Shown piece after piece: positions 1 to 64,000 of a stretch of DNA of 64,000 nucleotides; the stretch's first letter is position 1; every line of letters begins with the position of its first letter. The stretch is from Polyangiaceae bacterium (GTDB taxonomy: Bacteria > Myxococcota_A > Polyangia > Polyangiales > Polyangiaceae), in assembly GCA_033763455.1 (NCBI GenBank), contig JANRKO010000033.1, forward strand, positions 128,001-192,000, given 5' to 3'. Below the pieces are notes generated by a model that was given only the letters and a program-made list of their open reading frames with translations, ran no database searches and had not been told where the DNA came from. The position numbers and the translations under genes are program-made.

Positions 1-62
1 TGCCCTTTTTGCCACCCAAAACTTGCGTGGCGGGAGGCCTGTCGGCACCATGGGCCAAAATC

Positions 63-1301
63 ATGCGCAAGCGTCCGCACGTATTAGGCATCGTTCTGGC
101 TGGAGGAGAAGGCAAGCGTCTGTGGCCGCTTACCCGAGATCGCGCGAAACCTGGGGTGCCGTTCGGCGCCAACTATCGATTGATCGACTTCGCCCTGAGT
201 AATCTGGCCAATGCAGGGTTCCTCAGGATTGCGGTCCTCACCCAGTACAAGAGCCACAGCCTGGACCGCCACATAGCCCAGATGTGGCGCATGTCGCCCT
301 TGTTCAATAACTACGTGATGACGGTGCCTGCGCAAATGCGTCACGGCAAACGCTGGTTCGAAGGCTCCGCTGACGCAATCTATCAGAACCTGAATCTCAT
401 TCACGACGAATCCCCCGATTACATCTGCGTGTTCTCCGCGGACCACATTTACCGCATGGATGCTTCGCAGCTTGTAGATGCACACGTTCAATCAGGAGCT
501 GGAGTCACAGTCGCAGGCATCCGCGTGCCGCGCGAAGAAGCCTTTCGCTTCGGCGTGATCGAGCCAGGTGCCAACAGCCGCATTGCTCGCTTTCGCGAGA
601 AACCCCAAGAGGCGGCCGGGCTTGCGGACAACCCGAACCAAGTGTTCGCCTCGATGGGCAATTACGTGTTTTCCACTAAGGTTTTGTTAGAAGCGCTTGA
701 AGCCGACGCCAAGGACGAAAGCAGCAGCCACGACATGGGTGGCAACATCATCACCAAGCTCGTGGAGCAGAACAACGCAGCTGTTTACGACTTCGCTGAG
801 AATCGCGTACCCGGGGCCACCGAACGCGATCGCGGCTACTGGCGCGACGTAGGAACGCTCGATAGCTATTACGACGCCCACATGGATCTCATCAGCGTTC
901 ACCCGGTATTCAACCTGTACAACGCCGATTGGCCAATCCATTCATCGTTGAACGCTGTACCTCCCGCAAAATTCGTATTTGACGACGAGGGCCGTCGGGG
1001 CACAGCCATCGACTCGCTAGTGAGCGCGGGAGTGATCGTTTCGGGTGGTACGGTGAAACGAAGTGTGCTCTCTTCTGGCGTCTACGTGCACTCCCATTCG
1101 AGCGTTGAAGGGTGCGTGTTGTTGAACGGTGTGGATGTGGGGCGGGGCGCCGTGCTTCGAAACGCCATCATCGACAAGAACGTGAAGATCCCGCCCGGCA
1201 CCAAGATTGGTGTTGATATTGAAGCGGATAGGAAGCGCGGCTTCACAATCTCCGACAACGGTGTAGTCGTGGTAGGTAAAGGCGAAATCTTAGAGCCGTA
1301 A
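63..1301 (+). CDS. glgC: glucose-1-phosphate adenylyltransferase (ADP-glucose pyrophosphorylase)
   Basis: [21 protein letters not shown] nucleotidyltransferase motif, [20 protein letters not shown] and C-terminal left-handed beta-helix; ATG at 63 preferred over the ORF start at 9. Confidence 0.96.
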
Positions 1302-1318
1302 GCGGCAAGGCGGATGTT

Positions 1319-3148
1319 ATGTGCGGAATTGTTGGCTATGTTGGCTCCCAGGAATGTGCCGCGATTCTGCTTGATGGCTTGAGAAAGCTTGAATACCGCG
1401 GTTACGATTCGGCTGGCCTCGCTATCCACGACGGCAAGAAGGTCAACATCGTCCGTGCCGTTGGTAAGCTTCAGAATCTAGACCGCGCCCTCGCGAACCA
1501 ACCGCTCGCGGGCCACACCGGCATCGGCCACACGCGCTGGGCCACGCACGGAAAGCCTAGCGAACCCAACGCGCACCCACACCAAGCCGGTAATGTTGCC
1601 GTGGTTCATAACGGCATTATCGAGAACCACCTGGAACTCAAACGCCAACTGGAGGCGGACGGTGTGCGATTCCAGAGCGACACCGACACTGAAATTGTCG
1701 CACACCTGATTGATCGTGCACTCAGCCATACTTCAGATCTGATGGCGGCGGTCCGCAGTGCGCTTGGCCAAGTCCGGGGCGCCTACGCGCTCGGGGTAGT
1801 GTCCAACCTCCAGCCGGATCGGCTGATTGTCGCCAAAAATGCCTCACCCCTAGTGATAGGGATCGGGCAGGGCGAAATGCTCTGTGGGAGTGACATCCCA
1901 GCGCTCTTGAATCACACGCGGCGCATGTTGTTCCTGGAGGATGGCGACATCGCGGAACTTCTAGCCGACGGTGTGCGCATCGAAACCCTCTCAGGCGAAC
2001 GCGTGGAGCGCGTCGCGCGCACGGTGGATTGGAGCCCCGTGCAAGCCGAAAAGGGAGGCTTTAAGCATTTCATGCTCAAGGAGATCTTTGAGCAGCCGCG
2101 CTCCGTTGAAGACACGCTCCGTGGTCGCATCGATCTTGAAAATGGAGACCTTGTAGCGGAGGAATTGGGTCTCAGCGAAGCGGTGGCAACGAGTATCGAG
2201 CGAGTGTACTTCCTCGCTTGCGGCACCAGTTTCCACGCTGCACTCGTAGGGCGCTATTGGATAGAGCAATTGGCGCGTGTGCCAGCTACGGCCGAATTAG
2301 CGAGCGAAGTGCGCTACCGCGATCCTATTTTTGGCCCGAAAGATCTGGTGGTGGCCGTGAGCCAATCGGGGGAAACTGCGGACACCTTAGCAGCACTTCA
2401 AGCCGCCAAACAGGCCGGCGCGCAGATATTGGCACTCGTAAATGTGGTCGACAGCGCCATCGCCCGCGCCGCTCATGGCGCGCTCTACACACATGCTGGG
2501 CCTGAAATCGGCGTTGCTTCTACTAAGTGTTTCACGACCCAGTTGGCCGCGCTCTTGATGCTCGCCGTGTTCCTCGGGCGGCGTCGCCGAAGTTTAAGCC
2601 AAGATGCAGCGCGCAGCGTGCTTCAGGATCTCATTCAGGTGCCGAATGAAATGCGCAAAGCCCTTGAAAATAAGGACCAGGCGATGGCCGTGGCGCGAGC
2701 TTGGCAGCACACCGAGCACATGTTGTTCCTCGGTCGTGGCCTCGGATTTCCGATCGCCTTAGAAGGTGCACTCAAGCTCAAAGAGATCAGCTATGCCCAC
2801 GCGGAGGGCTATGCGGCGGGAGAGATGAAGCACGGCCCTATCGCGCTCATCGATTCGAACATGCCTGTGGTGGTGGTGATGCCTCAAGATCGCCACTACG
2901 AGAAAACGCTCTCAAGCCTGCAGGAAGTGAAGGCTCGCGATGCACAGGTCATCGCCGTGGTCACCGAAGGCGATGAGAACGCGTCCAAGCTGGCCGAGCA
3001 CACGCTCGAAATCCCGGCGGCCTCGGAGACAGTCTTGCCACTGCTAACGGTGCTACCTTTGCAGCTCGTAGCGTATTATTTCGCTGACCTTAAAGGTACT
3101 GACGTCGATCAGCCAAGGAATCTCGCTAAGACCGTCACAGTAGAGTGA
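1319..3148 (+). CDS. glmS: glutamine-fructose-6-phosphate transaminase (isomerizing)
   Basis: N-terminal MCGIVG, LEYRGYDSAG, GHTRWATHG, SQSGETADT, GPEIGVASTK, EMKHGP, C-terminal DQPRNLAKTVTVE. Confidence 0.98.
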   Translation: MCGIVGYVGSQECAAILLDGLRKLEYRGYDSAGLAIHDGKKVNIVRAVGKLQNLDRALANQPLAGHTGIGHTRWATHGKPSEPNAHPHQAGNVAVVHNGIIENHLELKRQLEADGVRFQSDTDTEIVAHLIDRALSHTSDLMAAVRSALGQVRGAYALGVVSNLQPDRLIVAKNASPLVIGIGQGEMLCGSDIPALLNHTRRMLFLEDGDIAELLADGVRIETLSGERVERVARTVDWSPVQAEKGGFKHFMLKEIFEQPRSVEDTLRGRIDLENGDLVAEELGLSEAVATSIERVYFLACGTSFHAALVGRYWIEQLARVPATAELASEVRYRDPIFGPKDLVVAVSQSGETADTLAALQAAKQAGAQILALVNVVDSAIARAAHGALYTHAGPEIGVASTKCFTTQLAALLMLAVFLGRRRRSLSQDAARSVLQDLIQVPNEMRKALENKDQAMAVARAWQHTEHMLFLGRGLGFPIALEGALKLKEISYAHAEGYAAGEMKHGPIALIDSNMPVVVVMPQDRHYEKTLSSLQEVKARDAQVIAVVTEGDENASKLAEHTLEIPAASETVLPLLTVLPLQLVAYYFADLKGTDVDQPRNLAKTVTVE

Positions 3149-3190
3149 GAAGCATTGACGAACCGAGGCAGCTCACGTTTTGTGGCGGGC

Positions 3191-3946
3191 ATGACGATAC
3201 GGCCTTTGGGTTTTGTGATTTTAGTGCTCAGTGCGAACGCTTGCGGCGGCTCCCCCGCCCCACAGGCGCACGCTCCTGAAGCGGCCTCGGATCCCGGCAA
3301 AGCTCCCGCGCAAAGTCCCGAGTCCACCGCATCTGAAGCTCCCGAAGCCGAAACGACCGCGGAAATCCCCATCACGTGTGCCAAAGGCAGCGACCCCTGC
3401 ACGCCGCCGGGCGCCTTCGTGAACAAGCTCTGCTCTGGAAGTTATCCTGGAGTTGCGCTATACCTCTTTGCAAAGGATACTCCCTTCGTGCGCAGCTACC
3501 TGACTCGTAGAACGGAAGCTTGGAATGCCTCCGGCGGAGTCTCGGAAACGGGCTTTGTGGAGTTTGACGAAGAGGTACTGATCTTGCGCTCGCGCAAGGC
3601 AGACCTCGGCGGCATGCAGGTGAGCGGTGCTGGTGGCGGCTACGATGCATTGCGCTGGAGCGGCACTTGCGTAACGCTCGATGCGAATGAACTGACGCGC
3701 AACAAGCCGCCAGCGGCCAAGAATGCAAAGGTGGAATTTCGCTTCCTCGACGACGCCATCAAAGATGCACTCCGCGAAAATGAGACCGTAAACGCTGCGT
3801 ACCTAGCGAGGAAGAAAGAATGCAAAGGCGCCACCAGTGGCGATGTGAGCCTCGCTTGTGTAAAGGCGGATGAAGCCTTGAGCCGCGCGATTGTTAGCTA
3901 TGTACGGGACGGCGGTACCGTCCCGATGCCCACCAATCGCCCCTAG
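3191..3946 (+). CDS. hypothetical lipoprotein
   Basis: Hydrophobic signal ending ANA-C, Pro/Ala/Glu linker, Cys-containing globular domain; start chosen at ATG 3191. Confidence 0.7.
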   Translation: MTIRPLGFVILVLSANACGGSPAPQAHAPEAASDPGKAPAQSPESTASEAPEAETTAEIPITCAKGSDPCTPPGAFVNKLCSGSYPGVALYLFAKDTPFVRSYLTRRTEAWNASGGVSETGFVEFDEEVLILRSRKADLGGMQVSGAGGGYDALRWSGTCVTLDANELTRNKPPAAKNAKVEFRFLDDAIKDALRENETVNAAYLARKKECKGATSGDVSLACVKADEALSRAIVSYVRDGGTVPMPTNRP

Positions 3947-5259
3947 ATCGGCTCTCGCCACCAAACGTCGGCAAGTTCGAAACGCTCCAGGTTTACAAAT
4001 CGGGCATCGCAGGCGCCGCGAAGCTTAAGCTCCCCCACCACCCCTAAGGGAAGCGTGAGCGCCACCTCGCGCGCCGCATTTACCTTCAACTTGGGTGGAT
4101 GCAGAGCAAGCTTCGGATTTTGTGCGGCAAGCAGAGTCACGAGCATATGCTCACCTTTGGAGCCCAAGGCCCTCACAAACTCCAGGCTTAGCGCCGGTTC
4201 CCGCGTGGCACTGGCCCGCTCGATCTCCGTTTTGGACACACGCTTCACGAGAAGCTCGTGACCTGGTTGGCTCAACGTACCAGCCATAACCTGTGCCGCT
4301 TCCACCAATTGAGAGCATGCCGTATCCACCAAGAGCGTCGTCGGGGGGCCTCCCCAAAATCCTCGCGCAGCGCGCGGCGGCTCCCCCACAATGCCAACGT
4401 GGCCAAGCTTGGTGAGATCTGTTCCATCCAAGAGCGCCTGCAGAACTCCCGGCGCGCCCCAACGGCCCAGCCCCGCATGGCTTCGCAAGACTACCCAACC
4501 GAGCGAACCCGCTGAGAACGGGATCGCGCCGGCTCGCGGCCGATAGAGTCCTTTGCCAAACCAACCAACCGCCGAATCTCCCGCCTCAAAGGCAGAGAGC
4601 GCGTCGCCCAAAGAGTCAGCCCGCTCAACAACGATCGAATCTAGGTAAGCAGGGCCGCGAGGGGCTGAAAGATTGCGCGACAGCACCAATCGTCGTCCCG
4701 CGATTTCCGCAGTAAACGCCCCTAGTCCTCGATGTTTTTTTGGCGAAAAATTGGCCTCCGTCATACGTGATGCCGCGCAAGCCAAAATGTCGGCTACTTG
4801 ATCAGGGGCAGGAGTCCGGATCAGAAGCGTGCGCTCTGCCGCAGGATCCACGCTAAGGTCTTGCCACTCCGCAAACAACCCCATCGCCGGTCCACGCCGC
4901 GCACGCTCCAACGATTGCAGCGCGTGAACTGCGAGAAATTTGGCACCGTTAGCCGCACGCAACCCGGGTCGAAGCGTCACACGAGCCAAGCCCTGCTCCA
5001 CTTTCGGCAAGGCCTCGGTTAAAGTTGGAAATAGAGTCGCTCCGTTTCGGGCATACAGAGTTTCTGTGACAAACGGCAGAAAAGCCGCGGACAACGGATC
5101 TCCTAAGGCGTCAGGATCAAGCGCCTCAATGGCCCACGGCACGCGAATCTTCAGCACCCCACCAAACGGATTGCGCTCCAGCGCCCGGCTCTCAGAGACG
5201 GATGAAAGCAAGAGGGCCCCACTCACAACGCCGAGCTGTCGCCGCGAAATCCCGTTCAT
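3943..5259 (-). CDS. ABC substrate-binding family 5-like protein with Tat-like signal
   Basis: SRRQL twin-arginine-like motif; LDP...ETLY...P.L....TLRPGL pattern, GLGAF, AYLDSIVV, AFEAGD typical of SBP_bac_5; no permease nearby. Confidence 0.65.
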   Translation of the reverse strand: MNGISRRQLGVVSGALLLSSVSESRALERNPFGGVLKIRVPWAIEALDPDALGDPLSAAFLPFVTETLYARNGATLFPTLTEALPKVEQGLARVTLRPGLRAANGAKFLAVHALQSLERARRGPAMGLFAEWQDLSVDPAAERTLLIRTPAPDQVADILACAASRMTEANFSPKKHRGLGAFTAEIAGRRLVLSRNLSAPRGPAYLDSIVVERADSLGDALSAFEAGDSAVGWFGKGLYRPRAGAIPFSAGSLGWVVLRSHAGLGRWGAPGVLQALLDGTDLTKLGHVGIVGEPPRAARGFWGGPPTTLLVDTACSQLVEAAQVMAGTLSQPGHELLVKRVSKTEIERASATREPALSLEFVRALGSKGEHMLVTLLAAQNPKLALHPPKLKVNAAREVALTLPLGVVGELKLRGACDARFVNLERFELADVWWREPI

Positions 5260-6707
5260 CGAAACACCAACAAGCGCGACTTCGACAAGACCAAAACTGG
5301 GCTAGATGGCCCGCCAAGCCAAGGACAGACCGCCACCGCAACGACTCCGTCCTCGACCGGAAAGCGTAGCCGTGGGGCGGAAAGGTTATCCAGCCATCGC
5401 ACTTCGAGAGCATCCTCTTTTGGCGAAAACGTAGGGAGTGAATTCAGAAATTCGGGAGCACCGTCTCCGTCAAGATCCCCGAGAGCAAGGCTGCTTCCAA
5501 CGCCAGCAACCTGTAGTGGCGCATCTTGAACACCAAACAGTAGCGCCACCCCGGCTCCCCAATTGCGAACGGCACCGAACACTTTTCGCTTCCCCTCCGC
5601 GGTTATCAGGTGTGCGCCGGCCACCGCATCTACAACGCCACTCAATTCGAAGCCCCGTGTGCTTGCCTTGGTGGCCGAAGGGCATCCTGTGGATAGCCCG
5701 CCCAAGCCGAGGCCCGTTCGTTCCAAACACCCGATAGAAGGCCAGGGCAACCGCCCCTCCCAACGAGCCATGCTGTCGTCGGAAAGGGAGAGTCGTAACA
5801 TGAAGCGGCGATCAGTCAGCCCAGCATGCACGCTCCCATCGGGGGCGAAATCAACACTCGCCAACGGTTCTCGCAGGGGTACCGGCGCCACCTCTGAGAG
5901 CTTCGCCCAAGGCCAGCGCTTTTTCGTAGCGAGCTTTCCCCCCGACAATTCCTCGACCCAAACGCTTTGACGGCCGACGAATGCAATCCGCACACCGTCT
6001 CGTTTCTCATTATACTCACAGGCTAACGCTATGGGAGGCTCGGGCCCCAAGGGGAAGGACTCCGCGAGCTTGATTGATGCCGGTCTTGACGCAGAAGGAA
6101 GCAGCGTTCGCACGCTCGGATCACTTGAAGCACTTGCAACAAACACCTGAATGGCTGCAGTTTGGTTACGAATGCGGTCCCAGAACCCTCCGCGTTCCGC
6201 CGAAAACACTGAAACCCTAACGTTGAGCGTGCCGAAGTTGAGGCTCAATTCAAGATGGACCTGCTGGCCCTCATGCGTGCGTTTTGCCACCTCGCCCTTG
6301 GCTTGGGGCCCAGGATATTCGACCACCTGAATATTCGGGTCGCTGCCAAGCGGCCACAACACGGAACCCAGCGAATGCACGTGAGGCTTGCCACGGAGCT
6401 TCTGCGCCAGCGCGGCCTGTAGTTTTGCAGACACCGCATGAAGCTGACTTGCCCCCGTCGTATCCCCATAACTCACAGCAACCTTCCGTGCTCTCGGCAA
6501 CTGCGCCGCGATCTGGCACGCGAGGAGATCTATCGCGGTGTTGGGAGTGCAGCGTGCTGCCAGCGCTGCTGGCGTTTCGTCTGTAGGCGTTCTTTCCTCG
6601 GCGGCCGAAACATGCCCGACCAAAAACAGGGCGGCACCTGAAATCCAAGCGGTCAGCGCTCTCCAACCCAACACACTCTCTCCGTAGCGCCAAATCCTCG
6701 GGGCCAA
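5256..6707 (-). CDS. hypothetical exported protein with FG-GAP/VCBS-like motif
   Basis: Signal-like N-terminus; LALGDLDGDGAPEF calcium-blade motif near C-terminus; 4-nt overlap with the downstream gene; start uncertain. Confidence 0.6.
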   Translation of the reverse strand: MAPRIWRYGESVLGWRALTAWISGAALFLVGHVSAAEERTPTDETPAALAARCTPNTAIDLLACQIAAQLPRARKVAVSYGDTTGASQLHAVSAKLQAALAQKLRGKPHVHSLGSVLWPLGSDPNIQVVEYPGPQAKGEVAKRTHEGQQVHLELSLNFGTLNVRVSVFSAERGGFWDRIRNQTAAIQVFVASASSDPSVRTLLPSASRPASIKLAESFPLGPEPPIALACEYNEKRDGVRIAFVGRQSVWVEELSGGKLATKKRWPWAKLSEVAPVPLREPLASVDFAPDGSVHAGLTDRRFMLRLSLSDDSMARWEGRLPWPSIGCLERTGLGLGGLSTGCPSATKASTRGFELSGVVDAVAGAHLITAEGKRKVFGAVRNWGAGVALLFGVQDAPLQVAGVGSSLALGDLDGDGAPEFLNSLPTFSPKEDALEVRWLDNLSAPRLRFPVEDGVVAVAVCPWLGGPSSPVLVLSKSRLLVFR

Positions 6708-6775
6708 AAGCCTGAGCCGCAGATCGCCATTTTCGGATTGCCGCTCCGGCCTCCCTCAAATATGCTGCGCCCCCC

Positions 6776-7528
6776 ATGAAAACCCTCGTTTTACTGCGTC
6801 ACGGTCAAAGCCAATGGAACCTCGATAATCGCTTCACCGGTTGGGTGGATGTTCCGCTCAGTGATGTGGGTGTGGAGGAGGCACGGGCCGCCGGGCAACT
6901 CCTGAAGAAGGAGGGTTTTCAATTTGACGTCGCGTTCACCTCCGTTCTCAAGCGCGCTATCAAGACGCTTTGGCTCACGCTCGAAGAAACCGACCAGATG
7001 TGGATCCCAGTTCATCGCAGCTGGCGCATCAACGAACGCATGTACGGAGCGCTTCAAGGCCTCGACAAAGGCGAGACGGCACGCATCCACGGTGAAGAGC
7101 AAGTCAAGATTTGGCGTCGCAGTTACGACATTCCGCCGCCCGCGATGACGGACGACAACGAGTTCTTTCCAGGCAAAGATCGCCGTTATGCCCAGCTCAA
7201 AGGGGAACTCCCCCGCACCGAGTCGCTGAAAGATACGGTGGCGCGTTTCCTTCCGTTTTGGGAGGGCTCCATTGCACCGGCGCTGCGTGAAGGCCAACGT
7301 GTGGTGATCGCCGCTCACGGCAACAGCTTGCGCGCGCTCGTGAAGCATCTGGATAACGTGAGCGAGAAGGAAATTCTAGAGCTCAATATCCCGACGGCAG
7401 AGCCGCTCTTGTACGAGCTGGACGACAATTTGAAGCCTATTGTGCGCGGTGGCCGTTACCTGAACGAAGCCGCTGCCAAAGAGAAAGCCGCTGCAGTTGC
7501 CGCTCAAGGGTCTATCAAGAAGGCCTAA
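6776..7528 (+). CDS. gpmA: 2,3-bisphosphoglycerate-dependent phosphoglycerate mutase
   Basis: [47 protein letters not shown]. Confidence 0.97.
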
Positions 7529-7583
7529 AAGCGCGTGACGTATTGAAGGGTACAAGGCCCTAAAAGCGCGTAACGTATTGAAG
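7524..7583. repeat. 25-bp direct repeat (1 mismatch, 35-bp period) at a convergent gene junction
   Basis: cctaaaagcgcgtgacgtattgaag (7524-7548) vs cctaaaagcgcgtaacgtattgaag (7559-7583). Confidence 0.9.
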
Positions 7584-8390
7584 CTTGCGCTCGATAGGAT
7601 CAAAGGTGAGCGCTTGGGCCTGCCCGTCGGGGCTGCGGCTTAGCCACAGAACCATTCCGGTTCCCGTGGCGACCAGCGCCCCGCCTCCAAGGATGAGCGT
7701 GCGAGCGTCCAGCTTGTGGGAAGTCACTGCGCTCATCGTGGTAGCACCGCCCAGCGCAAGCCCGACGCCAAAGGAGATGTGCATAGCTGTAGAAGAGCTA
7801 CCCTCCCGAGCCGGGCTTGCAGCGGATGAGCTGGACATTTCCTCCAACAACACCAGTTCTCGCTTCTCCCCCGCTCGCAGGCGCAAGCGACGTGCTACCG
7901 GCGACATTCCCTCTCGCTCTACGCTCACACTCGCAGTGCCAGGAGCGGCGTAAAATACACCCCGTGCATTAGAAGCGCGACCATTGACGCGCAGTGTGGC
8001 CTCCGGAACCATCGAGGAATCGAGCCTAATTTCGGCAGCGTTTCGCAGCGCCAGAGCTAGCTGCTCTTCGCAGCGCTGCTTCAGCGTGGCATCAGTTCGC
8101 TCGTCGGCACGCACCTGCCGAAGATGGAAGATCCCCGCATCGTAGTCCTTCAAAGCCACCTCGGAGAGCGCGAGGTTAAACAAGATCACCGGGTGAGCAC
8201 GCAGCTTGAGCGAGCGCCGAAAGAGTTTACTCGCCTCTCCCCACCGCTTGTTCTCAAAAGCCTGAACACCAGCCTCAAACGCAAGCCTACCGCACTCGGT
8301 AGCACCCAGCTCACAGGAAGCTTCGGCAGCTCGGGTTGGAAGTGCCCAGAGCGAAAACGCCAATCCCGAAACCAAAGCCCAGCAGCGCAT
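7560..8390 (-). CDS. exported TPR/PEGA-like protein (kinase-associated)
   Basis: Signal peptide, TPR-like helices (AFEAGVQAF...ILFNLAL), beta-rich PEGA-like segment, C-terminal hydrophobic hairpin; 3 nt downstream of the kinase gene. Confidence 0.65.
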   Translation of the reverse strand: MRCWALVSGLAFSLWALPTRAAEASCELGATECGRLAFEAGVQAFENKRWGEASKLFRRSLKLRAHPVILFNLALSEVALKDYDAGIFHLRQVRADERTDATLKQRCEEQLALALRNAAEIRLDSSMVPEATLRVNGRASNARGVFYAAPGTASVSVEREGMSPVARRLRLRAGEKRELVLLEEMSSSSAASPAREGSSSTAMHISFGVGLALGGATTMSAVTSHKLDARTLILGGGALVATGTGMVLWLSRSPDGQAQALTFDPIERKLQYVTRF

Positions 8391-8393
8391 TTT

Positions 8394-9767
8394 TCAAAAA
8401 GGATAACTCTTCACGAGGGGAGAGCGTTTTGGAGGGGACGCCTTTTCCAACTGACCCGGGCTTCCAGCGGCGCCCTCGCGGCGCCCAGCACGGCCCAAGT
8501 CGCTCGAAGCTGTGGTTGACGGAGCAGGAACCGGACCGGGCGTGGGTGGCGCGGCTGCCGAACCGAGCGAAGCACCTTGAGGTTCGCCGGCAGAGTGTCC
8601 GAGGTCGCCCACAAATCTGTCAAATGCCACGTAGGCGCCGAGCGCTAACAGCGCTGCCACGAGAGCGAAAGTGCGATATTTGGCGGACGTAGGAGCAGGA
8701 AGCACAGTGGTGTTCGACGCCACGCTAAACGTCGAATCCGTTTCCTCCTTGAAGCTTCCGGACTGACCTTGCTTGAGCAATGCCGTTGCAGTCTCTTGCT
8801 CGGAGCGCTCCTCACGGAATTGCTCGTTCATGATCGCAGCGAGCTGCTCGGCCACCGGCGTGGTTACCATGGTTGCAACGTATGCATCGAGTGCCTCGGC
8901 CATTTCCTTGGCTGACTGAAAGCGCTTTTCCGGTGCGCCCTCAAGCGCGCGCAACACGATCTTCCGCAAGCCTTCTGGAAAATCTGCAACGCGCTCACGC
9001 GGATCTGGAATATCCCCCATCACAATCTTGTGCAGGGCTTCTACCCTATCGAGATCAGGGAATAGCCGTGCACCCACGGCGGCCTCGTAGAGAGTTACAC
9101 CCAACGAGAAGATATCCGCTCGATGATCGTAGTCACGAGAAAGCGCCTGCTCCGGCGCCATGTACGCGAATTTACCCTTAACTTGCCCAAGATCCGTTTG
9201 CTGAAGCCGACCTTCAGCTCGCGCAATACCGAAATCTATAATCTTAACGTTCCCTGAGTAAGTGACGAAAATGTTCTGCGGGCTCACGTCGCGATGCACC
9301 ACATGGGCTGGGTCCCCGTGCTCATCCAGCAACTGATGCGCCTCGTGCAACCCTTCCAACGCCCGAGCTGCAATCCAGGCGACCACAGGATACGGAAGGC
9401 GGTCCCCACGCTGGCGGATCCGCGATACCAAGCGGGAGAGCGGCTGCCCGTGCAAATACTCCATGGCCAGCACGAGGCGGCTCTCTTCCTGCAGAAGATC
9501 GTACACGTGCACGACATTTGGATGATTGAGGCGAACAGCGAGGTTCGCTTCGTCCACGAACATATCTACAAAGGCCTTCTCTCCCAAGAGGTGTTCGTGA
9601 ATTACCTTGAGGGCCACGAGCCTTCCGAAACTATGCGGCCCCGTGCTCACCGCCAAATACACCGAAGCGGTGCCACCCGAGCCGAGGCGCCCACCTACCC
9701 GGTAGCGGCCGAGGCGCGCTCCCGTGAGGGGTCCTTTATGCTCAGGTATGCCGGTTGCGAGCCCCAT
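8394..9767 (-). CDS. membrane serine/threonine protein kinase
   Basis: LGSGGTASVY, VALK, HRDVSPQN, DFGIA, YMAPE, ADIFSLG; TM helix and Pro-rich tail; start approximate. Confidence 0.93.
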   Translation of the reverse strand: MGLATGIPEHKGPLTGARLGRYRVGGRLGSGGTASVYLAVSTGPHSFGRLVALKVIHEHLLGEKAFVDMFVDEANLAVRLNHPNVVHVYDLLQEESRLVLAMEYLHGQPLSRLVSRIRQRGDRLPYPVVAWIAARALEGLHEAHQLLDEHGDPAHVVHRDVSPQNIFVTYSGNVKIIDFGIARAEGRLQQTDLGQVKGKFAYMAPEQALSRDYDHRADIFSLGVTLYEAAVGARLFPDLDRVEALHKIVMGDIPDPRERVADFPEGLRKIVLRALEGAPEKRFQSAKEMAEALDAYVATMVTTPVAEQLAAIMNEQFREERSEQETATALLKQGQSGSFKEETDSTFSVASNTTVLPAPTSAKYRTFALVAALLALGAYVAFDRFVGDLGHSAGEPQGASLGSAAAPPTPGPVPAPSTTASSDLGRAGRREGAAGSPGQLEKASPPKRSPLVKSYPF

Positions 9768-9875
9768 TGATCTTGCCAAGGTAACACGCGTAAACGTACG
9801 CGCTCAGATGCCGCTCACCCAAACGAGCTATTTGCACCCAACGGCCCACGAATTGCCGGGAAATGAAGGCTATTT

Positions 9876-11033
9876 TTGACCCGGAACGTCCGATCAGTTG
9901 TGTTGCCAGTGGTGCTCGAGCGCTCCCTCAGCCAGGGGCACCCGTGGGTGTACCGCGAACATGTGCCGCCAGGCTTTCAGGCCGAGGCCGGAGCGTGGGT
10001 GCAGGTAACCTGTGGTGCATTTCAGGGATTTGGCTTGTGGGAGCCCACATCGGCCATCGCACTGCGCATCTATTCGCGGAAGGAGTGCCCGGATGCCGGC
10101 TTCTTCCAACGTACAGTAGCGCGCGCATGGGAGCACCGTGCCTCGGTACGCAGCAGCGAGACCGATGCCTTTCGCCTTCTGAACGGCGAAGGGGATGGAG
10201 TGCCCGGGATCATCGCTGATGTCTATGGGCCGTTCTGCGTGCTCGTTGCCTACTCTCCCGCGTGCGAAGAGCTCTTGCCTGAAGTGGCGCGCGCCATCGG
10301 GAAAGTCCATCGCTTCAAGGGCATCGTGGGCCGCAGCGCACAAGAGCCCGATCTGCGGGCGCTCGTGGGAGATCTGCCGCCCGACGCCTTCCCGGTTCGA
10401 GAGCACGGCTTAAAGCACCGTGTGCATCTGCATACAGCGCAGAAGACCGGGCTTTTCCTCGACCATCGCGAGAATCGCGTGTGGCTCGGTGAACGGGCGC
10501 GGGGGCGCTCCGTGCTCAACCTCTTTTCGTACACGGGTGCATTCAGCTTGCACGCCCTGAAGGGTGGCGCATCAACCGTCACGAGCGTGGATCAATCGGC
10601 GCCAGCTTGCGAAGCCGCACGCGAGAATTTTCTCCTCAACGGCTTCGACCCCGCAACAAGCCCTATTGTGGCCCAGGATGCCAACACATTCTTGACCGCC
10701 TGCAAGACCGAGTTTGACATTGTGGTGAGCGATCCGCCGAGCTTCGCCCGCGAGAAGAAGCAACGCGCTCTAGCCCTCCGTGCGTACACACGCCTGCACA
10801 CGCTCGCGCTTAGCCGAGTGAAGGCAGGTGGCCTATTTTGCGCTGCCAGCTGCACAGCGCAAGTAAGCGAAGATGCGTTTACAGAAACGCTCGCCGAAGC
10901 GGGCGCACATCTAAAGCTTGGCCTTCAGATCATTCATCGCGGCACCCAAGCCACCGACCACCCCTGGCAGGTGGGGCACCCGGAAGGCCGATACCTGAAG
11001 TTTCTGGCCTTGCGGGTCACCCGGCACGCTTGA
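9876..11033 (+). CDS. class I SAM-dependent rRNA methyltransferase, RlmI/RlmK family
   Basis: GHPWVY PUA-like N-terminus, GEGDGVPG, QKTGLFLDHRENR, VLNLFSYTG, DPPSF, DHP....PEGRYLK. Confidence 0.9.
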   Translation: MTRNVRSVVLPVVLERSLSQGHPWVYREHVPPGFQAEAGAWVQVTCGAFQGFGLWEPTSAIALRIYSRKECPDAGFFQRTVARAWEHRASVRSSETDAFRLLNGEGDGVPGIIADVYGPFCVLVAYSPACEELLPEVARAIGKVHRFKGIVGRSAQEPDLRALVGDLPPDAFPVREHGLKHRVHLHTAQKTGLFLDHRENRVWLGERARGRSVLNLFSYTGAFSLHALKGGASTVTSVDQSAPACEAARENFLLNGFDPATSPIVAQDANTFLTACKTEFDIVVSDPPSFAREKKQRALALRAYTRLHTLALSRVKAGGLFCAASCTAQVSEDAFTETLAEAGAHLKLGLQIIHRGTQATDHPWQVGHPEGRYLKFLALRVTRHA

Positions 11034-11093
11034 GCGCACCACGCGAAAGCCCTACGCGTCACCCAGCACGCTTGAGCGCACCACGCGAAAGCC
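11016..11093. repeat. 36-bp direct repeat (1 mismatch, 42-bp period) at a convergent gene junction
   Basis: gtcacccggcacgcttgagcgcaccacgcgaaagcc (11016-11051) vs gtcacccagcacgcttgagcgcaccacgcgaaagcc (11058-11093). Confidence 0.92.
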
Positions 11094-12681
11094 GTTCCAA
11101 CCGCCCGGGATTGGTGAGGTAGTCGCCGTAGGTCATGCCAAGATCGTAGTACTCTTCGGGGCCAAGCTCCAAGACGCGCGTGGCCAAGGAATCCATGAAC
11201 TGTACGTCGTGCGAAGTGAACAACATGGTGCCATCTAACTTTATCAGCCCATTATTCAGGGCCGTGATGGACTCAAGATCCAGGTGGTTCGTGGGGCCGT
11301 CGAACATCAAGAGATTCGGATCTTGCAGCATCATGCGCGACAACATACAGCGCACTTTTTCGCCGCCGGAAAGCACCCGAGCGCTCTTCTTTACGTCATC
11401 GCCGCTGAACAGCATGCGCCCAAGAAAGCCGCGCACGAAGCTTTCCTCTTGCTCTTTGGTATATTGCTTCAACCAGTTGATAAGATTGAGATCGGTATCG
11501 AAATATTTGGCGTTGTCCTTGGGGAAGTAGCCCACATTCACGGTGCGACCCCAGGTGACCTCGCCGGCGTCCGGTTGCATCTCTCCGCCCAAGATCTCGA
11601 ACAGTGCCGTCACCGCGCGATCGTCCCCGACGATCGCCACCCGATCACCCTTACCTACGCTCAAGCGCAGGTTCTTAAAAAGGAGTTGGCCATCAATGGT
11701 TTTGGTTAGCCCATTGATCGACAGCACTTCGCGGCCCAACTCTTTGGTAGGCTTAAACTCAATGTAGGGATACTTGCGCGAAGAAGGACGAATATCATCC
11801 AGCTCGATCTTCTCCAGCTGCGCACGACGCGAGGTGGCCTGGCTCGATTTCGACGCATTGGCACTGAAGCGCTGAATGAAGGCCTTAAGCTCCTTCATCT
11901 TATCTTCCTTCTTGCGATTAGATTCCTGGCGCTGCTTCAATGCGAGCTGGCTGCTTTCGTACCAAAAACTGTAATTCCCTGTGTAAATCTGGATCTTCTG
12001 GAAATCCACATCGGCCACGTGGCTACAAACGCGATCAAGGAAGTGGCGATCATGCGAGACCACGATCACTGTGTTCTTGAAGTTCGCTAAGAAATCTTCC
12101 AACCACAGAATGGAATCGACGTCTAAGTGATTCGTTGGCTCATCTAAAAGCAAGATATCTGGGTTACCGAACAGAGCTTGGGCCAAAAGCACGCGTACTT
12201 TTTCGTCATCTGCCAGCTCCTTCACGAGCTTGTTTTGTCGATCGGGGCCGATCCCCAAAGAGCCCAACAATTGAGCAGCATTGGCCTCCGCATTCCAACC
12301 ATCCAGATCGGAAAAGTCGCTCTCCAGAACTGCCGCTTTGATCCCGTCTTCATCATTGAAGTCGGGCTTGGCGTAAATGGCGTCCTTCTCCTTCATGATT
12401 TGGTAGAGGCGCTCGTGTCCGCGAATCACCGTTTCCAGCGCCGGGGTTTCGTCGAAGGCGAAGTGATTTTGCCGCAACGTACTGAGCCGTAGGCCAGCCG
12501 GCACGGTCACCGAGCCCGAGGTCGGCTCCTGTTCGCCGGAGAGGCAGCGCAGAAAGGTGGATTTACCCGCCCCATTGGCGCCGATGAGCCCATAGCAATT
12601 CCCCGGGAGGAACCGGATATCTACATTCTCGAATAGGGTTTTACCCCCGAAACTCAGGGTCAGTTGTTCGGTCGAAATCAT
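11059..12681 (-). CDS. ABC-F family ribosome-associated ATPase (YbiT-like)
   Basis: GANGAGKST, LLDEPTNHLD, VVSHDRHFL, inter-ABC linker (FIQRFSANASKSSQATSR), LSGGE; no TM segments. Confidence 0.92.
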   Translation of the reverse strand: MISTEQLTLSFGGKTLFENVDIRFLPGNCYGLIGANGAGKSTFLRCLSGEQEPTSGSVTVPAGLRLSTLRQNHFAFDETPALETVIRGHERLYQIMKEKDAIYAKPDFNDEDGIKAAVLESDFSDLDGWNAEANAAQLLGSLGIGPDRQNKLVKELADDEKVRVLLAQALFGNPDILLLDEPTNHLDVDSILWLEDFLANFKNTVIVVSHDRHFLDRVCSHVADVDFQKIQIYTGNYSFWYESSQLALKQRQESNRKKEDKMKELKAFIQRFSANASKSSQATSRRAQLEKIELDDIRPSSRKYPYIEFKPTKELGREVLSINGLTKTIDGQLLFKNLRLSVGKGDRVAIVGDDRAVTALFEILGGEMQPDAGEVTWGRTVNVGYFPKDNAKYFDTDLNLINWLKQYTKEQEESFVRGFLGRMLFSGDDVKKSARVLSGGEKVRCMLSRMMLQDPNLLMFDGPTNHLDLESITALNNGLIKLDGTMLFTSHDVQFMDSLATRVLELGPEEYYDLGMTYGDYLTNPGRLERLSRGALKRAG

Positions 12682-12801
12682 AGCAAAAAGGGGCCGCTTA
12701 CGGCGGGGCTCCTGTAGCCCCTCTTCGGCCCACGGGCAAGCGCGGGTCTATTCGAGCGAAGCTTTCGACCGAACGTGAAAGGCGCCGAACTCCAGACTGC
12801 C

Positions 12802-14106
12802 TTACGCGGAAAGGTCATTAATGCTGTAGAGCACGCGCCCGCCAGCCTTGAATGACCTGCAAGATTGGCAGGCAGCCAACTGCTGCAACAGCCGATGCGC
12901 TGTGCGACGCGGAATGCCGAGCACTTTTGAAGCCTGTTGAGCGCTGGCGCGCCCGAAGGTTCCAATTACGCGCAGCAAGCGCTGTTGAACATCCACCGCA
13001 GTGCGACCATCCGGAATCACAAAGGGTGACAACACGTGAAGCGCTAGCCGAGTGCTCCCAACACGCTCAAGCTCAGCCACCCCGGCCAGGCGGGCACGCA
13101 TCCTGTGAACCAATACGTCCAACATTCCCTGATGGCGTTTGGGAACGTAGGAAATCCCGTACATGGTTCGCACAAACTCAGCGTAGGAGATGCCCTCTTC
13201 CCCGCACAGAGCGAGCACCGCAAGCGCTGATTCCGTGCGGGTGCCGCCGGTTCCCGCTTCGTCCGGACCCGCGAGGTTGCGCGCGGTTTGGTTCAAACGT
13301 ACACCGGCCGCGAGAAAACGAACCGCGCGTTTTCCTGGAACCACGAGCACATAGCCCTCGGCATCCGTCTCAGTCTTCTCGCCCGAAATAGACTGAAGCC
13401 CAAATGGAACCTCGGCGTTGGTGCCAGCTCGCCACGCCAACACACCTGCCTCGGACGTTGCAAGTTCGGGATCGATCAACGCGGCTAATGCCTCCATTTC
13501 CCGACGAGGTGCACTCCATTCGAGCTCTACCCGTCGTGCGCGCGCCAGCGCCAACTGAAACTGCGGCCGTTCACCCTGCTTTGCGGCCTCCAACATCTCG
13601 CTAGACGCCGACACTAGGTCCGCAAAGGCCGTGGCTCCGGTGGCCACCGCTTCACTCGAAACGCTTGGAGCGCCCGCCAATAGGCACTCCCACGCTCTCC
13701 ACGCTTGCAGCTCAGAAGGCACCGGGGCGGCTACTTGGGAGAGTGCATTGAGCGCTAGATGAGAACGCCCTGAGAGGCGGTACAGGCGTACAAGACAAAT
13801 ACCAACCAGAGCACGCGTACTTGGGGAAAGCTCCGAAGCACGTCGAGTGAGTCTGCGGCTCAGCTCGGTCGCATCAGCGAACCGCGCCGCAGGAGTGCCG
13901 TCCGCCTCGACGGCACGAAGGGCCCCAAGAGCAAGCTCGTCGTCCGAGCCAGCCGGAGCTGCCTCCAGAGAAAGGGTACGGCCACTTAGCAGGGCGTGTA
14001 CCCAGCGCACGGTAGGAGACTCCAGAGGTACTGGGCTGGCTGGTGGGGCCCAGGAAGCCTGGACCGGGCGCTCGCGCGAACCGAGCTGATGAGTGTGTTC
14101 TGACAA
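12802..14106 (-). CDS. hypothetical protein with C-terminal winged-helix/HTH domains (putative regulator)
   Basis: LDVLVHRMRARL resembles the OmpR-type wHTH recognition helix; ASAQQASKVLGIPRRTAHRLLQQL is a second HTH; helical N-terminus. Confidence 0.6.
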   Translation of the reverse strand: MSEHTHQLGSRERPVQASWAPPASPVPLESPTVRWVHALLSGRTLSLEAAPAGSDDELALGALRAVEADGTPAARFADATELSRRLTRRASELSPSTRALVGICLVRLYRLSGRSHLALNALSQVAAPVPSELQAWRAWECLLAGAPSVSSEAVATGATAFADLVSASSEMLEAAKQGERPQFQLALARARRVELEWSAPRREMEALAALIDPELATSEAGVLAWRAGTNAEVPFGLQSISGEKTETDAEGYVLVVPGKRAVRFLAAGVRLNQTARNLAGPDEAGTGGTRTESALAVLALCGEEGISYAEFVRTMYGISYVPKRHQGMLDVLVHRMRARLAGVAELERVGSTRLALHVLSPFVIPDGRTAVDVQQRLLRVIGTFGRASAQQASKVLGIPRRTAHRLLQQLAACQSCRSFKAGGRVLYSINDLSA

Positions 14107-14321
14107 AGCTTACTAGTGTGTCCCGGCCCGTGATACTGGACCTGTCTTAAATGGCCAACCGCTCCAGAATCGTGGGCCGGGGGGTGCGAAGGTAGGTCGG
14201 AGTCTGCCTAAGCACTGGCGCGAAGATCGACAAAACGGCGGACAATCGCCCGAAGATTCTGCAGATTGCGCCGAGGTAGCGGTTTCCCCCGTATAGAATT
14301 GGCCCCTCCCGATCACCTCCC

Positions 14322-15131
14322 ATGTCCTCTTCGGCCTCCATCCGCCCCCTACGAGTGACGCACGTTGGGCCCAACGCCACAGCTGACGCAGAGGACCAGG
14401 TGGCGGTGGAAGCTCCCCTCCAGATCCGCGTATGTGACACTGAAGTGCACACCGTTTCGCTCACCATGCGCACCCCGGGAGATGATGCCGACCTAGCCGT
14501 AGGTTTCCTGTTTACCGAAGGCATTTTACGGCACCGTCACGATGCAGCAAACGTGCACCTCGCTGACAACGTCGCCGAAATTACTCTTCGTAAAGGTCTG
14601 AAGCTCGACCTCAAACGTCAGGAACGCCACTCCTACACCTCTTCGAGTTGCGGTGTTTGCGGTAAGACGTCGCTTGAGGCGCTCCGCATGGATGCCCCAC
14701 CCGGGCAACGGGATACGCTGCAGGTTTCCACGCGTTTTCTTTCGGGGCTTTCACTCGCTGCGCGGGAACGCCAAGCTGGCTTTCTGGCAACGGGCGGCCT
14801 GCACGCGTCGGCATTGTTTGGTATCAACGGCGATCACCTGCTGATTCGTGAGGACGTTGGGCGCCATAACGCACTCGACAAACTCATCGGCGCGGCCTTT
14901 CTCGCAGAACTTCTGCCCCTTTCCAGCCATGTCTTGTGGCTGAGTGGGCGCATCAGCTTCGAGCTGGTGCAGAAGGCGGCTATGGCGGGCATCCACATCA
15001 TCGTCGCGGTGGGCGCTCCCTCGACCTTGGCGGTCGACCTAGCTGTTGAGCACAACATGACGCTCATCGGCTTCCTGCGCGAAGAACGGTTCAACATCTA
15101 TTGTGGTGCAGCGCGCATACGCACGGAATGA
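14322..15131 (+). CDS. fdhD: formate dehydrogenase accessory sulfurtransferase
   Basis: EAPLQI, TMRTPG, GFLFTEG, SSCGVCGK, TGGLHA, REDVGRHNALDKLIG, SGRISFELVQKA. Confidence 0.96.
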   Translation: MSSSASIRPLRVTHVGPNATADAEDQVAVEAPLQIRVCDTEVHTVSLTMRTPGDDADLAVGFLFTEGILRHRHDAANVHLADNVAEITLRKGLKLDLKRQERHSYTSSSCGVCGKTSLEALRMDAPPGQRDTLQVSTRFLSGLSLAARERQAGFLATGGLHASALFGINGDHLLIREDVGRHNALDKLIGAAFLAELLPLSSHVLWLSGRISFELVQKAAMAGIHIIVAVGAPSTLAVDLAVEHNMTLIGFLREERFNIYCGAARIRTE

Positions 15132-17473
15132 TCCACCGCTCTTCCACGCAAAAGCCTGCAATGACTCGCCTCACACCCGATCCCAATCCGCTCAACCCCG
15201 AAGTGGTTGGCCCCGTAAAGGCTTCGGCACCACCCAAGAGTGCTGCCGGCACGACGGCCGTTCTGTCGAGCGTAGGTCACGTGGTGGGAGCTATGAGTGT
15301 GGTTCGAGGTGTGAAGGTGCTACGCACACTCAACCAAAAAACGGGGTTTGATTGCCCGGGGTGCGCGTGGCCTGATCCCGACGGCGCTCGCTCGCGCTTA
15401 GGCGAGTTTTGCGAGAATGGGGTGAAGGCGATAGCAGAGGAGGCCACCGAAAAACGCATCGGTGAGCGCTTTTTTCGTGAGCATTCGGTGCACGCACTTG
15501 CCGAGCTTGACGACTACCAGATCGGCAAACAAGGCCGAATCGTTGAGCCCATGTATCTGCCGCCGAATGGCACTCACTACGAGCCTATAACTTGGGATGC
15601 AGCGTTCGAAAAGATCGGCACACACCTAAATAGCCTGGCGTCGCCGGATGAAGCCGTGTTCTATACTTCCGGCCGAACGAGTAACGAAGCAGCGTTCTTG
15701 TATCAGCTCTTCGTTCGTGAATTTGGCACCAACAACCTGCCAGATTGTTCCAACATGTGCCACGAATCGAGCGGTGTTGCGCTCAAGGAAACACTCGGCA
15801 CGGGCAAAGGCACGGTTACCCTTGAGGACTTTGACCACGCCGAGGTCATTCTGATCTTGGGTCAGAACCCAGGCACCAATCACCCGCGCATGCTCACCGC
15901 GCTTGAACGAGCCAAAGAGCGGGGCGCTACGATCATCTCAGTGAATCCGTTGCGCGAAGTCGGCCTGATGCGTTTCTCGAACCCACAGACCATGAAGGGT
16001 GCTCTCGGTCTGAGTACTGAGCTCACCGACATCTTCCTCCCGGTCAAAATCAACGGAGATTTAGCGCTCATCTTAGCAATCGAGGCGCTTTTGCTAGAAG
16101 CCGATGAAGCGCAGGGTGGCCAAGTGTTCGATCACGAGTTCATCTCCGCCCATACCTCGGGCTACGCCGAATTCGTAAGGCACCTAAAAGGGCAGAAGCC
16201 TTTCGAGCTCTCGAAAAGCGCTGGCGTATCGTTGGAACTGATCCGGCAGACGGCAAGCGTGTTGACCGCCAAACACAGGATTATTGCGTGTTGGGCGATG
16301 GGGCTCACCCAACACAAAAATTCCGTAGCCACCATTCAAGAAGTGGTCAATCTGCTTTTACTGAAAGGGAGCCTGGGAAAGCCTGGAGCGGGTGTGTGCC
16401 CTGTGCGCGGACACAGCAATGTGCAGGGTGATCGCACCATGGGCATTGATGAGGCTCCGTCGGCTGCTTTTCTCGATAAGCTTGAATCCGTGTTTCAATT
16501 CAAGGTTCCACGGCGCCCAGGGCTCGATGTGGTGAACAGCATTCAGGCCATGCACACGGGCCAGGCGAAAATCTTCTTCGCAATGGGTGGCAATTTCCTC
16601 TCTGCCACTCCCGACACGCTCTTTACCGCCGAAGCGCTCCGGCGTTGCCAATTAACTGTGCAGGTGTCCACCAAGCTCAACCGGAGCCACCTCGTTCACG
16701 GCCGAGAAGCGCTCATTTTGCCCTGCTTGGGCCGAACAGAGCGAGACCTTCAGAATGGGGAAGAGCAGTTTGTTTCGTGTGAGAATTCGATGAGTGTGGT
16801 GCAAATGTCCCAAGGCAATCTGAACCCCGCATCCACGCAGCTTCTCAGCGAGCCTGCAATTGTGTGCCGGCTAGCGCAGGCCACCTTAGGTACACGTTCA
16901 AAGCAAGACTGGGCGGGTTACGCCCGAAGCTATGACGCCATCCGTGAGGCCATCGCCGCCACAATCCCAGGGTTCGACCGCTACAACGAACGCGTCCGAA
17001 TTCCGGGCGGGTTCTACCTTACCAACGCTGCACGCGAACTGAAATTTAGCTCTGCGTCGGGTCGAGCGCAGTTCACATGTTCACCCGTAACCGAGCTTAA
17101 GCTCGCGGAAGGGGAGCTCTTGATGATGACCATTCGCAGCCACGACCAATTCAATACCACCATCTACGGGCTGGACGATCGCTACCGTGGCATCAAGAAC
17201 GGGCGGCGAGTAATCTTCATGAACACGAGAGATATTGCCGCGGCTCACCTAAACTCTGGGGACACCGTAGATCTTCATAACCACCACGGCGGGAAACATC
17301 GGGTCGCCAGGAACTTCATGGTGGTGGCTTTCGACATCCCAGAGCGCTGCGTCGCGACGTATTTTCCTGAAACGAACGTACTTGTGCCCCTCGAAAGCAC
17401 TGCCGACAAGAGCAACACACCGACCTCGAAAACGGTCGTAATCAGCATTACCCCCACATCAGGTCCCAGCTAA
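15128..17473 (+). CDS. FdhF/YdeP family molybdopterin oxidoreductase
   Basis: GFDCPGCAWPD, FCENGVKA, YTSGRTSNEAAFLYQL, NNLPDCSNMCHE, VRGHSNVQGDRTMG, RSHDQFNTTIYG; ATGA overlap with the fdhD stop. Confidence 0.94.
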   Translation: MIHRSSTQKPAMTRLTPDPNPLNPEVVGPVKASAPPKSAAGTTAVLSSVGHVVGAMSVVRGVKVLRTLNQKTGFDCPGCAWPDPDGARSRLGEFCENGVKAIAEEATEKRIGERFFREHSVHALAELDDYQIGKQGRIVEPMYLPPNGTHYEPITWDAAFEKIGTHLNSLASPDEAVFYTSGRTSNEAAFLYQLFVREFGTNNLPDCSNMCHESSGVALKETLGTGKGTVTLEDFDHAEVILILGQNPGTNHPRMLTALERAKERGATIISVNPLREVGLMRFSNPQTMKGALGLSTELTDIFLPVKINGDLALILAIEALLLEADEAQGGQVFDHEFISAHTSGYAEFVRHLKGQKPFELSKSAGVSLELIRQTASVLTAKHRIIACWAMGLTQHKNSVATIQEVVNLLLLKGSLGKPGAGVCPVRGHSNVQGDRTMGIDEAPSAAFLDKLESVFQFKVPRRPGLDVVNSIQAMHTGQAKIFFAMGGNFLSATPDTLFTAEALRRCQLTVQVSTKLNRSHLVHGREALILPCLGRTERDLQNGEEQFVSCENSMSVVQMSQGNLNPASTQLLSEPAIVCRLAQATLGTRSKQDWAGYARSYDAIREAIAATIPGFDRYNERVRIPGGFYLTNAARELKFSSASGRAQFTCSPVTELKLAEGELLMMTIRSHDQFNTTIYGLDDRYRGIKNGRRVIFMNTRDIAAAHLNSGDTVDLHNHHGGKHRVARNFMVVAFDIPERCVATYFPETNVLVPLESTADKSNTPTSKTVVISITPTSGPS

Positions 17474-18027
17474 GGCGCTGGAAACAACCGAACGCTGGCG
17501 ATGATCTCCTTGGGGAGCGCGGGGCTTGACCAGGCGTAACTGATGCTCGCCGTGCCAGCTAAGTTGGATAGCCGTGCCTCAATCCGATGGCGTCCCTTTG
17601 TTAACGTCGCGGTGGTGGAACTCCCTTCACCGGTCTCTCCGAACAGCACATTGCCCCCAATTGAGAGCGGGCAGGTGTCGTCGCATGACGCCAGGATCGT
17701 ATACGTGTCGTCAAAAGGGACCTCCACTTCACCAGTCCAACGCGCTGAAAACGTCTCGCCCAGGCCAAGCACCGGCATGCCAAGGGCCCAAGTCAGGTTC
17801 AGTAGCGGGTCCACACGTACGGCAACAGGGGTGCCCGTCCAATCCAACGACGCAAAGTACTCGCCCTTGAGCCCATGAATGGGAGCCGCGGGAGGGGTGG
17901 TGTTCGTGGCAGTCGGTGCAGCCATCTCCGGTGGAAATTCGCCGATGGAGGCGTGCTCACTACACCCAGAAACGAGCGAAGCCATGAGCGCGAGATTCAG
18001 AGAAAAACGGGTCATATCCTTGTTCAC
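17470..18027 (-). CDS. PA14-domain lipoprotein
   Basis: Lipobox VSG-C; GLKGEYF, RVDP.LN..W, FSARWTG.V..P....YT, SCDD, C-terminal I....L typical of PA14. Confidence 0.8.
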   Translation of the reverse strand: MNKDMTRFSLNLALMASLVSGCSEHASIGEFPPEMAAPTATNTTPPAAPIHGLKGEYFASLDWTGTPVAVRVDPLLNLTWALGMPVLGLGETFSARWTGEVEVPFDDTYTILASCDDTCPLSIGGNVLFGETGEGSSTTATLTKGRHRIEARLSNLAGTASISYAWSSPALPKEIIASVRLFPAP

Positions 18028-19103
18028 CTCAGGATGGCCGTAACGCCAAGCGACGCTGAGACTCCAAACGCCGGAAACATCTGGCTTGCACCAAGCGATC
18101 CATCGGCCGAGGCAACTTCCAGCACCGGGCGCGTCAAAGCCACGGAGCCTCCACCATCCGCGTGTAGCGCGAGATACGAGCCAACCGGCATTTCGAGCAG
18201 TAATCGAGCCTGAAAGACCGACCAGAAGAAAGTCACACTCTTCGCACGCACAAGACCGAGCCCTGCCACTTGGGCCGAGCCAAACAAGAACCCTGTAGCT
18301 GCTCCGGCGCCCAGTGGGCCCAAGTCCCAGCTTTTCTCGAGATCCGCTCGCCCCGCAAAGACAGCACCACTAGCGGCTGCCTTCCCCACAGCAAACCTAT
18401 TGGGCGCCGTCGCCACAAACCCAAGCCCCGGCGATAGGCCTCGCTCAAGGCGAACGCGCGCAGTTATCTCAGCTCCCAGTGCGGCACCAGGTAAAAGATT
18501 GTGCGTGGAGAATACGGCAGCGGTTAGCGACCCTTTGCGCTCCGCCCTGCGCGCCGAAGGGCCCGCATCCTTCGGCGCGTTCGCTGATGGTTGCAAGGGC
18601 GCACCCACGCGCCCGGCTCTGCCCGGGTTTGGCGGCACCGACGCAGTTGGCTTGGATGGGCCCTGTGCAGTTGGCTTCGATGAACCATCGGACGGGGCAT
18701 CTCCAGCGACGGCGCGTTCACTCACACTCGCGTCGATGGAAACAGCGATCGAAAAGCTCAGAACATCCAGCACGGATTCGCAGTTGGCAGTGAGCGATCC
18801 AAAACGCCTCACCGCAACCATCTCGCCGTCGGAAAACACTACAAACGACAGCATTCGCCCCTTAGGGCTCTCGCCTCCTTCAACCACGATGGAAAGGCGC
18901 CGGTCAACGCTATCGGTGCGCAACCAGCGTTGAACACGCGCCGCCACTTCGGAAGCCTGCACACAATCGCCCTCGTAGCGAACAGTGAGAGCTGACGCCA
19001 CGGTTCTGGCCGGCAGCTCCGCGGTATCCTCAGCGTGAGCCTGACGCACGAAGCCAAGCTCAGCTACCACAGCAAGCCACAGATAACGTTCCAACCAATT
19101 CAT
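18024..19103 (-). CDS. hypothetical exported protein, possible outer-membrane beta-barrel C-terminus
   Basis: Signal peptide, small Cys-pair N-domain, Pro-rich linker, alternating beta-strand C-terminal half; in operon with FecR and ECF genes. Confidence 0.6.
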   Translation of the reverse strand: MNWLERYLWLAVVAELGFVRQAHAEDTAELPARTVASALTVRYEGDCVQASEVAARVQRWLRTDSVDRRLSIVVEGGESPKGRMLSFVVFSDGEMVAVRRFGSLTANCESVLDVLSFSIAVSIDASVSERAVAGDAPSDGSSKPTAQGPSKPTASVPPNPGRAGRVGAPLQPSANAPKDAGPSARRAERKGSLTAAVFSTHNLLPGAALGAEITARVRLERGLSPGLGFVATAPNRFAVGKAAASGAVFAGRADLEKSWDLGPLGAGAATGFLFGSAQVAGLGLVRAKSVTFFWSVFQARLLLEMPVGSYLALHADGGGSVALTRPVLEVASADGSLGASQMFPAFGVSASLGVTAILR

Positions 19104-19136
19104 AGGGCCGCAGGGATCGCGACCGGCAGGGTGAAG

Positions 19137-20204
19137 TTACCTAGAGGGGCTGGCCGCGACATGCTCAAGAATACCGCGTACCTTAGCGCTGAATGGCCCG
19201 TCGGGAAACTTGGCGAGAAATCGCGCTGCGCGCCGGCTGACTTCGCCGCTACGCCCGAGCTTTTCTAATGCAAACACCGCGAGGGCTTCCCGCTCCTCGC
19301 GGAGAGCTCCATTGGGAAACTTAACGCGACTTTCGTCCGCCAGAGCCAAGGCACGTGCGGGGTTCCGAGATAGCTCACGCCGCACTTCCGCGAGCGCGTT
19401 GAGTTCGCTGCGAAGCCTATCTTCAAGTGCCGCACTTTGCGGCTTCTTGGGCGTCGCCAGAGGCTGACGTTCAGGTTCAAGAATGGCGACGACTTCACCC
19501 GTTGCCGAGGGAACCATTGGCGCAGCGACTGAGGAGGCGACGGGTGGAACGTCCGCGACCGGTAGAGAACTACGGCAGCTCACATTTAAGCTCTGCCCCG
19601 TCTGCAGCCGACGCTCAGGAATGCAGCTCCCCGTAACCACTACACTGCCCTCGTGGAGATCTACCGAAAGCTTCCCACTCGGTTCATCCCAGCGCACCGA
19701 GAAACGAGTGCCGGTAACTGCCACTCGAAACGGACCTGCGCTCACACTCCAGGATGTATCGCTGCGGTGCTGAATGGATGCCTCAACGAAACCCTGAAGC
19801 AAGTCCACGCGCGCTCCACGCGGTGTGACATCTGCTATTGCGCAGCGGGTTCCAGGGGCCGCAAAGATCTCACTGCCATCGGAAAACGCCAACCTCTGCT
19901 GCTTGACGTTGCTAACCGAGAGAGCTCCGGCCACAGCAGACACTCCATCTACCGTGAAGCTCAACGGCTTTGGCGAGGGGAGCAGCAAAGCCACTGCCGC
20001 GACAGCGGTAGCGAGGGCGGCAGGAAACCAAACCCAGCTGAGTGAACGTTTTGCCGCTACCGGGCGGCGAAAGCCCTCCCGTGCGAGGCGGGCGCCAACA
20101 CGCCATACCTGATCGCGCTCCGACGCCCAAGCAGCTAAATCTCCCCGAAGATCCCGGCCTAGACGCTCCATCATGAGCGTGGAATTCTGCTCAGCCTCGG
20201 TCAT
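19137..20204 (-). CDS. FecR-domain anti-sigma-like membrane protein with C-terminal TPR-like helices
   Basis: TM helix, then FSDGS, VDLLQG, AGPFRVAVTGTRFSV, VDLHEGSVVV (FecR); C-terminal FPNGALREERE..FPDGP. Confidence 0.85.
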   Translation of the reverse strand: MTEAEQNSTLMMERLGRDLRGDLAAWASERDQVWRVGARLAREGFRRPVAAKRSLSWVWFPAALATAVAAVALLLPSPKPLSFTVDGVSAVAGALSVSNVKQQRLAFSDGSEIFAAPGTRCAIADVTPRGARVDLLQGFVEASIQHRSDTSWSVSAGPFRVAVTGTRFSVRWDEPSGKLSVDLHEGSVVVTGSCIPERRLQTGQSLNVSCRSSLPVADVPPVASSVAAPMVPSATGEVVAILEPERQPLATPKKPQSAALEDRLRSELNALAEVRRELSRNPARALALADESRVKFPNGALREEREALAVFALEKLGRSGEVSRRAARFLAKFPDGPFSAKVRGILEHVAASPSR

Positions 20205-20878
20205 GCACCCTCCTTCAGCCAGTCACCCAACAAGGGTTCACGCTTGGCATACTTGAAAAAGCGCTGTTGAGCGCGAGTGATTCGATGTTTGGTGGTTGCT
20301 TCCGGGGCGCCACAGGCTTCGGCCACCTCTTTCAGGCTCAGGCCCTCGATGTAGCGCAGAGAGAAAGCTATGCGTTCATCGGTCGGAAGTTTTTCAAGCA
20401 CCTTGAAGGCGGTGCGCAGCGCCACGCTTACCTGCTGAGAAGGTTCCGCGGCGGGCACAGGCACTTCCTCGGTGCTCAGGAACCCGAGAAGGTTGCGACG
20501 ACGGCGCCGCTTAATGAAACTACGCGCACTGAACACAGCAATGCTGGTTAACCAGCCCTTCAATGCTGCGGGATTCTTCAGACCGCTGATGCCCTCGATC
20601 GCGGAAATAAATACGTCGTGCAGAAGATCCGCCACTTCGCGTTCTCTGCCCAGCGTGTGCAGGAGGATCCGATGGACGTGGCTGCCATACCGGTCGTAAA
20701 GCTCCTTCTTGGCGCTCAGCTCCCCTGCAACGAGGCTCTCCACCAGGCGCGCCTCCGCCGACACAACCTCCTGTACTCCCGACACTTCGCGCCCGAGCTC
20801 GCGATCCGCCAAAGGCTCCGCCGAAACGGAAACCTCCGTGCGCAAATCTGTTGAGGGTGAGGGCACAAGAGACGACAT
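20201..20878 (-). CDS. ECF RNA polymerase sigma-70 factor
   Basis: Region 2 (LYDRY, DLLHDVFI, GWLTSIA) and region 4 (LPTDERIAFSLRYIEGLSLKEVA..CG...ATTKHRITRA); start taken at ATG 20878. Confidence 0.9.
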   Translation of the reverse strand: MSSLVPSPSTDLRTEVSVSAEPLADRELGREVSGVQEVVSAEARLVESLVAGELSAKKELYDRYGSHVHRILLHTLGREREVADLLHDVFISAIEGISGLKNPAALKGWLTSIAVFSARSFIKRRRRRNLLGFLSTEEVPVPAAEPSQQVSVALRTAFKVLEKLPTDERIAFSLRYIEGLSLKEVAEACGAPEATTKHRITRAQQRFFKYAKREPLLGDWLKEGA

Positions 20879-21272
20879 CAGCTTCTCAGCGAAGTCCCGC
20901 TGAGGGATGAGGCCCAAGCGGGAGCTCAAGCCTAGCACCGGGGTAGCCCCCGTCGCGATGGTGCGCGCCTTTCCGCCAAGTGCCCAGCCGCCCGGCAGCG
21001 GCAGCCCACTACCCCACGCCCACATTGGAGCGGAGTGTATTCGCGGCGGGCAAGCGACCAATTGCATCAAGGTGGACTAGAGTTTTCCAAACCCTCGGAG
21101 CGGTCCTTTCCACATTGACCCACTGGTTTGCGCAGCCCTGTTTTGAGCTAAATCGGCAAACTTTGCCGGGGAAACGCGAGTTTCACGGAACCTGATCGCA
21201 ACCCGCGCTCAACACCCGTGTCAGGAAACGCTCGTTGGGCGTCGCGAAATGCAAAATAGCTAGCGAATTGCT

Positions 21273-21821
21273 TCAGCCACCCATGAAGTCGCGCTGAGTC
21301 GCCAAGCTCACCAGCGGGATCCCGGCCGCACGGATGTTCTCCGCCCCGCCTTCTAACCTGTCCACCAGCGCAACAATGCCGACCACTTCGACGCCGGCGG
21401 CACGCAATGTCTCCACAGCTTTCAGACTGGAGCCGCCAGTTGTGACCACGTCTTCAAGCAGCGCAACGCGAAGACCTGGACGCACGGATTTGTCGCCCTC
21501 CACTAGCTTGGCTGTGCCGTGATCTTTTTGTTGTTTGCGGACATAAAGCGCATTGAGCGGCCGCCCCTTTTGAAAGCTCACCAAAGCCACGGCACTTGCC
21601 AGGGGGCAACCCCCAAGCTCGACGCCAGCCACGGCGTCGCACGCTGGAAGCTCAGATAGCAAATCCAGCATGAGCTCACCCACGAGCGCATGCCCTTCAG
21701 CGGTCAAGATCGTCTGCTTGCAGTCGATGAAGAAGTCACTTTCGCGCCCGGATGCCAGCTTCACACGTCGGCGTTCAAAACTGAGGTCACGCAACAACTG
21801 AATCAAACGATCTCGCTTCAC
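21273..21821 (-). CDS. pyrE: orotate phosphoribosyltransferase
   Basis: LASGRESDFFID, VRKQQKDHG, LEDVVTTGGS, VDRLEG. Confidence 0.95.
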   Translation of the reverse strand: MKRDRLIQLLRDLSFERRRVKLASGRESDFFIDCKQTILTAEGHALVGELMLDLLSELPACDAVAGVELGGCPLASAVALVSFQKGRPLNALYVRKQQKDHGTAKLVEGDKSVRPGLRVALLEDVVTTGGSSLKAVETLRAAGVEVVGIVALVDRLEGGAENIRAAGIPLVSLATQRDFMGG

Positions 21822-22462
21822 TACTTCTTTCCTTTTTTCTTGGCCTTTACGCCTTTTCCTAGAGTCGGGAGTTGGGGTGGCGGTGGGCGGCGTCGCGACG
21901 GCTCTGGGCGTGGGGTTATTGGACCTTCGTCGTCTTCGCTGTCGTCCTCTGGGCGAAACGCAGCGGGCGCGATGGGCGTTGGACGTCGAGGTGTTACCAC
22001 CTCCTGATCGGCAACATCACCGCTCTGCAGAAGTGAACGCGAGCGAACTTCTATGGGCGCAACGGCAGACGCCACGTTAGATTCCGGACTTATGCCCCGT
22101 GCGCGTGTTCCACGCCGAACGGCCAACGAGCTCTCTCCGGCTGTCCGCACTTCTCCTTTGACCCAAGCCCCAACAGCGACGCTTACGCTGGGCGCCATGA
22201 GATCTCCCACGACACGGCCCTCCGATTCGATGGCAACAAGCTCGGTGCCCTTCAGATTGCCTTCGACAGAACCCGCCACCACCACACGGCTCCCGCTCAC
22301 GGTGCCGAGCACAGAACCCGCCTGTGCAACGGTGACCTCGCCCTCGGAGCTGATGTTGCCTTCAATGCGTCCCAAGATCTCGAGGGCGTGGGAAGATTGA
22401 ACGTCCCCACGGATTACCGTATCGGCGCCAATGACTGTCAATGAGGCTACTACCACCGTCAA
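21821..22462 (-). CDS. bactofilin with long Pro/acidic/basic C-terminal tail (BacP-like)
   Basis: TVIGADTVIRGDV...G.IEGNI...V.GDL.AP beta-helix repeats; disordered tail ending KAKKKGKK; start approximate. Confidence 0.85.
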   Translation of the reverse strand: MTVVVASLTVIGADTVIRGDVQSSHALEILGRIEGNISSEGEVTVAQAGSVLGTVSGSRVVVAGSVEGNLKGTELVAIESEGRVVGDLMAPSVSVAVGAWVKGEVRTAGESSLAVRRGTRARGISPESNVASAVAPIEVRSRSLLQSGDVADQEVVTPRRPTPIAPAAFRPEDDSEDDEGPITPRPEPSRRRPPPPQLPTLGKGVKAKKKGKK

Positions 22463-22773
22463 ACCCCCATATCCACGGCACCCTTGAAGGTGGCGCCGTC
22501 AGCAATGGTGAGACGCGCCGCTTTGACGTCTCCAATAAGCTTTCCGCCCGCCTGAAGATCCACCCGCTCAGTTGCTTGAACATCTCCCGTTAGCTGGCCC
22601 GCAATATTGAACTGGGTACCCACTACATCGGCCTCCACAAGGCCGGTAGCTGCAATCGAGACCACATCTGAGGCCTTGAGCTTGCCGCGAATAGTACCGT
22701 GCACCAAGAGCTCTTCCTCGGTGACCATTTCCCCCTCGATTATCAAGCCGTCGCCTAGAACTGTACCTGCCAT
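22459..22773 (-). CDS. bactofilin (polymer-forming cytoskeletal protein)
   Basis: TVLGDGLIIEGE...GDVQA.ERVDL..GG...GDVKAARL.IADGA.FKG.VDM. Confidence 0.92.
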   Translation of the reverse strand: MAGTVLGDGLIIEGEMVTEEELLVHGTIRGKLKASDVVSIAATGLVEADVVGTQFNIAGQLTGDVQATERVDLQAGGKLIGDVKAARLTIADGATFKGAVDMGV

Positions 22774-22781
22774 GCTGGAAC

Positions 22782-23144
22782 CTAACGCGCGCCGGGGGCG
22801 CCCTTCCCTGCTGTTTCACGAGCGGTGTCGAGCTTGACGGCGACACGCGCGCCGGCCTCGATGCTGATTTCGGAGCCCTTGAGTTCGCCACGCACGGTGG
22901 CCCCGGCGCGCACCAAGATCGCGCCCTCGGTCAGAGCATCGCCCAAAAGCGTACCTTCTACTTCGAGTGATTCGGCGCGAACGTTACCTTCTACGCTAGC
23001 GCCTTTCGCCACGAAAACCGGGCCCGTAACGGCAACGTCGCCGCGCAGGCTTCCCTCAATGCTGAGGCCTCCGCGTCCACTAACGCGGCCTGTCACCCGC
23101 GTGGCACGTCCCAAAACGCTGATGCTAGAGCCGTGACGAGCCAT
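22782..23144 (-). CDS. bactofilin (polymer-forming cytoskeletal protein)
   Basis: SVLGR.TRV.G...G.L.IEG.L.GDV...VEGNVRA...ISIEAGA; start at ATG 23144. Confidence 0.88.
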   Translation of the reverse strand: MARHGSSISVLGRATRVTGRVSGRGGLSIEGSLRGDVAVTGPVFVAKGASVEGNVRAESLEVEGTLLGDALTEGAILVRAGATVRGELKGSEISIEAGARVAVKLDTARETAGKGAPGAR

Positions 23145-23255
23145 AAGTGTTGGCCACGCTAATACACCCACCCCTCCGTGTCAGCACATCGTGAGGCTTC
23201 GAGGAGATGTGCAGTATTTCGGGGCCCACAAAGAGCTCAACAGCACGAAAACTCC

Positions 23256-23498
23256 CTAAACGGGCTCGCCGGGAAGTGCTCGATGGGGCCTAAGTACCTG
23301 GCGAAGCCGTTCTACATCGCTCGGCGCAACCAGCATCCAAGCAATCCAGTGGATTTCCGTCACGGCCTCGGCTCCCGTACCCCCGGTGGCCAGGTGTTCA
23401 CGCACCGCGAATTCGGCGAGATGCCGACTTTGATGCCTCGCTGTGCCTTCAGCGGTGCGCCCGCGAAAATCCCATATTAGGCGAATGCTTTCCGTCAT
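23256..23498 (-). CDS. small conserved-looking hypothetical protein
   Basis: 80 aa, IRLIWDFRG...HLAEF...LRPHR; fills the gap between the bactofilin operon and the prs-like gene. Confidence 0.65.
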   Translation of the reverse strand: MTESIRLIWDFRGRTAEGTARHQSRHLAEFAVREHLATGGTGAEAVTEIHWIAWMLVAPSDVERLRQVLRPHRALPGEPV

Positions 23499-23626
23499 AG
23501 CTCAAGCCCTGGAACCCTACCCGAAGCTTCAGAAATCCACGAGTCACTTTGGCCCTGTCGCCGCGGCGCCCGTGTAGGCCGTATCGAATGCTTCCCAATG
23601 CTCCAATTGAGGGCTAAGCCCCGCCC

Positions 23627-24703
23627 GTGCCCCGCGACACATTCTCAGAAGGCCGACCCTTCAATCAACACGGAGGGCTCACGCTGGTGCCAATGCCCGG
23701 GTTTGAGCAGCTCGCAAAGCGAGTCCAAAGCGAGTTCGATCGCGCGGGCTTTCAGTTCGCCACGAGTGTGGACATCGCCGAGCCGGAGTTTGGGTTTCGC
23801 TCGAGCGGTGAGCCCTATGTGCGCCTCGGCAAAGAGCACATCGCCGGGCACGATTGCGTGATTCTGACGAGCGGGCCGGGAACGCCCGAAATGTTGATCC
23901 AACTCATGCTGGTGCTTCGCTACTTAAGCGGGCGCCGGGCCAGCCGAACAGCCGTGGTTACAGGGTATTTCCCACTCGGGCGCTCGGACAAAGACGAGGG
24001 GGCAAAGGAATTCGCACTGCCGCCTTTGTTGATCGACCTCATGATGGCCTCCACCTTTCGTGATCTCGACCGCGTGATTGCCGTGGATCTGCACGCACCT
24101 CAGGTAGTGATGTCGGGACGAACGGGGTTTATCACTGAAGTGAGCTTGGTGAGGCGCGTCTTGATGCGCGCGGTGGTTGAAGCCATGGCCGAACAGGAAC
24201 CGCTTTGCATCTGCTTTCCGGATGACACCTCCGCCAAACGTGTCGAGAGCGCCGTCGATCTGATCTGCAGAGAGCTTAACATTCAGCTCCCCACCGTTTA
24301 CGGAGTGAAGCGAAGAAAGTCGAGCTCTCAAACGCAGCTGCGCGCTCTGTTTGGGGATCTCGAAGCACTCAAGGGTGCCACTGTCCTCAACCTGGACGAC
24401 GAAATCGCAACAGGCAGCACCAACATCAACAGCGCCCGCGCCCTCAAGGAACAATACGGTGCCAAACGCGTGTGGGCGGTCGTCACGCATGGAGTCCTTT
24501 GCGGCAACGCGGCGGCCGAATTCGGCAAGGAGGATTGCCCGGTGGATCGCGTGTTCATCACTGACACCATTCCGGTGGAGCCGCGCCCTGAGCTGCAAGG
24601 CTTGCTCGCGAGCGGCCGGTTGCAGGTCACCGAGTGGAGTCCAGATCTGGGGTGGATCCTCTACCACCACCATTGGAACCTTTCGATCCGCGAATTGCGC
24701 TGA
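23627..24703 (+). CDS. divergent ribose-phosphate pyrophosphokinase (Prs)-like protein
   Basis: F.SGEPYVRL, VDLHAPQ, KRR, LDDEIATGST PRPP-binding loop, VVTHGVL, ITDTIP. Confidence 0.85.
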   Translation: MPRDTFSEGRPFNQHGGLTLVPMPGFEQLAKRVQSEFDRAGFQFATSVDIAEPEFGFRSSGEPYVRLGKEHIAGHDCVILTSGPGTPEMLIQLMLVLRYLSGRRASRTAVVTGYFPLGRSDKDEGAKEFALPPLLIDLMMASTFRDLDRVIAVDLHAPQVVMSGRTGFITEVSLVRRVLMRAVVEAMAEQEPLCICFPDDTSAKRVESAVDLICRELNIQLPTVYGVKRRKSSSQTQLRALFGDLEALKGATVLNLDDEIATGSTNINSARALKEQYGAKRVWAVVTHGVLCGNAAAEFGKEDCPVDRVFITDTIPVEPRPELQGLLASGRLQVTEWSPDLGWILYHHHWNLSIRELR

Positions 24704-24782
24704 ATTTGGCCAGAAATCCGGGTTTGGGCCGGGGAAGGTTCCACTTCCGACCGAGTGAACCCGGGAGTATAGTGCCGGGTCC

Positions 24783-26261
24783 GTGTCTGACCTCCCCCCA
24801 GACGTTTCCCTCTCGCACCTCCACCCAGGGGTGGTTGTCGTTGAGCGCTACGAACTTCTGAGTTGTATCGGTCGCGGCGGCATGGGGGTGGTTTGGAAAG
24901 CGCGCCACTGCAGCCTGGGGCATGACGTCGCCATTAAGTTTTTGTCGTCGCCAAGGTTGGATAAAGCAGCGCTCAGCCGCTTCGATCGCGAGGCCAGATT
25001 ATCGGCAAAGTTGGGCGAACTCTCCCGTCATATCGTGCGGGTTCAAGACCACGGCACCCATGAAGGGCGCCCTTTTGTCGTGATGGAATTCCTCTCAGGC
25101 GAGTCCCTGGCCGAACGCCTCGCGCGTGAGCCTACCCTGCCACCCAGGGATATCATTCGTGTCGTGGATCACCTGGCCAAGGCCTTGGTCGTCGCGCACC
25201 AAGCGGGCGTGGTACACTTGGACATTAAGCCTGCGAATGTGTTCATCACGCGCCTGCCTGAGGATGAGCATATCTGGGTAAAACTGCTGGATTTTGGAGC
25301 TGCACGAGGTTGGCTTCGCAAAGGTGGGGATTCGGGGGAACACCAGGTCGTCGGCACGCCGAGCTACATGAGTCCGGAGCAAATCGCCGGGACGCCGCCA
25401 GTGGATGGGCGAGCGGATCTGTGGGCGCTAGGAATTCTCGCCTATCGCATGGCCGTTGGCAGGCCAGCGTTCGCCTTCGGCGAAAGAAGCGACCTTATTT
25501 TTCGGATCCTTCAAACACCCGCCCCGCCTCCTTCGTCGCTCAACCCAGGCATGCCGAAAGCATTCGACGAGTGGATGAGTCGTGCGCTCGCTAAGCAGCC
25601 GCACGATCGTTTCACGGATGGAAGAGAATTGGCCCGAGCGTTGGCCAGCAGCTTCGGATTCGACTTGGCAATGTCTGCGCCACCTTCGCGCCCGCCACCA
25701 CTTCCCTCCACCCGCCCCCCAGCCGCAGTTGCGACGAGCGCCATGAGCCCGCCCGCCACGATCAACACCCGGCTTGAGAGCTCGGAAGCACTTGCTGCAC
25801 AGCCCTCAGAGCGAGTTCCACAGTCTCTTACCCCTCTTGCCACTCCGGTACCGCCCGAATCGAGCGCGCCCCGTTTTCGCTGGGGCATTGCTGCCATCGT
25901 CCTCATCGGTCTCGGGCTTCTGGGTGCATATCTCCTCAAGTTCACAGCGCAAGCGCCTCCGGAAGCAGCATTGCCAGCTTCCGTGCGGTTGACGCAGGAA
26001 CCCCCTGAAACACCTGTGATTGCCCCGGCTCCCACGCCCGCCCCCGAAGCCACCGTCGATAAATCAGCAAGGCCAGCACAAATCGAGCAGAGCCAAGAAC
26101 CTCCCACTTCAAACGCGCCGAAGCCTGCAAGCAATGTAGCCCAGAAATTAGCCAACCCCGCCAGGCCGCTGAAGCAACGCTCAAGCCCACCAAAATCGAA
26201 CCCCGCGGCAGGCCTCAGGGACGAATCCAAGAAACGCTGGGATTTGGATTCGCACTACTAA
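24783..26261 (+). CDS. membrane serine/threonine protein kinase
   Basis: IGRGGMGVVW, VAIK, HLDIKPANV, LLDFG, GTPSYMSPEQ, ADLWALG; TM helix and Pro-rich tail. Confidence 0.93.
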   Translation: MSDLPPDVSLSHLHPGVVVVERYELLSCIGRGGMGVVWKARHCSLGHDVAIKFLSSPRLDKAALSRFDREARLSAKLGELSRHIVRVQDHGTHEGRPFVVMEFLSGESLAERLAREPTLPPRDIIRVVDHLAKALVVAHQAGVVHLDIKPANVFITRLPEDEHIWVKLLDFGAARGWLRKGGDSGEHQVVGTPSYMSPEQIAGTPPVDGRADLWALGILAYRMAVGRPAFAFGERSDLIFRILQTPAPPPSSLNPGMPKAFDEWMSRALAKQPHDRFTDGRELARALASSFGFDLAMSAPPSRPPPLPSTRPPAAVATSAMSPPATINTRLESSEALAAQPSERVPQSLTPLATPVPPESSAPRFRWGIAAIVLIGLGLLGAYLLKFTAQAPPEAALPASVRLTQEPPETPVIAPAPTPAPEATVDKSARPAQIEQSQEPPTSNAPKPASNVAQKLANPARPLKQRSSPPKSNPAAGLRDESKKRWDLDSHY

Positions 26262-26288
26262 CATGCAGCGCACGCGGGGAGCTGCAAC

Positions 26289-27017
26289 TTACGGGCACGT
26301 TCTAGCTTTTTCTTTCGCCGCGGCCTGAGTCGCTGTGAGAACTTCTTGGGCCCGTGCAACGGAACGAAAGAGCCCGCGAGCAAAGAGGGTTTCGCGCGAT
26401 GCCTCAGAAAAATCACCCTTACGACCGTAGCTTGCCGCACCAAGCAAGATGGCGGCCGATACACTCATGTTCAAGCTTTCGACGAAACCTCGCATCGGTA
26501 TACGCACGGAGTTGTCAGAAGCCTGCACGAGGTCATCGGAGATGCCGGCATGTTCGTTGCCAAGCACCAAAGCTAGCCGTGGAATGTCAGCGAGATCTTG
26601 AGGCTCTAGGTTTCCCTGTGGGTGCGTTGCAATCAGCGTGCGTCCGGAAGCCTTCAACCTCTCAATTGCAGGAGCCGACGCATTGTACAGGTGCACGTCC
26701 ACCCAGCGTTCACTCCCGCGGGAAGCCCGGCGAGCCACCATGAACGGATCAGTACGCTGAATCACGTGCACACACTGCACCCCAAACGCATCGCACGAAC
26801 GGATAACGGCCCCACCGTTGTGCGGATCGTAAGGAGCATCCATCACCACCGTGACGCTTTCGAGGCGTGCATCAACCACCGCACGGATTTTGGCCTGGCG
26901 CTCTTCGCTTACCCACGGCGAAAGTGCAGCGATGACCCGTGCCGCATCCCAACCGCCTTCCCACGGGACCTCCAGTTCGGGAGCCGGCTCGTAGGCATCG
27001 GGGCTCGTGCGTCGCAT
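26289..27017 (-). CDS. TrmH/SpoU family RNA 2'-O-methyltransferase
   Basis: DPHNGGAVIRSCDAFG, LGNEHAGIS, IPMRGFVESLNMSVSAA. Confidence 0.92.
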   Translation of the reverse strand: MRRTSPDAYEPAPELEVPWEGGWDAARVIAALSPWVSEERQAKIRAVVDARLESVTVVMDAPYDPHNGGAVIRSCDAFGVQCVHVIQRTDPFMVARRASRGSERWVDVHLYNASAPAIERLKASGRTLIATHPQGNLEPQDLADIPRLALVLGNEHAGISDDLVQASDNSVRIPMRGFVESLNMSVSAAILLGAASYGRKGDFSEASRETLFARGLFRSVARAQEVLTATQAAAKEKARTCP

Positions 27018-27211
27018 CTTGAGACTCGCTCGTAGCTTAATTTTTGGGTTTTGTGGGGATATCCTTGCACGGAGTTCTAGCTACACCTGAAACGGCAAGG
27101 GGGCTTCCGCAACGGAACCCGGGGCATTATGTAGAAAGGGTTCGCCAATCGGGTGACCCTTGCTGAAATTTCTCGCGGATCATCCCTCACCGTCTGGAGC
27201 ACCGAAACACC

Positions 27212-27535
27212 ATGGCATCCGAAAAGGTCCAAGTTTTCAATGACCTCAACTTCGACCAGGAGGTCTTGAAGTCCCCCGTGCCCGTCCTTGTAGATTTCAC
27301 GGCAACTTGGTGTGGCCCATGTAAAGCGCTCGCGCCCATCGTTGATCAGGTGGCAACGGAGCTTGATGGCAAAGCTATCGTCGGCAAGCTTGATATCGAT
27401 GAGTCGCCCATCACGGCCGGCAAATACGGCGTGCGCGGTGTCCCCACCGTCATGGTCTTCAAGAACGGCGAACGCTCTGCGCAGCACGTCGGTCTGACGA
27501 CCAAGCAGAAGCTCGTCGATCTGATCGGCGCCTAA
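27212..27535 (+). CDS. trxA: thioredoxin
   Basis: VLVDFTATWCGPCK, YGVRGVPT. Confidence 0.97.
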   Translation: MASEKVQVFNDLNFDQEVLKSPVPVLVDFTATWCGPCKALAPIVDQVATELDGKAIVGKLDIDESPITAGKYGVRGVPTVMVFKNGERSAQHVGLTTKQKLVDLIGA

Positions 27536-27550
27536 GCGCATCGCTCATCC

Positions 27551-27630
27551 GAACCCCGCGGCTCCGTGCCGACGTCAGGAGCAGGTAACTGCTCCTGCCT
27601 GGTTCCCGTCCGCTCGGCGCGGGGCTTCTT
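27551..27630 (+). other. structured intergenic element (nested stem-loop with GNRA tetraloop; terminator or small structured RNA)
   Basis: Perfect 9-bp stem caggagcag-gtaa-ctgctcctg (27576-27597) inside outer pairings ccccgcg/cgcgggg and gccga/tcggc, followed by cttctt. Confidence 0.55.
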
Positions 27631-27651
27631 CTAACTGCCTAATGAGTTAGC

Positions 27652-30600
27652 ATGAGCCCCGTGAAAACAGCGTGTGGCGCGTGGTGCTGGTGTTTGCTGA
27701 TCGTTGCGGCGGGCGCCTGCGGGCCTGCGGGCAAACCGGCGCCCACTGCCGGACCCCTGAAGACCAGCTGGCTGGCCCCCATGCGGAATCAGTCGAGTGA
27801 GTGGAGATACCACCCCAAGAAACCTGCGACGATGCGTGCCACGTTCGCGGTGGGAGCGGACACCGTACTTGCTGGGGACCGTGGTGAACGCTGGCTCATC
27901 GAGCCCGGTAGAGCTGGCGTACGCACGGCGCCCATGCTCGCACCGGAAATGTTGGTGGACGTAGTCAATCCGGAACCCCAAGCCTGGTGGTTCATCGGTG
28001 CGAGCGGCACTGTTTACCAGGCTGCATCGCCGCTGGGTCCGTTCGTACGCTCTGCATCGCCACAACAGCCCCTCGCACAAGTCGCGGCAGCTCCGGCTGC
28101 GCTACTTGGAGTGACTCAGCGGGGTGCCCTCGTGCTCAGTCGCGATGGCGGCGTAGTCTGGGACTCGCTGAAAACCGACGGGGCACGCTTTGTAGATGTC
28201 GCCGTAAATTCGGATGGCCGGGCCCTAGCGCTCTCCGTTCCTGAGCGACTTTGGTCGGCGGATTTGCCAGATCTGCGCTTTACGCCACTCGACCTCGCAC
28301 CCGTAGGAGCGCTCAGCCTTGAGACTGTAACTGGGGATCTTCAGGTTGTCGGGCTTTACGAAAGGTACGCCCTTACTCGGGAGCGCCGCCTCGAACCGCT
28401 TGAGAAATCGGCCCCATCCACGGTCACAGGTTTTACGCCGCCACTCGGCCCAGATGCGGCGGCGTTAGTGCAAGGTCGAGCTAGCCTGGACGGTGGTGTC
28501 TACGCAGAAGCGCGCGAAGGTGAGAACGGTTGGGACCTTGTGAGCGGACGGCTGGGGGAGGATCTACAGCGACGTCGCCTACCAGGCACCTCGGAGTGCA
28601 AAATGCTGAAGCTCGCCGCGGCCGGCAGCCACATTTACTTTGCATGTGGAGCAGCCACAGGCGGAGGCACCCAGGAGCTGCTGCTTTACCGCAGCCAAGA
28701 CTCGGGTCTTCACTTCGAGCGAGAACCTTACGTCGTCTTGGGCAACACCTATTCGCTGCGGATGGCAACGGGCCGGCAGGGGCACCTCTTGGTCACCGGC
28801 ATCTGCGATCTCGGAGATACGGCTACGAGCTGCCAACCGAACGGCGTGTTCGTGAGAGCTCCCAATGCACAGCACAAGCTTGGGCGACGCCTCCTCCGGC
28901 GCGCACTGCTTCCGGGCCTAAGGGGCACCGCCCAGGCGGTAACATTTTCTTCAGATGGCGTCCGCGCCTATGCGATCGGTGCTCGCAATCGCTCCCAACA
29001 GCCCGCGCTCTTCCTATCCCAAGACGCCGGCGTTTCCTTCGATACAAGCCTCGTAGACTCGCGCGAGAACGGCCCGAATTCAGGCGATAGAACCACGGGC
29101 AATGAGTCCCTTGGAACCGCGGTGCGCGCCGCGAGCGGCCCCAACAACACGCTAGCTGTCTCTTTTGACACCGGGAGCAAACAGATAGCGCTTATTTTTG
29201 ACCAAAACGGCCAGCTGCTGGCGCGCGCAACGCCTCCAGAAACAGCGCGTGTGCTTGCGGCCGCCGGCACCAGCCTAGTGGCTTGGTCCGAAACAACTGG
29301 AATTGGCTACATAACACTAGACGCAGGCGCGAGCTGGCAAAGCTTGGGGCCGCTTCCGGCTAACCTCTGCGAGCCAGGCCAGCGCTGCTCCCCCGCCATA
29401 GCCTGCGAAACTAGTGGTTGTGTATTCTCGGACACACTTACCAGGCTAGGCTGGGGGTTACCCAGCGAGCCAAACCAGCCACTTTTGAGGGCTCCGGAAG
29501 CCTCCACCCCACGAACGGAGCGCCACGTGCGGACCGCAATAAGCTGCCAATTGGGGGCTGATCCATGGCGCCCTCTGGAGGGAGCCGCCTACGCGCCCGA
29601 GGCGTCCGACGCCGCCATTGGAGAGGTGGACTGGATGGTTCCAGCCGTGAAAGCGGCCGACCGGGCCGTGGAGGTATTACACCAGCGCGGCGAGAAGCTA
29701 GAGCGCAAGTCGCTGTTAGCCAAGGTTCCTGACCCAAGCCGTTACGCTTTCAACGTTTACTCGCAAATCGAGGGTGTGGCCGCCATCCGTTACCCGCTTC
29801 CTACTCCAGAACGACCCACGCTTTCCAATATCGAGGTTGCTTGGGCGAATTACTTCACCAAAGCAATCGTCCACCAAGCCAAGTTGCCCACAGCGGGGCC
29901 CTACCTACCGGGGGACTACAAACAATCTGAAAGGGATCCCAAGCTAAATGAGGCCATGGCTGATCTTGTGAGCATCGCCGAGGGTGGAGTGTTCGTGCGG
30001 CCCCACAAAAGCCCTGAGGGGCGCCAAATCACCTACTTTCTAGACGGCCGCAGCGTTCAGCAGCTGGGGCCCGTAAAGTGGCCAAAGAGCCAGCTAGACG
30101 CGCGGCTAGCTTCTGAAATCGCTGTCGTGGGAGGTCAATTTCTGCCGCTGCTGCTTGAGTCAGACGGCGCCATGGTAGTTCGAGCTCGCGCGCAGGGCGA
30201 CACCTTTGAGTTCGCCCCCATGACAACAGGCCTCCTATCCCCACAAAGTTCCCAACTGTTGCAACGTCGAAGCGTTGTCTACTTGAACGGAGCGGCGGCT
30301 CTTTATGTGCACCAGGAAGACGCTTTCGGCACTTTCTCAGAGGCCTCAGCTTTCCCATTCCAAGCGCTGGGTGCGCCAGTGGGTGCAGCCGTGCGCGTTC
30401 CAACGCAACTCCAAGCAGGTGATCCCCCCTCGCCGTGTGGTGCTCCTGCACGGGCCAACACTCCGCGCACAATCTCCCTTCTCACGGGTGGCACACGCCA
30501 CCCTGTGCTCATCACCGAAGGGACCGAGCCCTTACGAACGCTCCTCACCAATAACGCGGTGATGTACGGCACGCTGGCTGAACCTTGTGTCGCCACGTTC

Positions 30601-30819
30601 GACGCTCAACCTCTCAAAGAGGATCGCAGCCTCGGTGAGCGTGCCCTGGTCGCTCCTGGAAATGGGGCCCATTCTTGGCTATTTCGGCGGCAACCGGGCG
30701 ACGAACAAGGCCCGACCCGCATCGAATACCACAGCATGCAGTGTCTGTATGATCCAGCGGCCCAGGTGCCAGAAGAAGTGTTCGAGGCGGTGGGCACGCG
30801 GCGAGAACCGCGTCCCTGA
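27652..30819 (+). CDS. large exported lipoprotein with Asp-box/BNR repeats (beta-propeller-like)
   Basis: Lipobox AGA-C; SRDGGVVW, SQDSGLHF, SQDAGVSF, TLDAGASW Asp-box-like motifs; 1055 aa. Confidence 0.75.
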   Translation: MSPVKTACGAWCWCLLIVAAGACGPAGKPAPTAGPLKTSWLAPMRNQSSEWRYHPKKPATMRATFAVGADTVLAGDRGERWLIEPGRAGVRTAPMLAPEMLVDVVNPEPQAWWFIGASGTVYQAASPLGPFVRSASPQQPLAQVAAAPAALLGVTQRGALVLSRDGGVVWDSLKTDGARFVDVAVNSDGRALALSVPERLWSADLPDLRFTPLDLAPVGALSLETVTGDLQVVGLYERYALTRERRLEPLEKSAPSTVTGFTPPLGPDAAALVQGRASLDGGVYAEAREGENGWDLVSGRLGEDLQRRRLPGTSECKMLKLAAAGSHIYFACGAATGGGTQELLLYRSQDSGLHFEREPYVVLGNTYSLRMATGRQGHLLVTGICDLGDTATSCQPNGVFVRAPNAQHKLGRRLLRRALLPGLRGTAQAVTFSSDGVRAYAIGARNRSQQPALFLSQDAGVSFDTSLVDSRENGPNSGDRTTGNESLGTAVRAASGPNNTLAVSFDTGSKQIALIFDQNGQLLARATPPETARVLAAAGTSLVAWSETTGIGYITLDAGASWQSLGPLPANLCEPGQRCSPAIACETSGCVFSDTLTRLGWGLPSEPNQPLLRAPEASTPRTERHVRTAISCQLGADPWRPLEGAAYAPEASDAAIGEVDWMVPAVKAADRAVEVLHQRGEKLERKSLLAKVPDPSRYAFNVYSQIEGVAAIRYPLPTPERPTLSNIEVAWANYFTKAIVHQAKLPTAGPYLPGDYKQSERDPKLNEAMADLVSIAEGGVFVRPHKSPEGRQITYFLDGRSVQQLGPVKWPKSQLDARLASEIAVVGGQFLPLLLESDGAMVVRARAQGDTFEFAPMTTGLLSPQSSQLLQRRSVVYLNGAAALYVHQEDAFGTFSEASAFPFQALGAPVGAAVRVPTQLQAGDPPSPCGAPARANTPRTISLLTGGTRHPVLITEGTEPLRTLLTNNAVMYGTLAEPCVATFDAQPLKEDRSLGERALVAPGNGAHSWLFRRQPGDEQGPTRIEYHSMQCLYDPAAQVPEEVFEAVGTRREPRP

Positions 30820-30875
30820 AACGCGCCGCTCTGGACACCTACGCACTCACGGCCGGGGAGCGCACCTGCCGGTAC

Positions 30876-30910
30876 CGCCTCTCGTGCCCAAACGCCTCTC
30901 GTGCCCGAAC
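30876..30910. repeat. 17-bp tandem repeat flanked by a 7-bp inverted repeat in a convergent intergenic region
   Basis: cgcctctcgtgcccaaa followed by cgcctctcgtgcccgaa; ccggtac (30869-30875) and gtaccgg (30919-30925) flank it. Confidence 0.75.
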
Positions 30911-30932
30911 TTCCTTCAGTACCGGAACGTCC

Positions 30933-31976
30933 TCACAGATTGGAGTTGAGCGGATCGTATTCGTCGTTGGCGCGCGCCTTACGCTTGGCACCCGACTGCT
31001 TCAGTGGATCATTCATGCTGGAGCTTGAACGCGACGAGACTCCCGCAGAAACACCTCCAGTCGGTCTTCTCGAACGACGCTTTGAAATGCTTTCGTTCTT
31101 CACGCTAGCGCCAGCATCATCGGAGGCCTCGTCTTCCCGACCGGTAGACTGGCGCAGCAAGTGATCTGGCACTTCGACCGTTTGGTAGGCGTCTCGGTAC
31201 TCTTTGACCAATTCATCGACGGCCCGCGGAGTACCGAAAGCCGGGCCCCCGAGCAGCGACTGATCAAGTGCATCGTTCCGGAACAGCGCGACTCCGCCGA
31301 ACACCAACGCAACGCCAACAAGCAATGCGACCGAACCCCGGCCCATACTCGGCCCAGAAGGAAGCGGTGCTGGCGGCAGCGTGAAGGCAGCTGGGGCGAG
31401 GCTTGCAGGAAGCGCACTACTCACGACCGGAACGGAACCCGGCGGCGCCGAAGCAACCACCGGAGCCGCTGGCTTGGAGACTGGTGGCCAAGCGCTGTCG
31501 GTCTGCGCGACCACGAACTCAGCCCGGGGCGGTGCCGAAACCTGCGTTCGCGCTTGCACGCCGCTTTGGCTCGACGCTGTTGAATACGGCGCGCCCGCGG
31601 CAGGCCTAGAATTGATGCCACTCACCGGTGCGCCGGGCTCTGGAAGCGCCGGCTCCCGGGCCACTGTGGCACTTTGAGGGCCGCTCGTTCTTCGCGGCGG
31701 CGGGGCGGAGCCCAACGGCGGAGGACCACCTTGTGGGTAGGCTTGTGGAACCATGGCGGGGGATGCCGCAATAGCAGATTGGGCAGGAGCTTCAGGCTCA
31801 ACCCCAAGCACACTGCCCAGCGTTTCCCAGCCTTCCATGCCCTGCTGCCAAACGAGCGTCGCGTCGTCGATGATGCCCAGGCGATAAAAATCATCAAGCT
31901 TCTCGAGCGTCAGTGTGCGCGTGTCGCCATCGGAAAACTGCACTTGCCAGTTCTCTTCGGGAGCCTCTTCGTCCAT
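30933..31976 (-). CDS. GYF_2 (DUF4339)-domain membrane protein
   Basis: G.I...TLVWQQGMEGW..L GYF_2 signature, long Pro/Ala linker, TM helix, tail ending YDPLNSNL; start at ATG 31976. Confidence 0.8.
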   Translation of the reverse strand: MDEEAPEENWQVQFSDGDTRTLTLEKLDDFYRLGIIDDATLVWQQGMEGWETLGSVLGVEPEAPAQSAIAASPAMVPQAYPQGGPPPLGSAPPPRRTSGPQSATVAREPALPEPGAPVSGINSRPAAGAPYSTASSQSGVQARTQVSAPPRAEFVVAQTDSAWPPVSKPAAPVVASAPPGSVPVVSSALPASLAPAAFTLPPAPLPSGPSMGRGSVALLVGVALVFGGVALFRNDALDQSLLGGPAFGTPRAVDELVKEYRDAYQTVEVPDHLLRQSTGREDEASDDAGASVKNESISKRRSRRPTGGVSAGVSSRSSSSMNDPLKQSGAKRKARANDEYDPLNSNL

Positions 31977-32383
31977 CAAGTCGCGGCCTAGATCGGTTGC
32001 ACTTTGCACAGGTGAGGTCCTTTCCCCAGATTTGCGGAAGGCCTTGTTGTAGCAATCCCCCGCGCTCCGGGTAGCCAAGAATCAAACTTGGCGCCGCGAA
32101 GTTGCACGCGAATTCGGTCACCAGCAAATCATTCCAATCTCAAAACACAGCTCACCGGATTTCGGACATGAGCTTATTGTTGAGCTCGACTCCACAACGC
32201 ACAGATTCGAGCTGGGTGTGAATGATGAAGCGTGGCTATTCGAATGAGGATCGAGTGGTTTCCAACAGGAAACAGAAAGTTATGAGTCGCCAACCACTAA
32301 CAATGGAGGCAAGGTGGCGGTGCCCGGCGTTGAGCCCGGACATCTCACAACCAAACCAAGCTAACGGATTACCGAGGTGCACC

Positions 32384-33127
32384 ATGGGTCGAAATGATTG
32401 GCAGAAAGCCGCAAACGAGGAAAATTTCGTAGCCGTAAGTGGTGCTCCAAAAAAAGGCGGTGTTCTTCCCGTGCTCGGAAGCCTCTTGGCGCTCGGTGCA
32501 CTCGGAGCACTCGTAAGCTACTACCTACCGCTCTATCGGGCTCACGAAACGCTGAACGGCGAATATGTGAAGCTTGCGATCCACAGCCGCGAACAGCAAG
32601 AAAAGCTGAGCCAAGCCGGCACGGCATTAAGCCGTGTGGCGGCCGAACGCGACGCCTTGAAAGCCGAACGCGGAGGCAATCAGCAGGATGCGGAAACACG
32701 CAAAGCCGCACTCCAAGCCCTTCAGAAAAGCTTAGAGGCAGCACTTGCTACGTCGACGGCCAAAAAGCTTATCGCGCTGAACGCTACGGAAACCGGAATC
32801 GAAATTCAGTTCCAAAGCCCCAGCCTCTTCAAGAACGACGCCAGTGCGCCCACGCCCGCGGGCAAGGCGCTCCTCTGCAGCATCGCAAAGGCCGCGGGCA
32901 AGGCCGTGCGTTTTGAAGTGGCAGGCTCCGCCGCCGCAAGCGAGGTTAAGAAGCCCGCCCTCAAGGCCTTCCCTTCTGCTTGGCACTTGGGTGTAGCGCG
33001 CGGCGCCAGCGCGGCTCAGGCGCTCGCTGAAACCTGCAAGCTTGCCGAAACTCAGTTGGTGGCTTCCGGCAAACCGGCAGGAGATGCCGCAAGTTCTGCT
33101 ATCCTCGCTCTCCGTCTCAGTCTGTAG
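32384..33127 (+). CDS. MotB/OmpA-like membrane-anchored coiled-coil protein (degenerate)
   Basis: gaggtg SD before ATG 32384; TM helix, coiled coil, LF...SA..T..GK..L and FPSAWHLGVARGASAAQAL resembling MotB SNWELSxARA. Confidence 0.7.
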   Translation: MGRNDWQKAANEENFVAVSGAPKKGGVLPVLGSLLALGALGALVSYYLPLYRAHETLNGEYVKLAIHSREQQEKLSQAGTALSRVAAERDALKAERGGNQQDAETRKAALQALQKSLEAALATSTAKKLIALNATETGIEIQFQSPSLFKNDASAPTPAGKALLCSIAKAAGKAVRFEVAGSAAASEVKKPALKAFPSAWHLGVARGASAAQALAETCKLAETQLVASGKPAGDAASSAILALRLSL

Positions 33128-33782
33128 TGGCAACCGGCTGAACAGCGCCGCGCCCGCGGGTGGCCGCTTGGGCACTTGTTCCCCACAGAGCCACCCTGCG
33201 CGTATCGTCCTTTAGGCGGGCCTTCTTTACACCCGAAATGCGGGGCTTCTCGGCGAGCTCACGCAGTTCCTTTTCCTCAGGCCAGTGAAACCCAGCCCCG
33301 CGCACACGCACCGTAAGAGGCGCCACAAGCGCCAAAGGCCGCTCGGTGAGCTCACTTTCTCGCAGTACGAGGCAGCTCTCCGAAACGCCAAAATGCTCGG
33401 CCAAGGGAGCACTCTTTTCGCCCACTACACTCTGCGCTCGAAAAAAACTTGTGCGGGGGATCAAAAGGCTCGCTGCGATACCTAAAGCGGCCTCGCTGGC
33501 TTCCTCAGGCTTGAGCGACGCTCGAGTAAGCCACCACTTCGCCAGCTCATAGGCTAGGGCCCAACGGCGCCGCACCGGAGGCAAGCTCGCACGCACGTAG
33601 ATGCGCGGAGCGCCGTTTACAGTGATGAGCCCACACTCGCGGTTGAGTGCTGGGGAGGTTACCAACACTGGCTTATGGCCGAGCAACTTGCACACGAGTG
33701 CCTCAGGCTGGACACGCTGGGCCCACTGTTGGCAGTGCTTCAGGAGAGCTTCGGAGATGCGTTCTTGTTCATTGAGCTTCAT
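33117..33782 (-). CDS. ImmA/IrrE (Peptidase_M78/DUF955)-like protein, predicted catalytically inactive
   Basis: IYV......RRRWALAYELAKWWL...AASLLIPR...LAEHFGVSE..L.LR matches IrrE architecture, but HExxH reads YELAK; start at ATG 33782. Confidence 0.75.
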   Translation of the reverse strand: MKLNEQERISEALLKHCQQWAQRVQPEALVCKLLGHKPVLVTSPALNRECGLITVNGAPRIYVRASLPPVRRRWALAYELAKWWLTRASLKPEEASEAALGIAASLLIPRTSFFRAQSVVGEKSAPLAEHFGVSESCLVLRESELTERPLALVAPLTVRVRGAGFHWPEEKELRELAEKPRISGVKKARLKDDTRRVALWGTSAQAATRGRGAVQPVATTD

Positions 33783-34063
33783 GCGCCGAAGAATTGCGCG
33801 ATCGCGCTGCCCCCGTCCATGTGATGTAGGACAAACAATGTCCCGCCGGCAGCTAAGGCCAGCCGCAACTAAGCGCTGCGTACGGAGGCTCTGTGCCGGT
33901 GTCGATCTAACGCGTGCGCTAAGCGCCAAGGGATTCGTGCCGGTGCTGTGGTTGGCTGTAAAGTGCGGCAAATAAACAAAACGCTCTGGCCGCAGCGCCA
34001 GGAGGTGCCCCGAAAAGCGGGAAATGGACACGGCTTGCCGGAAGGAATGATACAAGCCCTCGC

Positions 34064-35191
34064 GTGGAGAATAACGATGCCGAGCCAGGATTTGAGAGTC
34101 TTTCCGAGCTGGAGCTCACGCCCGAGATATTAAAAGGCTTTGAACAAGATCGCATCACTTCGCCCACCACCGTGCAACGGCTAGGGATCCCAGCAATTTT
34201 AGCTGGAAAAAACGTGGTATTGGCCTCCGGCACCGGCACCGGCAAGACGTTAGCTTACGCTCTCCCCATTCTCCAAAAGCTCCGCCATTCAACCGAAGGC
34301 CGCGCCCTCTGCATCACGCCCGCCACCGAGCTCGCCGTTCAGATCCAAAGGACGCTGGAGCGCTACAAAGATCCTGCTCTCAAGCTTGGAGCCTTGGTGG
34401 CTAGCGGGAACGTTAGAAAACAGCGCACTGACATTCAGAAAAGCACGCGCTTTATTGTGGGCACTACCGGCCGCGTGTTGGAGATGTACGCGGAAAGAAA
34501 GCTCAAGGGCGTGAACACGATTATCCTCGACGAGCCGGAGCCCGTGTTAGCCAGCAAAGGGGGCGAATTCTTGATGGAGGTGCTTTCGCGGCCTGAGCCG
34601 AAGCTGCAAATCATCCTCGCTGGCGCCACCATGGGCAGGCACGCCGAAGCCGTTATCGCTAAAGTGATGGGCAAAGACGTAGTGCGTCCGGAAATCGCTG
34701 AAAGCCCGCTGCACACCTTGATTCAACACTACTTCGTACCCGTGCGTGATCCTGCGCAGAAGGACCTCGCGATCGCGCGGTTCCTTCAGAACAATCGCTG
34801 CCGGCAGGTGATCTTATTCGTGAACCAACCCCATCTGATCCGGCATATTTTTCGCTTCCTCAAAGACTCCGGGGAATATCCCGTTACGGTGAGCCACGAT
34901 CGCTCGAAGGCCGACTGCAAGCAAGCCCTCATCGATTTTGCACAAGGCAACGTGAATGTGCTCATCACCACGGATCAAGCCGCCACGGGCCTCGACATTC
35001 CGGACATTGAATGGGTGCTGCACTACGAGCTACCAACATCGGCTCCAGGCTACCTGCATCGCGCCGGGCGCACTGGGCGTGCTGGCCGTTCTGGGTCTTC
35101 GGTGGTGTTTACCGTTGAAAGTGAGCGCGCGCTGATGCAGCGTTTCGGCCGTGAGTTGAAGCTGGAATTTCAGGCCTTCCCTCGGCACTAG
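34064..35191 (+). CDS. DEAD/DEAH-box RNA helicase-like protein with atypical motifs
   Basis: Q motif (PTTVQ), GTGTGKTLAY, LDEPE in place of DEAD, GAT, GLDIP, YLHRAGRTGRAG. Confidence 0.9.
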   Translation: MENNDAEPGFESLSELELTPEILKGFEQDRITSPTTVQRLGIPAILAGKNVVLASGTGTGKTLAYALPILQKLRHSTEGRALCITPATELAVQIQRTLERYKDPALKLGALVASGNVRKQRTDIQKSTRFIVGTTGRVLEMYAERKLKGVNTIILDEPEPVLASKGGEFLMEVLSRPEPKLQIILAGATMGRHAEAVIAKVMGKDVVRPEIAESPLHTLIQHYFVPVRDPAQKDLAIARFLQNNRCRQVILFVNQPHLIRHIFRFLKDSGEYPVTVSHDRSKADCKQALIDFAQGNVNVLITTDQAATGLDIPDIEWVLHYELPTSAPGYLHRAGRTGRAGRSGSSVVFTVESERALMQRFGRELKLEFQAFPRH

Positions 35192-35214
35192 TACACACCA
35201 CCAAAGGGCGAAGG

Positions 35215-35517
35215 CTATTGCTGCCGGAGGTTCTGCATGTCGCGCTTGAGCTCGCGATCCAAGAAGAACGTTCCGCCTGGGATAAGCGAAAGCACGAATG
35301 CGCTGAGCCAGCGTCGCAACGGCCAATCCTGCGCAGTAGCTGCAGACACCAAGGCTCCGACGAATGCGATAAACAACGCCCCGTGCAACGCACCAACTAC
35401 TCGCACCGCGGCCGACTCGGCCCATATGTACTTGAGAGGCATTGCCACCAACAGCAAGACGAGGAAGGAGACGCCTTCGAGCAACGCAACCACCCGTAAG
35501 ACCATCAGGCCCCTCAC
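35215..35517 (-). CDS. DUF3817 family small membrane protein
   Basis: VALLEGVSFLVLL.VAMPLKY, GALHGALF, IPGGTFF; GTGA overlap with the GST stop. Confidence 0.85.
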   Translation of the reverse strand: MRGLMVLRVVALLEGVSFLVLLLVAMPLKYIWAESAAVRVVGALHGALFIAFVGALVSAATAQDWPLRRWLSAFVLSLIPGGTFFLDRELKRDMQNLRQQ

Positions 35518-36152
35518 GAAGCCCTGGCCCCCGGGCGCGGCTGCCCCACAAAAGACTGAACACTTTTCCGCTCCCACGCACGATCAAAGTAACGCTCTAC
35601 CTCTTGGGGCAAGACATCACCGTTGAGCCGCAGCCGGCCAAGGGCCAGCGCCAGATCCGCATCGGCACAGCTGAACTCAGCAAAGAGCCAGGGCTCGTTT
35701 TGGATCAGCAACCGCTCCGTTAACCCAACCAGCTTCTCCGCATCCCGCAGGGCTTGCTCCGAAAGTGGCACGCTAGCGCGTTCGTAAAACATCGACTCCG
35801 TGGAGCGCTCTTTCCTGAGCTGAAATAGATCTGAACGTAAAAAGCCCATCACCTGCCGTGCCCGTGCGCGTTCACGAACCCCTCGCGGTAAACAAGGCGC
35901 GAAGGCTGGACTCGGAAAGCTTTCCTCCAGGTATTCCACGATGGCGAGAGATTCGCTGAGCCAGAAGCCCTCATGCTCGACCGTGGGCACGCGTGCCGTC
36001 AGCGAAGCGCCCGCAAATTCAGCACGCCTCTGATCTCCGCGCTCCAGATCTAAGACGGTGAACGTGAAGGGGACACCTTTTTCATTCAGAGCCACCCACA
36101 CCGTGAACACCCACGGGCTATCCCATTTGTGCTCAACGTAGAGGGTTACCAT
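35514..36152 (-). CDS. glutathione S-transferase (YfcF-like)
   Basis: SPWV..V.VAL.EKG, SLTARVP, LSESLAIVEYLEE, ARARQV...LRSDL..L..ERST, FS.ADADLAL. Confidence 0.9.
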   Translation of the reverse strand: MVTLYVEHKWDSPWVFTVWVALNEKGVPFTFTVLDLERGDQRRAEFAGASLTARVPTVEHEGFWLSESLAIVEYLEESFPSPAFAPCLPRGVRERARARQVMGFLRSDLFQLRKERSTESMFYERASVPLSEQALRDAEKLVGLTERLLIQNEPWLFAEFSCADADLALALGRLRLNGDVLPQEVERYFDRAWERKSVQSFVGQPRPGARAS

Positions 36153-36189
36153 GCGAAGGCTCGTAACGAGGCAGAACGAACGCTAGCGA

Positions 36190-36873
36190 TTATTGGGTGT
36201 CTGCACCACCCGCACCACCCGCTGAGCCGCCCGGCAGACCGTTGATCCAATCTGCCACGCATTTGAGCTCCTCGCTGGTAAACGGAACCAACGGGGCGTC
36301 CTTCTTTTCAGGCTCCGGCATTTGCTGCCCGCACTCGGCGGGCGGAGTGCCCGCGAGCTTGATGTAGAGCAAGCTCGTTTCCGCGTCCCCTGGGACGACA
36401 ACGGTTCGAGTGGGGCAATTCAAGGTTGCCGTCTTCATTCCCATCTTGCCCACCCACCCTTCGAGCGAAGCCACGATATGAAAGCCATTGGGACCGAAGT
36501 GGCAATCATCGCAACGCCTCGCGTTGAATAACGCCGCCAGCGTTGCCGTATCGCAATTGGACAGATCGAGAACGGTACCCGCTCCACCGGTTACACCGGC
36601 GCCGCCCGTGCTCGTGCCACCACTCGCATTGCCTCCGCCCGTACCGCCCGCTGACGTGCCTCCCGACGACGCGCCCCCGCTCTTGGTGCCACCGCTGCCC
36701 CCAGAGCCCACTACAAGCATCCCGCCCGTTCCTGCTCCAGGCTTTCCTCCAGACGCTGCCCCTCCTGATCCAGAAGGTGTAACCACTGGGCTCCTACCGC
36801 CCGATTCATCGGAACAAGCTGCTGAGAGAGCCACCAAACCTACGAGCGCACAGATGGGAATGTTCAGGTTCAT
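36190..36873 (-). CDS. lipoprotein with Gly-rich linker and c-type heme (CxxCH) domain
   Basis: Lipobox SAA-C, Gly/Ser/Thr linker, RCDDCH, VVPGD.ETSLLY.KL, QQMP, WING (planctomycete cytochrome c-like pattern); start at ATG 36873. Confidence 0.75.
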   Translation of the reverse strand: MNLNIPICALVGLVALSAACSDESGGRSPVVTPSGSGGAASGGKPGAGTGGMLVVGSGGSGGTKSGGASSGGTSAGGTGGGNASGGTSTGGAGVTGGAGTVLDLSNCDTATLAALFNARRCDDCHFGPNGFHIVASLEGWVGKMGMKTATLNCPTRTVVVPGDAETSLLYIKLAGTPPAECGQQMPEPEKKDAPLVPFTSEELKCVADWINGLPGGSAGGAGGADTQ

Positions 36874-37133
36874 CGCGACGCGAAGCATGCCTGATCGTCC
36901 TCCGCCTTGCCACCAGATTTGCGACTGCATCGCACCTTGGGCGAAGACGCTGAACACTTCTCGAGTTTCCAGGAAAAACTGTCGCAAGCAGGCGGATTGC
37001 TTGGAATGGGCAGCTCGCACACCACCCGGATCCTTCAAGCTGGTGATTTTTCCGACATATTCCCACCCAAGTTTCGAATTGTCCTCCACTCCGTCAGCGC
37101 TAGATAGCCGGGAGGAACGGGAAGAAGTCGGCC

Positions 37134-38327
37134 ATGAACGTGCATCCACAAGCTACCTCGAAGCTAAACCGCGCCGTCGACTTGGCGCAGCTCCAAGCGC
37201 AAATTCGTACGCTGATAACGCTTGAGGAGACGGAAACGCCTGTAATCAGCTGCTACGTGCGCCGTGTGGTTCGCCCCGATGGTGGCGAAATTCCCGAATT
37301 TGCGCACCGCTTACAAGCGATTCGGAACGTGTTGCGCGGCAAGGAGCTCGAGCAATTCGAAGAAAGGTTCGCTCGGGTCCAGAGCTACCTCAGCTCAGAT
37401 CTGCTGCCAAAAACACAGGGAATTGCCATATTCGCGCGCGGCGGGCGGAGCCCGTTCTTTATGGCGCTGGAGTTTGAGGTGCCTCTTCCGAACCGGCTCT
37501 CGGTGAATTCAACCCCCGACGTTTACCACCTGGTGGAGCTGAAAGACACATATCACCGCTTCGTGGTCCTTATTTCCACAGAGCATAGCGCTCGCATCTT
37601 GGAGGTGAACCTAGGAACCATTTCGCGTCAGCTCTGGGCGGAACGGCCCGAGCTCCGAAGCCGCGTAGGGAAAGAATGGACGCACGATCACTACCAAAAT
37701 CATCGACGGGATCGTGGCGAGGAATTCATGCAAGAGAAGATTGCGCTGGTTGAAAGGTTGATGGCGGCGGAAGGCCACACTCACCTGATTTTGGCGGGTG
37801 TGCCACACCTTGCCCAGCGCGTACGCGAGCGGCTCCCTAAGCACATTCAGGACAAAATAATGGATGTTGTCCCTACGCCAGAGTACGCGGGCGTTGTGGA
37901 TGTGGTTGCGAGCACGTTGTCAGCTTTCATTCAAGGGATTCAGGCTCAGTCGCACAGTGCGGCGTGGAAACTCGAAGATGCACTCCGAACGGGAGGGTTA
38001 GCCGTATGCGGCACCGAAGCCACGTATGAGGCCCTCCGCCAAGGTCAAGTGGACGTGCTGGTGATGGCGCGCGAGTACGACGGCAGCATCGCCTGGCATT
38101 GCCCGAAGTGCGGGTGGGCGCAGACCGTGCATGTGCGTCCCCCCATATGCCCAGATTGCGAACACCAAGAGCTCCGCACGGTGAATCTGAAGGAAGAGAT
38201 GATCCGCACAGCGGAGCGGCAAGGGGTGAAGCTCGAATTGGTACAGCAAAGCGAAACGCTGCTGCGGCTTGGGGGCATTGGATGTCTGCTCCGCTGGGAA
38301 AGGAAACCAAACTGGTCTGATTCGTGA
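37134..38327 (+). CDS. aeRF1/pelota-like bacterial release-factor homologue (baeRF/Balon-like) with zinc ribbon
   Basis: PVISCY, GIAIFA, VVLISTEHSARI, HYQNHR, LILAG, LAVCGTEATYEALRQGQVDVLVM (L7Ae-like domain), CPKC/CPDC, LGGIGCLLR; ggagga SD upstream. Confidence 0.85.
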   Translation: MNVHPQATSKLNRAVDLAQLQAQIRTLITLEETETPVISCYVRRVVRPDGGEIPEFAHRLQAIRNVLRGKELEQFEERFARVQSYLSSDLLPKTQGIAIFARGGRSPFFMALEFEVPLPNRLSVNSTPDVYHLVELKDTYHRFVVLISTEHSARILEVNLGTISRQLWAERPELRSRVGKEWTHDHYQNHRRDRGEEFMQEKIALVERLMAAEGHTHLILAGVPHLAQRVRERLPKHIQDKIMDVVPTPEYAGVVDVVASTLSAFIQGIQAQSHSAAWKLEDALRTGGLAVCGTEATYEALRQGQVDVLVMAREYDGSIAWHCPKCGWAQTVHVRPPICPDCEHQELRTVNLKEEMIRTAERQGVKLELVQQSETLLRLGGIGCLLRWERKPNWSDS

Positions 38328-39121
38328 ACATGCCCAAGTCCACTTTGCGCGGCCGCCTGCAATCGCTGGTCGAACACCCACGTTTCGATCAGATCGTGGT
38401 AGCAATCATCGTGGCTAACGCCATCATTTTGGGGCTAGAAACCTCCGCTGACCTCACCGCGCGTTTCGGGGGCTTGCTCCGAATACTAGACCACACGGCG
38501 CTCCTCTTCTTCGTGCTTGAGCTAATGCTTAGAATGTTCGTTTATCGCGGTCGATTCTTGCGAGATCCGTGGCGAGTGTTCGATCTATTGGTGGTCGGCA
38601 TTGCACTTTTCCCTGCAAGCGAAGTGTTTAGCGTCCTCCGAACGCTGAGAGTACTGCGCGTCTTGCGCTTGGTGTCTATAGTGCCATCTATGCGCCGTGT
38701 TGTGAGTGCGTTGCTCACGGCGCTACCAGGCATGGCGTCCATCATGGGGCTCATGTCGCTCTTGCTTTACGTTTCTGCAGTTGCGGCTACCAAGCTTTTT
38801 GGAGCCATCGCGCCTGAGTATTTTGGTGGATTTGGCGCCTCGCTCTTCACTCTTTTTCAGATAATGACGGTCGAAGGCTGGCCCGATATAGCGCGCACCG
38901 TAATGGAGAAGTCACCCTACGCATGGGTGTTCTTCGTGACATATCTTCTCATTGGGACGTTCATGGTGCTCAATCTCTTCATTGCTGTTGTGGTGAATGC
39001 CATGCAGGCAAAAGTGGCCGAAGATCTCAAGGACGAGGGGGACGCACACACCCAGCAAATCCTGAGCGAGTTGCGCAGCGTGCGTCAGGAGCTTGAGGCA
39101 CTGCGGAAGCACCAAAGCTAA
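38324..39121 (+). CDS. 6-TM voltage-gated cation channel (BacNav/NaChBac-like ion transporter)
   Basis: NAIILGLET, DPWRVFD, S4 LRTLRVLRVLRLVS, pore LFQIMTVEGW, S6 LNLFIAVVVNAM, C-terminal coiled coil; GTG 38324 or ATG 38330. Confidence 0.93.
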   Translation: MNMPKSTLRGRLQSLVEHPRFDQIVVAIIVANAIILGLETSADLTARFGGLLRILDHTALLFFVLELMLRMFVYRGRFLRDPWRVFDLLVVGIALFPASEVFSVLRTLRVLRVLRLVSIVPSMRRVVSALLTALPGMASIMGLMSLLLYVSAVAATKLFGAIAPEYFGGFGASLFTLFQIMTVEGWPDIARTVMEKSPYAWVFFVTYLLIGTFMVLNLFIAVVVNAMQAKVAEDLKDEGDAHTQQILSELRSVRQELEALRKHQS

Positions 39122-39189
39122 CCGGGGTGCAAAGTGGCGATTTTCTAGAAACGATGGCGGAGCTGAGCAAGACGTCCTAGATATCCTGC

Positions 39190-39702
39190 GTGGCAAACGA
39201 ACGTTCCAGTGAACTTTTTGCACCCACGGAGCCGCCCGTACCCCGGTGGGTTGAGCAATGGGTTAAGCTTTCGGAAACTGCCTGGGTTCTACCGGGGACG
39301 AACCTTCGCTTCGGGCTTGATTCGGTGCTGGGCTTCTTGCTGCCGGGCCTGGGAGACTGGATTTCATCAATGGCTGCGCTGGGAATGATCGGTGAAGCCG
39401 CGCGGCGGCAGGTCCCCGTGTCTGTGCTTGTTCGTATGCTAGTCAACGTGATGCTCGACACGGCGTTGGGCAGCATTCCTCTGCTCGGCGATGTTTATGA
39501 CTTTTTCTTTCGTTCCAACACAAAGAACCTAGAGCTCTTCCGCCGGCACTCGGGGCCCATTCTGCCAACTGGGGAAGCCACCCGTCGGCTTGTCTTGGCC
39601 CTGGGCCTCATCGTGGCCACAGCGGCCGTCCTTTTCTGGGTGAGCGTCATGGGCCTGGTATCGCTGGCACTTTGGGCATTCTTGCGCGAAAAGCTGAGCT
39701 GA
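39190..39702 (+). CDS. DUF4112 family membrane protein
   Basis: PGT..RFGLDS.LG..LPG.GD, RML.NV..D...GSIPL.GD.YDFFF.SN..N. Confidence 0.88.
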   Translation: MANERSSELFAPTEPPVPRWVEQWVKLSETAWVLPGTNLRFGLDSVLGFLLPGLGDWISSMAALGMIGEAARRQVPVSVLVRMLVNVMLDTALGSIPLLGDVYDFFFRSNTKNLELFRRHSGPILPTGEATRRLVLALGLIVATAAVLFWVSVMGLVSLALWAFLREKLS

Positions 39703-39706
39703 TCAT

Positions 39707-39725
39707 CTGTAGGTATTACCTACAG
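39707..39725. promoter_or_regulatory. perfect 19-bp palindrome (operator or terminator stem)
   Basis: ctgtaggta-t-tacctacag, 4 nt after the DUF4112 stop, followed by tttaattcttttttg. Confidence 0.55.
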
Positions 39726-39793
39726 TTTAATTCTTTTTTGTCCTCTTGTTCTACGTTCTCCAGGCCTCATGCTTAGAGTCAGAAGGGCCAGCC

Positions 39794-40930
39794 ATGCGTA
39801 ACTCTCTGCGAATCGGTTCAATGTTTGGAATTCCTGTATTGGTGCACGTTAGCTTCTCGCTGATCGTGCTCCTCGGGGCCGTCCAAGGCGGCGTCGCTCA
39901 CGGGTCAAGAGGCATCTTGTTCGGTGTGGCGAGCATGCTGATTATCTTTGCTTCCGTAGTGCTCCACGAGCTAGGGCATGCACTCATGGCTCGGCGCTTT
40001 GGCATTCAAACGGTCGACGTAACGCTCTATCCACTCGGCGGTATTGCCAGGATGAGCGGGGAGGCGAAGAGCCCATGGCAGGACGTAGCTATTTCAGTCG
40101 CCGGACCAGCGGTGAACCTGCTGCTCTTCATTGGCATCGCAGCTATTGGTCTTCAGATGGGCTTCATCTCAGCTGATATTCCGAAGTCTCTAGGTGCTAC
40201 GCCTCAGGGCTTGTTGCTGGTGGGCCTTACCGCCAATCTCATGTTGTTCCTGTTCAATTTGCTTCCCTTCTTTCCGCTTGATGGCGGCCGGATCTTGCGT
40301 TCTTTGCTGACGCTCAAAGTTGGGGCATCACGCGCCACACTCTGGGCGGCGCGCACTGGCCAAGCCGGCGCCGTTGCAATTGGACTTTTCGGAATACTCT
40401 CAGGCAACCTGCTAACGGCTCTGGTGGCGGGCTTCCTGTTTATCTCCGCATCTCAAGCGCTCGCTCAATCTCAGTTTGAAAGTGCCACGGCACACGTTAC
40501 TGTCGGTGAGGCCTATGAGCGTGGGAGTATTATCCTAGAGCCCGCCATGCAGTTGCATGCCGCGTTTGAGACACTGAGGCATTCGTCCCAGGTAGCCTTC
40601 CCGGTGGCTCTTGAAGGGCAGCTTCTTGGCGCGATTCACCGAGACGAGCTACTTGCCAAGCAATTGGCAAATGAGAGCCACGGGTACGTGTCGAGCATCA
40701 TGCATCGCAGCCTCCCTGAGTTCGCTTCAAACGCCCCACTCGGCGGCTTTCTGGAGCTCGCCAAAGAGAACCCGCGCGTAATTGCAGCGGTCAGAGAAGA
40801 AGGGGCACTCTTAGGGTTCCTGACGCTAGAGCATGTGCTCAAGAGCCGAATTTCGACGCCCCCAGCACCAGAGCCTGGGGGGAAGACTCCTGCGGGCACG
40901 CGTGGCGTGCTTGGTGAAGATCGCAGCTAA
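39794..40930 (+). CDS. site-2 protease (M50) with C-terminal CBS domains
   Basis: LHELGH, LYPLGGIA, AGPAVN, FNLLPFFPLDGGR; CBS-like FPV...LLG pair; start at ATG 39794. Confidence 0.92.
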   Translation: MRNSLRIGSMFGIPVLVHVSFSLIVLLGAVQGGVAHGSRGILFGVASMLIIFASVVLHELGHALMARRFGIQTVDVTLYPLGGIARMSGEAKSPWQDVAISVAGPAVNLLLFIGIAAIGLQMGFISADIPKSLGATPQGLLLVGLTANLMLFLFNLLPFFPLDGGRILRSLLTLKVGASRATLWAARTGQAGAVAIGLFGILSGNLLTALVAGFLFISASQALAQSQFESATAHVTVGEAYERGSIILEPAMQLHAAFETLRHSSQVAFPVALEGQLLGAIHRDELLAKQLANESHGYVSSIMHRSLPEFASNAPLGGFLELAKENPRVIAAVREEGALLGFLTLEHVLKSRISTPPAPEPGGKTPAGTRGVLGEDRS

Positions 40931-40948
40931 AGGACCGGAACAAGAAAA

Positions 40949-42151
40949 ATGTTAGACCTTCAACTACTCGCTCAAACCGCGGCCGTGGCGCCCGACCCCA
41001 AGCTGATTGCTCACGGCTTGTTTCTCTTGATGGTGGTGGCATTTCTTGCCCTTGACCTCGGCGTATTCCATCGCGATGCGCACGAGGTTTCAATGAAGGA
41101 GGCGCTCACCTGGTCTGTTATTTGGGTAACGTTGGGTCTTGCGTTTTCGCTAGTCGTCTATGCTGCCTATGAGGGTCAGTGGTTCAGCTTAGGCGCCAAC
41201 ACTGCGCTCTATAACCCCGCTGCCAACACGGACCCTGCGGCTCCGCTACTTATCACCGGCACCGTCAGTGGGTTTGAGGCCGCCAAGCAGTACCTCACGG
41301 GCTACGTGGTGGAAAAGTCCCTCGCGATGGACAACATCTTCGTAATCGCGATCCTCTTCGGGTATTTCGCCGTGCCGGCAAAGTACCAACACCGAGTGCT
41401 ATTCTGGGGTATTCTCGGGGCGCTCGTAATGCGCGGTGCGATGATCGCCGTCGGCGGTAGCTTGATTCTTCAGTACCAGTGGGTGCTCATTATCTTCGGC
41501 CTCTTCCTCTTGCTTACCGCAGTCAAGATGGTGTTCGCGGGTGAGGAGAAAGATCCCACCAACAATCCCGTTGTGCGGCTAATGAAGCGTATTTTTCCGG
41601 TCACCGAGTTTTACGACGGCCAACGTTTCATTACCAAGCGCACCCTCGCGCCCACTTACAGCCGCGATCCGAACACTGGCAAAGAAGTTCAAGACCCGCC
41701 TCCAGCTGGCACACTCAGAGCCCGCTGGGCCATCACGCCGCTGCTTTTGGTGCTTGTCTTGGTGGAGATCACCGACCTCGTCTTCGCGGTCGACAGCATT
41801 CCCGCCATCTTCGCGATAACTCCAGACCCGTTTATCGTCTTTACGAGCAACGTTTTCGCTATATTGGGCCTGCGTTCGCTCTATTTTTGCCTGGCGGCCT
41901 TGATTTCAAAGTTCCGCTTCTTGAAGCCTGCGCTCATCCTCATCTTGGCCTTCGTTGGCGTAAAGCTCCTGTTGCTTAGCGTCCCCCCATACCTCGACGA
42001 CATGGGTGCGATATTTGGAGTCGCCCTCGAAGCCGGTAGCGCCATCAAAGTGAGCACCACGCTGTCGCTCTCTGTTGTCCTAGGGTTGCTTGCGAGTGCC
42101 GTTATCGCTTCTATCCTTGCCCCATCACCCAAAGAGGCAAAGAGCAGCTAG
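40949..42151 (+). CDS. TerC/Alx family membrane protein
   Basis: YLTGYVVEKSLAMDNIFV, YQHRVLFWGILGALVMR, TDLVFAVDSIPA, FIVFTSNVFAILGLRSLYF. Confidence 0.95.
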   Translation: MLDLQLLAQTAAVAPDPKLIAHGLFLLMVVAFLALDLGVFHRDAHEVSMKEALTWSVIWVTLGLAFSLVVYAAYEGQWFSLGANTALYNPAANTDPAAPLLITGTVSGFEAAKQYLTGYVVEKSLAMDNIFVIAILFGYFAVPAKYQHRVLFWGILGALVMRGAMIAVGGSLILQYQWVLIIFGLFLLLTAVKMVFAGEEKDPTNNPVVRLMKRIFPVTEFYDGQRFITKRTLAPTYSRDPNTGKEVQDPPPAGTLRARWAITPLLLVLVLVEITDLVFAVDSIPAIFAITPDPFIVFTSNVFAILGLRSLYFCLAALISKFRFLKPALILILAFVGVKLLLLSVPPYLDDMGAIFGVALEAGSAIKVSTTLSLSVVLGLLASAVIASILAPSPKEAKSS

Positions 42152-42170
42152 GCTGAAGGTCCCCACGTTG

Positions 42171-42197
42171 CGGCTAGCCGGGTTCCCCGGTTAGCCG
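42171..42197. terminator. 12-bp stem-loop at the convergent terC/bfd junction
   Basis: cggctagccggg-ttc-cccggttagccg (one G-U pair); no clear U-tract. Confidence 0.5.
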
Positions 42198-42397
42198 GCT
42201 TCGCGGAAGTGGCACGGCTCACTTTTCCGAACTTGTTCCAATTCTTCGTCCAGAATTTCGGCGATGGTGCCCTCGCAGCCACCGCACCCGCCGCCCGCGC
42301 CACAGGTTCGTGTGACGCCCGCAGAAGTCCGTGCTCCCAACGATATGGCTCGTCGCACCTCACGATCATTCACGCCCAAGCAATGACAGACAATCAC
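42191..42397 (-). CDS. bfd: bacterioferritin-associated [2Fe-2S] ferredoxin
   Basis: MIVCHC.GV....V...I..GA.......CGAG.GCGGC; adjacent to bfr. Confidence 0.92.
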   Translation of the reverse strand: MIVCHCLGVNDREVRRAISLGARTSAGVTRTCGAGGGCGGCEGTIAEILDEELEQVRKSEPCHFREAG

Positions 42398-42416
42398 AGC
42401 GCTTGGAGTGTAGCTT

Positions 42417-42438
42417 ATTGAAAATGACTTTCAATATC
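42417..42438. promoter_or_regulatory. Fur-box-like operator upstream of bfd
   Basis: attgaaaatgactttcaatatc; 42420-42438 matches GATAATGATAATCATTATC at 14/19 by manual count; AT-rich island in a GC-rich background. Confidence 0.7.
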
Positions 42439-42705
42439 AATTTGTCGAGGCGAGTATAGATCGGATTTTACTGAATCATATTGAATGCTTAACCCATAGG
42501 GGAGCACCTCCCATGCCATGGTATCCAGGGGACGCAGGCCCACCAGCCTATTGGGCCTCCCCGCCGCCCTCCCCGCCTTCTGGGCTCGAGAACAGAGGAT
42601 CAGCAGCGTGAATCATTCGCGCTGCGCCCCACACAACTCCTACAAGAACGCGCGGTAACTTCTAGCTAGACTCGACTCCCACCTTTCAACCCGACGGACC
42701 ACCTC

Positions 42706-43176
42706 ATGCAAGGTAACGCCAAAGTCATCGAAACCCTGAACGAAGTTCTAACTTCCGAGTTAACGGCAATAAACCAATACTTCATTCACTTCAAGCTCTG
42801 TAAAAATTGGGGATATCCGCGCATCGCGCACAAGAAGCGAGAAGAATCCATCGAGGAGATGAAACACGCCGACGAAATCATCGAACGCATCCTATTTCTC
42901 GGTGGCATCCCCAACATGCAACGCATGAATCCCGTGCGCGTGGGTGAACGCCCAGATGAGCAACACCGGCTCGATCTTGCGCTTGAGGTGGAAGCGGTGG
43001 AGCGCCTCAATCGTGGCATCGAAGAAGCACGCTTGGCGGCGGACAACGGCACCCGAGCTCTCTTGGAAAAAATCCTCAGTAATGAAGAGGAATCTATTGA
43101 TTGGCTCGAAACACAGCTGCACTTGATCGGCGAGCTGGGCCTTGAACGCTACCTAGCGGAGCAAACGCACTCTTGA
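42706..43176 (+). CDS. bfr: bacterioferritin
   Basis: LT.ELTAINQYF.H, ESIEEMKHAD (heme Met), RILFL.G.PN, WLETQL.LI..LG..RYL. Confidence 0.96.
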   Translation: MQGNAKVIETLNEVLTSELTAINQYFIHFKLCKNWGYPRIAHKKREESIEEMKHADEIIERILFLGGIPNMQRMNPVRVGERPDEQHRLDLALEVEAVERLNRGIEEARLAADNGTRALLEKILSNEEESIDWLETQLHLIGELGLERYLAEQTHS

Positions 43177-43210
43177 TTTCAAGGGCTAGGCCCGAAAGAG
43201 AGAGGTTCGC

Positions 43211-44515
43211 ATGAAGCTTCGGCGCAACGTCGTGGTGATTGGTGGGGGGTTCGGTGGCCTCGCATTGACGCGTGAGCTCGCCAAAATGCCCGTCCACGTA
43301 ACGCTTGTGGATCGGTCGAATCACCACCTCTTTCAGCCTCTGCTCTATCAGGTCGCAATGGCAGGCCTTTCTCCTGGGGAGATTGCAGTGCCCATTCGCT
43401 CGGTGCTGAGCAAGCAGGAGAACGCTCGTGTTCTTTTGGCCGAAGTCACCCACGTGGATCTGGAAGCGCGCCAGGTTCACACTCAACAAACCAAGCCGCT
43501 GCCGTACGACTATTTGGTAATAGCTACTGGGGCTCGCAATAGCTATTTTGGGAACGATACGTGGGCGCAGGCGGCACCCGGCCTGAAAGATCTGGATGAT
43601 GCCATAGAGATCAGGCGGCGTGTTCTCTTGGCTTTTGAGGCGGCCGAACTCGAAGCTGACCCCACGTTGCAGCAACGATACCTCACGTTTGTGGTGATCG
43701 GCGGTGGGCCCACAGGGGTGGAATTGGCGGGCGCAATAGCCGAGCTTGCTACGTTTGTTTTGGCCCGTGATTTTCGCTCCATTCATTCGGACAGAACTCG
43801 CGTGGTGCTTGTTGAAGGCGGCGAGCGCATATTGGGCAGCTTCGCCCCGGAGCTTTCGGTTCGCGCGCGGCAAAGTCTGGTCGACATGGGAGTGGAGGTG
43901 CGCTCAGGGCTGAGAGTCACAGCTATCGACGCGGGGGGTGTTTCATGTGGGGATGAGCGCATAGAAACTGCCACTGTGCTTTGGGCCGCAGGCGTTGCAG
44001 CCTCCCCCTTGTGTAAAAGCCTGGGGTTCGAAGTGGATCGCCAAGGAAGGGCCAAGGTTGAGCCTGATTGTTCGCTCCCTCAACTGTCCGAAGTCTTCGT
44101 GATTGGAGATGCCGCTTGCTTCATTCCGAAAGGCACCGCCATACCCCTACCCGGCGTAAGCCCCGTAGCTATGCAACAGGGCCGCTTCGTTGCACGGCAG
44201 ATCGCCCGCAGCTTAGAGGGAAAACCTCGCGAACAGTTCGAGTACCTGGATAAAGGCTCCATGGCCACCATCGGCCGTCGCCGCGCCGTCGCTCAACTCG
44301 GCAAGCTCAGGCTCTCAGGGTTTGTGGCCTGGCTTGCGTGGCTCTTCGTACACATCTTCTACCTCATCGACTTTCGCAATCGTCTCGTCGTGCTTTTGGA
44401 TTGGACATTCGCCTATTTTTCGTACCGACGCGGCTCGCGGCTGATAACTGGACGCCGATTGCAGGCCGGCGCACCTGAGGTCACCCACCCTAAGCCGGCC
44501 CCGTCGCACCTTTAG
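43211..44515 (+). CDS. ndh: type II NADH:quinone oxidoreductase
   Basis: VVVIGGGFGG, HLFQPLLYQVA, IGGGPTGVELAG, WAAGV, IGDAA, A.QQG, DKGSMATIGR. Confidence 0.93.
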   Translation: MKLRRNVVVIGGGFGGLALTRELAKMPVHVTLVDRSNHHLFQPLLYQVAMAGLSPGEIAVPIRSVLSKQENARVLLAEVTHVDLEARQVHTQQTKPLPYDYLVIATGARNSYFGNDTWAQAAPGLKDLDDAIEIRRRVLLAFEAAELEADPTLQQRYLTFVVIGGGPTGVELAGAIAELATFVLARDFRSIHSDRTRVVLVEGGERILGSFAPELSVRARQSLVDMGVEVRSGLRVTAIDAGGVSCGDERIETATVLWAAGVAASPLCKSLGFEVDRQGRAKVEPDCSLPQLSEVFVIGDAACFIPKGTAIPLPGVSPVAMQQGRFVARQIARSLEGKPREQFEYLDKGSMATIGRRRAVAQLGKLRLSGFVAWLAWLFVHIFYLIDFRNRLVVLLDWTFAYFSYRRGSRLITGRRLQAGAPEVTHPKPAPSHL

Positions 44516-44547
44516 CCTTCTCGGCGCCCCCCCCGCCGATTGACGCC

Positions 44548-45861
44548 TCAGCGCTTCCCCACTTCGCGCTGAGCTTGATTCCAGGCGTCACGCTGCTTGG
44601 AGAGTGAATCCTTAAGTGAGCGCGCTTTCGCCTCTGCCTCCGCCGCCGCCGATACGTCGATGGAAAGCTCCCCGTTCCCAGCGAACTCGGACGTGACGTT
44701 CAAAGGAGTGGGGATCAGATCGAACTGGAGGAATGGACGCACCCGCGTTGCCGATCCATCAACAAGCACTAGCGTATCGGCGAGCACAGGCTCATCCGCT
44801 ACGCTCACGGGGCTTGAATCGCTGAGTGGTAAGACACGGTTGAAGAACCCAAAGGTGACCGGACCCGTCTCATCGGAGACAAGATAATAGTGAAGACTAC
44901 CGATGGTCACCCACGCGGGGCCGTGATTGGCAACTGTCATAGTCAAGCCCGAAGCGCTCGCGCACAGGTTTTTCGGAAGCACTTTGGTGCTCGCCTTCGC
45001 GGATGCAAGCGGCGTATCCATCTGCAATTCGACCTGCGCGAGAGAAGTAAACACATCGCCAACGACGGAAGTGATACCAAAAAAGTATCCCGTTTCGTTG
45101 GTCTGCAAACAGGTGGACGAATAAATCCCCGAAGTGCCTCCCACCGATCCCTCGACGTAGGTGACCGTTTCGGTGGCGAGAGCCACGCCGTTGCTGTTCT
45201 GTAGCGCGCTCGCCTTGGTGGAGTGAAAGCACGCTGTTCCGACTCCCGTGTACGTGATGGGAATGATCCACTGCACGTAGGTGCTGCCTACATAGGAACG
45301 AGTGGCATAACCTTGACCAAGCGTGTACGGCGGGAACGTGCCTGGGCTGAATTTGGCTGTAATTGGCTTGCGCAATTGGCTGTTGGGAGTTGTACCCGAC
45401 CCCAAGCTTAGCCCGCGAAATTCAGCCGAATTGCCGCCGAGCTCAACGGGAGGGCTGCCGGATACGCTGCCCACTACAGGCCCCTTGCAGTTGTACTCCG
45501 CGCCAAGATTCGGGATCGCCGGCGAATTCTGCACTCCGCCCGTGCCCACAGAACCACCGACATTCGAACCGCCCGGTCCGGAACCACCGCTCACCGAACC
45601 ACCAGCATTCGAACCGACTGCGGCCGAACCACCGCTCACCGAACCCCCAGCATTCGAGCCACCCGTTGAGACCGAGCCACCCGTCGTGGAATTGCCGGAA
45701 ACATTCGTAGCGGCGCCCCCGGAAGCCGCGCCGGCAGCCGCACTACCTGACCCCGTGGCGTGTTCCTTTCCCCCACATGCTGCAAGAAGAAGGGCAGCTG
45801 CAGTGAGTCCAACGAGCGACGAACGACGAGAATCAAGAGTTAAGCATTTTGAACGAGTCAT
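44548..45861 (-). CDS. hypothetical lipoprotein with Gly/Ser repeat linker
   Basis: Lipobox LAA-C, SNAGGSVSGGS repeats, beta-rich domain; start at ATG 45861. Confidence 0.7.
   Translation of the reverse strand: MTRSKCLTLDSRRSSLVGLTAAALLLAACGGKEHATGSGSAAAGAASGGAATNVSGNSTTGGSVSTGGSNAGGSVSGGSAAVGSNAGGSVSGGSGPGGSNVGGSVGTGGVQNSPAIPNLGAEYNCKGPVVGSVSGSPPVELGGNSAEFRGLSLGSGTTPNSQLRKPITAKFSPGTFPPYTLGQGYATRSYVGSTYVQWIIPITYTGVGTACFHSTKASALQNSNGVALATETVTYVEGSVGGTSGIYSSTCLQTNETGYFFGITSVVGDVFTSLAQVELQMDTPLASAKASTKVLPKNLCASASGLTMTVANHGPAWVTIGSLHYYLVSDETGPVTFGFFNRVLPLSDSSPVSVADEPVLADTLVLVDGSATRVRPFLQFDLIPTPLNVTSEFAGNGELSIDVSAAAEAEAKARSLKDSLSKQRDAWNQAQREVGKR
45581..45657. repeat. 32-bp coding direct repeat (45-bp period) in the Gly/Ser linker
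   Basis: gaaccaccgctcaccgaacc(a/c)ccagcattcga at 45581-45612 and 45626-45657. Confidence 0.85.
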
Positions 45862-45967
45862 GCCGCGAGCAATAGCAAGGGCACACTGCGCACCACAATC
45901 AGGAGAAACCCTTGGTTTTGTCGAAATATCTAAAACCATGCACGCGCTTTCCCGCCTCAATGAAACT

Positions 45968-46639
45968 TCAGAAATACTTTTCCAAAAACACAGCCTCCTC
46001 CGTGGAGAGCGACGCCTCACCCGTGATCATCGCCACGGATGGCAAGAACCGCTGGTGCTCTCCGCTGAGCTCCCTAAACCCATGCCGCGCGTAGAACGCC
46101 GGATTCACCTCGCAAAAGAGCATAAAGCGAACGCTCTCCTCTTGAAAACGCAGGAGCTCCATTACCGCACGCACCAAGCGCGACGCGTGCCCGCAGCCAC
46201 GATGTTCAGGCGTCGTGGCAACCGATGCAATACCAACTAACCCCTGTCGAAAACGCAAAGTATTGAGCGAGGAAAGTGGAGTACCGTTCAAGTCTTCAAG
46301 TAAGTATCGAGTCCCACGCTGGTGATTCAAGCTCTGCTCGTAACTTGCAACAAACTCATCAAGGGTCCGCCCCTCGCTCCAGGCATCGTAACCAAAACGC
46401 AACACGGTGGCATTATCTTCTGGTTGGACGACACGCACATGCGCGATCGGCGCGAAACGTTCACCACCATCGTCCAACCGCCCCTCAAACATCGCCTGCG
46501 GGCGCACCCAATTGCCAGAGGGTGGGTCGCCGTACAAGCAGCGGTACACCACCAGCTGTGACGTATCTTCGGAGTGAACTGCGACGCCAAGTCGCAGGTA
46601 GTCTCGGCCCTTATAGTGGCGATACAGCGTCCAGCTCAT
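45968..46639 (-). CDS. DUF1653 + GNAT N-acetyltransferase fusion
   Basis: YRHYKG..Y....A.HSE....VVYRCLYG....WVRP..MF (DUF1653); IASVAT.PEHRGCGHAS and FYARHGF (GNAT). Confidence 0.85.
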   Translation of the reverse strand: MSWTLYRHYKGRDYLRLGVAVHSEDTSQLVVYRCLYGDPPSGNWVRPQAMFEGRLDDGGERFAPIAHVRVVQPEDNATVLRFGYDAWSEGRTLDEFVASYEQSLNHQRGTRYLLEDLNGTPLSSLNTLRFRQGLVGIASVATTPEHRGCGHASRLVRAVMELLRFQEESVRFMLFCEVNPAFYARHGFRELSGEHQRFLPSVAMITGEASLSTEEAVFLEKYF

Positions 46640-46727
46640 GGGGCAATTAGGTCTCTGATTTCGCTTCGAAGGCAAGGGGCGGGGGAAATCGTTGACTTAG
46701 GGTCAGCCCGAGCCACACGCTCTCTGC

Positions 46728-47234
46728 ATGAGCGAACCACGCCGCCACCCAAACGTGATCAACCGGGATGAGGTCCCCGCAATGCCCCTCAACAAGGGCA
46801 AACATCAGATGAAGCTACAGCGGCTTGGTGCTGCGGCGGGCGGCTCAATGTTGGGCGCCAATCTCACCGAAGTTGCCCCCGGCGGCATCAGCTTTCCGTT
46901 CCATTACCACTGCGCCACCGAAGAAGCGCTGTACGTAATTCGAGGTTCAGGAACCGCGCGCATCGGCGCCGAACGAATCGCCGTGCGCGAAGGGGATTAC
47001 CTAGCTTTCCCGCCAGGTGCGGACCACCCCCACCAGATGATCAACGATGGGCAGGAATCGCTCGTCTATCTCTGTGTTTCGGCCTCAGTGCAGAAAGTCG
47101 ACGTTGTGGGCTACCCCGATTCTAAGAAGGTAGCCGCCACTGCCGGCGCGTTCGAAAAACCCATCCACCGCTTCATCGCTCGCCAAGGCGACACCCTGGA
47201 CTATTGGGAAGGCGAACCCGGCGCTACGGAGTGA
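46728..47234 (+). CDS. cupin-domain protein
   Basis: FHYHCATEEALYVIRGSG, FPPG..HPHQMIN, YPDSKK, DYWEGE. Confidence 0.9.
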   Translation: MSEPRRHPNVINRDEVPAMPLNKGKHQMKLQRLGAAAGGSMLGANLTEVAPGGISFPFHYHCATEEALYVIRGSGTARIGAERIAVREGDYLAFPPGADHPHQMINDGQESLVYLCVSASVQKVDVVGYPDSKKVAATAGAFEKPIHRFIARQGDTLDYWEGEPGATE

Positions 47235-47400
47235 GGCTCACCCCTTAACGCACAGCACTTGCTTGAGCGTGTGCACCACATCAACGAGATCACGATCACA
47301 CTGCCGACTGTGGCACGATTCGGCATGAATTACCCGTCCGGATCCCTGTCCCGGAAGCCTTAGGGTAGTTGGCGGGGAGCTGATTTGGTAGGGAGCCGCC

Positions 47401-48003
47401 ATGAAGGAAATGTTCCGAGCGCCACCCGAGCAACGGCGGCTTGTTGGCTTGTTGCTCGGCGCCCTTGCGCTTGGAAGCTGTACTCGCTTCGAGCAAGTAA
47501 GGGATGTCAATTGGTTGGGCGACGATGAGCGCGTGGTCGTGGGGGAACTCTTGATTGAGGGCACAGGCCCGGTGCGCGGCGCGCTCCTTTTCGCTAGCGA
47601 GGAGGATTACGAAACTGGAAAGTCGGCGTATCGCCTCAACGGCTTGGATCCCGCCGTGGTGCAGTATGGAGGGATCTTCAGTGTTCGAGCCGGTGGCGAA
47701 GCTTTCTACATGGTGGGGCTGGGTAGCGACCGAGCATCGCTGACTCGAGTGCCTAGGTCGGGGGGAGATCAAGGCTCGGTGAGTTTGCGTATCCCACCAG
47801 GCATCGGCTCTTGCGAGTACGTGGGCACGATTCGACTGAAGCAGTTGGCGGCGGTGATCAGCCCTACGACCCCGTACCAATCCGTAACACACTACGAAGT
47901 CGATCTAGTCGATAACTTCGAGTTTGGAAGCACTCGCATTCAGCGTGGCATCGCAAACTGCCACCTTGTTTCAAACGTTGGTTCCTTGGTGAAGAACCGA
48001 TGA
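47401..48003 (+). CDS. hypothetical lipoprotein
   Basis: ggag SD, lipobox LGS-C; 4-nt overlap with the next gene. Confidence 0.65.
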   Translation: MKEMFRAPPEQRRLVGLLLGALALGSCTRFEQVRDVNWLGDDERVVVGELLIEGTGPVRGALLFASEEDYETGKSAYRLNGLDPAVVQYGGIFSVRAGGEAFYMVGLGSDRASLTRVPRSGGDQGSVSLRIPPGIGSCEYVGTIRLKQLAAVISPTTPYQSVTHYEVDLVDNFEFGSTRIQRGIANCHLVSNVGSLVKNR

Positions 48004-48908
48004 GCAAAAGAACTTGGCGAGCACTGGCGTGTAGCGTGTTGGTCATTGCCCTGTGGGATCGGCGTGCCCGAGCCGAATCGGAAGCAGAACCCAGCACTTC
48101 CGCGAGCTCGCAGCCGAGCGAATCGACCCCACCCGTTCCCGTGCCGCCATTAGATGACACGGGGTGGGATGTGGGCTGGGAAAACATCCTAGGGGATGAA
48201 AAGCCCCAGAAGGCCAACCCCGACGCCAAGGATGAGTCGAGGCCCGAGAAGCCTAAAGAGGCGCGACAAGTTCAGGTCCGAGAGGCGCCAGAGGGTGGTG
48301 CAGTCAAGGCCCCCAATGACCTTGGCCCCATCCCCACCACGCTCACCCCCGTCGAGTATGTTCGCGGTCCACGAGCTCACGACGGTTTTTACCTAGGAGT
48401 AGGCTACGGCGTCGGTTTGTTCGATATGTCCGTCCAGGCGGGCAGGTTAAATGGCTTCTACCTATCGGGTGTAATGAAACCGTTGGAGTTGCGTATAGGA
48501 GCCACCACCCTGCCGGGATTGGTTATAGGCGCAAGTTACCTGCAGGGAAGCGTCGTCGAGCCAGAGAAACTCTCCTCCGAAGAGCGGACCCTACCTAGCC
48601 CAAAGGAGGTGAATCTCACAGGGTTTGGCTTCTTCTTGGACTTCTACCCCTGGGTAGATAAGGGGCTACACGTCAGCACCACGTTGCGTTACTGCGCGAC
48701 GGACGTGAAGGGAGATGAGGGGGATGCCGACGGTTGGGCCTATGGAGCGGGCGTTGGCTACTCGACGTGGGTCTCCAGCCAATGGAGCCTTGGTCTAGAG
48801 CTGCAAGGCGGGCGCGGCAGCTTCACGCGTACACGCGATAACTTGGACGACACAACGGAAGTAACAACGGCCCTATGGTCTCTAGCCGCCACCGCAAGCT
48901 ATCACTGA
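48000..48908 (+). CDS. exported protein with probable outer-membrane beta-barrel
   Basis: Signal peptide, Pro-rich linker, HDGFYL...G.G, amphipathic strands, SQWSLG, aromatic C-terminus (SYH). Confidence 0.7.
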   Translation: MSKRTWRALACSVLVIALWDRRARAESEAEPSTSASSQPSESTPPVPVPPLDDTGWDVGWENILGDEKPQKANPDAKDESRPEKPKEARQVQVREAPEGGAVKAPNDLGPIPTTLTPVEYVRGPRAHDGFYLGVGYGVGLFDMSVQAGRLNGFYLSGVMKPLELRIGATTLPGLVIGASYLQGSVVEPEKLSSEERTLPSPKEVNLTGFGFFLDFYPWVDKGLHVSTTLRYCATDVKGDEGDADGWAYGAGVGYSTWVSSQWSLGLELQGGRGSFTRTRDNLDDTTEVTTALWSLAATASYH

Positions 48909-48920
48909 AAGAGCGTTCCC

Positions 48921-50363
48921 TTGCCACTGCTTCTATCACAACAAAAATTCCTGCGCTTCGCCCGAAGGGTTTTGCACCCTAGCTCACTGCTCTGTTGGCT
49001 GTTGCCACTAACGCTAAGTGCCTGCGGGGCGAGCTTGCAGGCTCAGGCGGCAAAAGACTTCGGTTGTACCGAGCGCGTGAGCACCCAAACTATCAATTCA
49101 CACGTCCAATTGGTCAAAGGCTGCGGGCGCGAAGTTTATTACCATTCCACCCAATGCGGCTTCCTTAGCTCTTGCCCTTGGCGGAGTGAACTTACACTCT
49201 TGGGGGACACGGCGCGACAGTTGCTCATGTGCAACGGCCTTCTCCGGATGAAGCCTCAATCGGATAGCCTGGTCGAAGTTTCGGGCTGCGGCAGAAAGCA
49301 AGTGGTGCGGCGGGTTATCACGACGCGTGGCCTCAGTTTCGATACAGACTTGAATGACGCCCAGCCTGAAGGGCCGCAGGCTAGAGTGGCCCGCAGCAAC
49401 GCCGTACTCAACCCGCAACAGATCTTCGCAAGGTCACTCGCGTCCATCGTCCGAATCTCGACTCCTTCTGGGCAGGGTTCAGGCTTTGTCGTGGGCGCAT
49501 CTGGCCTGGTTGTCACGAGCTTGCACGTCGTAGCGGGCGAATCCGAAGTGAAGGTGGAATCGATGAGGGGAGACGAATGGCCAGTGGTGAGAATTGAAGG
49601 TTACAACCGTGATGCCGATCTGGTCGTGATTCGAACGCACGGAGAGGCGCCGGCCCTGCCGATCTCTCAAGGGCCTTACCCACCTCAGGGATCCAACATC
49701 GTAGCGATTGGCCACCCGCTGGGCCTTCAGGCAACCTTGAGCAACGGACTGATAAGTGGCGTTCGATCTTGGAAGGATGAAGTGGATGTGCTTCAGATCT
49801 CCGCGCCGATCTCACCGGGCTCGTCTGGAGGTCCAATCTTCAACGATCGTGGGGAAGTGATTGGGCTCGCTACGTTTATCTTAAAGGGCGGAGAAGGCTT
49901 GGGCTTCGCCATCCCGATTCGCTACCTCCAAGCCCTGGCAACGCACCTGAATCCAATGCCACTCAAGCAATTTGCGGCTGAGACGGTGCGCGAAGCAGAT
50001 CCGGATGAAGTTCAGCTTCCCCCGACCGTATTGGACAAGTGCCCAGCAGAAGAGCTAGCCTCAGTGTTGAAGAAGGTGGAAGGGGCACTGTCGGCGGCCG
50101 ACCCCCTGCGGGACGATAGGAACTATCAAGCAGTATATTACGTGCTGCAAGGTGCCATCGAAGAGATCACCCAGAAGCACAGCACCAAGTGTACCGAGCT
50201 TGGCACTTTCCTTGCGCGCAAGAAGAAGCAAGCGGACGACCTAGACAGCCACCTCGAGAAGGCGCTGGTGCTCGGCGTCGCCATGGAAAGCCTGCAAAGC
50301 GATCTTCGGCGCCGCACGCACGAAAAAGAAGCCGACGGCAAAGACAAGCCTAAAGCACCGTAG
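48921..50363 (+). CDS. trypsin-like (S1C) serine protease lipoprotein
   Basis: GSGFVV, TSLHVV (His), ADLVV (Asp), ISPGSSGGP (Ser), FAIP; lipobox LSA-C; no PDZ. Confidence 0.9.
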   Translation: MPLLLSQQKFLRFARRVLHPSSLLCWLLPLTLSACGASLQAQAAKDFGCTERVSTQTINSHVQLVKGCGREVYYHSTQCGFLSSCPWRSELTLLGDTARQLLMCNGLLRMKPQSDSLVEVSGCGRKQVVRRVITTRGLSFDTDLNDAQPEGPQARVARSNAVLNPQQIFARSLASIVRISTPSGQGSGFVVGASGLVVTSLHVVAGESEVKVESMRGDEWPVVRIEGYNRDADLVVIRTHGEAPALPISQGPYPPQGSNIVAIGHPLGLQATLSNGLISGVRSWKDEVDVLQISAPISPGSSGGPIFNDRGEVIGLATFILKGGEGLGFAIPIRYLQALATHLNPMPLKQFAAETVREADPDEVQLPPTVLDKCPAEELASVLKKVEGALSAADPLRDDRNYQAVYYVLQGAIEEITQKHSTKCTELGTFLARKKKQADDLDSHLEKALVLGVAMESLQSDLRRRTHEKEADGKDKPKAP

Positions 50364-51282
50364 CGCCCCACTCCCCCACCCGCACCACCTCGTGCGGCAC
50401 CTCTTCAAGCTGAAATTCCCGCAAAATTTCCCCTGGAGTCACAGGGCCTTCTGGCAAAAGCCCGCACGAGCTAGCTACCCACTGCACCACGCTGCGGGCA
50501 TCGGTGCCACGTTCTCGCAACGCCGAAAGCGAAAGAGCTCCGTGGCGTTTGGCTAAGCGTTGCCCGTTTTCGTCGACCACTAGCGGCAGGTGTACCCACT
50601 TGGGCGTATTGAGCTTCAAGGCGCTTTGCAGAAGCTGCTGCCGTGCAGCGCTCGGAAGGAGATCATCACCGCGCACTACCTCGGTCACGCCCGCTGCGGC
50701 GTCGTCCACCACCGTTGCTAGTTGGTAAGAAGCCGCGCCATCTTTGCGCAAAATCACAAAATCCCCCACCTCCGAACTCACATCGAAGGCGTGCTGGCCG
50801 GAGAAGCAATCCGTTACTTCTACGGGCCCTTCTTGCACCAAGAACCGCACGGCGGCGGCGCCCTTCTCGCGCTTGGCCGCTTCCCAAGAGCCAAAACGAC
50901 GGCGGCACGTGCCCGGGTAATGAAGCTCAGAATCTTCCGCATGGGGGGCGCTTTGTACACGTTCAATCTCTGAGCGCGAGCACACACATGGAAAAGCCAG
51001 GCCAGTTTCAGTGAGCTTCGAGGCCGCCTCAAGGTACCTTTCGCGGTTAGCGGATTGCCACTCTATGGGGCCCTCCCAAGTTAACCCAAGCCACTCCAGA
51101 TCTTGAAGTACGCGATCCGTCATGCCAGGACGCAAGCGCGTAGCGTCCAAATCATCGATGCGGAGCACCACTTTCCCACCGCGCGAGAGCGTGTACCACC
51201 AAGCGATCAAGAAGCTACGTGCGTGGCCCAGGTGCAATTCTCCCGTCGGGCTAGGAGCAAGGCGACCTACGGGCAAACTCAT
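50350..51282 (-). CDS. gluQ: glutamyl-Q tRNA(Asp) synthetase
   Basis: GRLAPSPTG.LHLGH, LRIDDLD, C.CSR, YPGTCR, YQLATVVDD, VRGDDLL, RLAKR; no anticodon-binding domain. Confidence 0.9.
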   Translation of the reverse strand: MSLPVGRLAPSPTGELHLGHARSFLIAWWYTLSRGGKVVLRIDDLDATRLRPGMTDRVLQDLEWLGLTWEGPIEWQSANRERYLEAASKLTETGLAFPCVCSRSEIERVQSAPHAEDSELHYPGTCRRRFGSWEAAKREKGAAAVRFLVQEGPVEVTDCFSGQHAFDVSSEVGDFVILRKDGAASYQLATVVDDAAAGVTEVVRGDDLLPSAARQQLLQSALKLNTPKWVHLPLVVDENGQRLAKRHGALSLSALRERGTDARSVVQWVASSCGLLPEGPVTPGEILREFQLEEVPHEVVRVGEWGATVL

Positions 51283-51872
51283 GGGCGTGAACAAGCACAC
51301 GTGGCTGCACGACCCTGGCTCCGACTCAAATCTTCGTGAGCACTCTGGCAGCGTTCACTCTGGGCGCCCAAGATACGGCAAATTCCGTTCGTGGCCCGCT
51401 CCATCGAGCCGAGAGCGCGGCATATACGCTCACAGCGTGACTGCTCTGAATCCGCCTTCTTTTCTCTCTGGGAGGCTTCATGCGAGGCTGCCACTGAAGC
51501 GCTTGCCCTGGGTGCGGCAGCTTTCGGAGCACTCGGAGCAGTCGCTTCACTCCTCATGGCGGCACTGCCCATCGCATCCGAAGAGGAAGGCGCCGCTGGC
51601 TCATCCCGCATCGCCAAAGTGAGCTCATCAAGCTCACGGCGAGCTAGGTCGAACGCTTCGGTGGCTTGAGCAATATCCTGGAACTCTTCGGCACCCGATC
51701 CCGGCTGCGCTTGAGATGCAGGCATTGCGTGAGGGGCGGCGGCAGGCGCCACCTCGGGCTCGCCTGCCCCCTTGCGTTCAGCAGCGCACGCAGTGAAACC
51801 AAGTGAAACGATGCCGGCTAAGAAGCCCAGACACCAACGCTCACTCTGCCTAGTACCCGACGTTTTGCGCAT
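51279..51872 (-). CDS. hypothetical lipoprotein with Cys-containing helical C-terminus
   Basis: Lipobox FTA-C; CERICRALGSM.RA...ICR......RC; ATGA overlap with the gluQ start. Confidence 0.65.
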   Translation of the reverse strand: MRKTSGTRQSERWCLGFLAGIVSLGFTACAAERKGAGEPEVAPAAAPHAMPASQAQPGSGAEEFQDIAQATEAFDLARRELDELTLAMRDEPAAPSSSDAMGSAAMRSEATAPSAPKAAAPRASASVAASHEASQREKKADSEQSRCERICRALGSMERATNGICRILGAQSERCQSAHEDLSRSQGRAATCACSRP

Positions 51873-51918
51873 ACGCTCGGACAAAGCTTGCCGAAAACAC
51901 CCGGCTGAGACAAGCCGC

Positions 51919-52758
51919 TCAAGGCTCGGCAATGATGTACGCAAGCCAACCTGGCTGATTCTCTGCCACCTTGCGCGGCCGATAATCCTCAACGTCGTCG
52001 TTGTCGCTCACGTCCCAATACACGGTTACCTTCGAAAAACCGGCTTCAAGCAGGAGCTCCTGAAGCTCCGGAAGCGTCCAGTGGCGCCAGGTGTAGGAAA
52101 AGGCTTCGTTCAGGCGGGTGCCATCCGGGAACTCAAAATGGATGTGATTGACCGCGATGCCGTTGATGGGATCAAAGGAATCCTGATCCCAAATATACTT
52201 GAAACCTTTAACCGTGCGCATCTCACTCATGAGTTGGTTGGCCTCCCAACCACCAAAGGCATCGAGAATAAGGAGGCCATCTCGATTGAGGCCCGCGCGC
52301 GCTGTCTTGAAGTAGTTGCGTAGGCTTGGCCGATCCTGAAAAATCCAATAGCTGAAGTTAAAGCCGCAGATGATGTCGTGTTTGCGGCGCACCGCCTTCA
52401 TCACATTCTGCGCCAGAAGCTGAACGCGCTCGGCAGGCTCTCCGAGCGGAAGAATGTTGTGCTGCTTGCCCCACCCGAGCACCTCTTTATCGATGTCGAT
52501 ACCGGTGGCTGTGTTTTGAGGGTTTGCCTTCACCCACTCAGCACACAGGAGCGCAGTGCCACAGAAATCTTCCCGCAAAGAAAGCGGTGCACGCGCACGA
52601 TGTTTGCGGAACATACGCGTCAGCACCCGTACCTCTTCCTTCGGATCCTGCACCGACTGCTGATAGAGCGCATGGCGGTCCGCCGTTTTCGCTGTGAGGC
52701 GGGGTTTCTTCTTGGATTTCTTTTGCGCGCGAGGGGCGGTTTTTTTCTTGATTGCCAC
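51919..52758 (-). CDS. class I SAM-dependent methyltransferase
   Basis: aagga SD and GTG start; LYQQSVQ, LREDFCGTA, GIDID, FNFSY, WTLPEL..LL.EAGF. Confidence 0.85.
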   Translation of the reverse strand: MAIKKKTAPRAQKKSKKKPRLTAKTADRHALYQQSVQDPKEEVRVLTRMFRKHRARAPLSLREDFCGTALLCAEWVKANPQNTATGIDIDKEVLGWGKQHNILPLGEPAERVQLLAQNVMKAVRRKHDIICGFNFSYWIFQDRPSLRNYFKTARAGLNRDGLLILDAFGGWEANQLMSEMRTVKGFKYIWDQDSFDPINGIAVNHIHFEFPDGTRLNEAFSYTWRHWTLPELQELLLEAGFSKVTVYWDVSDNDDVEDYRPRKVAENQPGWLAYIIAEP

Positions 52759-52880
52759 GAGGTTTCCTTAGCTAAACAGGCTGGTAGGTACTCGCCCACG
52801 CAGGGCTTGGCAATGGTTGGATGGCTCAGCCGCGAAGCGGGCATTGGCGAGCTTGTTTGCGCTGTGCTGGCTCTGCTCGC

Positions 52881-54146
52881 TTAACGCTGATGAAGCTTCG
52901 CAAGCGTTGCGCAATCGGCCAAAAGGGCCCATGTTTCGCGATCCGCCACATAAGAAAACAACACTTTCCCTGCGTTTTCAGCAAAAGAAACATTGGAAAA
53001 GACCCTGGCATTGGCGAGCGTGAAGGCGCCTCCGAGCTCGCTCCCATCGAAAGACCGCAATTGCAGCTGCTCCGGAGAACGCGGCGCATCATCCACCGGC
53101 AGCACCGTTAGCAGAAAATTTACTCCGCACACTTTGGCTACTGCAAAGGGCGCAGGATCTAACCCGTTAGCGTAGAGCGTCCAGGAGAGGGGCGTAGTCG
53201 TAGTGGGGGCATCACCGAGCGCCAAACGCGCCAACCCAAACGTCGAGCTATCTCGCTCAATGGGCACAAACGCAAACAGGCCTTTGGGGCTATTTCCAAG
53301 GTGCACCTCCGTCATTGGTTGAGCGGTACCGCTCACCCAAACCACCACATCGGGCCCGAGCTCCACCTTATTTCCAGCACCCGAAACCAAGCGGGCATGC
53401 AGCGGGCTCATACCCGTGCGAGATTCCAAATAGACCACCCACACGCGCTCGCCGCTCTCTGCAATACTCACAGTATTGGCGGTGCTGCCGTCAGGAGATA
53501 ATAACAGATTACCGCTCTTCTCCGTCCAAAGCCGGGCCACAAGGCCATCCGTCCCCGCAATTTTCCCTATGTAAGCAACCAAAAGCTGCCCACGGTAGCG
53601 AACCACTTGCACTCGAGTGCCATTCCGAGCGTCAGTCGCCAACACTTCCGGTGCGCTTCGGGAGGCCACACGCGCGCGCAGCAGCCTGCCGCTGGAAACC
53701 CAATAGGCCATTCCATCCACCACAGCAGGCCCACGCCCAATGGACACGAAGTTCTCCTTGGGCTCAGCTATCGACGAAAGCGTATTGCCCGTGAGTTTTG
53801 CCAACAGCACGCGCTCTTCGACTGTGACCATCACCACGCCTTCTTTGGCGGCAGTGGCAGGCCCCGCCGGCCCCACCTCAAACAGACGTGTCCCCTTCAA
53901 CGGCAGTTCGACGGCCCGTGATGGCTCGTCCACAGCTTCAAGCGGCGGGGGCAGCGCTTTCACCACTTCAGGCAGCTTTGGTTTTTTTGGCACCACTTGC
54001 GCCCCAGGGAGCGCACCGGTGTCCCGGGGCGGCGCTTGCGTGCTCGCGGATTCAGGAGCGCTTCGACACGCACCACTCGACACACCGCTCACAAGCGCGG
54101 GCAAAAGGCATATGAGCCGCGCATGTTTGCAATATCTGGCAGCCAC
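52881..54146 (-). CDS. hypothetical exported/lipoprotein, beta-rich
   Basis: Long ORF with lipobox-like SGA-C and Pro-rich linker; start uncertain. Confidence 0.6.
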   Translation of the reverse strand: MAARYCKHARLICLLPALVSGVSSGACRSAPESASTQAPPRDTGALPGAQVVPKKPKLPEVVKALPPPLEAVDEPSRAVELPLKGTRLFEVGPAGPATAAKEGVVMVTVEERVLLAKLTGNTLSSIAEPKENFVSIGRGPAVVDGMAYWVSSGRLLRARVASRSAPEVLATDARNGTRVQVVRYRGQLLVAYIGKIAGTDGLVARLWTEKSGNLLLSPDGSTANTVSIAESGERVWVVYLESRTGMSPLHARLVSGAGNKVELGPDVVVWVSGTAQPMTEVHLGNSPKGLFAFVPIERDSSTFGLARLALGDAPTTTTPLSWTLYANGLDPAPFAVAKVCGVNFLLTVLPVDDAPRSPEQLQLRSFDGSELGGAFTLANARVFSNVSFAENAGKVLFSYVADRETWALLADCATLAKLHQR

Positions 54147-54244
54147 CGAACAAGCACCCTGCGCCCAAGGCGCGGATACATCAAGATGGAATTTCCCGGT
54201 GGGGTGATCTGCGCGGGAAAGCCTTGGCTAAGGTCGCTCTACTT

Positions 54245-55744
54245 CTAGGCCCGGATTTCGGAAATTGCGCCCCTGCTAATCATCGGATCACCGAAGTTCG
54301 CATCGGGCAGGCCATACGCGTTCAAGATCGTGGTCAAAAGATCGTTGATGTAGCGCATGTTCGTTGGATCGAACTCTGGAATCGGATCAGTAGTTAGCGA
54401 ATTGCTATCGATGATCCTAATATGCCGGCCAGTCTTGAAGTACTTGTTGAGATTGCCAAGCAATACGAGCGGAATGTTGATGCTCGCGTGGCTGTTGCCC
54501 TGACCCATATTGGTGGTCCAAAGCAGGAGCGTGTTGTCGTAGACGGCATGCTGCTTGAGCTTCTCTTGCAGCTTGAATACCTGCCCGGCGTTCCACGCGC
54601 CAACGTTAATGAAATTCTGAACATCCTCCCACCAGCTCATGGAGCCAGGATCATTTGGGTCCATCTCGTAAGGCACCTGCCCAGGAGTGAGCCAAATGTG
54701 CGAGAGATCGTGCCAACGTGCTCGTTGCCCTGGGATCCAGGTGAACACTAGGTTGTTCCCTTCTTCGTTCATTTGAAACGTGATTATGCGTGTGAGGTCG
54801 CAGGCAAAAGCCATTGCGCCCAGGTCCATCATTACGTCGGCAATTTGGGGCTGCAAGGCTAAGTATTGCTCGTTGATCTCGCCGTTAGTTGGAAAAAGAT
54901 CCGCCGGGTAAGCCGGGGTCATGCACGAAACCGTGGGTTGGGAAACAATATCGATGCGTTGTTCTACACTGCGAAAAGCCTCAAGGTACTGGTCGAGCTT
55001 CTGCCGATCCAAGGTGCTGAGCGATGGTCTCAACGTTTCTGCGTGTTGAATCGCCGCGTCCAAAACTGACTTCTGACGCGCGCGCAGCATGTCGGCCGAA
55101 AAGGTGGGTGCCGTCGCTGCGGGCGCCACTACTTGGGAGCTCGGAAAAAGCTTGTTGAAAACGTTGCGCGGGTTCTCCATTGCGGGAACAGACTGGCCTT
55201 TGTCAATCCACGACACGGCACTCTTGGTTCCCGCTGCCGTAACGATCACGCCAAGCTGGAGGTTCGGAAATCGCATGGTCTTGTCGTGGCCAAGTTGTTT
55301 CGCGAGGTAGTGATCGAGCGAAATGCCTCCGCCGGTAACTTCGGTGTCGCTGATCTCGAGCGGCTCGTACCCATTCAAAATGCTGCAGTAACCGTCGTGG
55401 TTAGAGCCAGCGTTCTGCAACCCCTCCAGAATGAGCATTTCACTCCGCACCGACTCGAGTGGCTTGAGGGTCTCGGTGAATTCGAAGTTAGGGTTGTCGA
55501 GGGGGCCAACACCAGATCGCGGATACAGGTCGATCGTACCCGACCGCTTGTCGTATTGGGACTTACCAGGTTCCGGTGGCCAGAAGGCATCCCCAAACAT
55601 CGAGAAAGGCTGGTGATAGGTGATAAAGCGCGGTGGCGACACTGCCTGAGCACTCGCCACTCGCATACCCTCGAGCAATGGCAGGGCTATCATGCAGCCT
55701 GCACCGCCTTGAAGTAAGGTTCGTCTCGATATTTTTCGACGCAT
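54245..55744 (-). CDS. DUF1552 (HXXSHH) family Tat-exported protein
   Basis: ISRRTLLQG...LPLLE, SLDHYLA, NPR.VF.KLF, KSVLD, DRQKLDQY...R.VEQRI, AFACDLTR, WHDLSH. Confidence 0.9.
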   Translation of the reverse strand: MRRKISRRTLLQGGAGCMIALPLLEGMRVASAQAVSPPRFITYHQPFSMFGDAFWPPEPGKSQYDKRSGTIDLYPRSGVGPLDNPNFEFTETLKPLESVRSEMLILEGLQNAGSNHDGYCSILNGYEPLEISDTEVTGGGISLDHYLAKQLGHDKTMRFPNLQLGVIVTAAGTKSAVSWIDKGQSVPAMENPRNVFNKLFPSSQVVAPAATAPTFSADMLRARQKSVLDAAIQHAETLRPSLSTLDRQKLDQYLEAFRSVEQRIDIVSQPTVSCMTPAYPADLFPTNGEINEQYLALQPQIADVMMDLGAMAFACDLTRIITFQMNEEGNNLVFTWIPGQRARWHDLSHIWLTPGQVPYEMDPNDPGSMSWWEDVQNFINVGAWNAGQVFKLQEKLKQHAVYDNTLLLWTTNMGQGNSHASINIPLVLLGNLNKYFKTGRHIRIIDSNSLTTDPIPEFDPTNMRYINDLLTTILNAYGLPDANFGDPMISRGAISEIRA

Positions 55745-56379
55745 GACAACTCCTGAACCTGCGATTCGGCGCTTGCACGAAGCGCCGCTAGAGAACAAGG
55801 ATGCCGGAAACTGGCCTCTTTGCTAGTCCCAAGTGTGCAACTTGTGTCAGCCTTCAGCCTGAACGCAACATGCGTGCGGCGCTGCAATTCAAGCAGTCGC
55901 GGGCTGCCATGCCCCCAGGTGCGGCACAACTTTGTACCAGTGCACTGCGTTGAGATTCGAACGCTCATGCTCTCGCGCGGCCCACAAGGTCGGCGCTGCG
56001 TCAACGCTGACCATGGGAGACACCCAATGCCGCATTCAATCACCGTCGCAACGCCGTGGGCCAAGCGCTCGTCTCCAAGAACCGAATCGCCCGGATCCCC
56101 ATAGGTTTCAAGCGCTGCTTCGCGGGTTCGGGCAGCAGCACGGATGTTTGCTTCAACGACAGGAAGGATCTCCACGTCGCCCACTGTTGATCAAGCTTTC
56201 CACCGGCACGCGAAGCCTGCCACGCGCCACTTGGGTCGGAGGCTCTTGCCGGTTTCACCGTTGTCCTGGTGATATGGCCACGCGAAAACGCCATTGCCAC
56301 GCGGTGTATGTTAGCATCTAGGTCGCGAGCTCGCGGCTCTTGCTCCAGCCCGAGAGATCTCGTGATAAGAGGCAACGCA

Positions 56380-57075
56380 ATGACTCCCTGGTGCCACTGT
56401 GCCGCCCTAGGCCTGCTCTTGGTCTGCACTCTCCCAAGTTGCGCCCGAAGCTCTCCTCCCCAGGCGGGACCAAAGACATTCATTTCCAAGAGCGAGAGCG
56501 GGAGCCCGTCGCTTCAAGCTAGCCTTCCGCGAGCTATGAGCGCCACTCCTGCGCCTTCAGCCCCTGCGGACTCCGCGGCTGCCTCAGCACGCACGCAGCT
56601 CAACACCACACCAGCCACGCCTCCGTCAGCTCCAGGCACCACACCGTCCACTAGCCCGGCAGCCTCGACACCTTCCTCAACCTCGAACCCTGGTGAGAAC
56701 ACCGCACCAGTCCCTGCGCGAGCGTTGCCCAAGCTCGAACTCAAAGCCGTAGGCCTACATGTTGGAGGTGGGCCGAATGATGCGGCCACGCATCACGCCT
56801 TCGGAGCGCCCATAGCCCTGCAATTTTCGGAATTCATGCGATGTTATCGTTCGGTAGAGAACCCCAAGGCCTTAGCAATATTTGGCGTTGACCTGCTGGT
56901 GCCTTCCGATGAAGGGCGTGCGAGTGTCAGAAAAATTAGAACATCACTTAGGGGCAAGGAGTTTCAAGTTTGCATGCAAGGTGCGCTCGAATTGGTCCGA
57001 TTCAAAAACCCCTTAAAGAAGCCAACAACCGTGAGCTATTCCGTTCGTTTCGCGCTCCTCGGGCTAGAACGCTGA
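56380..57075 (+). CDS. lipoprotein with Pro/Ser/Thr linker and AgmX/TonB-C-like domain
   Basis: Lipobox LPS-C; GLHVGGGPND, RCY, C....L..V.F..P....TVSYSV.F; start at ATG 56380. Confidence 0.6.
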   Translation: MTPWCHCAALGLLLVCTLPSCARSSPPQAGPKTFISKSESGSPSLQASLPRAMSATPAPSAPADSAAASARTQLNTTPATPPSAPGTTPSTSPAASTPSSTSNPGENTAPVPARALPKLELKAVGLHVGGGPNDAATHHAFGAPIALQFSEFMRCYRSVENPKALAIFGVDLLVPSDEGRASVRKIRTSLRGKEFQVCMQGALELVRFKNPLKKPTTVSYSVRFALLGLER

Positions 57076-57120
57076 GTCGCCCAGCGACGAACACGCCCCA
57101 AGCTTTGCTTGCCACTCGCT

Positions 57121-58533
57121 TCAGCGTCTGTCAGGCAAAGTGGGGAGCAGATCCGGAAGGCCTTGAAGCCACTTCAGGTCTTTGGTCGTTGGCAAGCGAA
57201 GGCCCTCGGCACCCTTCATGAGCTCACTTCCCGGGTCGAGACCGGCCGGTGCCTTCAGCCCGCAACCGATGCCCACGGTAAGGCGTGGAGATTGGGAGCT
57301 GAGCGCTGAGAGCTTGCTCTCTAACGACAGCTCGATCTGAACGCTGCCGTTAACCCATCGACTCGCAGGCTTGGACACCATGTTGCCGAACCAAGCGCCA
57401 AGCTCAGAGCGCAGGATCGCTTGAGTCAGCTCCTGGCAAGAGAGTGAACCTCGCAGGCGCCCAATCAACTGGGCTTCCTCCCCGGAGCCCGAAGAATTCG
57501 CCGTTCCCCCTGAAAGATGCTGAACCGTGGCCGTGCCAGCCAGAAGAAGAGGCCCCGCGTTCACTGAAATTCGACTCAAATGGAGCGTTTCGTAGTTCGC
57601 ATCGAGCGCCCAGGGCGAGCGGACAGAGACGGTGCTTCCCAAGGACCCCAATCCGAAAGTTCCGGGAAGGTTGGTTCGTATCCCATCCACTACCAACTCC
57701 AAATCACCGATTGGGGTACTGCCCGAGCCGCGCAGTTGCTTGGCATGCAGCGACCCTTTCAAGTTCACGCCTGAGCTCGCACCACCGAATAAAAATGCTT
57801 CCGATACCTGCGAGAACTGCACATCCGCGGTCACCTCCTCAGGCGTTACATTCACGGCAACATCGAAGGCACCCACATTTCGGTCCCGGACGCGTTGAAG
57901 ACGCCACTCGGATTCAGTGGCCGTGGCCGTAAAGGATCCGCGATTTACACCCCACAACCACACTTCCGGCAGGTTTAGCACCGTGGCAGTGGCTTGCCGC
58001 TCGAACGAGAAATCCCGAAGCAAGAGCCAAGGCCGTTCGCTGGTGGGTTCGGCCAGGCTGATGGTTATGTGCTCGCCTTCCATCAGCACATCCTGCTTGG
58101 GCCCCGGATCGCCGCCACCTGCAGGCTGGTCGAAACGGGCGCGCAGATCTCCGCGGCTGAAGCGCCCCGAAGCCTCGACGTGCTCCAAACGAATCTTCTG
58201 CAGCTGCAAGCCTTCAAACTCGAATCGCAGCCTCCCAATCGTACCATCCACCCTTACCGGACCCAGCGTCCTGAACCTGGTATGTTCCAAGGCAAGGTAG
58301 AAGAAGCCAGCCTTGAGCTCACCCGGCCACAACTCAACGCCTCGCTCGGCCGCCCGGGTTTGGAGCTCGTTGAGAATATAGGTTCGTGCGGTAAAGAGTC
58401 CCAGGCCCACGAGCCCCGCCAGCAACGCCATGCCCAACACAACGCGCACGAGCGTGCGAGGCTTGGCAGCATCCGGTCCCCTGGCGGCAGGAAGCGACTT
58501 CTGGTCGGCGTCGCCCTTAGGACTCTCTTTCAT
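57121..58533 (-). CDS. hypothetical membrane-anchored beta-rich protein (possibly AsmA-like)
   Basis: Single N-terminal TM helix followed by long beta-strand-rich sequence; start at ATG 58533. Confidence 0.55.
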   Translation of the reverse strand: MKESPKGDADQKSLPAARGPDAAKPRTLVRVVLGMALLAGLVGLGLFTARTYILNELQTRAAERGVELWPGELKAGFFYLALEHTRFRTLGPVRVDGTIGRLRFEFEGLQLQKIRLEHVEASGRFSRGDLRARFDQPAGGGDPGPKQDVLMEGEHITISLAEPTSERPWLLLRDFSFERQATATVLNLPEVWLWGVNRGSFTATATESEWRLQRVRDRNVGAFDVAVNVTPEEVTADVQFSQVSEAFLFGGASSGVNLKGSLHAKQLRGSGSTPIGDLELVVDGIRTNLPGTFGLGSLGSTVSVRSPWALDANYETLHLSRISVNAGPLLLAGTATVQHLSGGTANSSGSGEEAQLIGRLRGSLSCQELTQAILRSELGAWFGNMVSKPASRWVNGSVQIELSLESKLSALSSQSPRLTVGIGCGLKAPAGLDPGSELMKGAEGLRLPTTKDLKWLQGLPDLLPTLPDRR

Positions 58534-58615
58534 GGTGCGACCCTCATCCAAAAGTTCTAGCCCCTCCCCAGCTCACGCTCAACAAGGGGCACTTTCCGGT
58601 GCTATAGGCCAAACT

Positions 58616-59086
58616 ATGCCTCCTACGTATCTCACCCCCGATGGCGCGAAGACTCTTTCCGCCGAGCTCAAGCAATTGCTCTACGTCGACCGAGCAAAGG
58701 TAGTGCAAGAGGTGTCGGATGCCGCAGCCATGGGCGATCGCTCGGAGAACGCGGAGTATATCTATGGGAAGAAGCGCTTGCGCGAGATCGACCGCCGCAT
58801 TCGTTTCATTACCAAGCGCTTAGAGAATGCCGTCGTGGTGAACCAAGAGGAGCGCCGCACCGATATCGTGGCGTTTGGCGCCAAGGTGCGCGTGCGGGAT
58901 GAGAACGGCAAAGAGAGCAGCTACCAAATTGTCGGGCCCGATGAGGCCAACCCCACGGAGCGCCGCATCAGCTTTCATGCCCCCCTCGGCAAAGCTCTCA
59001 TGAAAAAGAAGGTGGGCGAATTTGTAACGGTGATGCGCCCGGTGGGGGAGATCGAACTCGAGATCTTGGCGATCGAGTATTCTTAG
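58616..59086 (+). CDS. greB: transcription elongation factor GreB
   Basis: YLTPDG, AAAMGDRSENAEYIYGKKRLREIDRRIRF, FGA.V, IVGPDE, IS..APLGKAL. Confidence 0.96.
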   Translation: MPPTYLTPDGAKTLSAELKQLLYVDRAKVVQEVSDAAAMGDRSENAEYIYGKKRLREIDRRIRFITKRLENAVVVNQEERRTDIVAFGAKVRVRDENGKESSYQIVGPDEANPTERRISFHAPLGKALMKKKVGEFVTVMRPVGEIELEILAIEYS

Positions 59087-59122
59087 CAACCCACGGCCGA
59101 TGGCCACCCCAGGCGCGCCAGC

Positions 59123-60484
59123 TTAGCCGAGATTCAGGGGCCCCGTGATCGACGCCGGGTCACCGAAGGTTGTGAGCGGCACACCCATCAGGTTGGCAAG
59201 ATTGAGCAAGAGGTCGGAGCGGGCCCTGCCATTGGCGTTAAAGGTGCGTCCCGTTCTAAGTTGGCCCCCCGCCTTGCCCGCTAGCAACACCGGCACGGGG
59301 CGGTTAAGGTGTATTGATCCATCGCCCATTTCAGAGGTCAAAAGCACCAAGCAGTTATCAAGCATGCTGCCGCCGCCTTCGGGCGTGTCCTTGAGGCGCT
59401 TCACAACCACGGCGAGCTGCGCAAGGAGCCAGTTCTGCGCGGCCACGAAATCTGGCCCCGGCGAGTGCTGCATGGGATGATGCCCTAGGTTATTCAAACC
59501 GATCCAGCTGAACAACAGCTCGGCACCGGTGTTGAACATCTGCATGGTAGCCACGCGAGTGGCATCGCAATTGATGGATTGGTAAAGGAGTTCGTTCATG
59601 GCGGCCGTCACCGCCGGGACATCAGTACCTGATCCCAGCGTGGGAGCGCCGCAGGAAGCGCCCGGTGCGGACACAACCCCTCCACCGGTGCCACCGGGAG
59701 CGTTCATGATCTGCTTCTCAAGCTCGCGCAGCGTATTCAAGTGCTCATCCAGCCTCAGCTTCTCGGCGGACCCGACGAGGCCCTGAATGCTGGTCACCTG
59801 ACCCTTCAGGAGATCTAAGATGCTCTGACGCTGGGCGTTGAGCGCCTGCAGCTTGGCCGTAGCGGCCGGATCCGTAGGAGCAGGGCCCACGGGCGCATTA
59901 CCGAAGAGCCGCGTAAACATCGTCGCCGGGTCCATCACTGGCGGGAGGACGGCGCCATTGGAGTATGTGATCGCTCCGGTATGCCTGCCGTTGCAATCCG
60001 CAGTATCCGAGTAGACGCCGAATTGGAGCGAGGAAAATCGAGTATTGGCTCCAACGCTCTGGGCGATAGCCTGATCGATCGAGGCCATGCCTTGGGGAAT
60101 GAATCCACCCTCCTCCATCATGCCTCGACCGTCCCCGGTGAGCATGGTGCGCTCGCCACCGTGCCCGGGATCACTACCATCCGGTAAGGCTGCATCAATG
60201 ATGTTATTGAATAGTAAGATATCTGAACTCAGCGGTGCCAGTGGCGCCAGCATCTTGTCGTAGGTCCACATCCCCTCGGTGCCGTTGGTCATCATCGCGC
60301 CACCAGGGAAGTAAAGAACGATGAAACGCAGGGGGGCCGCTTGAGCCTCTGCCAACGTCGCTCGGAACACTGGGGCGGCAAGGAAGCTGGCTCCACCCAG
60401 ACCCTTGAGGAGTGATCGGCGCTTAATGAGGGCTTTCGACATAGATCCGGCTCTTCTGGATAAGGTGACAGGTTGGTTGCTCAT
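59123..60484 (-). CDS. DUF1552 (HXXSHH) family Tat-exported protein
   Basis: KRRSLLKGLG, SIDQAIA, DP..MF.RLFG, SILD, RLDEHL..LRELEK, CDATRV, HHPMQH, SMLDN, SEMGDG..H; start 60484 (ATGA overlap) or 60442. Confidence 0.9.
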   Translation of the reverse strand: MSNQPVTLSRRAGSMSKALIKRRSLLKGLGGASFLAAPVFRATLAEAQAAPLRFIVLYFPGGAMMTNGTEGMWTYDKMLAPLAPLSSDILLFNNIIDAALPDGSDPGHGGERTMLTGDGRGMMEEGGFIPQGMASIDQAIAQSVGANTRFSSLQFGVYSDTADCNGRHTGAITYSNGAVLPPVMDPATMFTRLFGNAPVGPAPTDPAATAKLQALNAQRQSILDLLKGQVTSIQGLVGSAEKLRLDEHLNTLRELEKQIMNAPGGTGGGVVSAPGASCGAPTLGSGTDVPAVTAAMNELLYQSINCDATRVATMQMFNTGAELLFSWIGLNNLGHHPMQHSPGPDFVAAQNWLLAQLAVVVKRLKDTPEGGGSMLDNCLVLLTSEMGDGSIHLNRPVPVLLAGKAGGQLRTGRTFNANGRARSDLLLNLANLMGVPLTTFGDPASITGPLNLG

Positions 60485-62232
60485 GGCACGAAGGTCCTCG
60501 TCGTAAAGCTCGCCGATTGGGTGAGTGCAACCAGCAGCTCCCGCACATCCATCCCCGACACTCCAAGTTTCATGTCGAGCGTTGCGGCAAGCTGTGTATC
60601 TGTTGCTATTTCCTTTCGCCCGTAGGCAAAGCGCGCCGCATTGATCGCTGCGCACTGCCGGACGGATGCGCTCATGGCAAGGCGGCTGGCCAACTCAACG
60701 CCACCCGTGAACTTCCCGTCGACGTCCGTGCCGGTCAAATCACCACTCGCATCTACCGCGAGACCATTCTCCGAAGTTCGGTAGGCACCTATCCCGTCGT
60801 ACACTTCCAGCCCAAACCCGATGGGATCCATCAGGCTGTGGCAACCCGAGCAGGCTGCGTCCGCGGAATGCGCGGCGAAGCGTTCACGCGTCGTCAGGTT
60901 TGGATTCGACGGGGGAGGATCGATCTTTACGTTCGGGGGCGGTGGAGGCAGCGCCTGGCAAAACATCCGCGTACGGACAAACTTGCCACGACCTACTGGG
61001 TCAGACTCATTCTCCTTGGCTTGCACCGCTAAAAGCGAGGGCAGGGTGAGCATGCCGCTTCGCCCCATGGCACTCACGTCCACCTGAACCAAAGTGTCCC
61101 CCTGACCTGGATCCGGAACTCCGTACACTGACGCTAAGCTGCTGTTCACGAAGGCAAAGGGCGCCGATAGCAGCGTCTTTACCGTGCCGTCCCCCTCCCA
61201 CACCACTGACTCTATGAAGCGGTCTGTAGACGCCCCCATCGCTGCTTTCTGGGTTTTCTCGAAGTCGGGAAACAGCCCCGGATCCTTCACCAGCTGCGGC
61301 AGAGTAGACACCATGAACCACTGCTCTAGAAACTTTCCAACGCTTTGCCGCGCACGCGGTAAACCAAGCAAGCGCCGCGCCTGGGCTTCTATTTGCGCTG
61401 GAGTACTCAATGAATTGGTGTCGGCTGCCTCCATCAGCGCCGCATCCGGCATGGAGCCTAGAAATAGGTAAGAGAGCTCGGATGCAACTTCGTACGGGGT
61501 GAGCGTGCGCTCTGCCGCACCAGCGCCATATTCCATGCGATAGAGGAGCGCCGGTGATTGGAGCATCGCCTCCAACAAGCGCCGAATTCCAATCTCATAC
61601 GTATCCGTGGTGCGCGTAAGATCGTACACCACTCGATAAGCAGCGTGTTCTTGGGCCGTGACCGGCTGGCGGTGCACCTGCTTGCCGAATCGGTCGATAA
61701 AAGCATCGGCGCACTCAGCCTCCATGGCGGGAGCAGCGCAGGGAGCCAACGCTGAGATGTCAGCTTCCGCTGCTAACCGAACCGCCATCGTGGCATATTG
61801 CGAACCCAGAACCGGCGGAACCGTGAGCACCTCGCTAAAGTTCTCGTAGCCGAGCTGGCGAGACTCCGGGATCAAGGGGTCCGCAGGCGGCGCGGCTAGC
61901 CCCAGTAGATCCTGGACCGTCGCCCGATATTCGTCGTTCGACAGGCGGCGCAACGCTGTCGGCCCAGGTGAACCCGCCGGGATGATGACGGCTGGCTGCG
62001 CACCAGTGCCAGGAGTAGCTCCACCTGTGTTCCCCGCTCCACCTGTGCCGAGAGCTCCAGAGCCACCCGAACCGGGGGTACCATTGGTACCATCCGGTGT
62101 CATGCTGCTGTTCGTCGGCGGCCGTCGTGAGTTAGGCGAGCCTGCTTCGGCAGTGCAGGCGAGGCAAAGGCCAAGCGAAAACAACGTACGGGTTGCCAAT
62201 AGAGAGCACGCACGAACACGCGGCATATTCAT
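60481..62232 (-). CDS. DUF1587/1595/1592/1588/1585 multidomain protein with CxxCH
   Basis: LRRLSNDEY..TV.DLLG, LQSP..LYR, E.AS.LSY....MPD, RSGMLT, PV.RGKFVR, TTRERF..H....CSGCH..MDPIGFG.E.YDGIG. Confidence 0.92.
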   Translation of the reverse strand: MNMPRVRACSLLATRTLFSLGLCLACTAEAGSPNSRRPPTNSSMTPDGTNGTPGSGGSGALGTGGAGNTGGATPGTGAQPAVIIPAGSPGPTALRRLSNDEYRATVQDLLGLAAPPADPLIPESRQLGYENFSEVLTVPPVLGSQYATMAVRLAAEADISALAPCAAPAMEAECADAFIDRFGKQVHRQPVTAQEHAAYRVVYDLTRTTDTYEIGIRRLLEAMLQSPALLYRMEYGAGAAERTLTPYEVASELSYLFLGSMPDAALMEAADTNSLSTPAQIEAQARRLLGLPRARQSVGKFLEQWFMVSTLPQLVKDPGLFPDFEKTQKAAMGASTDRFIESVVWEGDGTVKTLLSAPFAFVNSSLASVYGVPDPGQGDTLVQVDVSAMGRSGMLTLPSLLAVQAKENESDPVGRGKFVRTRMFCQALPPPPPNVKIDPPPSNPNLTTRERFAAHSADAACSGCHSLMDPIGFGLEVYDGIGAYRTSENGLAVDASGDLTGTDVDGKFTGGVELASRLAMSASVRQCAAINAARFAYGRKEIATDTQLAATLDMKLGVSGMDVRELLVALTQSASFTTRTFVP

Positions 62233-62499
62233 TGCCGAAGAATAGCTGTCACCAACTGGACTGGGGCGTCAAATGGATCAGAATTCTAGCACCAAATCCC
62301 CGCAAACCGATGCACCCACTGAAAACTCACAGTGTGTTCGCAATAGCACAACCACGACGCTCCCCAAGCCACATACTCAGGCTCTCGCTTTCCGGATCAC
62401 ACCCCGACGATTTGGCGCTCGCCAGGCCAAGCGGGGGCCGGGATACCGCTACGTTCGTTGCGATTCTCCGAAGCAGCAGAGTACGCCCCACCGAAAGCA

Positions 62500-63642
62500 C
62501 TAGCTATTTTTGGCTTTGAACAGCTCACGGTGGGTTTCCAGCAAGAGCTCAGCGAGGGGCACATTTTCCGGAACTTTGGATAAATCTAGCTTGGCGACGT
62601 TTTCGGGAGTGGCAAAGGCGCCACCGAACCAGTCGTTGTTGCTGAACATGTTGTAGCGGTACTCACCGAAGGCGCGCATATCGTAACACTTGAGGAGGCG
62701 CCGAAAGCGCAGCACCTCTTGGATGTTAATGCCAGAGGGATCGCCATCGAGTTCGTAGCCCAGGTAGCGCGAATAGGGGTCCACATCTAGGCGTGCATCA
62801 AGGCGGCTCAGTATCTGGGAATCTTGCGGAGAAAGCGGAGTTTGCACAGGAAAGATGCCTAACATTTCCTCGAAGTGTTGCGGCTTATGCATCCCGAAGC
62901 TCAAGGTATGTACAAGCGGTGATTGCAGGCAAAACCTAGCATTAAATTGTATCGGGGTGAGCGGCGCCGTGAGTTGGCTCAAGAGTGCAGAAGGGTTAAA
63001 AAGGTTCCCACCCTTATCATTCGGAGAAATGATGAAGACGCCCATATCGCGCGCGGCCGCGAGCTGAATGGCACCCCAATTGCGCTGCCAAAAATAGTAC
63101 CAATGCAGGTTTACGAAGTCGAAGAGATCCGTAGATATCGCATCGCAAATGGTCTTGTAGTCCCCATGCGTGCTGAACCCTACACTGCCAATGACTCCGT
63201 CTTCTTGGTAGCGCTTGAGCACATCAATGGGGCCACCTTTCACCAGGATGTCGCGGAGGGTGCCGGGCGAATTGATCCCGTGCCAACCGTAGAGGTCGAT
63301 ATGGTCCATTTGGAGCCCAGCTAGTTGCTCTTCAATGGCGCGCTTGGTGTCCTCGCCTGTACGCGGGCCACCTTTGGTCATGAAAAAATAGCTAGAGCGT
63401 GGGATCTTGAGTTCTTGGTTCAGAGCTCGCCCGTAGCAGTGCTCACTCTTTCCGTATCCTTGCGCCGTTTCGATATGATTGATGCCGGCGGCGAACGCGC
63501 GCTGGATAGAATCGCAGCATTCCTCCAACATATCCGCGGGCACTTCATTGCGCGGTTGTTCCCAGCCGTGCGGGAACCGCATGCCCCCCAGTGTGATCAC
63601 ACTCAGGGCAAGATTGGTTCGACCAAAACGTCGATATTGCAT
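62500..63642 (-). CDS. aldo/keto reductase
   Basis: MQYRRFGRT.L.LS.I.LGGMR, GINHIETAQGYG.SE, HIDLY..HG, GFSTHG, ISPNDKGG; start at ATG 63642. Confidence 0.9.
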   Translation of the reverse strand: MQYRRFGRTNLALSVITLGGMRFPHGWEQPRNEVPADMLEECCDSIQRAFAAGINHIETAQGYGKSEHCYGRALNQELKIPRSSYFFMTKGGPRTGEDTKRAIEEQLAGLQMDHIDLYGWHGINSPGTLRDILVKGGPIDVLKRYQEDGVIGSVGFSTHGDYKTICDAISTDLFDFVNLHWYYFWQRNWGAIQLAAARDMGVFIISPNDKGGNLFNPSALLSQLTAPLTPIQFNARFCLQSPLVHTLSFGMHKPQHFEEMLGIFPVQTPLSPQDSQILSRLDARLDVDPYSRYLGYELDGDPSGINIQEVLRFRRLLKCYDMRAFGEYRYNMFSNNDWFGGAFATPENVAKLDLSKVPENVPLAELLLETHRELFKAKNS

Positions 63643-63895
63643 GGGGGCACGCTCCCCACGCCTTAATACGGAAGCACTCGAAGCGATGGACATCGCAGAA
63701 AGAGTGCACGCCCCTTCCTTCCACCGCAAGCCACACGCCCAAGGCTCAGACGCATATTCGCATGCTACACGCCCGGGCACATGTTGCCCACGCCCTTGCC
63801 TTGGTGTTAGCGCTTGCGTTCGCGTACTCGTGGTAGGCCTCGACGCCATACGCACACGATGGAGGCCTACTGCACCGAAGATGTGGAGGGTGCGG

Positions 63896-63963
63896 AGGCA
63901 CACGCGGGCGGACAGGCGCACGCAGGCGGACAGGCACACGCGGGCGGACAGGCGCACGCAGGC
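63896..63963. repeat. 18-bp tandem repeat, about 3.8 copies in ABAB order
   Basis: aggcacacgcgggcggac / aggcgcacgcaggcggac / aggcacacgcgggcggac / aggcgcacgcaggc. Confidence 0.9.
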
Positions 63964-64000
63964 AGGCGAGAAACGAAGCCATTTCGCAGAGCGATGAGAT

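Follow-up and report, generated by a model that had tools for sequence, protein, structure and literature searches.

Bacteria have their own release factors, RF1 and RF2, and Balon-type factors were recognized only in 2024. Balon (with Msmeg1130 and Rv2629; PMC10901736; PDB 8rd8, 8v9j, 8v9k) binds the A site of the 70S ribosome together with EF-Tu, and its described features include an HP motif at the decoding centre and a bL27 trap. According to the accessible text of that paper, Balon genes occur in stress operons. Further bacterial proteins of the aeRF1 type are the baeRF families, which the available part of PMC6514570 (Burroughs & Aravind 2019) links to HPF. For family 10, the same text describes the Gln as well conserved and the proteins as possible peptidyl hydrolases that may be catalytically active. 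We found no functional test of any family 10 member in the published literature searched.

The initial annotation of the stretch of DNA analysed here (64 kb, referred to as the window) had pointed to a 397-aa release-factor-like protein with a zinc ribbon that lacks both GGQ and NIKS and whose gene overlaps that of a channel. The coordinates of this ORF (37134-38327) proved to be exact, the CPKC and CPDC pairs are present, and the strings GGQ and NIKS are absent from the 397-aa sequence. The gene, termed baeRF10 in the following, comprises these features:

37134..38327, + strand: baeRF-1 family 10 gene (baeRF10), a 397-aa ORF with ATG start for a predicted aeRF1/Balon-like three-domain protein
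37515..37919, + strand: central domain (RNase-H-fold, 'catalytic loop'), residues 128-262, corresponding to the span of PF18854
37662..37715, + strand: loop RVGKEWTHDHYQNHRRDR, residues 177-194, at the presumed GGQ place of release factors
38100..38159, + strand: four-Cys zinc ribbon CPKC...CPDC (C323/C326/C339/C342), an insert in the C-terminal Pelota-like domain

Three affinities had been considered for this protein, and they fared differently in profile searches. That to the baeRF families held, with a Pfam match to baeRF_family10 (PF18854) at E 3.5e-17 and 63.4 bits, above the cut-off of 27.1. The match to eRF1_3 was sub-threshold, and the Balon-type NCBIfam models NF052287, NF052288, and NF052289 gave only 48.6, 33.9, and 17.3 bits, far below their cut-offs of 480, 320, and 330. 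Since more than 1084 homologues were found at E <= 0.001, baeRF10 is a real and conserved gene. It agrees with the family 10 description, as far as the text of PMC6514570 gives it, in the HMM match, the three-domain architecture, the zinc ribbon in the Pelota-like domain, the Gln in the loop, and the link of its relatives to HPF. Nothing in this comparison is disqualifying, and judged by its sequence baeRF10 is a member of baeRF-1 family 10, that is, a bacterial aeRF1-like protein.

The aeRF1/pelota fold that had been proposed from the sequence was also recovered by structure prediction. The AlphaFold2 model of baeRF10 (pLDDT 72.4, pTM 0.42) matched archaeal aRF1 (4af1, E 6e-20), Balon/Msmeg1130 (8v9j, E 1.9e-17), and also eRF1 in Foldseek searches, and all of these alignments covered 405-439 columns at a probability of 1.00. 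With matches of this extent to aRF1, eRF1, and Balon, a predicted three-domain fold of the aRF1/eRF1/Balon kind, with an N domain, a central RNase-H-fold domain, and a Pelota-like C domain, is supported. A profile search of the PDB with full-length baeRF10 gave the same top match (4af1, 1.1e-12), followed by Msmeg1130 (4.3e-9) and Rv2629 (4.3e-7). The profile of the central domain alone picked up the Balon protein Msmeg1130 at 7.8e-4 and an archaeal Pelota at 6.8e-3, and did not match the central domain of aRF1/eRF1 in this PDB search; the central domain is thus similar to that of Pelota/Dom34.

The superfamily and the overall fold are common to baeRF10 and Balon, and both lack GGQ and NIKS, but the two proteins differ in several details. 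The four-Cys zinc ribbon (C323, C326, C339, and C342), in which no Cys varies across 37 sequences, is missing from Balon, where the insert in the C-domain is a beta-hairpin. It is instead placed as in aRF1 and aligns to the Cys-bearing insert of the archaeal proteins 4af1 and 3ir9. In place of the lasso loop of Balon, baeRF10 has a conserved HYQxHRR loop. An invariant His-Pro pair was not found among the conserved N-domain columns of the family 10 alignment, and no counterpart of the bL27 trap was identified, in a comparison at the sequence level only. Stress-gene neighbourhoods, often with RaiA/HPF, are described for Balon; similar ones are seen at the loci of the baeRF10 relatives, with no HPF in the window itself (see below). 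Class-I aRF1/eRF1 proteins, in turn, differ from baeRF10 by their GGQ and NIKS motifs and by the model TIGR03676, for which baeRF10 reached 33.9 bits against a cut-off of 234.7.

Whether baeRF10 could be catalytic depends on the loop at the presumed GGQ place. Residues 177-190 read RVGKEWTHDHYQNH, and the loop motif is HYQxHRR (locally HYQNH). Among 79 aligned central domains the column of Y187 contains 75 Tyr and 4 Phe, H190 is His in 72/79, and the basic residues of HRR following the loop are conserved. Q188 is invariant in the 37 closest sequences, and its column in all 79 reads Q 62, R 13, H 2, E 1, and A 1. An active release or rescue factor, with Q188 of the HYQ as the catalytic residue that hydrolyses peptidyl-tRNA on stalled ribosomes under stress, would fit this conservation in a loop that is gap-free in 79 sequences, the peptidyl hydrolase proposed in the available text of PMC6514570 from the well-conserved Gln of family 10, and a C-domain and zinc ribbon that are closest to those of true aRF1. 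But Gly-Gly is missing ahead of Q188, and no conserved NIKS-like motif was found in family 10. Since only 62/79 relatives carry Gln and 13 carry Arg (with Arg, His, Glu, or Ala replacing it in 17/79), the column argues against catalysis. Furthermore, the equation of Q188 with the Gln of GGQ relies on a loop with pLDDT <50 in the AlphaFold2 model, and neither of the two profiles aligned this loop to aRF1/eRF1 chains, the aRF1 match of the full-length profile starting past it. Finally, the central-domain profile leads to Balon and Pelota rather than to aRF1/eRF1; these non-catalytic proteins are its sole finds and were counted for a non-catalytic reading. On balance, an active factor appears doubtful. 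Most likely, baeRF10 would bind the A site without hydrolysing peptidyl-tRNA and, by analogy to Balon, is probably a protein that blocks ribosomes in times of stress.

The channel gene had been described as intact, with a start overlapping the stop codon of baeRF10 and an alternative ATG at 38330, and the DNA bears this out:

38324..38327, + strand: GTGA overlap of the baeRF10 stop and the channel start, a direct reading of the DNA
38324..39121, + strand: single-domain 6-TM voltage-gated cation channel, 265 aa, GTG start, with a predicted BacNav fold and a CavMr-like filter
38639..38668, + strand: S4 voltage-sensor arginines R106, R109, R112, and R115 (RTLRVLRVLR motif)
38867..38887, + strand: selectivity filter TVEGWPD, residues 182-188 (sequence motif)

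The junction reads ...ttcGTGAacATG... in the window, and the 4-nt overlap is kept as TTGA at L001 and L002, the loci of its closest relatives, which are Polyangiales kin and about 79% identical to the window. Since the overlap is conserved and the ATG at 38330 is not (GAG in both L001 and L002), the overlapping GTG is the likelier start codon.

In NaChBac and NavAb, the selectivity filter reads TLESW with Ser at position 4. The label NaChBac-like, which had been given to the channel, is borne out by the Ion_trans match (E 2.4e-42), by the BacNav fold (NavAb at about 1e-64 in a comparison with PDB chains, with Cav3.2/3.3 on top by summed score), and by the S4 repeats, whose four arginines are invariant across 8 aligned channels. 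It does not extend to the filter TVEGWPD, which has Gly at position 4. The closer match is CavMr, with the filter TLEGWVD, in which Gly4 determines Ca2+ selectivity according to the available text of Shimomura et al. (2020; PMC7041947). T1, E3, G4, W5, and D7 are common to both filters, and positions 2 and 6 differ. CavMr and the ancestor-like BacNavs also resemble our channel in the single 6-TM subunit, the four arginines of S4, and a helical tail at the C-terminus (residues 222-265 here). Its motif groups the filter with that of CavMr (Ca2+) and not with that of NaChBac, and the channel would be expected to be Ca2+-selective.

Downstream of the channel, three more genes follow on the + strand, so that the cluster reads baeRF10, channel, DUF4112, M50/CBS, and TerC/Alx, with gaps of -4, 68, 43, and 18 nt:

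39190..39702, + strand: DUF4112 membrane protein, 170 aa (PF13430, 9.1e-27)
39707..39725, + strand: terminator-like hairpin with an 8-bp stem and a T-rich tail, in the gap between DUF4112 and M50
39746..40930, + strand: membrane metalloprotease of the M50 (site-2-protease) type with CBS, 394 aa (Peptidase_M50, 1.7e-22)
40949..42151, + strand: TerC/Alx family membrane protein, 400 aa (PF03741, 1.2e-52)

The assignment of the last gene is corroborated by 388 bits for TIGR03718 against a cut-off of 246.4. The order baeRF10-channel-(DUF4112)-M50-TerC was found in L001 and L002 as well; DUF4112 adjoins the channel in L002 and the window but at no other locus. The cluster genes are presumably co-transcribed. 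The hairpin 3' of DUF4112 may split them into two transcripts, but because 12 terminator-like sites were counted in the region compared to 7.4 +/- 2.8 in shuffled sequences, a single hairpin is weak evidence alone. Upstream of 37134, no sigma-70-like promoter was detected in + orientation; the one match of the region lies on the - strand, with 2.3 expected. The whole window gave 0 Rfam matches at gathering thresholds, and therefore no yybP-ykoY element precedes TerC. A role in abortive infection, which had been suggested for the pair, found no backing: none of the five cluster genes matched a PADLOC family at E <= 0.001, and the surroundings of the cluster are ordinary chromosomal genes. An upstream DEAD-box helicase was considered as a defence gene and rejected, its PADLOC matches reflecting generic helicase similarity.

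We then compared the neighbourhoods of 80 homologue loci taken from genome contigs, many of which are truncated at contig ends. Because the loci are related to one another, all counts given here overstate the number of independent events. The most frequent neighbour was a divergent LysR regulator of the NhaR type (33/80 loci); NhaR NF008284 was the best match of all 29 LysR ORFs tested, 19 of which reached its cut-off. TerC followed with 23/80 (19/19 tested being TerC/Alx), tandem Usp with 20/80, and a short HPF within 6 kb with 17-18/80, of which 17 were confirmed by Pfam. Sigma-54 response regulators were seen at 14/80 loci and P-type ATPases at 11/80; the latter were named from four representatives, and Usp, the sigma-54 regulator, and a kinase from one each. 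Less common were M48 (8/80, 7 confirmed by Pfam), M50+CBS (6/80, 6/6 confirmed), NhaA (6/80), CPA (5/80), carbonic anhydrase (5/80), and Na_Ca_ex (5/80, all confirmed). Of the 80 loci, 46 contain TerC or some cation-transport gene and 34 contain neither. The clusters 'unk165', 'unk98', and 'c26' were dropped as antisense ORFs of the LysR gene, and several others because they run antisense to, or in an alternate frame of, baeRF10 and TerC. When nine clusters were re-checked against Pfam, L033 of the 'CaCA' cluster and a small number of HPF and M48 members failed and were rejected.

NhaR is the regulator of E. coli for high salt and high pH. We looked for a shared NhaR operator by counting dyad symmetries in 16 NhaR-divergent intergenic regions, but nothing exceeded the shuffled controls: the top dyad was present in 3/16 regions, and the shuffle maxima were 2-3. 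The portion of PMC6514570 searched does not bring up the NhaR/TerC/cation-transporter context, nor do TerC, NhaR, LysR, or Usp appear in the text of its supplement to which we had access. Likewise, Myxococc, Polyangi, TerC, and NhaR were not found in the accessible supplement text of PMC10901736.

These counts bear directly on the idea of a dedicated two-gene module, as first put forward, in which baeRF10 and the channel, in physical contact or as sensor and effector, would tie the state of the ribosome to the membrane potential or to an influx of Ca2+, with entry into dormancy or abortive infection as possible settings. The GTGA/TTGA overlap is kept in three genomes, and an Ion_trans channel follows downstream, in the same orientation and no more than 3 kb away, at 7/80 loci from at least three independent lineages, with three pore types among the channel loci and at least five changes of the channel state on the baeRF10 tree. 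Judged against our own estimate of 0-3 copies per genome for neighbour families, channel genes lie near the homologues more often than we would expect by chance, and such a recurrence is hard to get that way. The direct contact, however, is limited to L001 and L002 besides the window (2/80, both close kin), the other five channel loci have one to four genes (TerC, HPF, Usp, or M50) between baeRF10 and the channel, and 73/80 loci are without a channel. The commoner neighbours, among them NhaR, TerC/Alx, Usp, and HPF, are 3-5 times as frequent as the channel. Together with the missing PADLOC match and the ordinary chromosomal surroundings, this makes a dedicated device quite improbable. The observation behind the initial annotation was confirmed, and its interpretation is partly supported.

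The opposite view, a chance adjacency in one myxobacterial lineage of genes with nothing functional in common, would explain why direct contact is confined to that lineage, and it suits the highly variable gene order around family 10 genes. But family 10 genes have channels nearby in Myxococcota, Acidobacteriota, and Bacteroidota-labelled genomes alike, and these channels vary in pore type and in the genes that separate them from the family 10 gene; TerC and M50/CBS recur as well, and the window genes share one strand with short gaps. We consider mere chance very unlikely. The overlap, striking as it is, is specific to one lineage and sits inside a broader, looser neighbourhood.

Genes for salt, alkali, and metal-ion stress surround the relatives, and the pairing therefore resembles a case of shared regulation. 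Our preferred reading, which we put at a probability of roughly 0.6, is that baeRF10 is a non-catalytic A-site factor that is co-regulated within a cation/alkaline-stress and ribosome-hibernation neighbourhood, and not part of a dedicated ribosome/channel device. The window would then represent a reduced, five-gene and lineage-specific version of a variable neighbourhood found across many phyla. No NhaR, HPF, or Usp genes were found within the 64 kb, and the regulon argument is consequently borrowed from the relatives. On this co-regulation reading, baeRF10 would have descended from an archaeal release factor and would occupy the ribosomal A site without peptidyl-tRNA hydrolysis, either silencing and protecting ribosomes in stress, as Balon does, or disengaging stalled ribosomes, as Pelota does. 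Cation or alkaline stress, which we infer to be the inducing condition, would call up ion-homeostasis proteins and ribosome-parking factors together. The family 10 neighbourhood would accordingly combine an NhaR-type regulator, a short HPF, and tandem Usp with a changing set of cation-handling genes, namely TerC/Alx, NhaA, CPA antiporters, Ca2+/Na+ exchangers, P2-type ATPases, carbonic anhydrase, and sometimes a channel. In the lineage of the window, the channel would be translationally coupled to baeRF10 via the NTGA overlap.

This context leads to the hypothesis that family 10 acts under salt, alkaline, or divalent-cation stress, as suggested by NhaR-type regulators, TerC/Alx, HPF, Usp, and Na+/Ca2+ transporters as neighbours, and it provides a set of genes to be studied jointly with family 10. 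A bolder extension, which we regard as decidedly unlikely, is that the family consists of cation-stress-specific A-site factors whose ribosome parking would be gated directly by Na+, alkaline, or Ca2+ signals, through NhaR-type sensing and, in some lineages, a native voltage-gated Ca2+ channel; in Polyangiales, factor and channel would be made in fixed proportion from one coupled message. If true, this would link electrical/Ca2+ signalling to translation arrest in bacteria and provide the first physiological role for prokaryotic Cav-like channels. The discoverers of CavMr considered that voltage-regulated Ca2+ signalling is possibly important in prokaryotes (PMC7041947, text available to us), and the present analysis finds a Cav-like channel in a putative stress cluster that also contains TerC and an M50/CBS protease.

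A related arrangement exists at the mycobacterial DosR-regulon locus, where the Balon-type gene Rv2629 is grouped with Usp, Hrp1/CBS, and Rv2625c in a dormancy regulon. Rv2625c is presumably an M50-type protease, and we know of no channel or TerC at this locus. The regulator differs, being DosR for the Rv2629 locus and of the NhaR type for family 10 loci. The proximity of Hrp1 to Rv2629 is noted in the accessible text of PMC10901736, and Rv2625c, Rv2629, and DosR are named together in the literature.

Five genes follow one another on the + strand of the window with gaps of -4, 68, 43 and 18 nt:

37134..38327, + strand: baeRF10 (baeRF-1 family 10), 397 aa, ATG start
38324..39121, + strand: voltage-gated cation channel, 265 aa, GTG start
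39190-39702, + strand: DUF4112, third gene of the cluster
39707-39725: terminator-like hairpin 3' of DUF4112, from a scan that overall scored no higher than shuffles
39746-40930, + strand: M50 protease with CBS domain, fourth gene of the cluster
40949-42151, + strand: TerC (NCBI TerC/Alx model 388 bits, cut-off 246.4)

The coordinates of the first two ORFs match exactly those of the initial annotation, and both features it described at their junction (ttcGTGAacATG) could be read in the DNA: the TGA of baeRF10 overlaps the channel GTG at 38324-38327, and a further ATG lies just past it at 38330. In the two nearest relatives (L001 and L002), the junction is TTGA at the equivalent place and the codon equivalent to ATG 38330 is GAG, indicating that the overlapping NTG is the conserved channel start. 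Judged from these sequences, translational coupling of the two genes is plausible in the window's lineage. No PADLOC model matches any of the five genes, which counts against the suggested role in abortive-infection defence, and Rfam gave no matches anywhere in the 64-kb window.

The baeRF10 protein is a member of the catalogued family PF18854 (baeRF_family10), which matches residues 128-262 in Pfam (E 3.5e-17, 63.4 bits, cut-off 27.1); matches to eRF1_3 and baeRF_family2 were sub-threshold. Membership in the named Balon families was rejected, since the three NCBIfam Balon-type ribosome-hibernation-factor models scored 48.6, 33.9 and 17.3 bits, far under their cut-offs of 480, 320 and 330. The NCBIfam aRF1 model gave 33.9 bits (cut-off 234.7). 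The protein contains CPKC...CPDC and the stretch RVGKEWTHDHYQNH, and neither GGQ nor NIKS occurs in its 397 aa, as had been noted together with the zinc ribbon. An AlphaFold2 model (37 homologues, pLDDT 72.4, pTM 0.42; loop 159-194 below 50) had its best PDB matches in aRF1 4af1 (E 6e-20), ribosome-bound eRF1 and Balon/Msmeg1130 8v9j (E 1.9e-17), followed at lower rank by P. urativorans Balon and Pelota. These structural alignments span about 400-440 columns and support the proposed aeRF1-type architecture. The sequence profile recovered 4af1 (1.1e-12), Msmeg1130 (4.3e-9) and Rv2629 (4.3e-7) from the PDB and aligned the four-Cys insert with a Cys-bearing insert of archaeal aRF1. More than 1084 of 8000 candidates scored were homologues at E <= 0.001, all of the top 120 with at least 45% identity; some are mislabelled 'host attachment protein' in certain sources.

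By Burroughs and Aravind (PMC6514570), the family 10 Gln is called well conserved and the family possibly an active peptidyl hydrolase, which speaks for the rival reading that Q188 is catalytic. Y187, Q188 and H190 were invariant in the 37 close sequences of the first alignment. Across 79 central domains drawn more widely from the fetched loci, with 2 truncated rows excluded, residue 187 was Y/F in all 79 and residue 190 was H in 72, but residue 188 was Q in only 62 and was replaced in the other 17 (R 13, H 2, E 1, A 1). Because a sixth of the family carries Arg instead of Gln, Q188 is unlikely to be catalytic. Profiled on its own, the central domain matched only the non-catalytic Balon Msmeg1130 (7.8e-4) and archaeal Pelota (6.8e-3); no aRF1/eRF1 central domain was recovered. 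These matches and the Q188 replacements favour a non-catalytic, rRNA-binding HY[QR]xHRR loop, predicted to be comparable in role to the lasso loop described for Balon (PMC10901736). We infer that baeRF10 works like Balon or Pelota, outside the named Balon families.

The channel ORF comprises one Ion_trans domain (Pfam, E 2.4e-42); S4 carries four arginines (RTLRVLRVLR), and the C-terminus is a helical tail. NavAb chains match it at ~1e-64, and human Cav3.2/3.3 are the top matches once their four domains are summed. The channel is intact, as noted earlier; its description as NaChBac-like fits less well, since the selectivity filter, TVEGWPD, resembles that of CavMr. CavMr is a native Ca2+-selective channel with the filter TLEGWVD, in which Gly at position 4 determines Ca2+ selectivity (PMC7041947), and this Gly is shared by the window channel. 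By this motif alone, the channel is better termed CavMr-like, and it is probably Ca2+-permeable.

A profile scan of genome contigs with A1, the alignment of baeRF10 with close homologues, gave 226 relatives, and the best 80 (L001-L080) were fetched with flanks of at most 6 kb either way. These loci are MAG contigs, often short, with taxon labels from record titles; 71/80 include at least 1.5 kb of downstream sequence. In tblastn at E 1e-5, which like clustering would miss more divergent channels, the window's channel matched 7, M50 6, TerC 23 and DUF4112 1 of these best 80 of 226 loci, and the three genes upstream of baeRF10 matched none. Among them, direct adjacency of channel and baeRF10 is confined to two loci, L001 (labelled Polyangiaceae) and L002 (labelled Polyangiales), whose baeRF10 is 79% identical to the window's; with 2/80 loci, the two-gene module initially proposed is not supported as a general arrangement. 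Elsewhere the channel starts 1369-2788 nt past baeRF10, in these gene orders:

L004: baeRF10-HPF-TerC-channel
L006: baeRF10-TerC-channel
L012, L016: baeRF10-M50-channel
L027: baeRF10-Usp-ZnRibbon-HPF-TerC-channel-TerC

In L027 (8937-12506, labelled Acidobacteriota), both TerC/Alx genes flanking the channel exceed the model cut-off, and the channel filter, TLEGWVE, is one residue off that of CavMr. Both loci with a TFDNWSS channel carry a CNNM/CorC-type (PaeA-like) CBS-domain membrane protein gene just upstream of baeRF10 (L012 330-1709; L016 4634-5986, 374.5 bits, cut-off 500).

On a FastTree of 79 baeRF10 proteins (truncated L064 and L065 left out), channel presence needs at least 5 changes. 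As the window clade, L004 and L006 share one 9-row group, with channels 66-86% identical to the window's, we take the association to have arisen independently three times or more, with a different pore type in each case: TVEGWPD/TAEGWPE, TLEGWVE (L027) and TFDNWSS (L012, L016). Assuming an estimated 0-3 copies of such genes per genome, a 12-kb stretch would by our estimate hold one well under 1% of the time.

Recurrent neighbours of baeRF10 in the best 80 of 226 loci, from all-against-all ORF clustering made without reference to the genes of the window.
LysR-type regulator, mostly upstream and divergent: 33/80; NhaR NF008284 best match for 29/29 ORFs tested, 19/29 reaching the 219-bit cut-off
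TerC: 23/80; TerC/Alx in 19/19 tested
Tandem Usp: 20/80; labelled from one representative
Short HPF: 18/80; Pfam confirmed 17 of these loci
Sigma-54 response regulator: 14/80; labelled from one representative
P-type ATPase: 11/80; PMR1/SERCA-type Ca2+ pumps best matches, under cut-offs
Histidine kinase: 10/80; labelled from one representative
M48 protease: 8/80; 7 confirmed
TFIIB-type zinc-ribbon protein: 7/80; 7 confirmed
NhaA: 6/80; 6 confirmed
Na_Ca_ex exchanger: 5/80; 5/6 cluster members confirmed, the one tested a Ca/Na antiporter over cut-off
CPA antiporter: 5/80; 5 confirmed
Carbonic anhydrase: 5/80; 5 confirmed

Three more clusters, which proved to be ORFs antisense to the LysR gene, were discarded. 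Of the best 80 of 226 loci, 46 carry one or more genes for TerC or cation transport. The carbonic anhydrases are beta-class (L008, L029, L033, L047, L066), and a PEP carboxylase gene lies 3' of TerC in L033 (8660-11059), a bicarbonate/pH theme alongside the cation genes. The small zinc-ribbon protein (PF13453), absent from the window, is encoded between baeRF10 or HPF and TerC in 7 loci of the range L003-L080 (e.g. L075 7552-7863).

In E. coli, NhaR activates nhaA at high salt and high pH (PMC6307784). Alx, of the TerC family, exports Mn2+ and is active at alkaline pH (PMC10197570), and HPF and Balon-type proteins park ribosomes (PMC6514570, PMC10901736). In the simplest reading, family 10 genes would belong to a variable cation/alkaline-stress neighbourhood in which ribosome-silencing factors are paired with proteins of ion homeostasis. 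The window, in which no NhaR, HPF or Usp genes were found over 64 kb, may be a reduced version, where a Cav-like channel came to sit directly behind baeRF10. The neighbourhood genes would be co-regulated, the window lacking the regulator; no common operator was found across 16 NhaR-divergent intergenic regions. The nearest described analogue is the mycobacterial DosR locus Rv2623-Rv2631, where we take Rv2625c to be M50-like. This locus groups Usp and CBS-domain proteins with the Balon homologue Rv2629 (PMC10901736). The association of baeRF genes with HPF (PMC6514570) and the presence of Balon genes in stress operons (PMC10901736) have already been published, and the searchable supplement text of both papers does not mention NhaR or TerC. 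As no paper in the literature searched brings Balon together with NhaR, with TerC or with voltage-gated channels, what is new here is the setting of NhaR, TerC and cation transporters, along with the recurrence of a Cav-like channel, a variation on a known theme and not a new kind of system.

Directly 3' of TerC lie three genes:

42191-42397, - strand: small Cys-rich ORF resembling a Bfd-type [2Fe-2S] protein, as read from its sequence
42706-43176, + strand: ferritin-like (bacterioferritin) gene
43211-44515, + strand: NDH-2-type oxidoreductase

Taken together, these genes make an iron-storage pair adjoining the metal/cation cluster. On the other side, a 319-aa Gly/Ser-rich ORF (36190-37149, - strand; no Pfam, NCBIfam or PADLOC match), adjoining baeRF10 in 0/80 loci (best 80 of 226), shares 16 nt with the start of baeRF10 in its called form; translation of this ORF probably begins deeper inside it, where a signal-peptide-like segment lies, which would leave ~250 nt of divergent intergenic DNA. 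An IrrE/M78-like peptidase ORF (33117-34055, - strand; weak CapP match, E 2.9e-6) and a DEAD-box helicase gene (34064-35191, + strand) stand back to back, neither of them kept near baeRF10 homologues in the best 80 of 226 loci. The remaining window genes resemble an ordinary myxobacterial chromosome, with Ser/Thr kinases, an ECF sigma/FecR pair and three bactofilins, the latter in tandem (21821-23171, - strand) and adjoining phosphoribosyltransferase-domain genes. This myxobacterial-looking window also encodes a DUF1552 (HXXSHH) protein (54245-55798, - strand) and a multi-domain PSD/PSCyt (DUF1585-1595) protein (60481-62232, - strand), a pair first described in planctomycetes.
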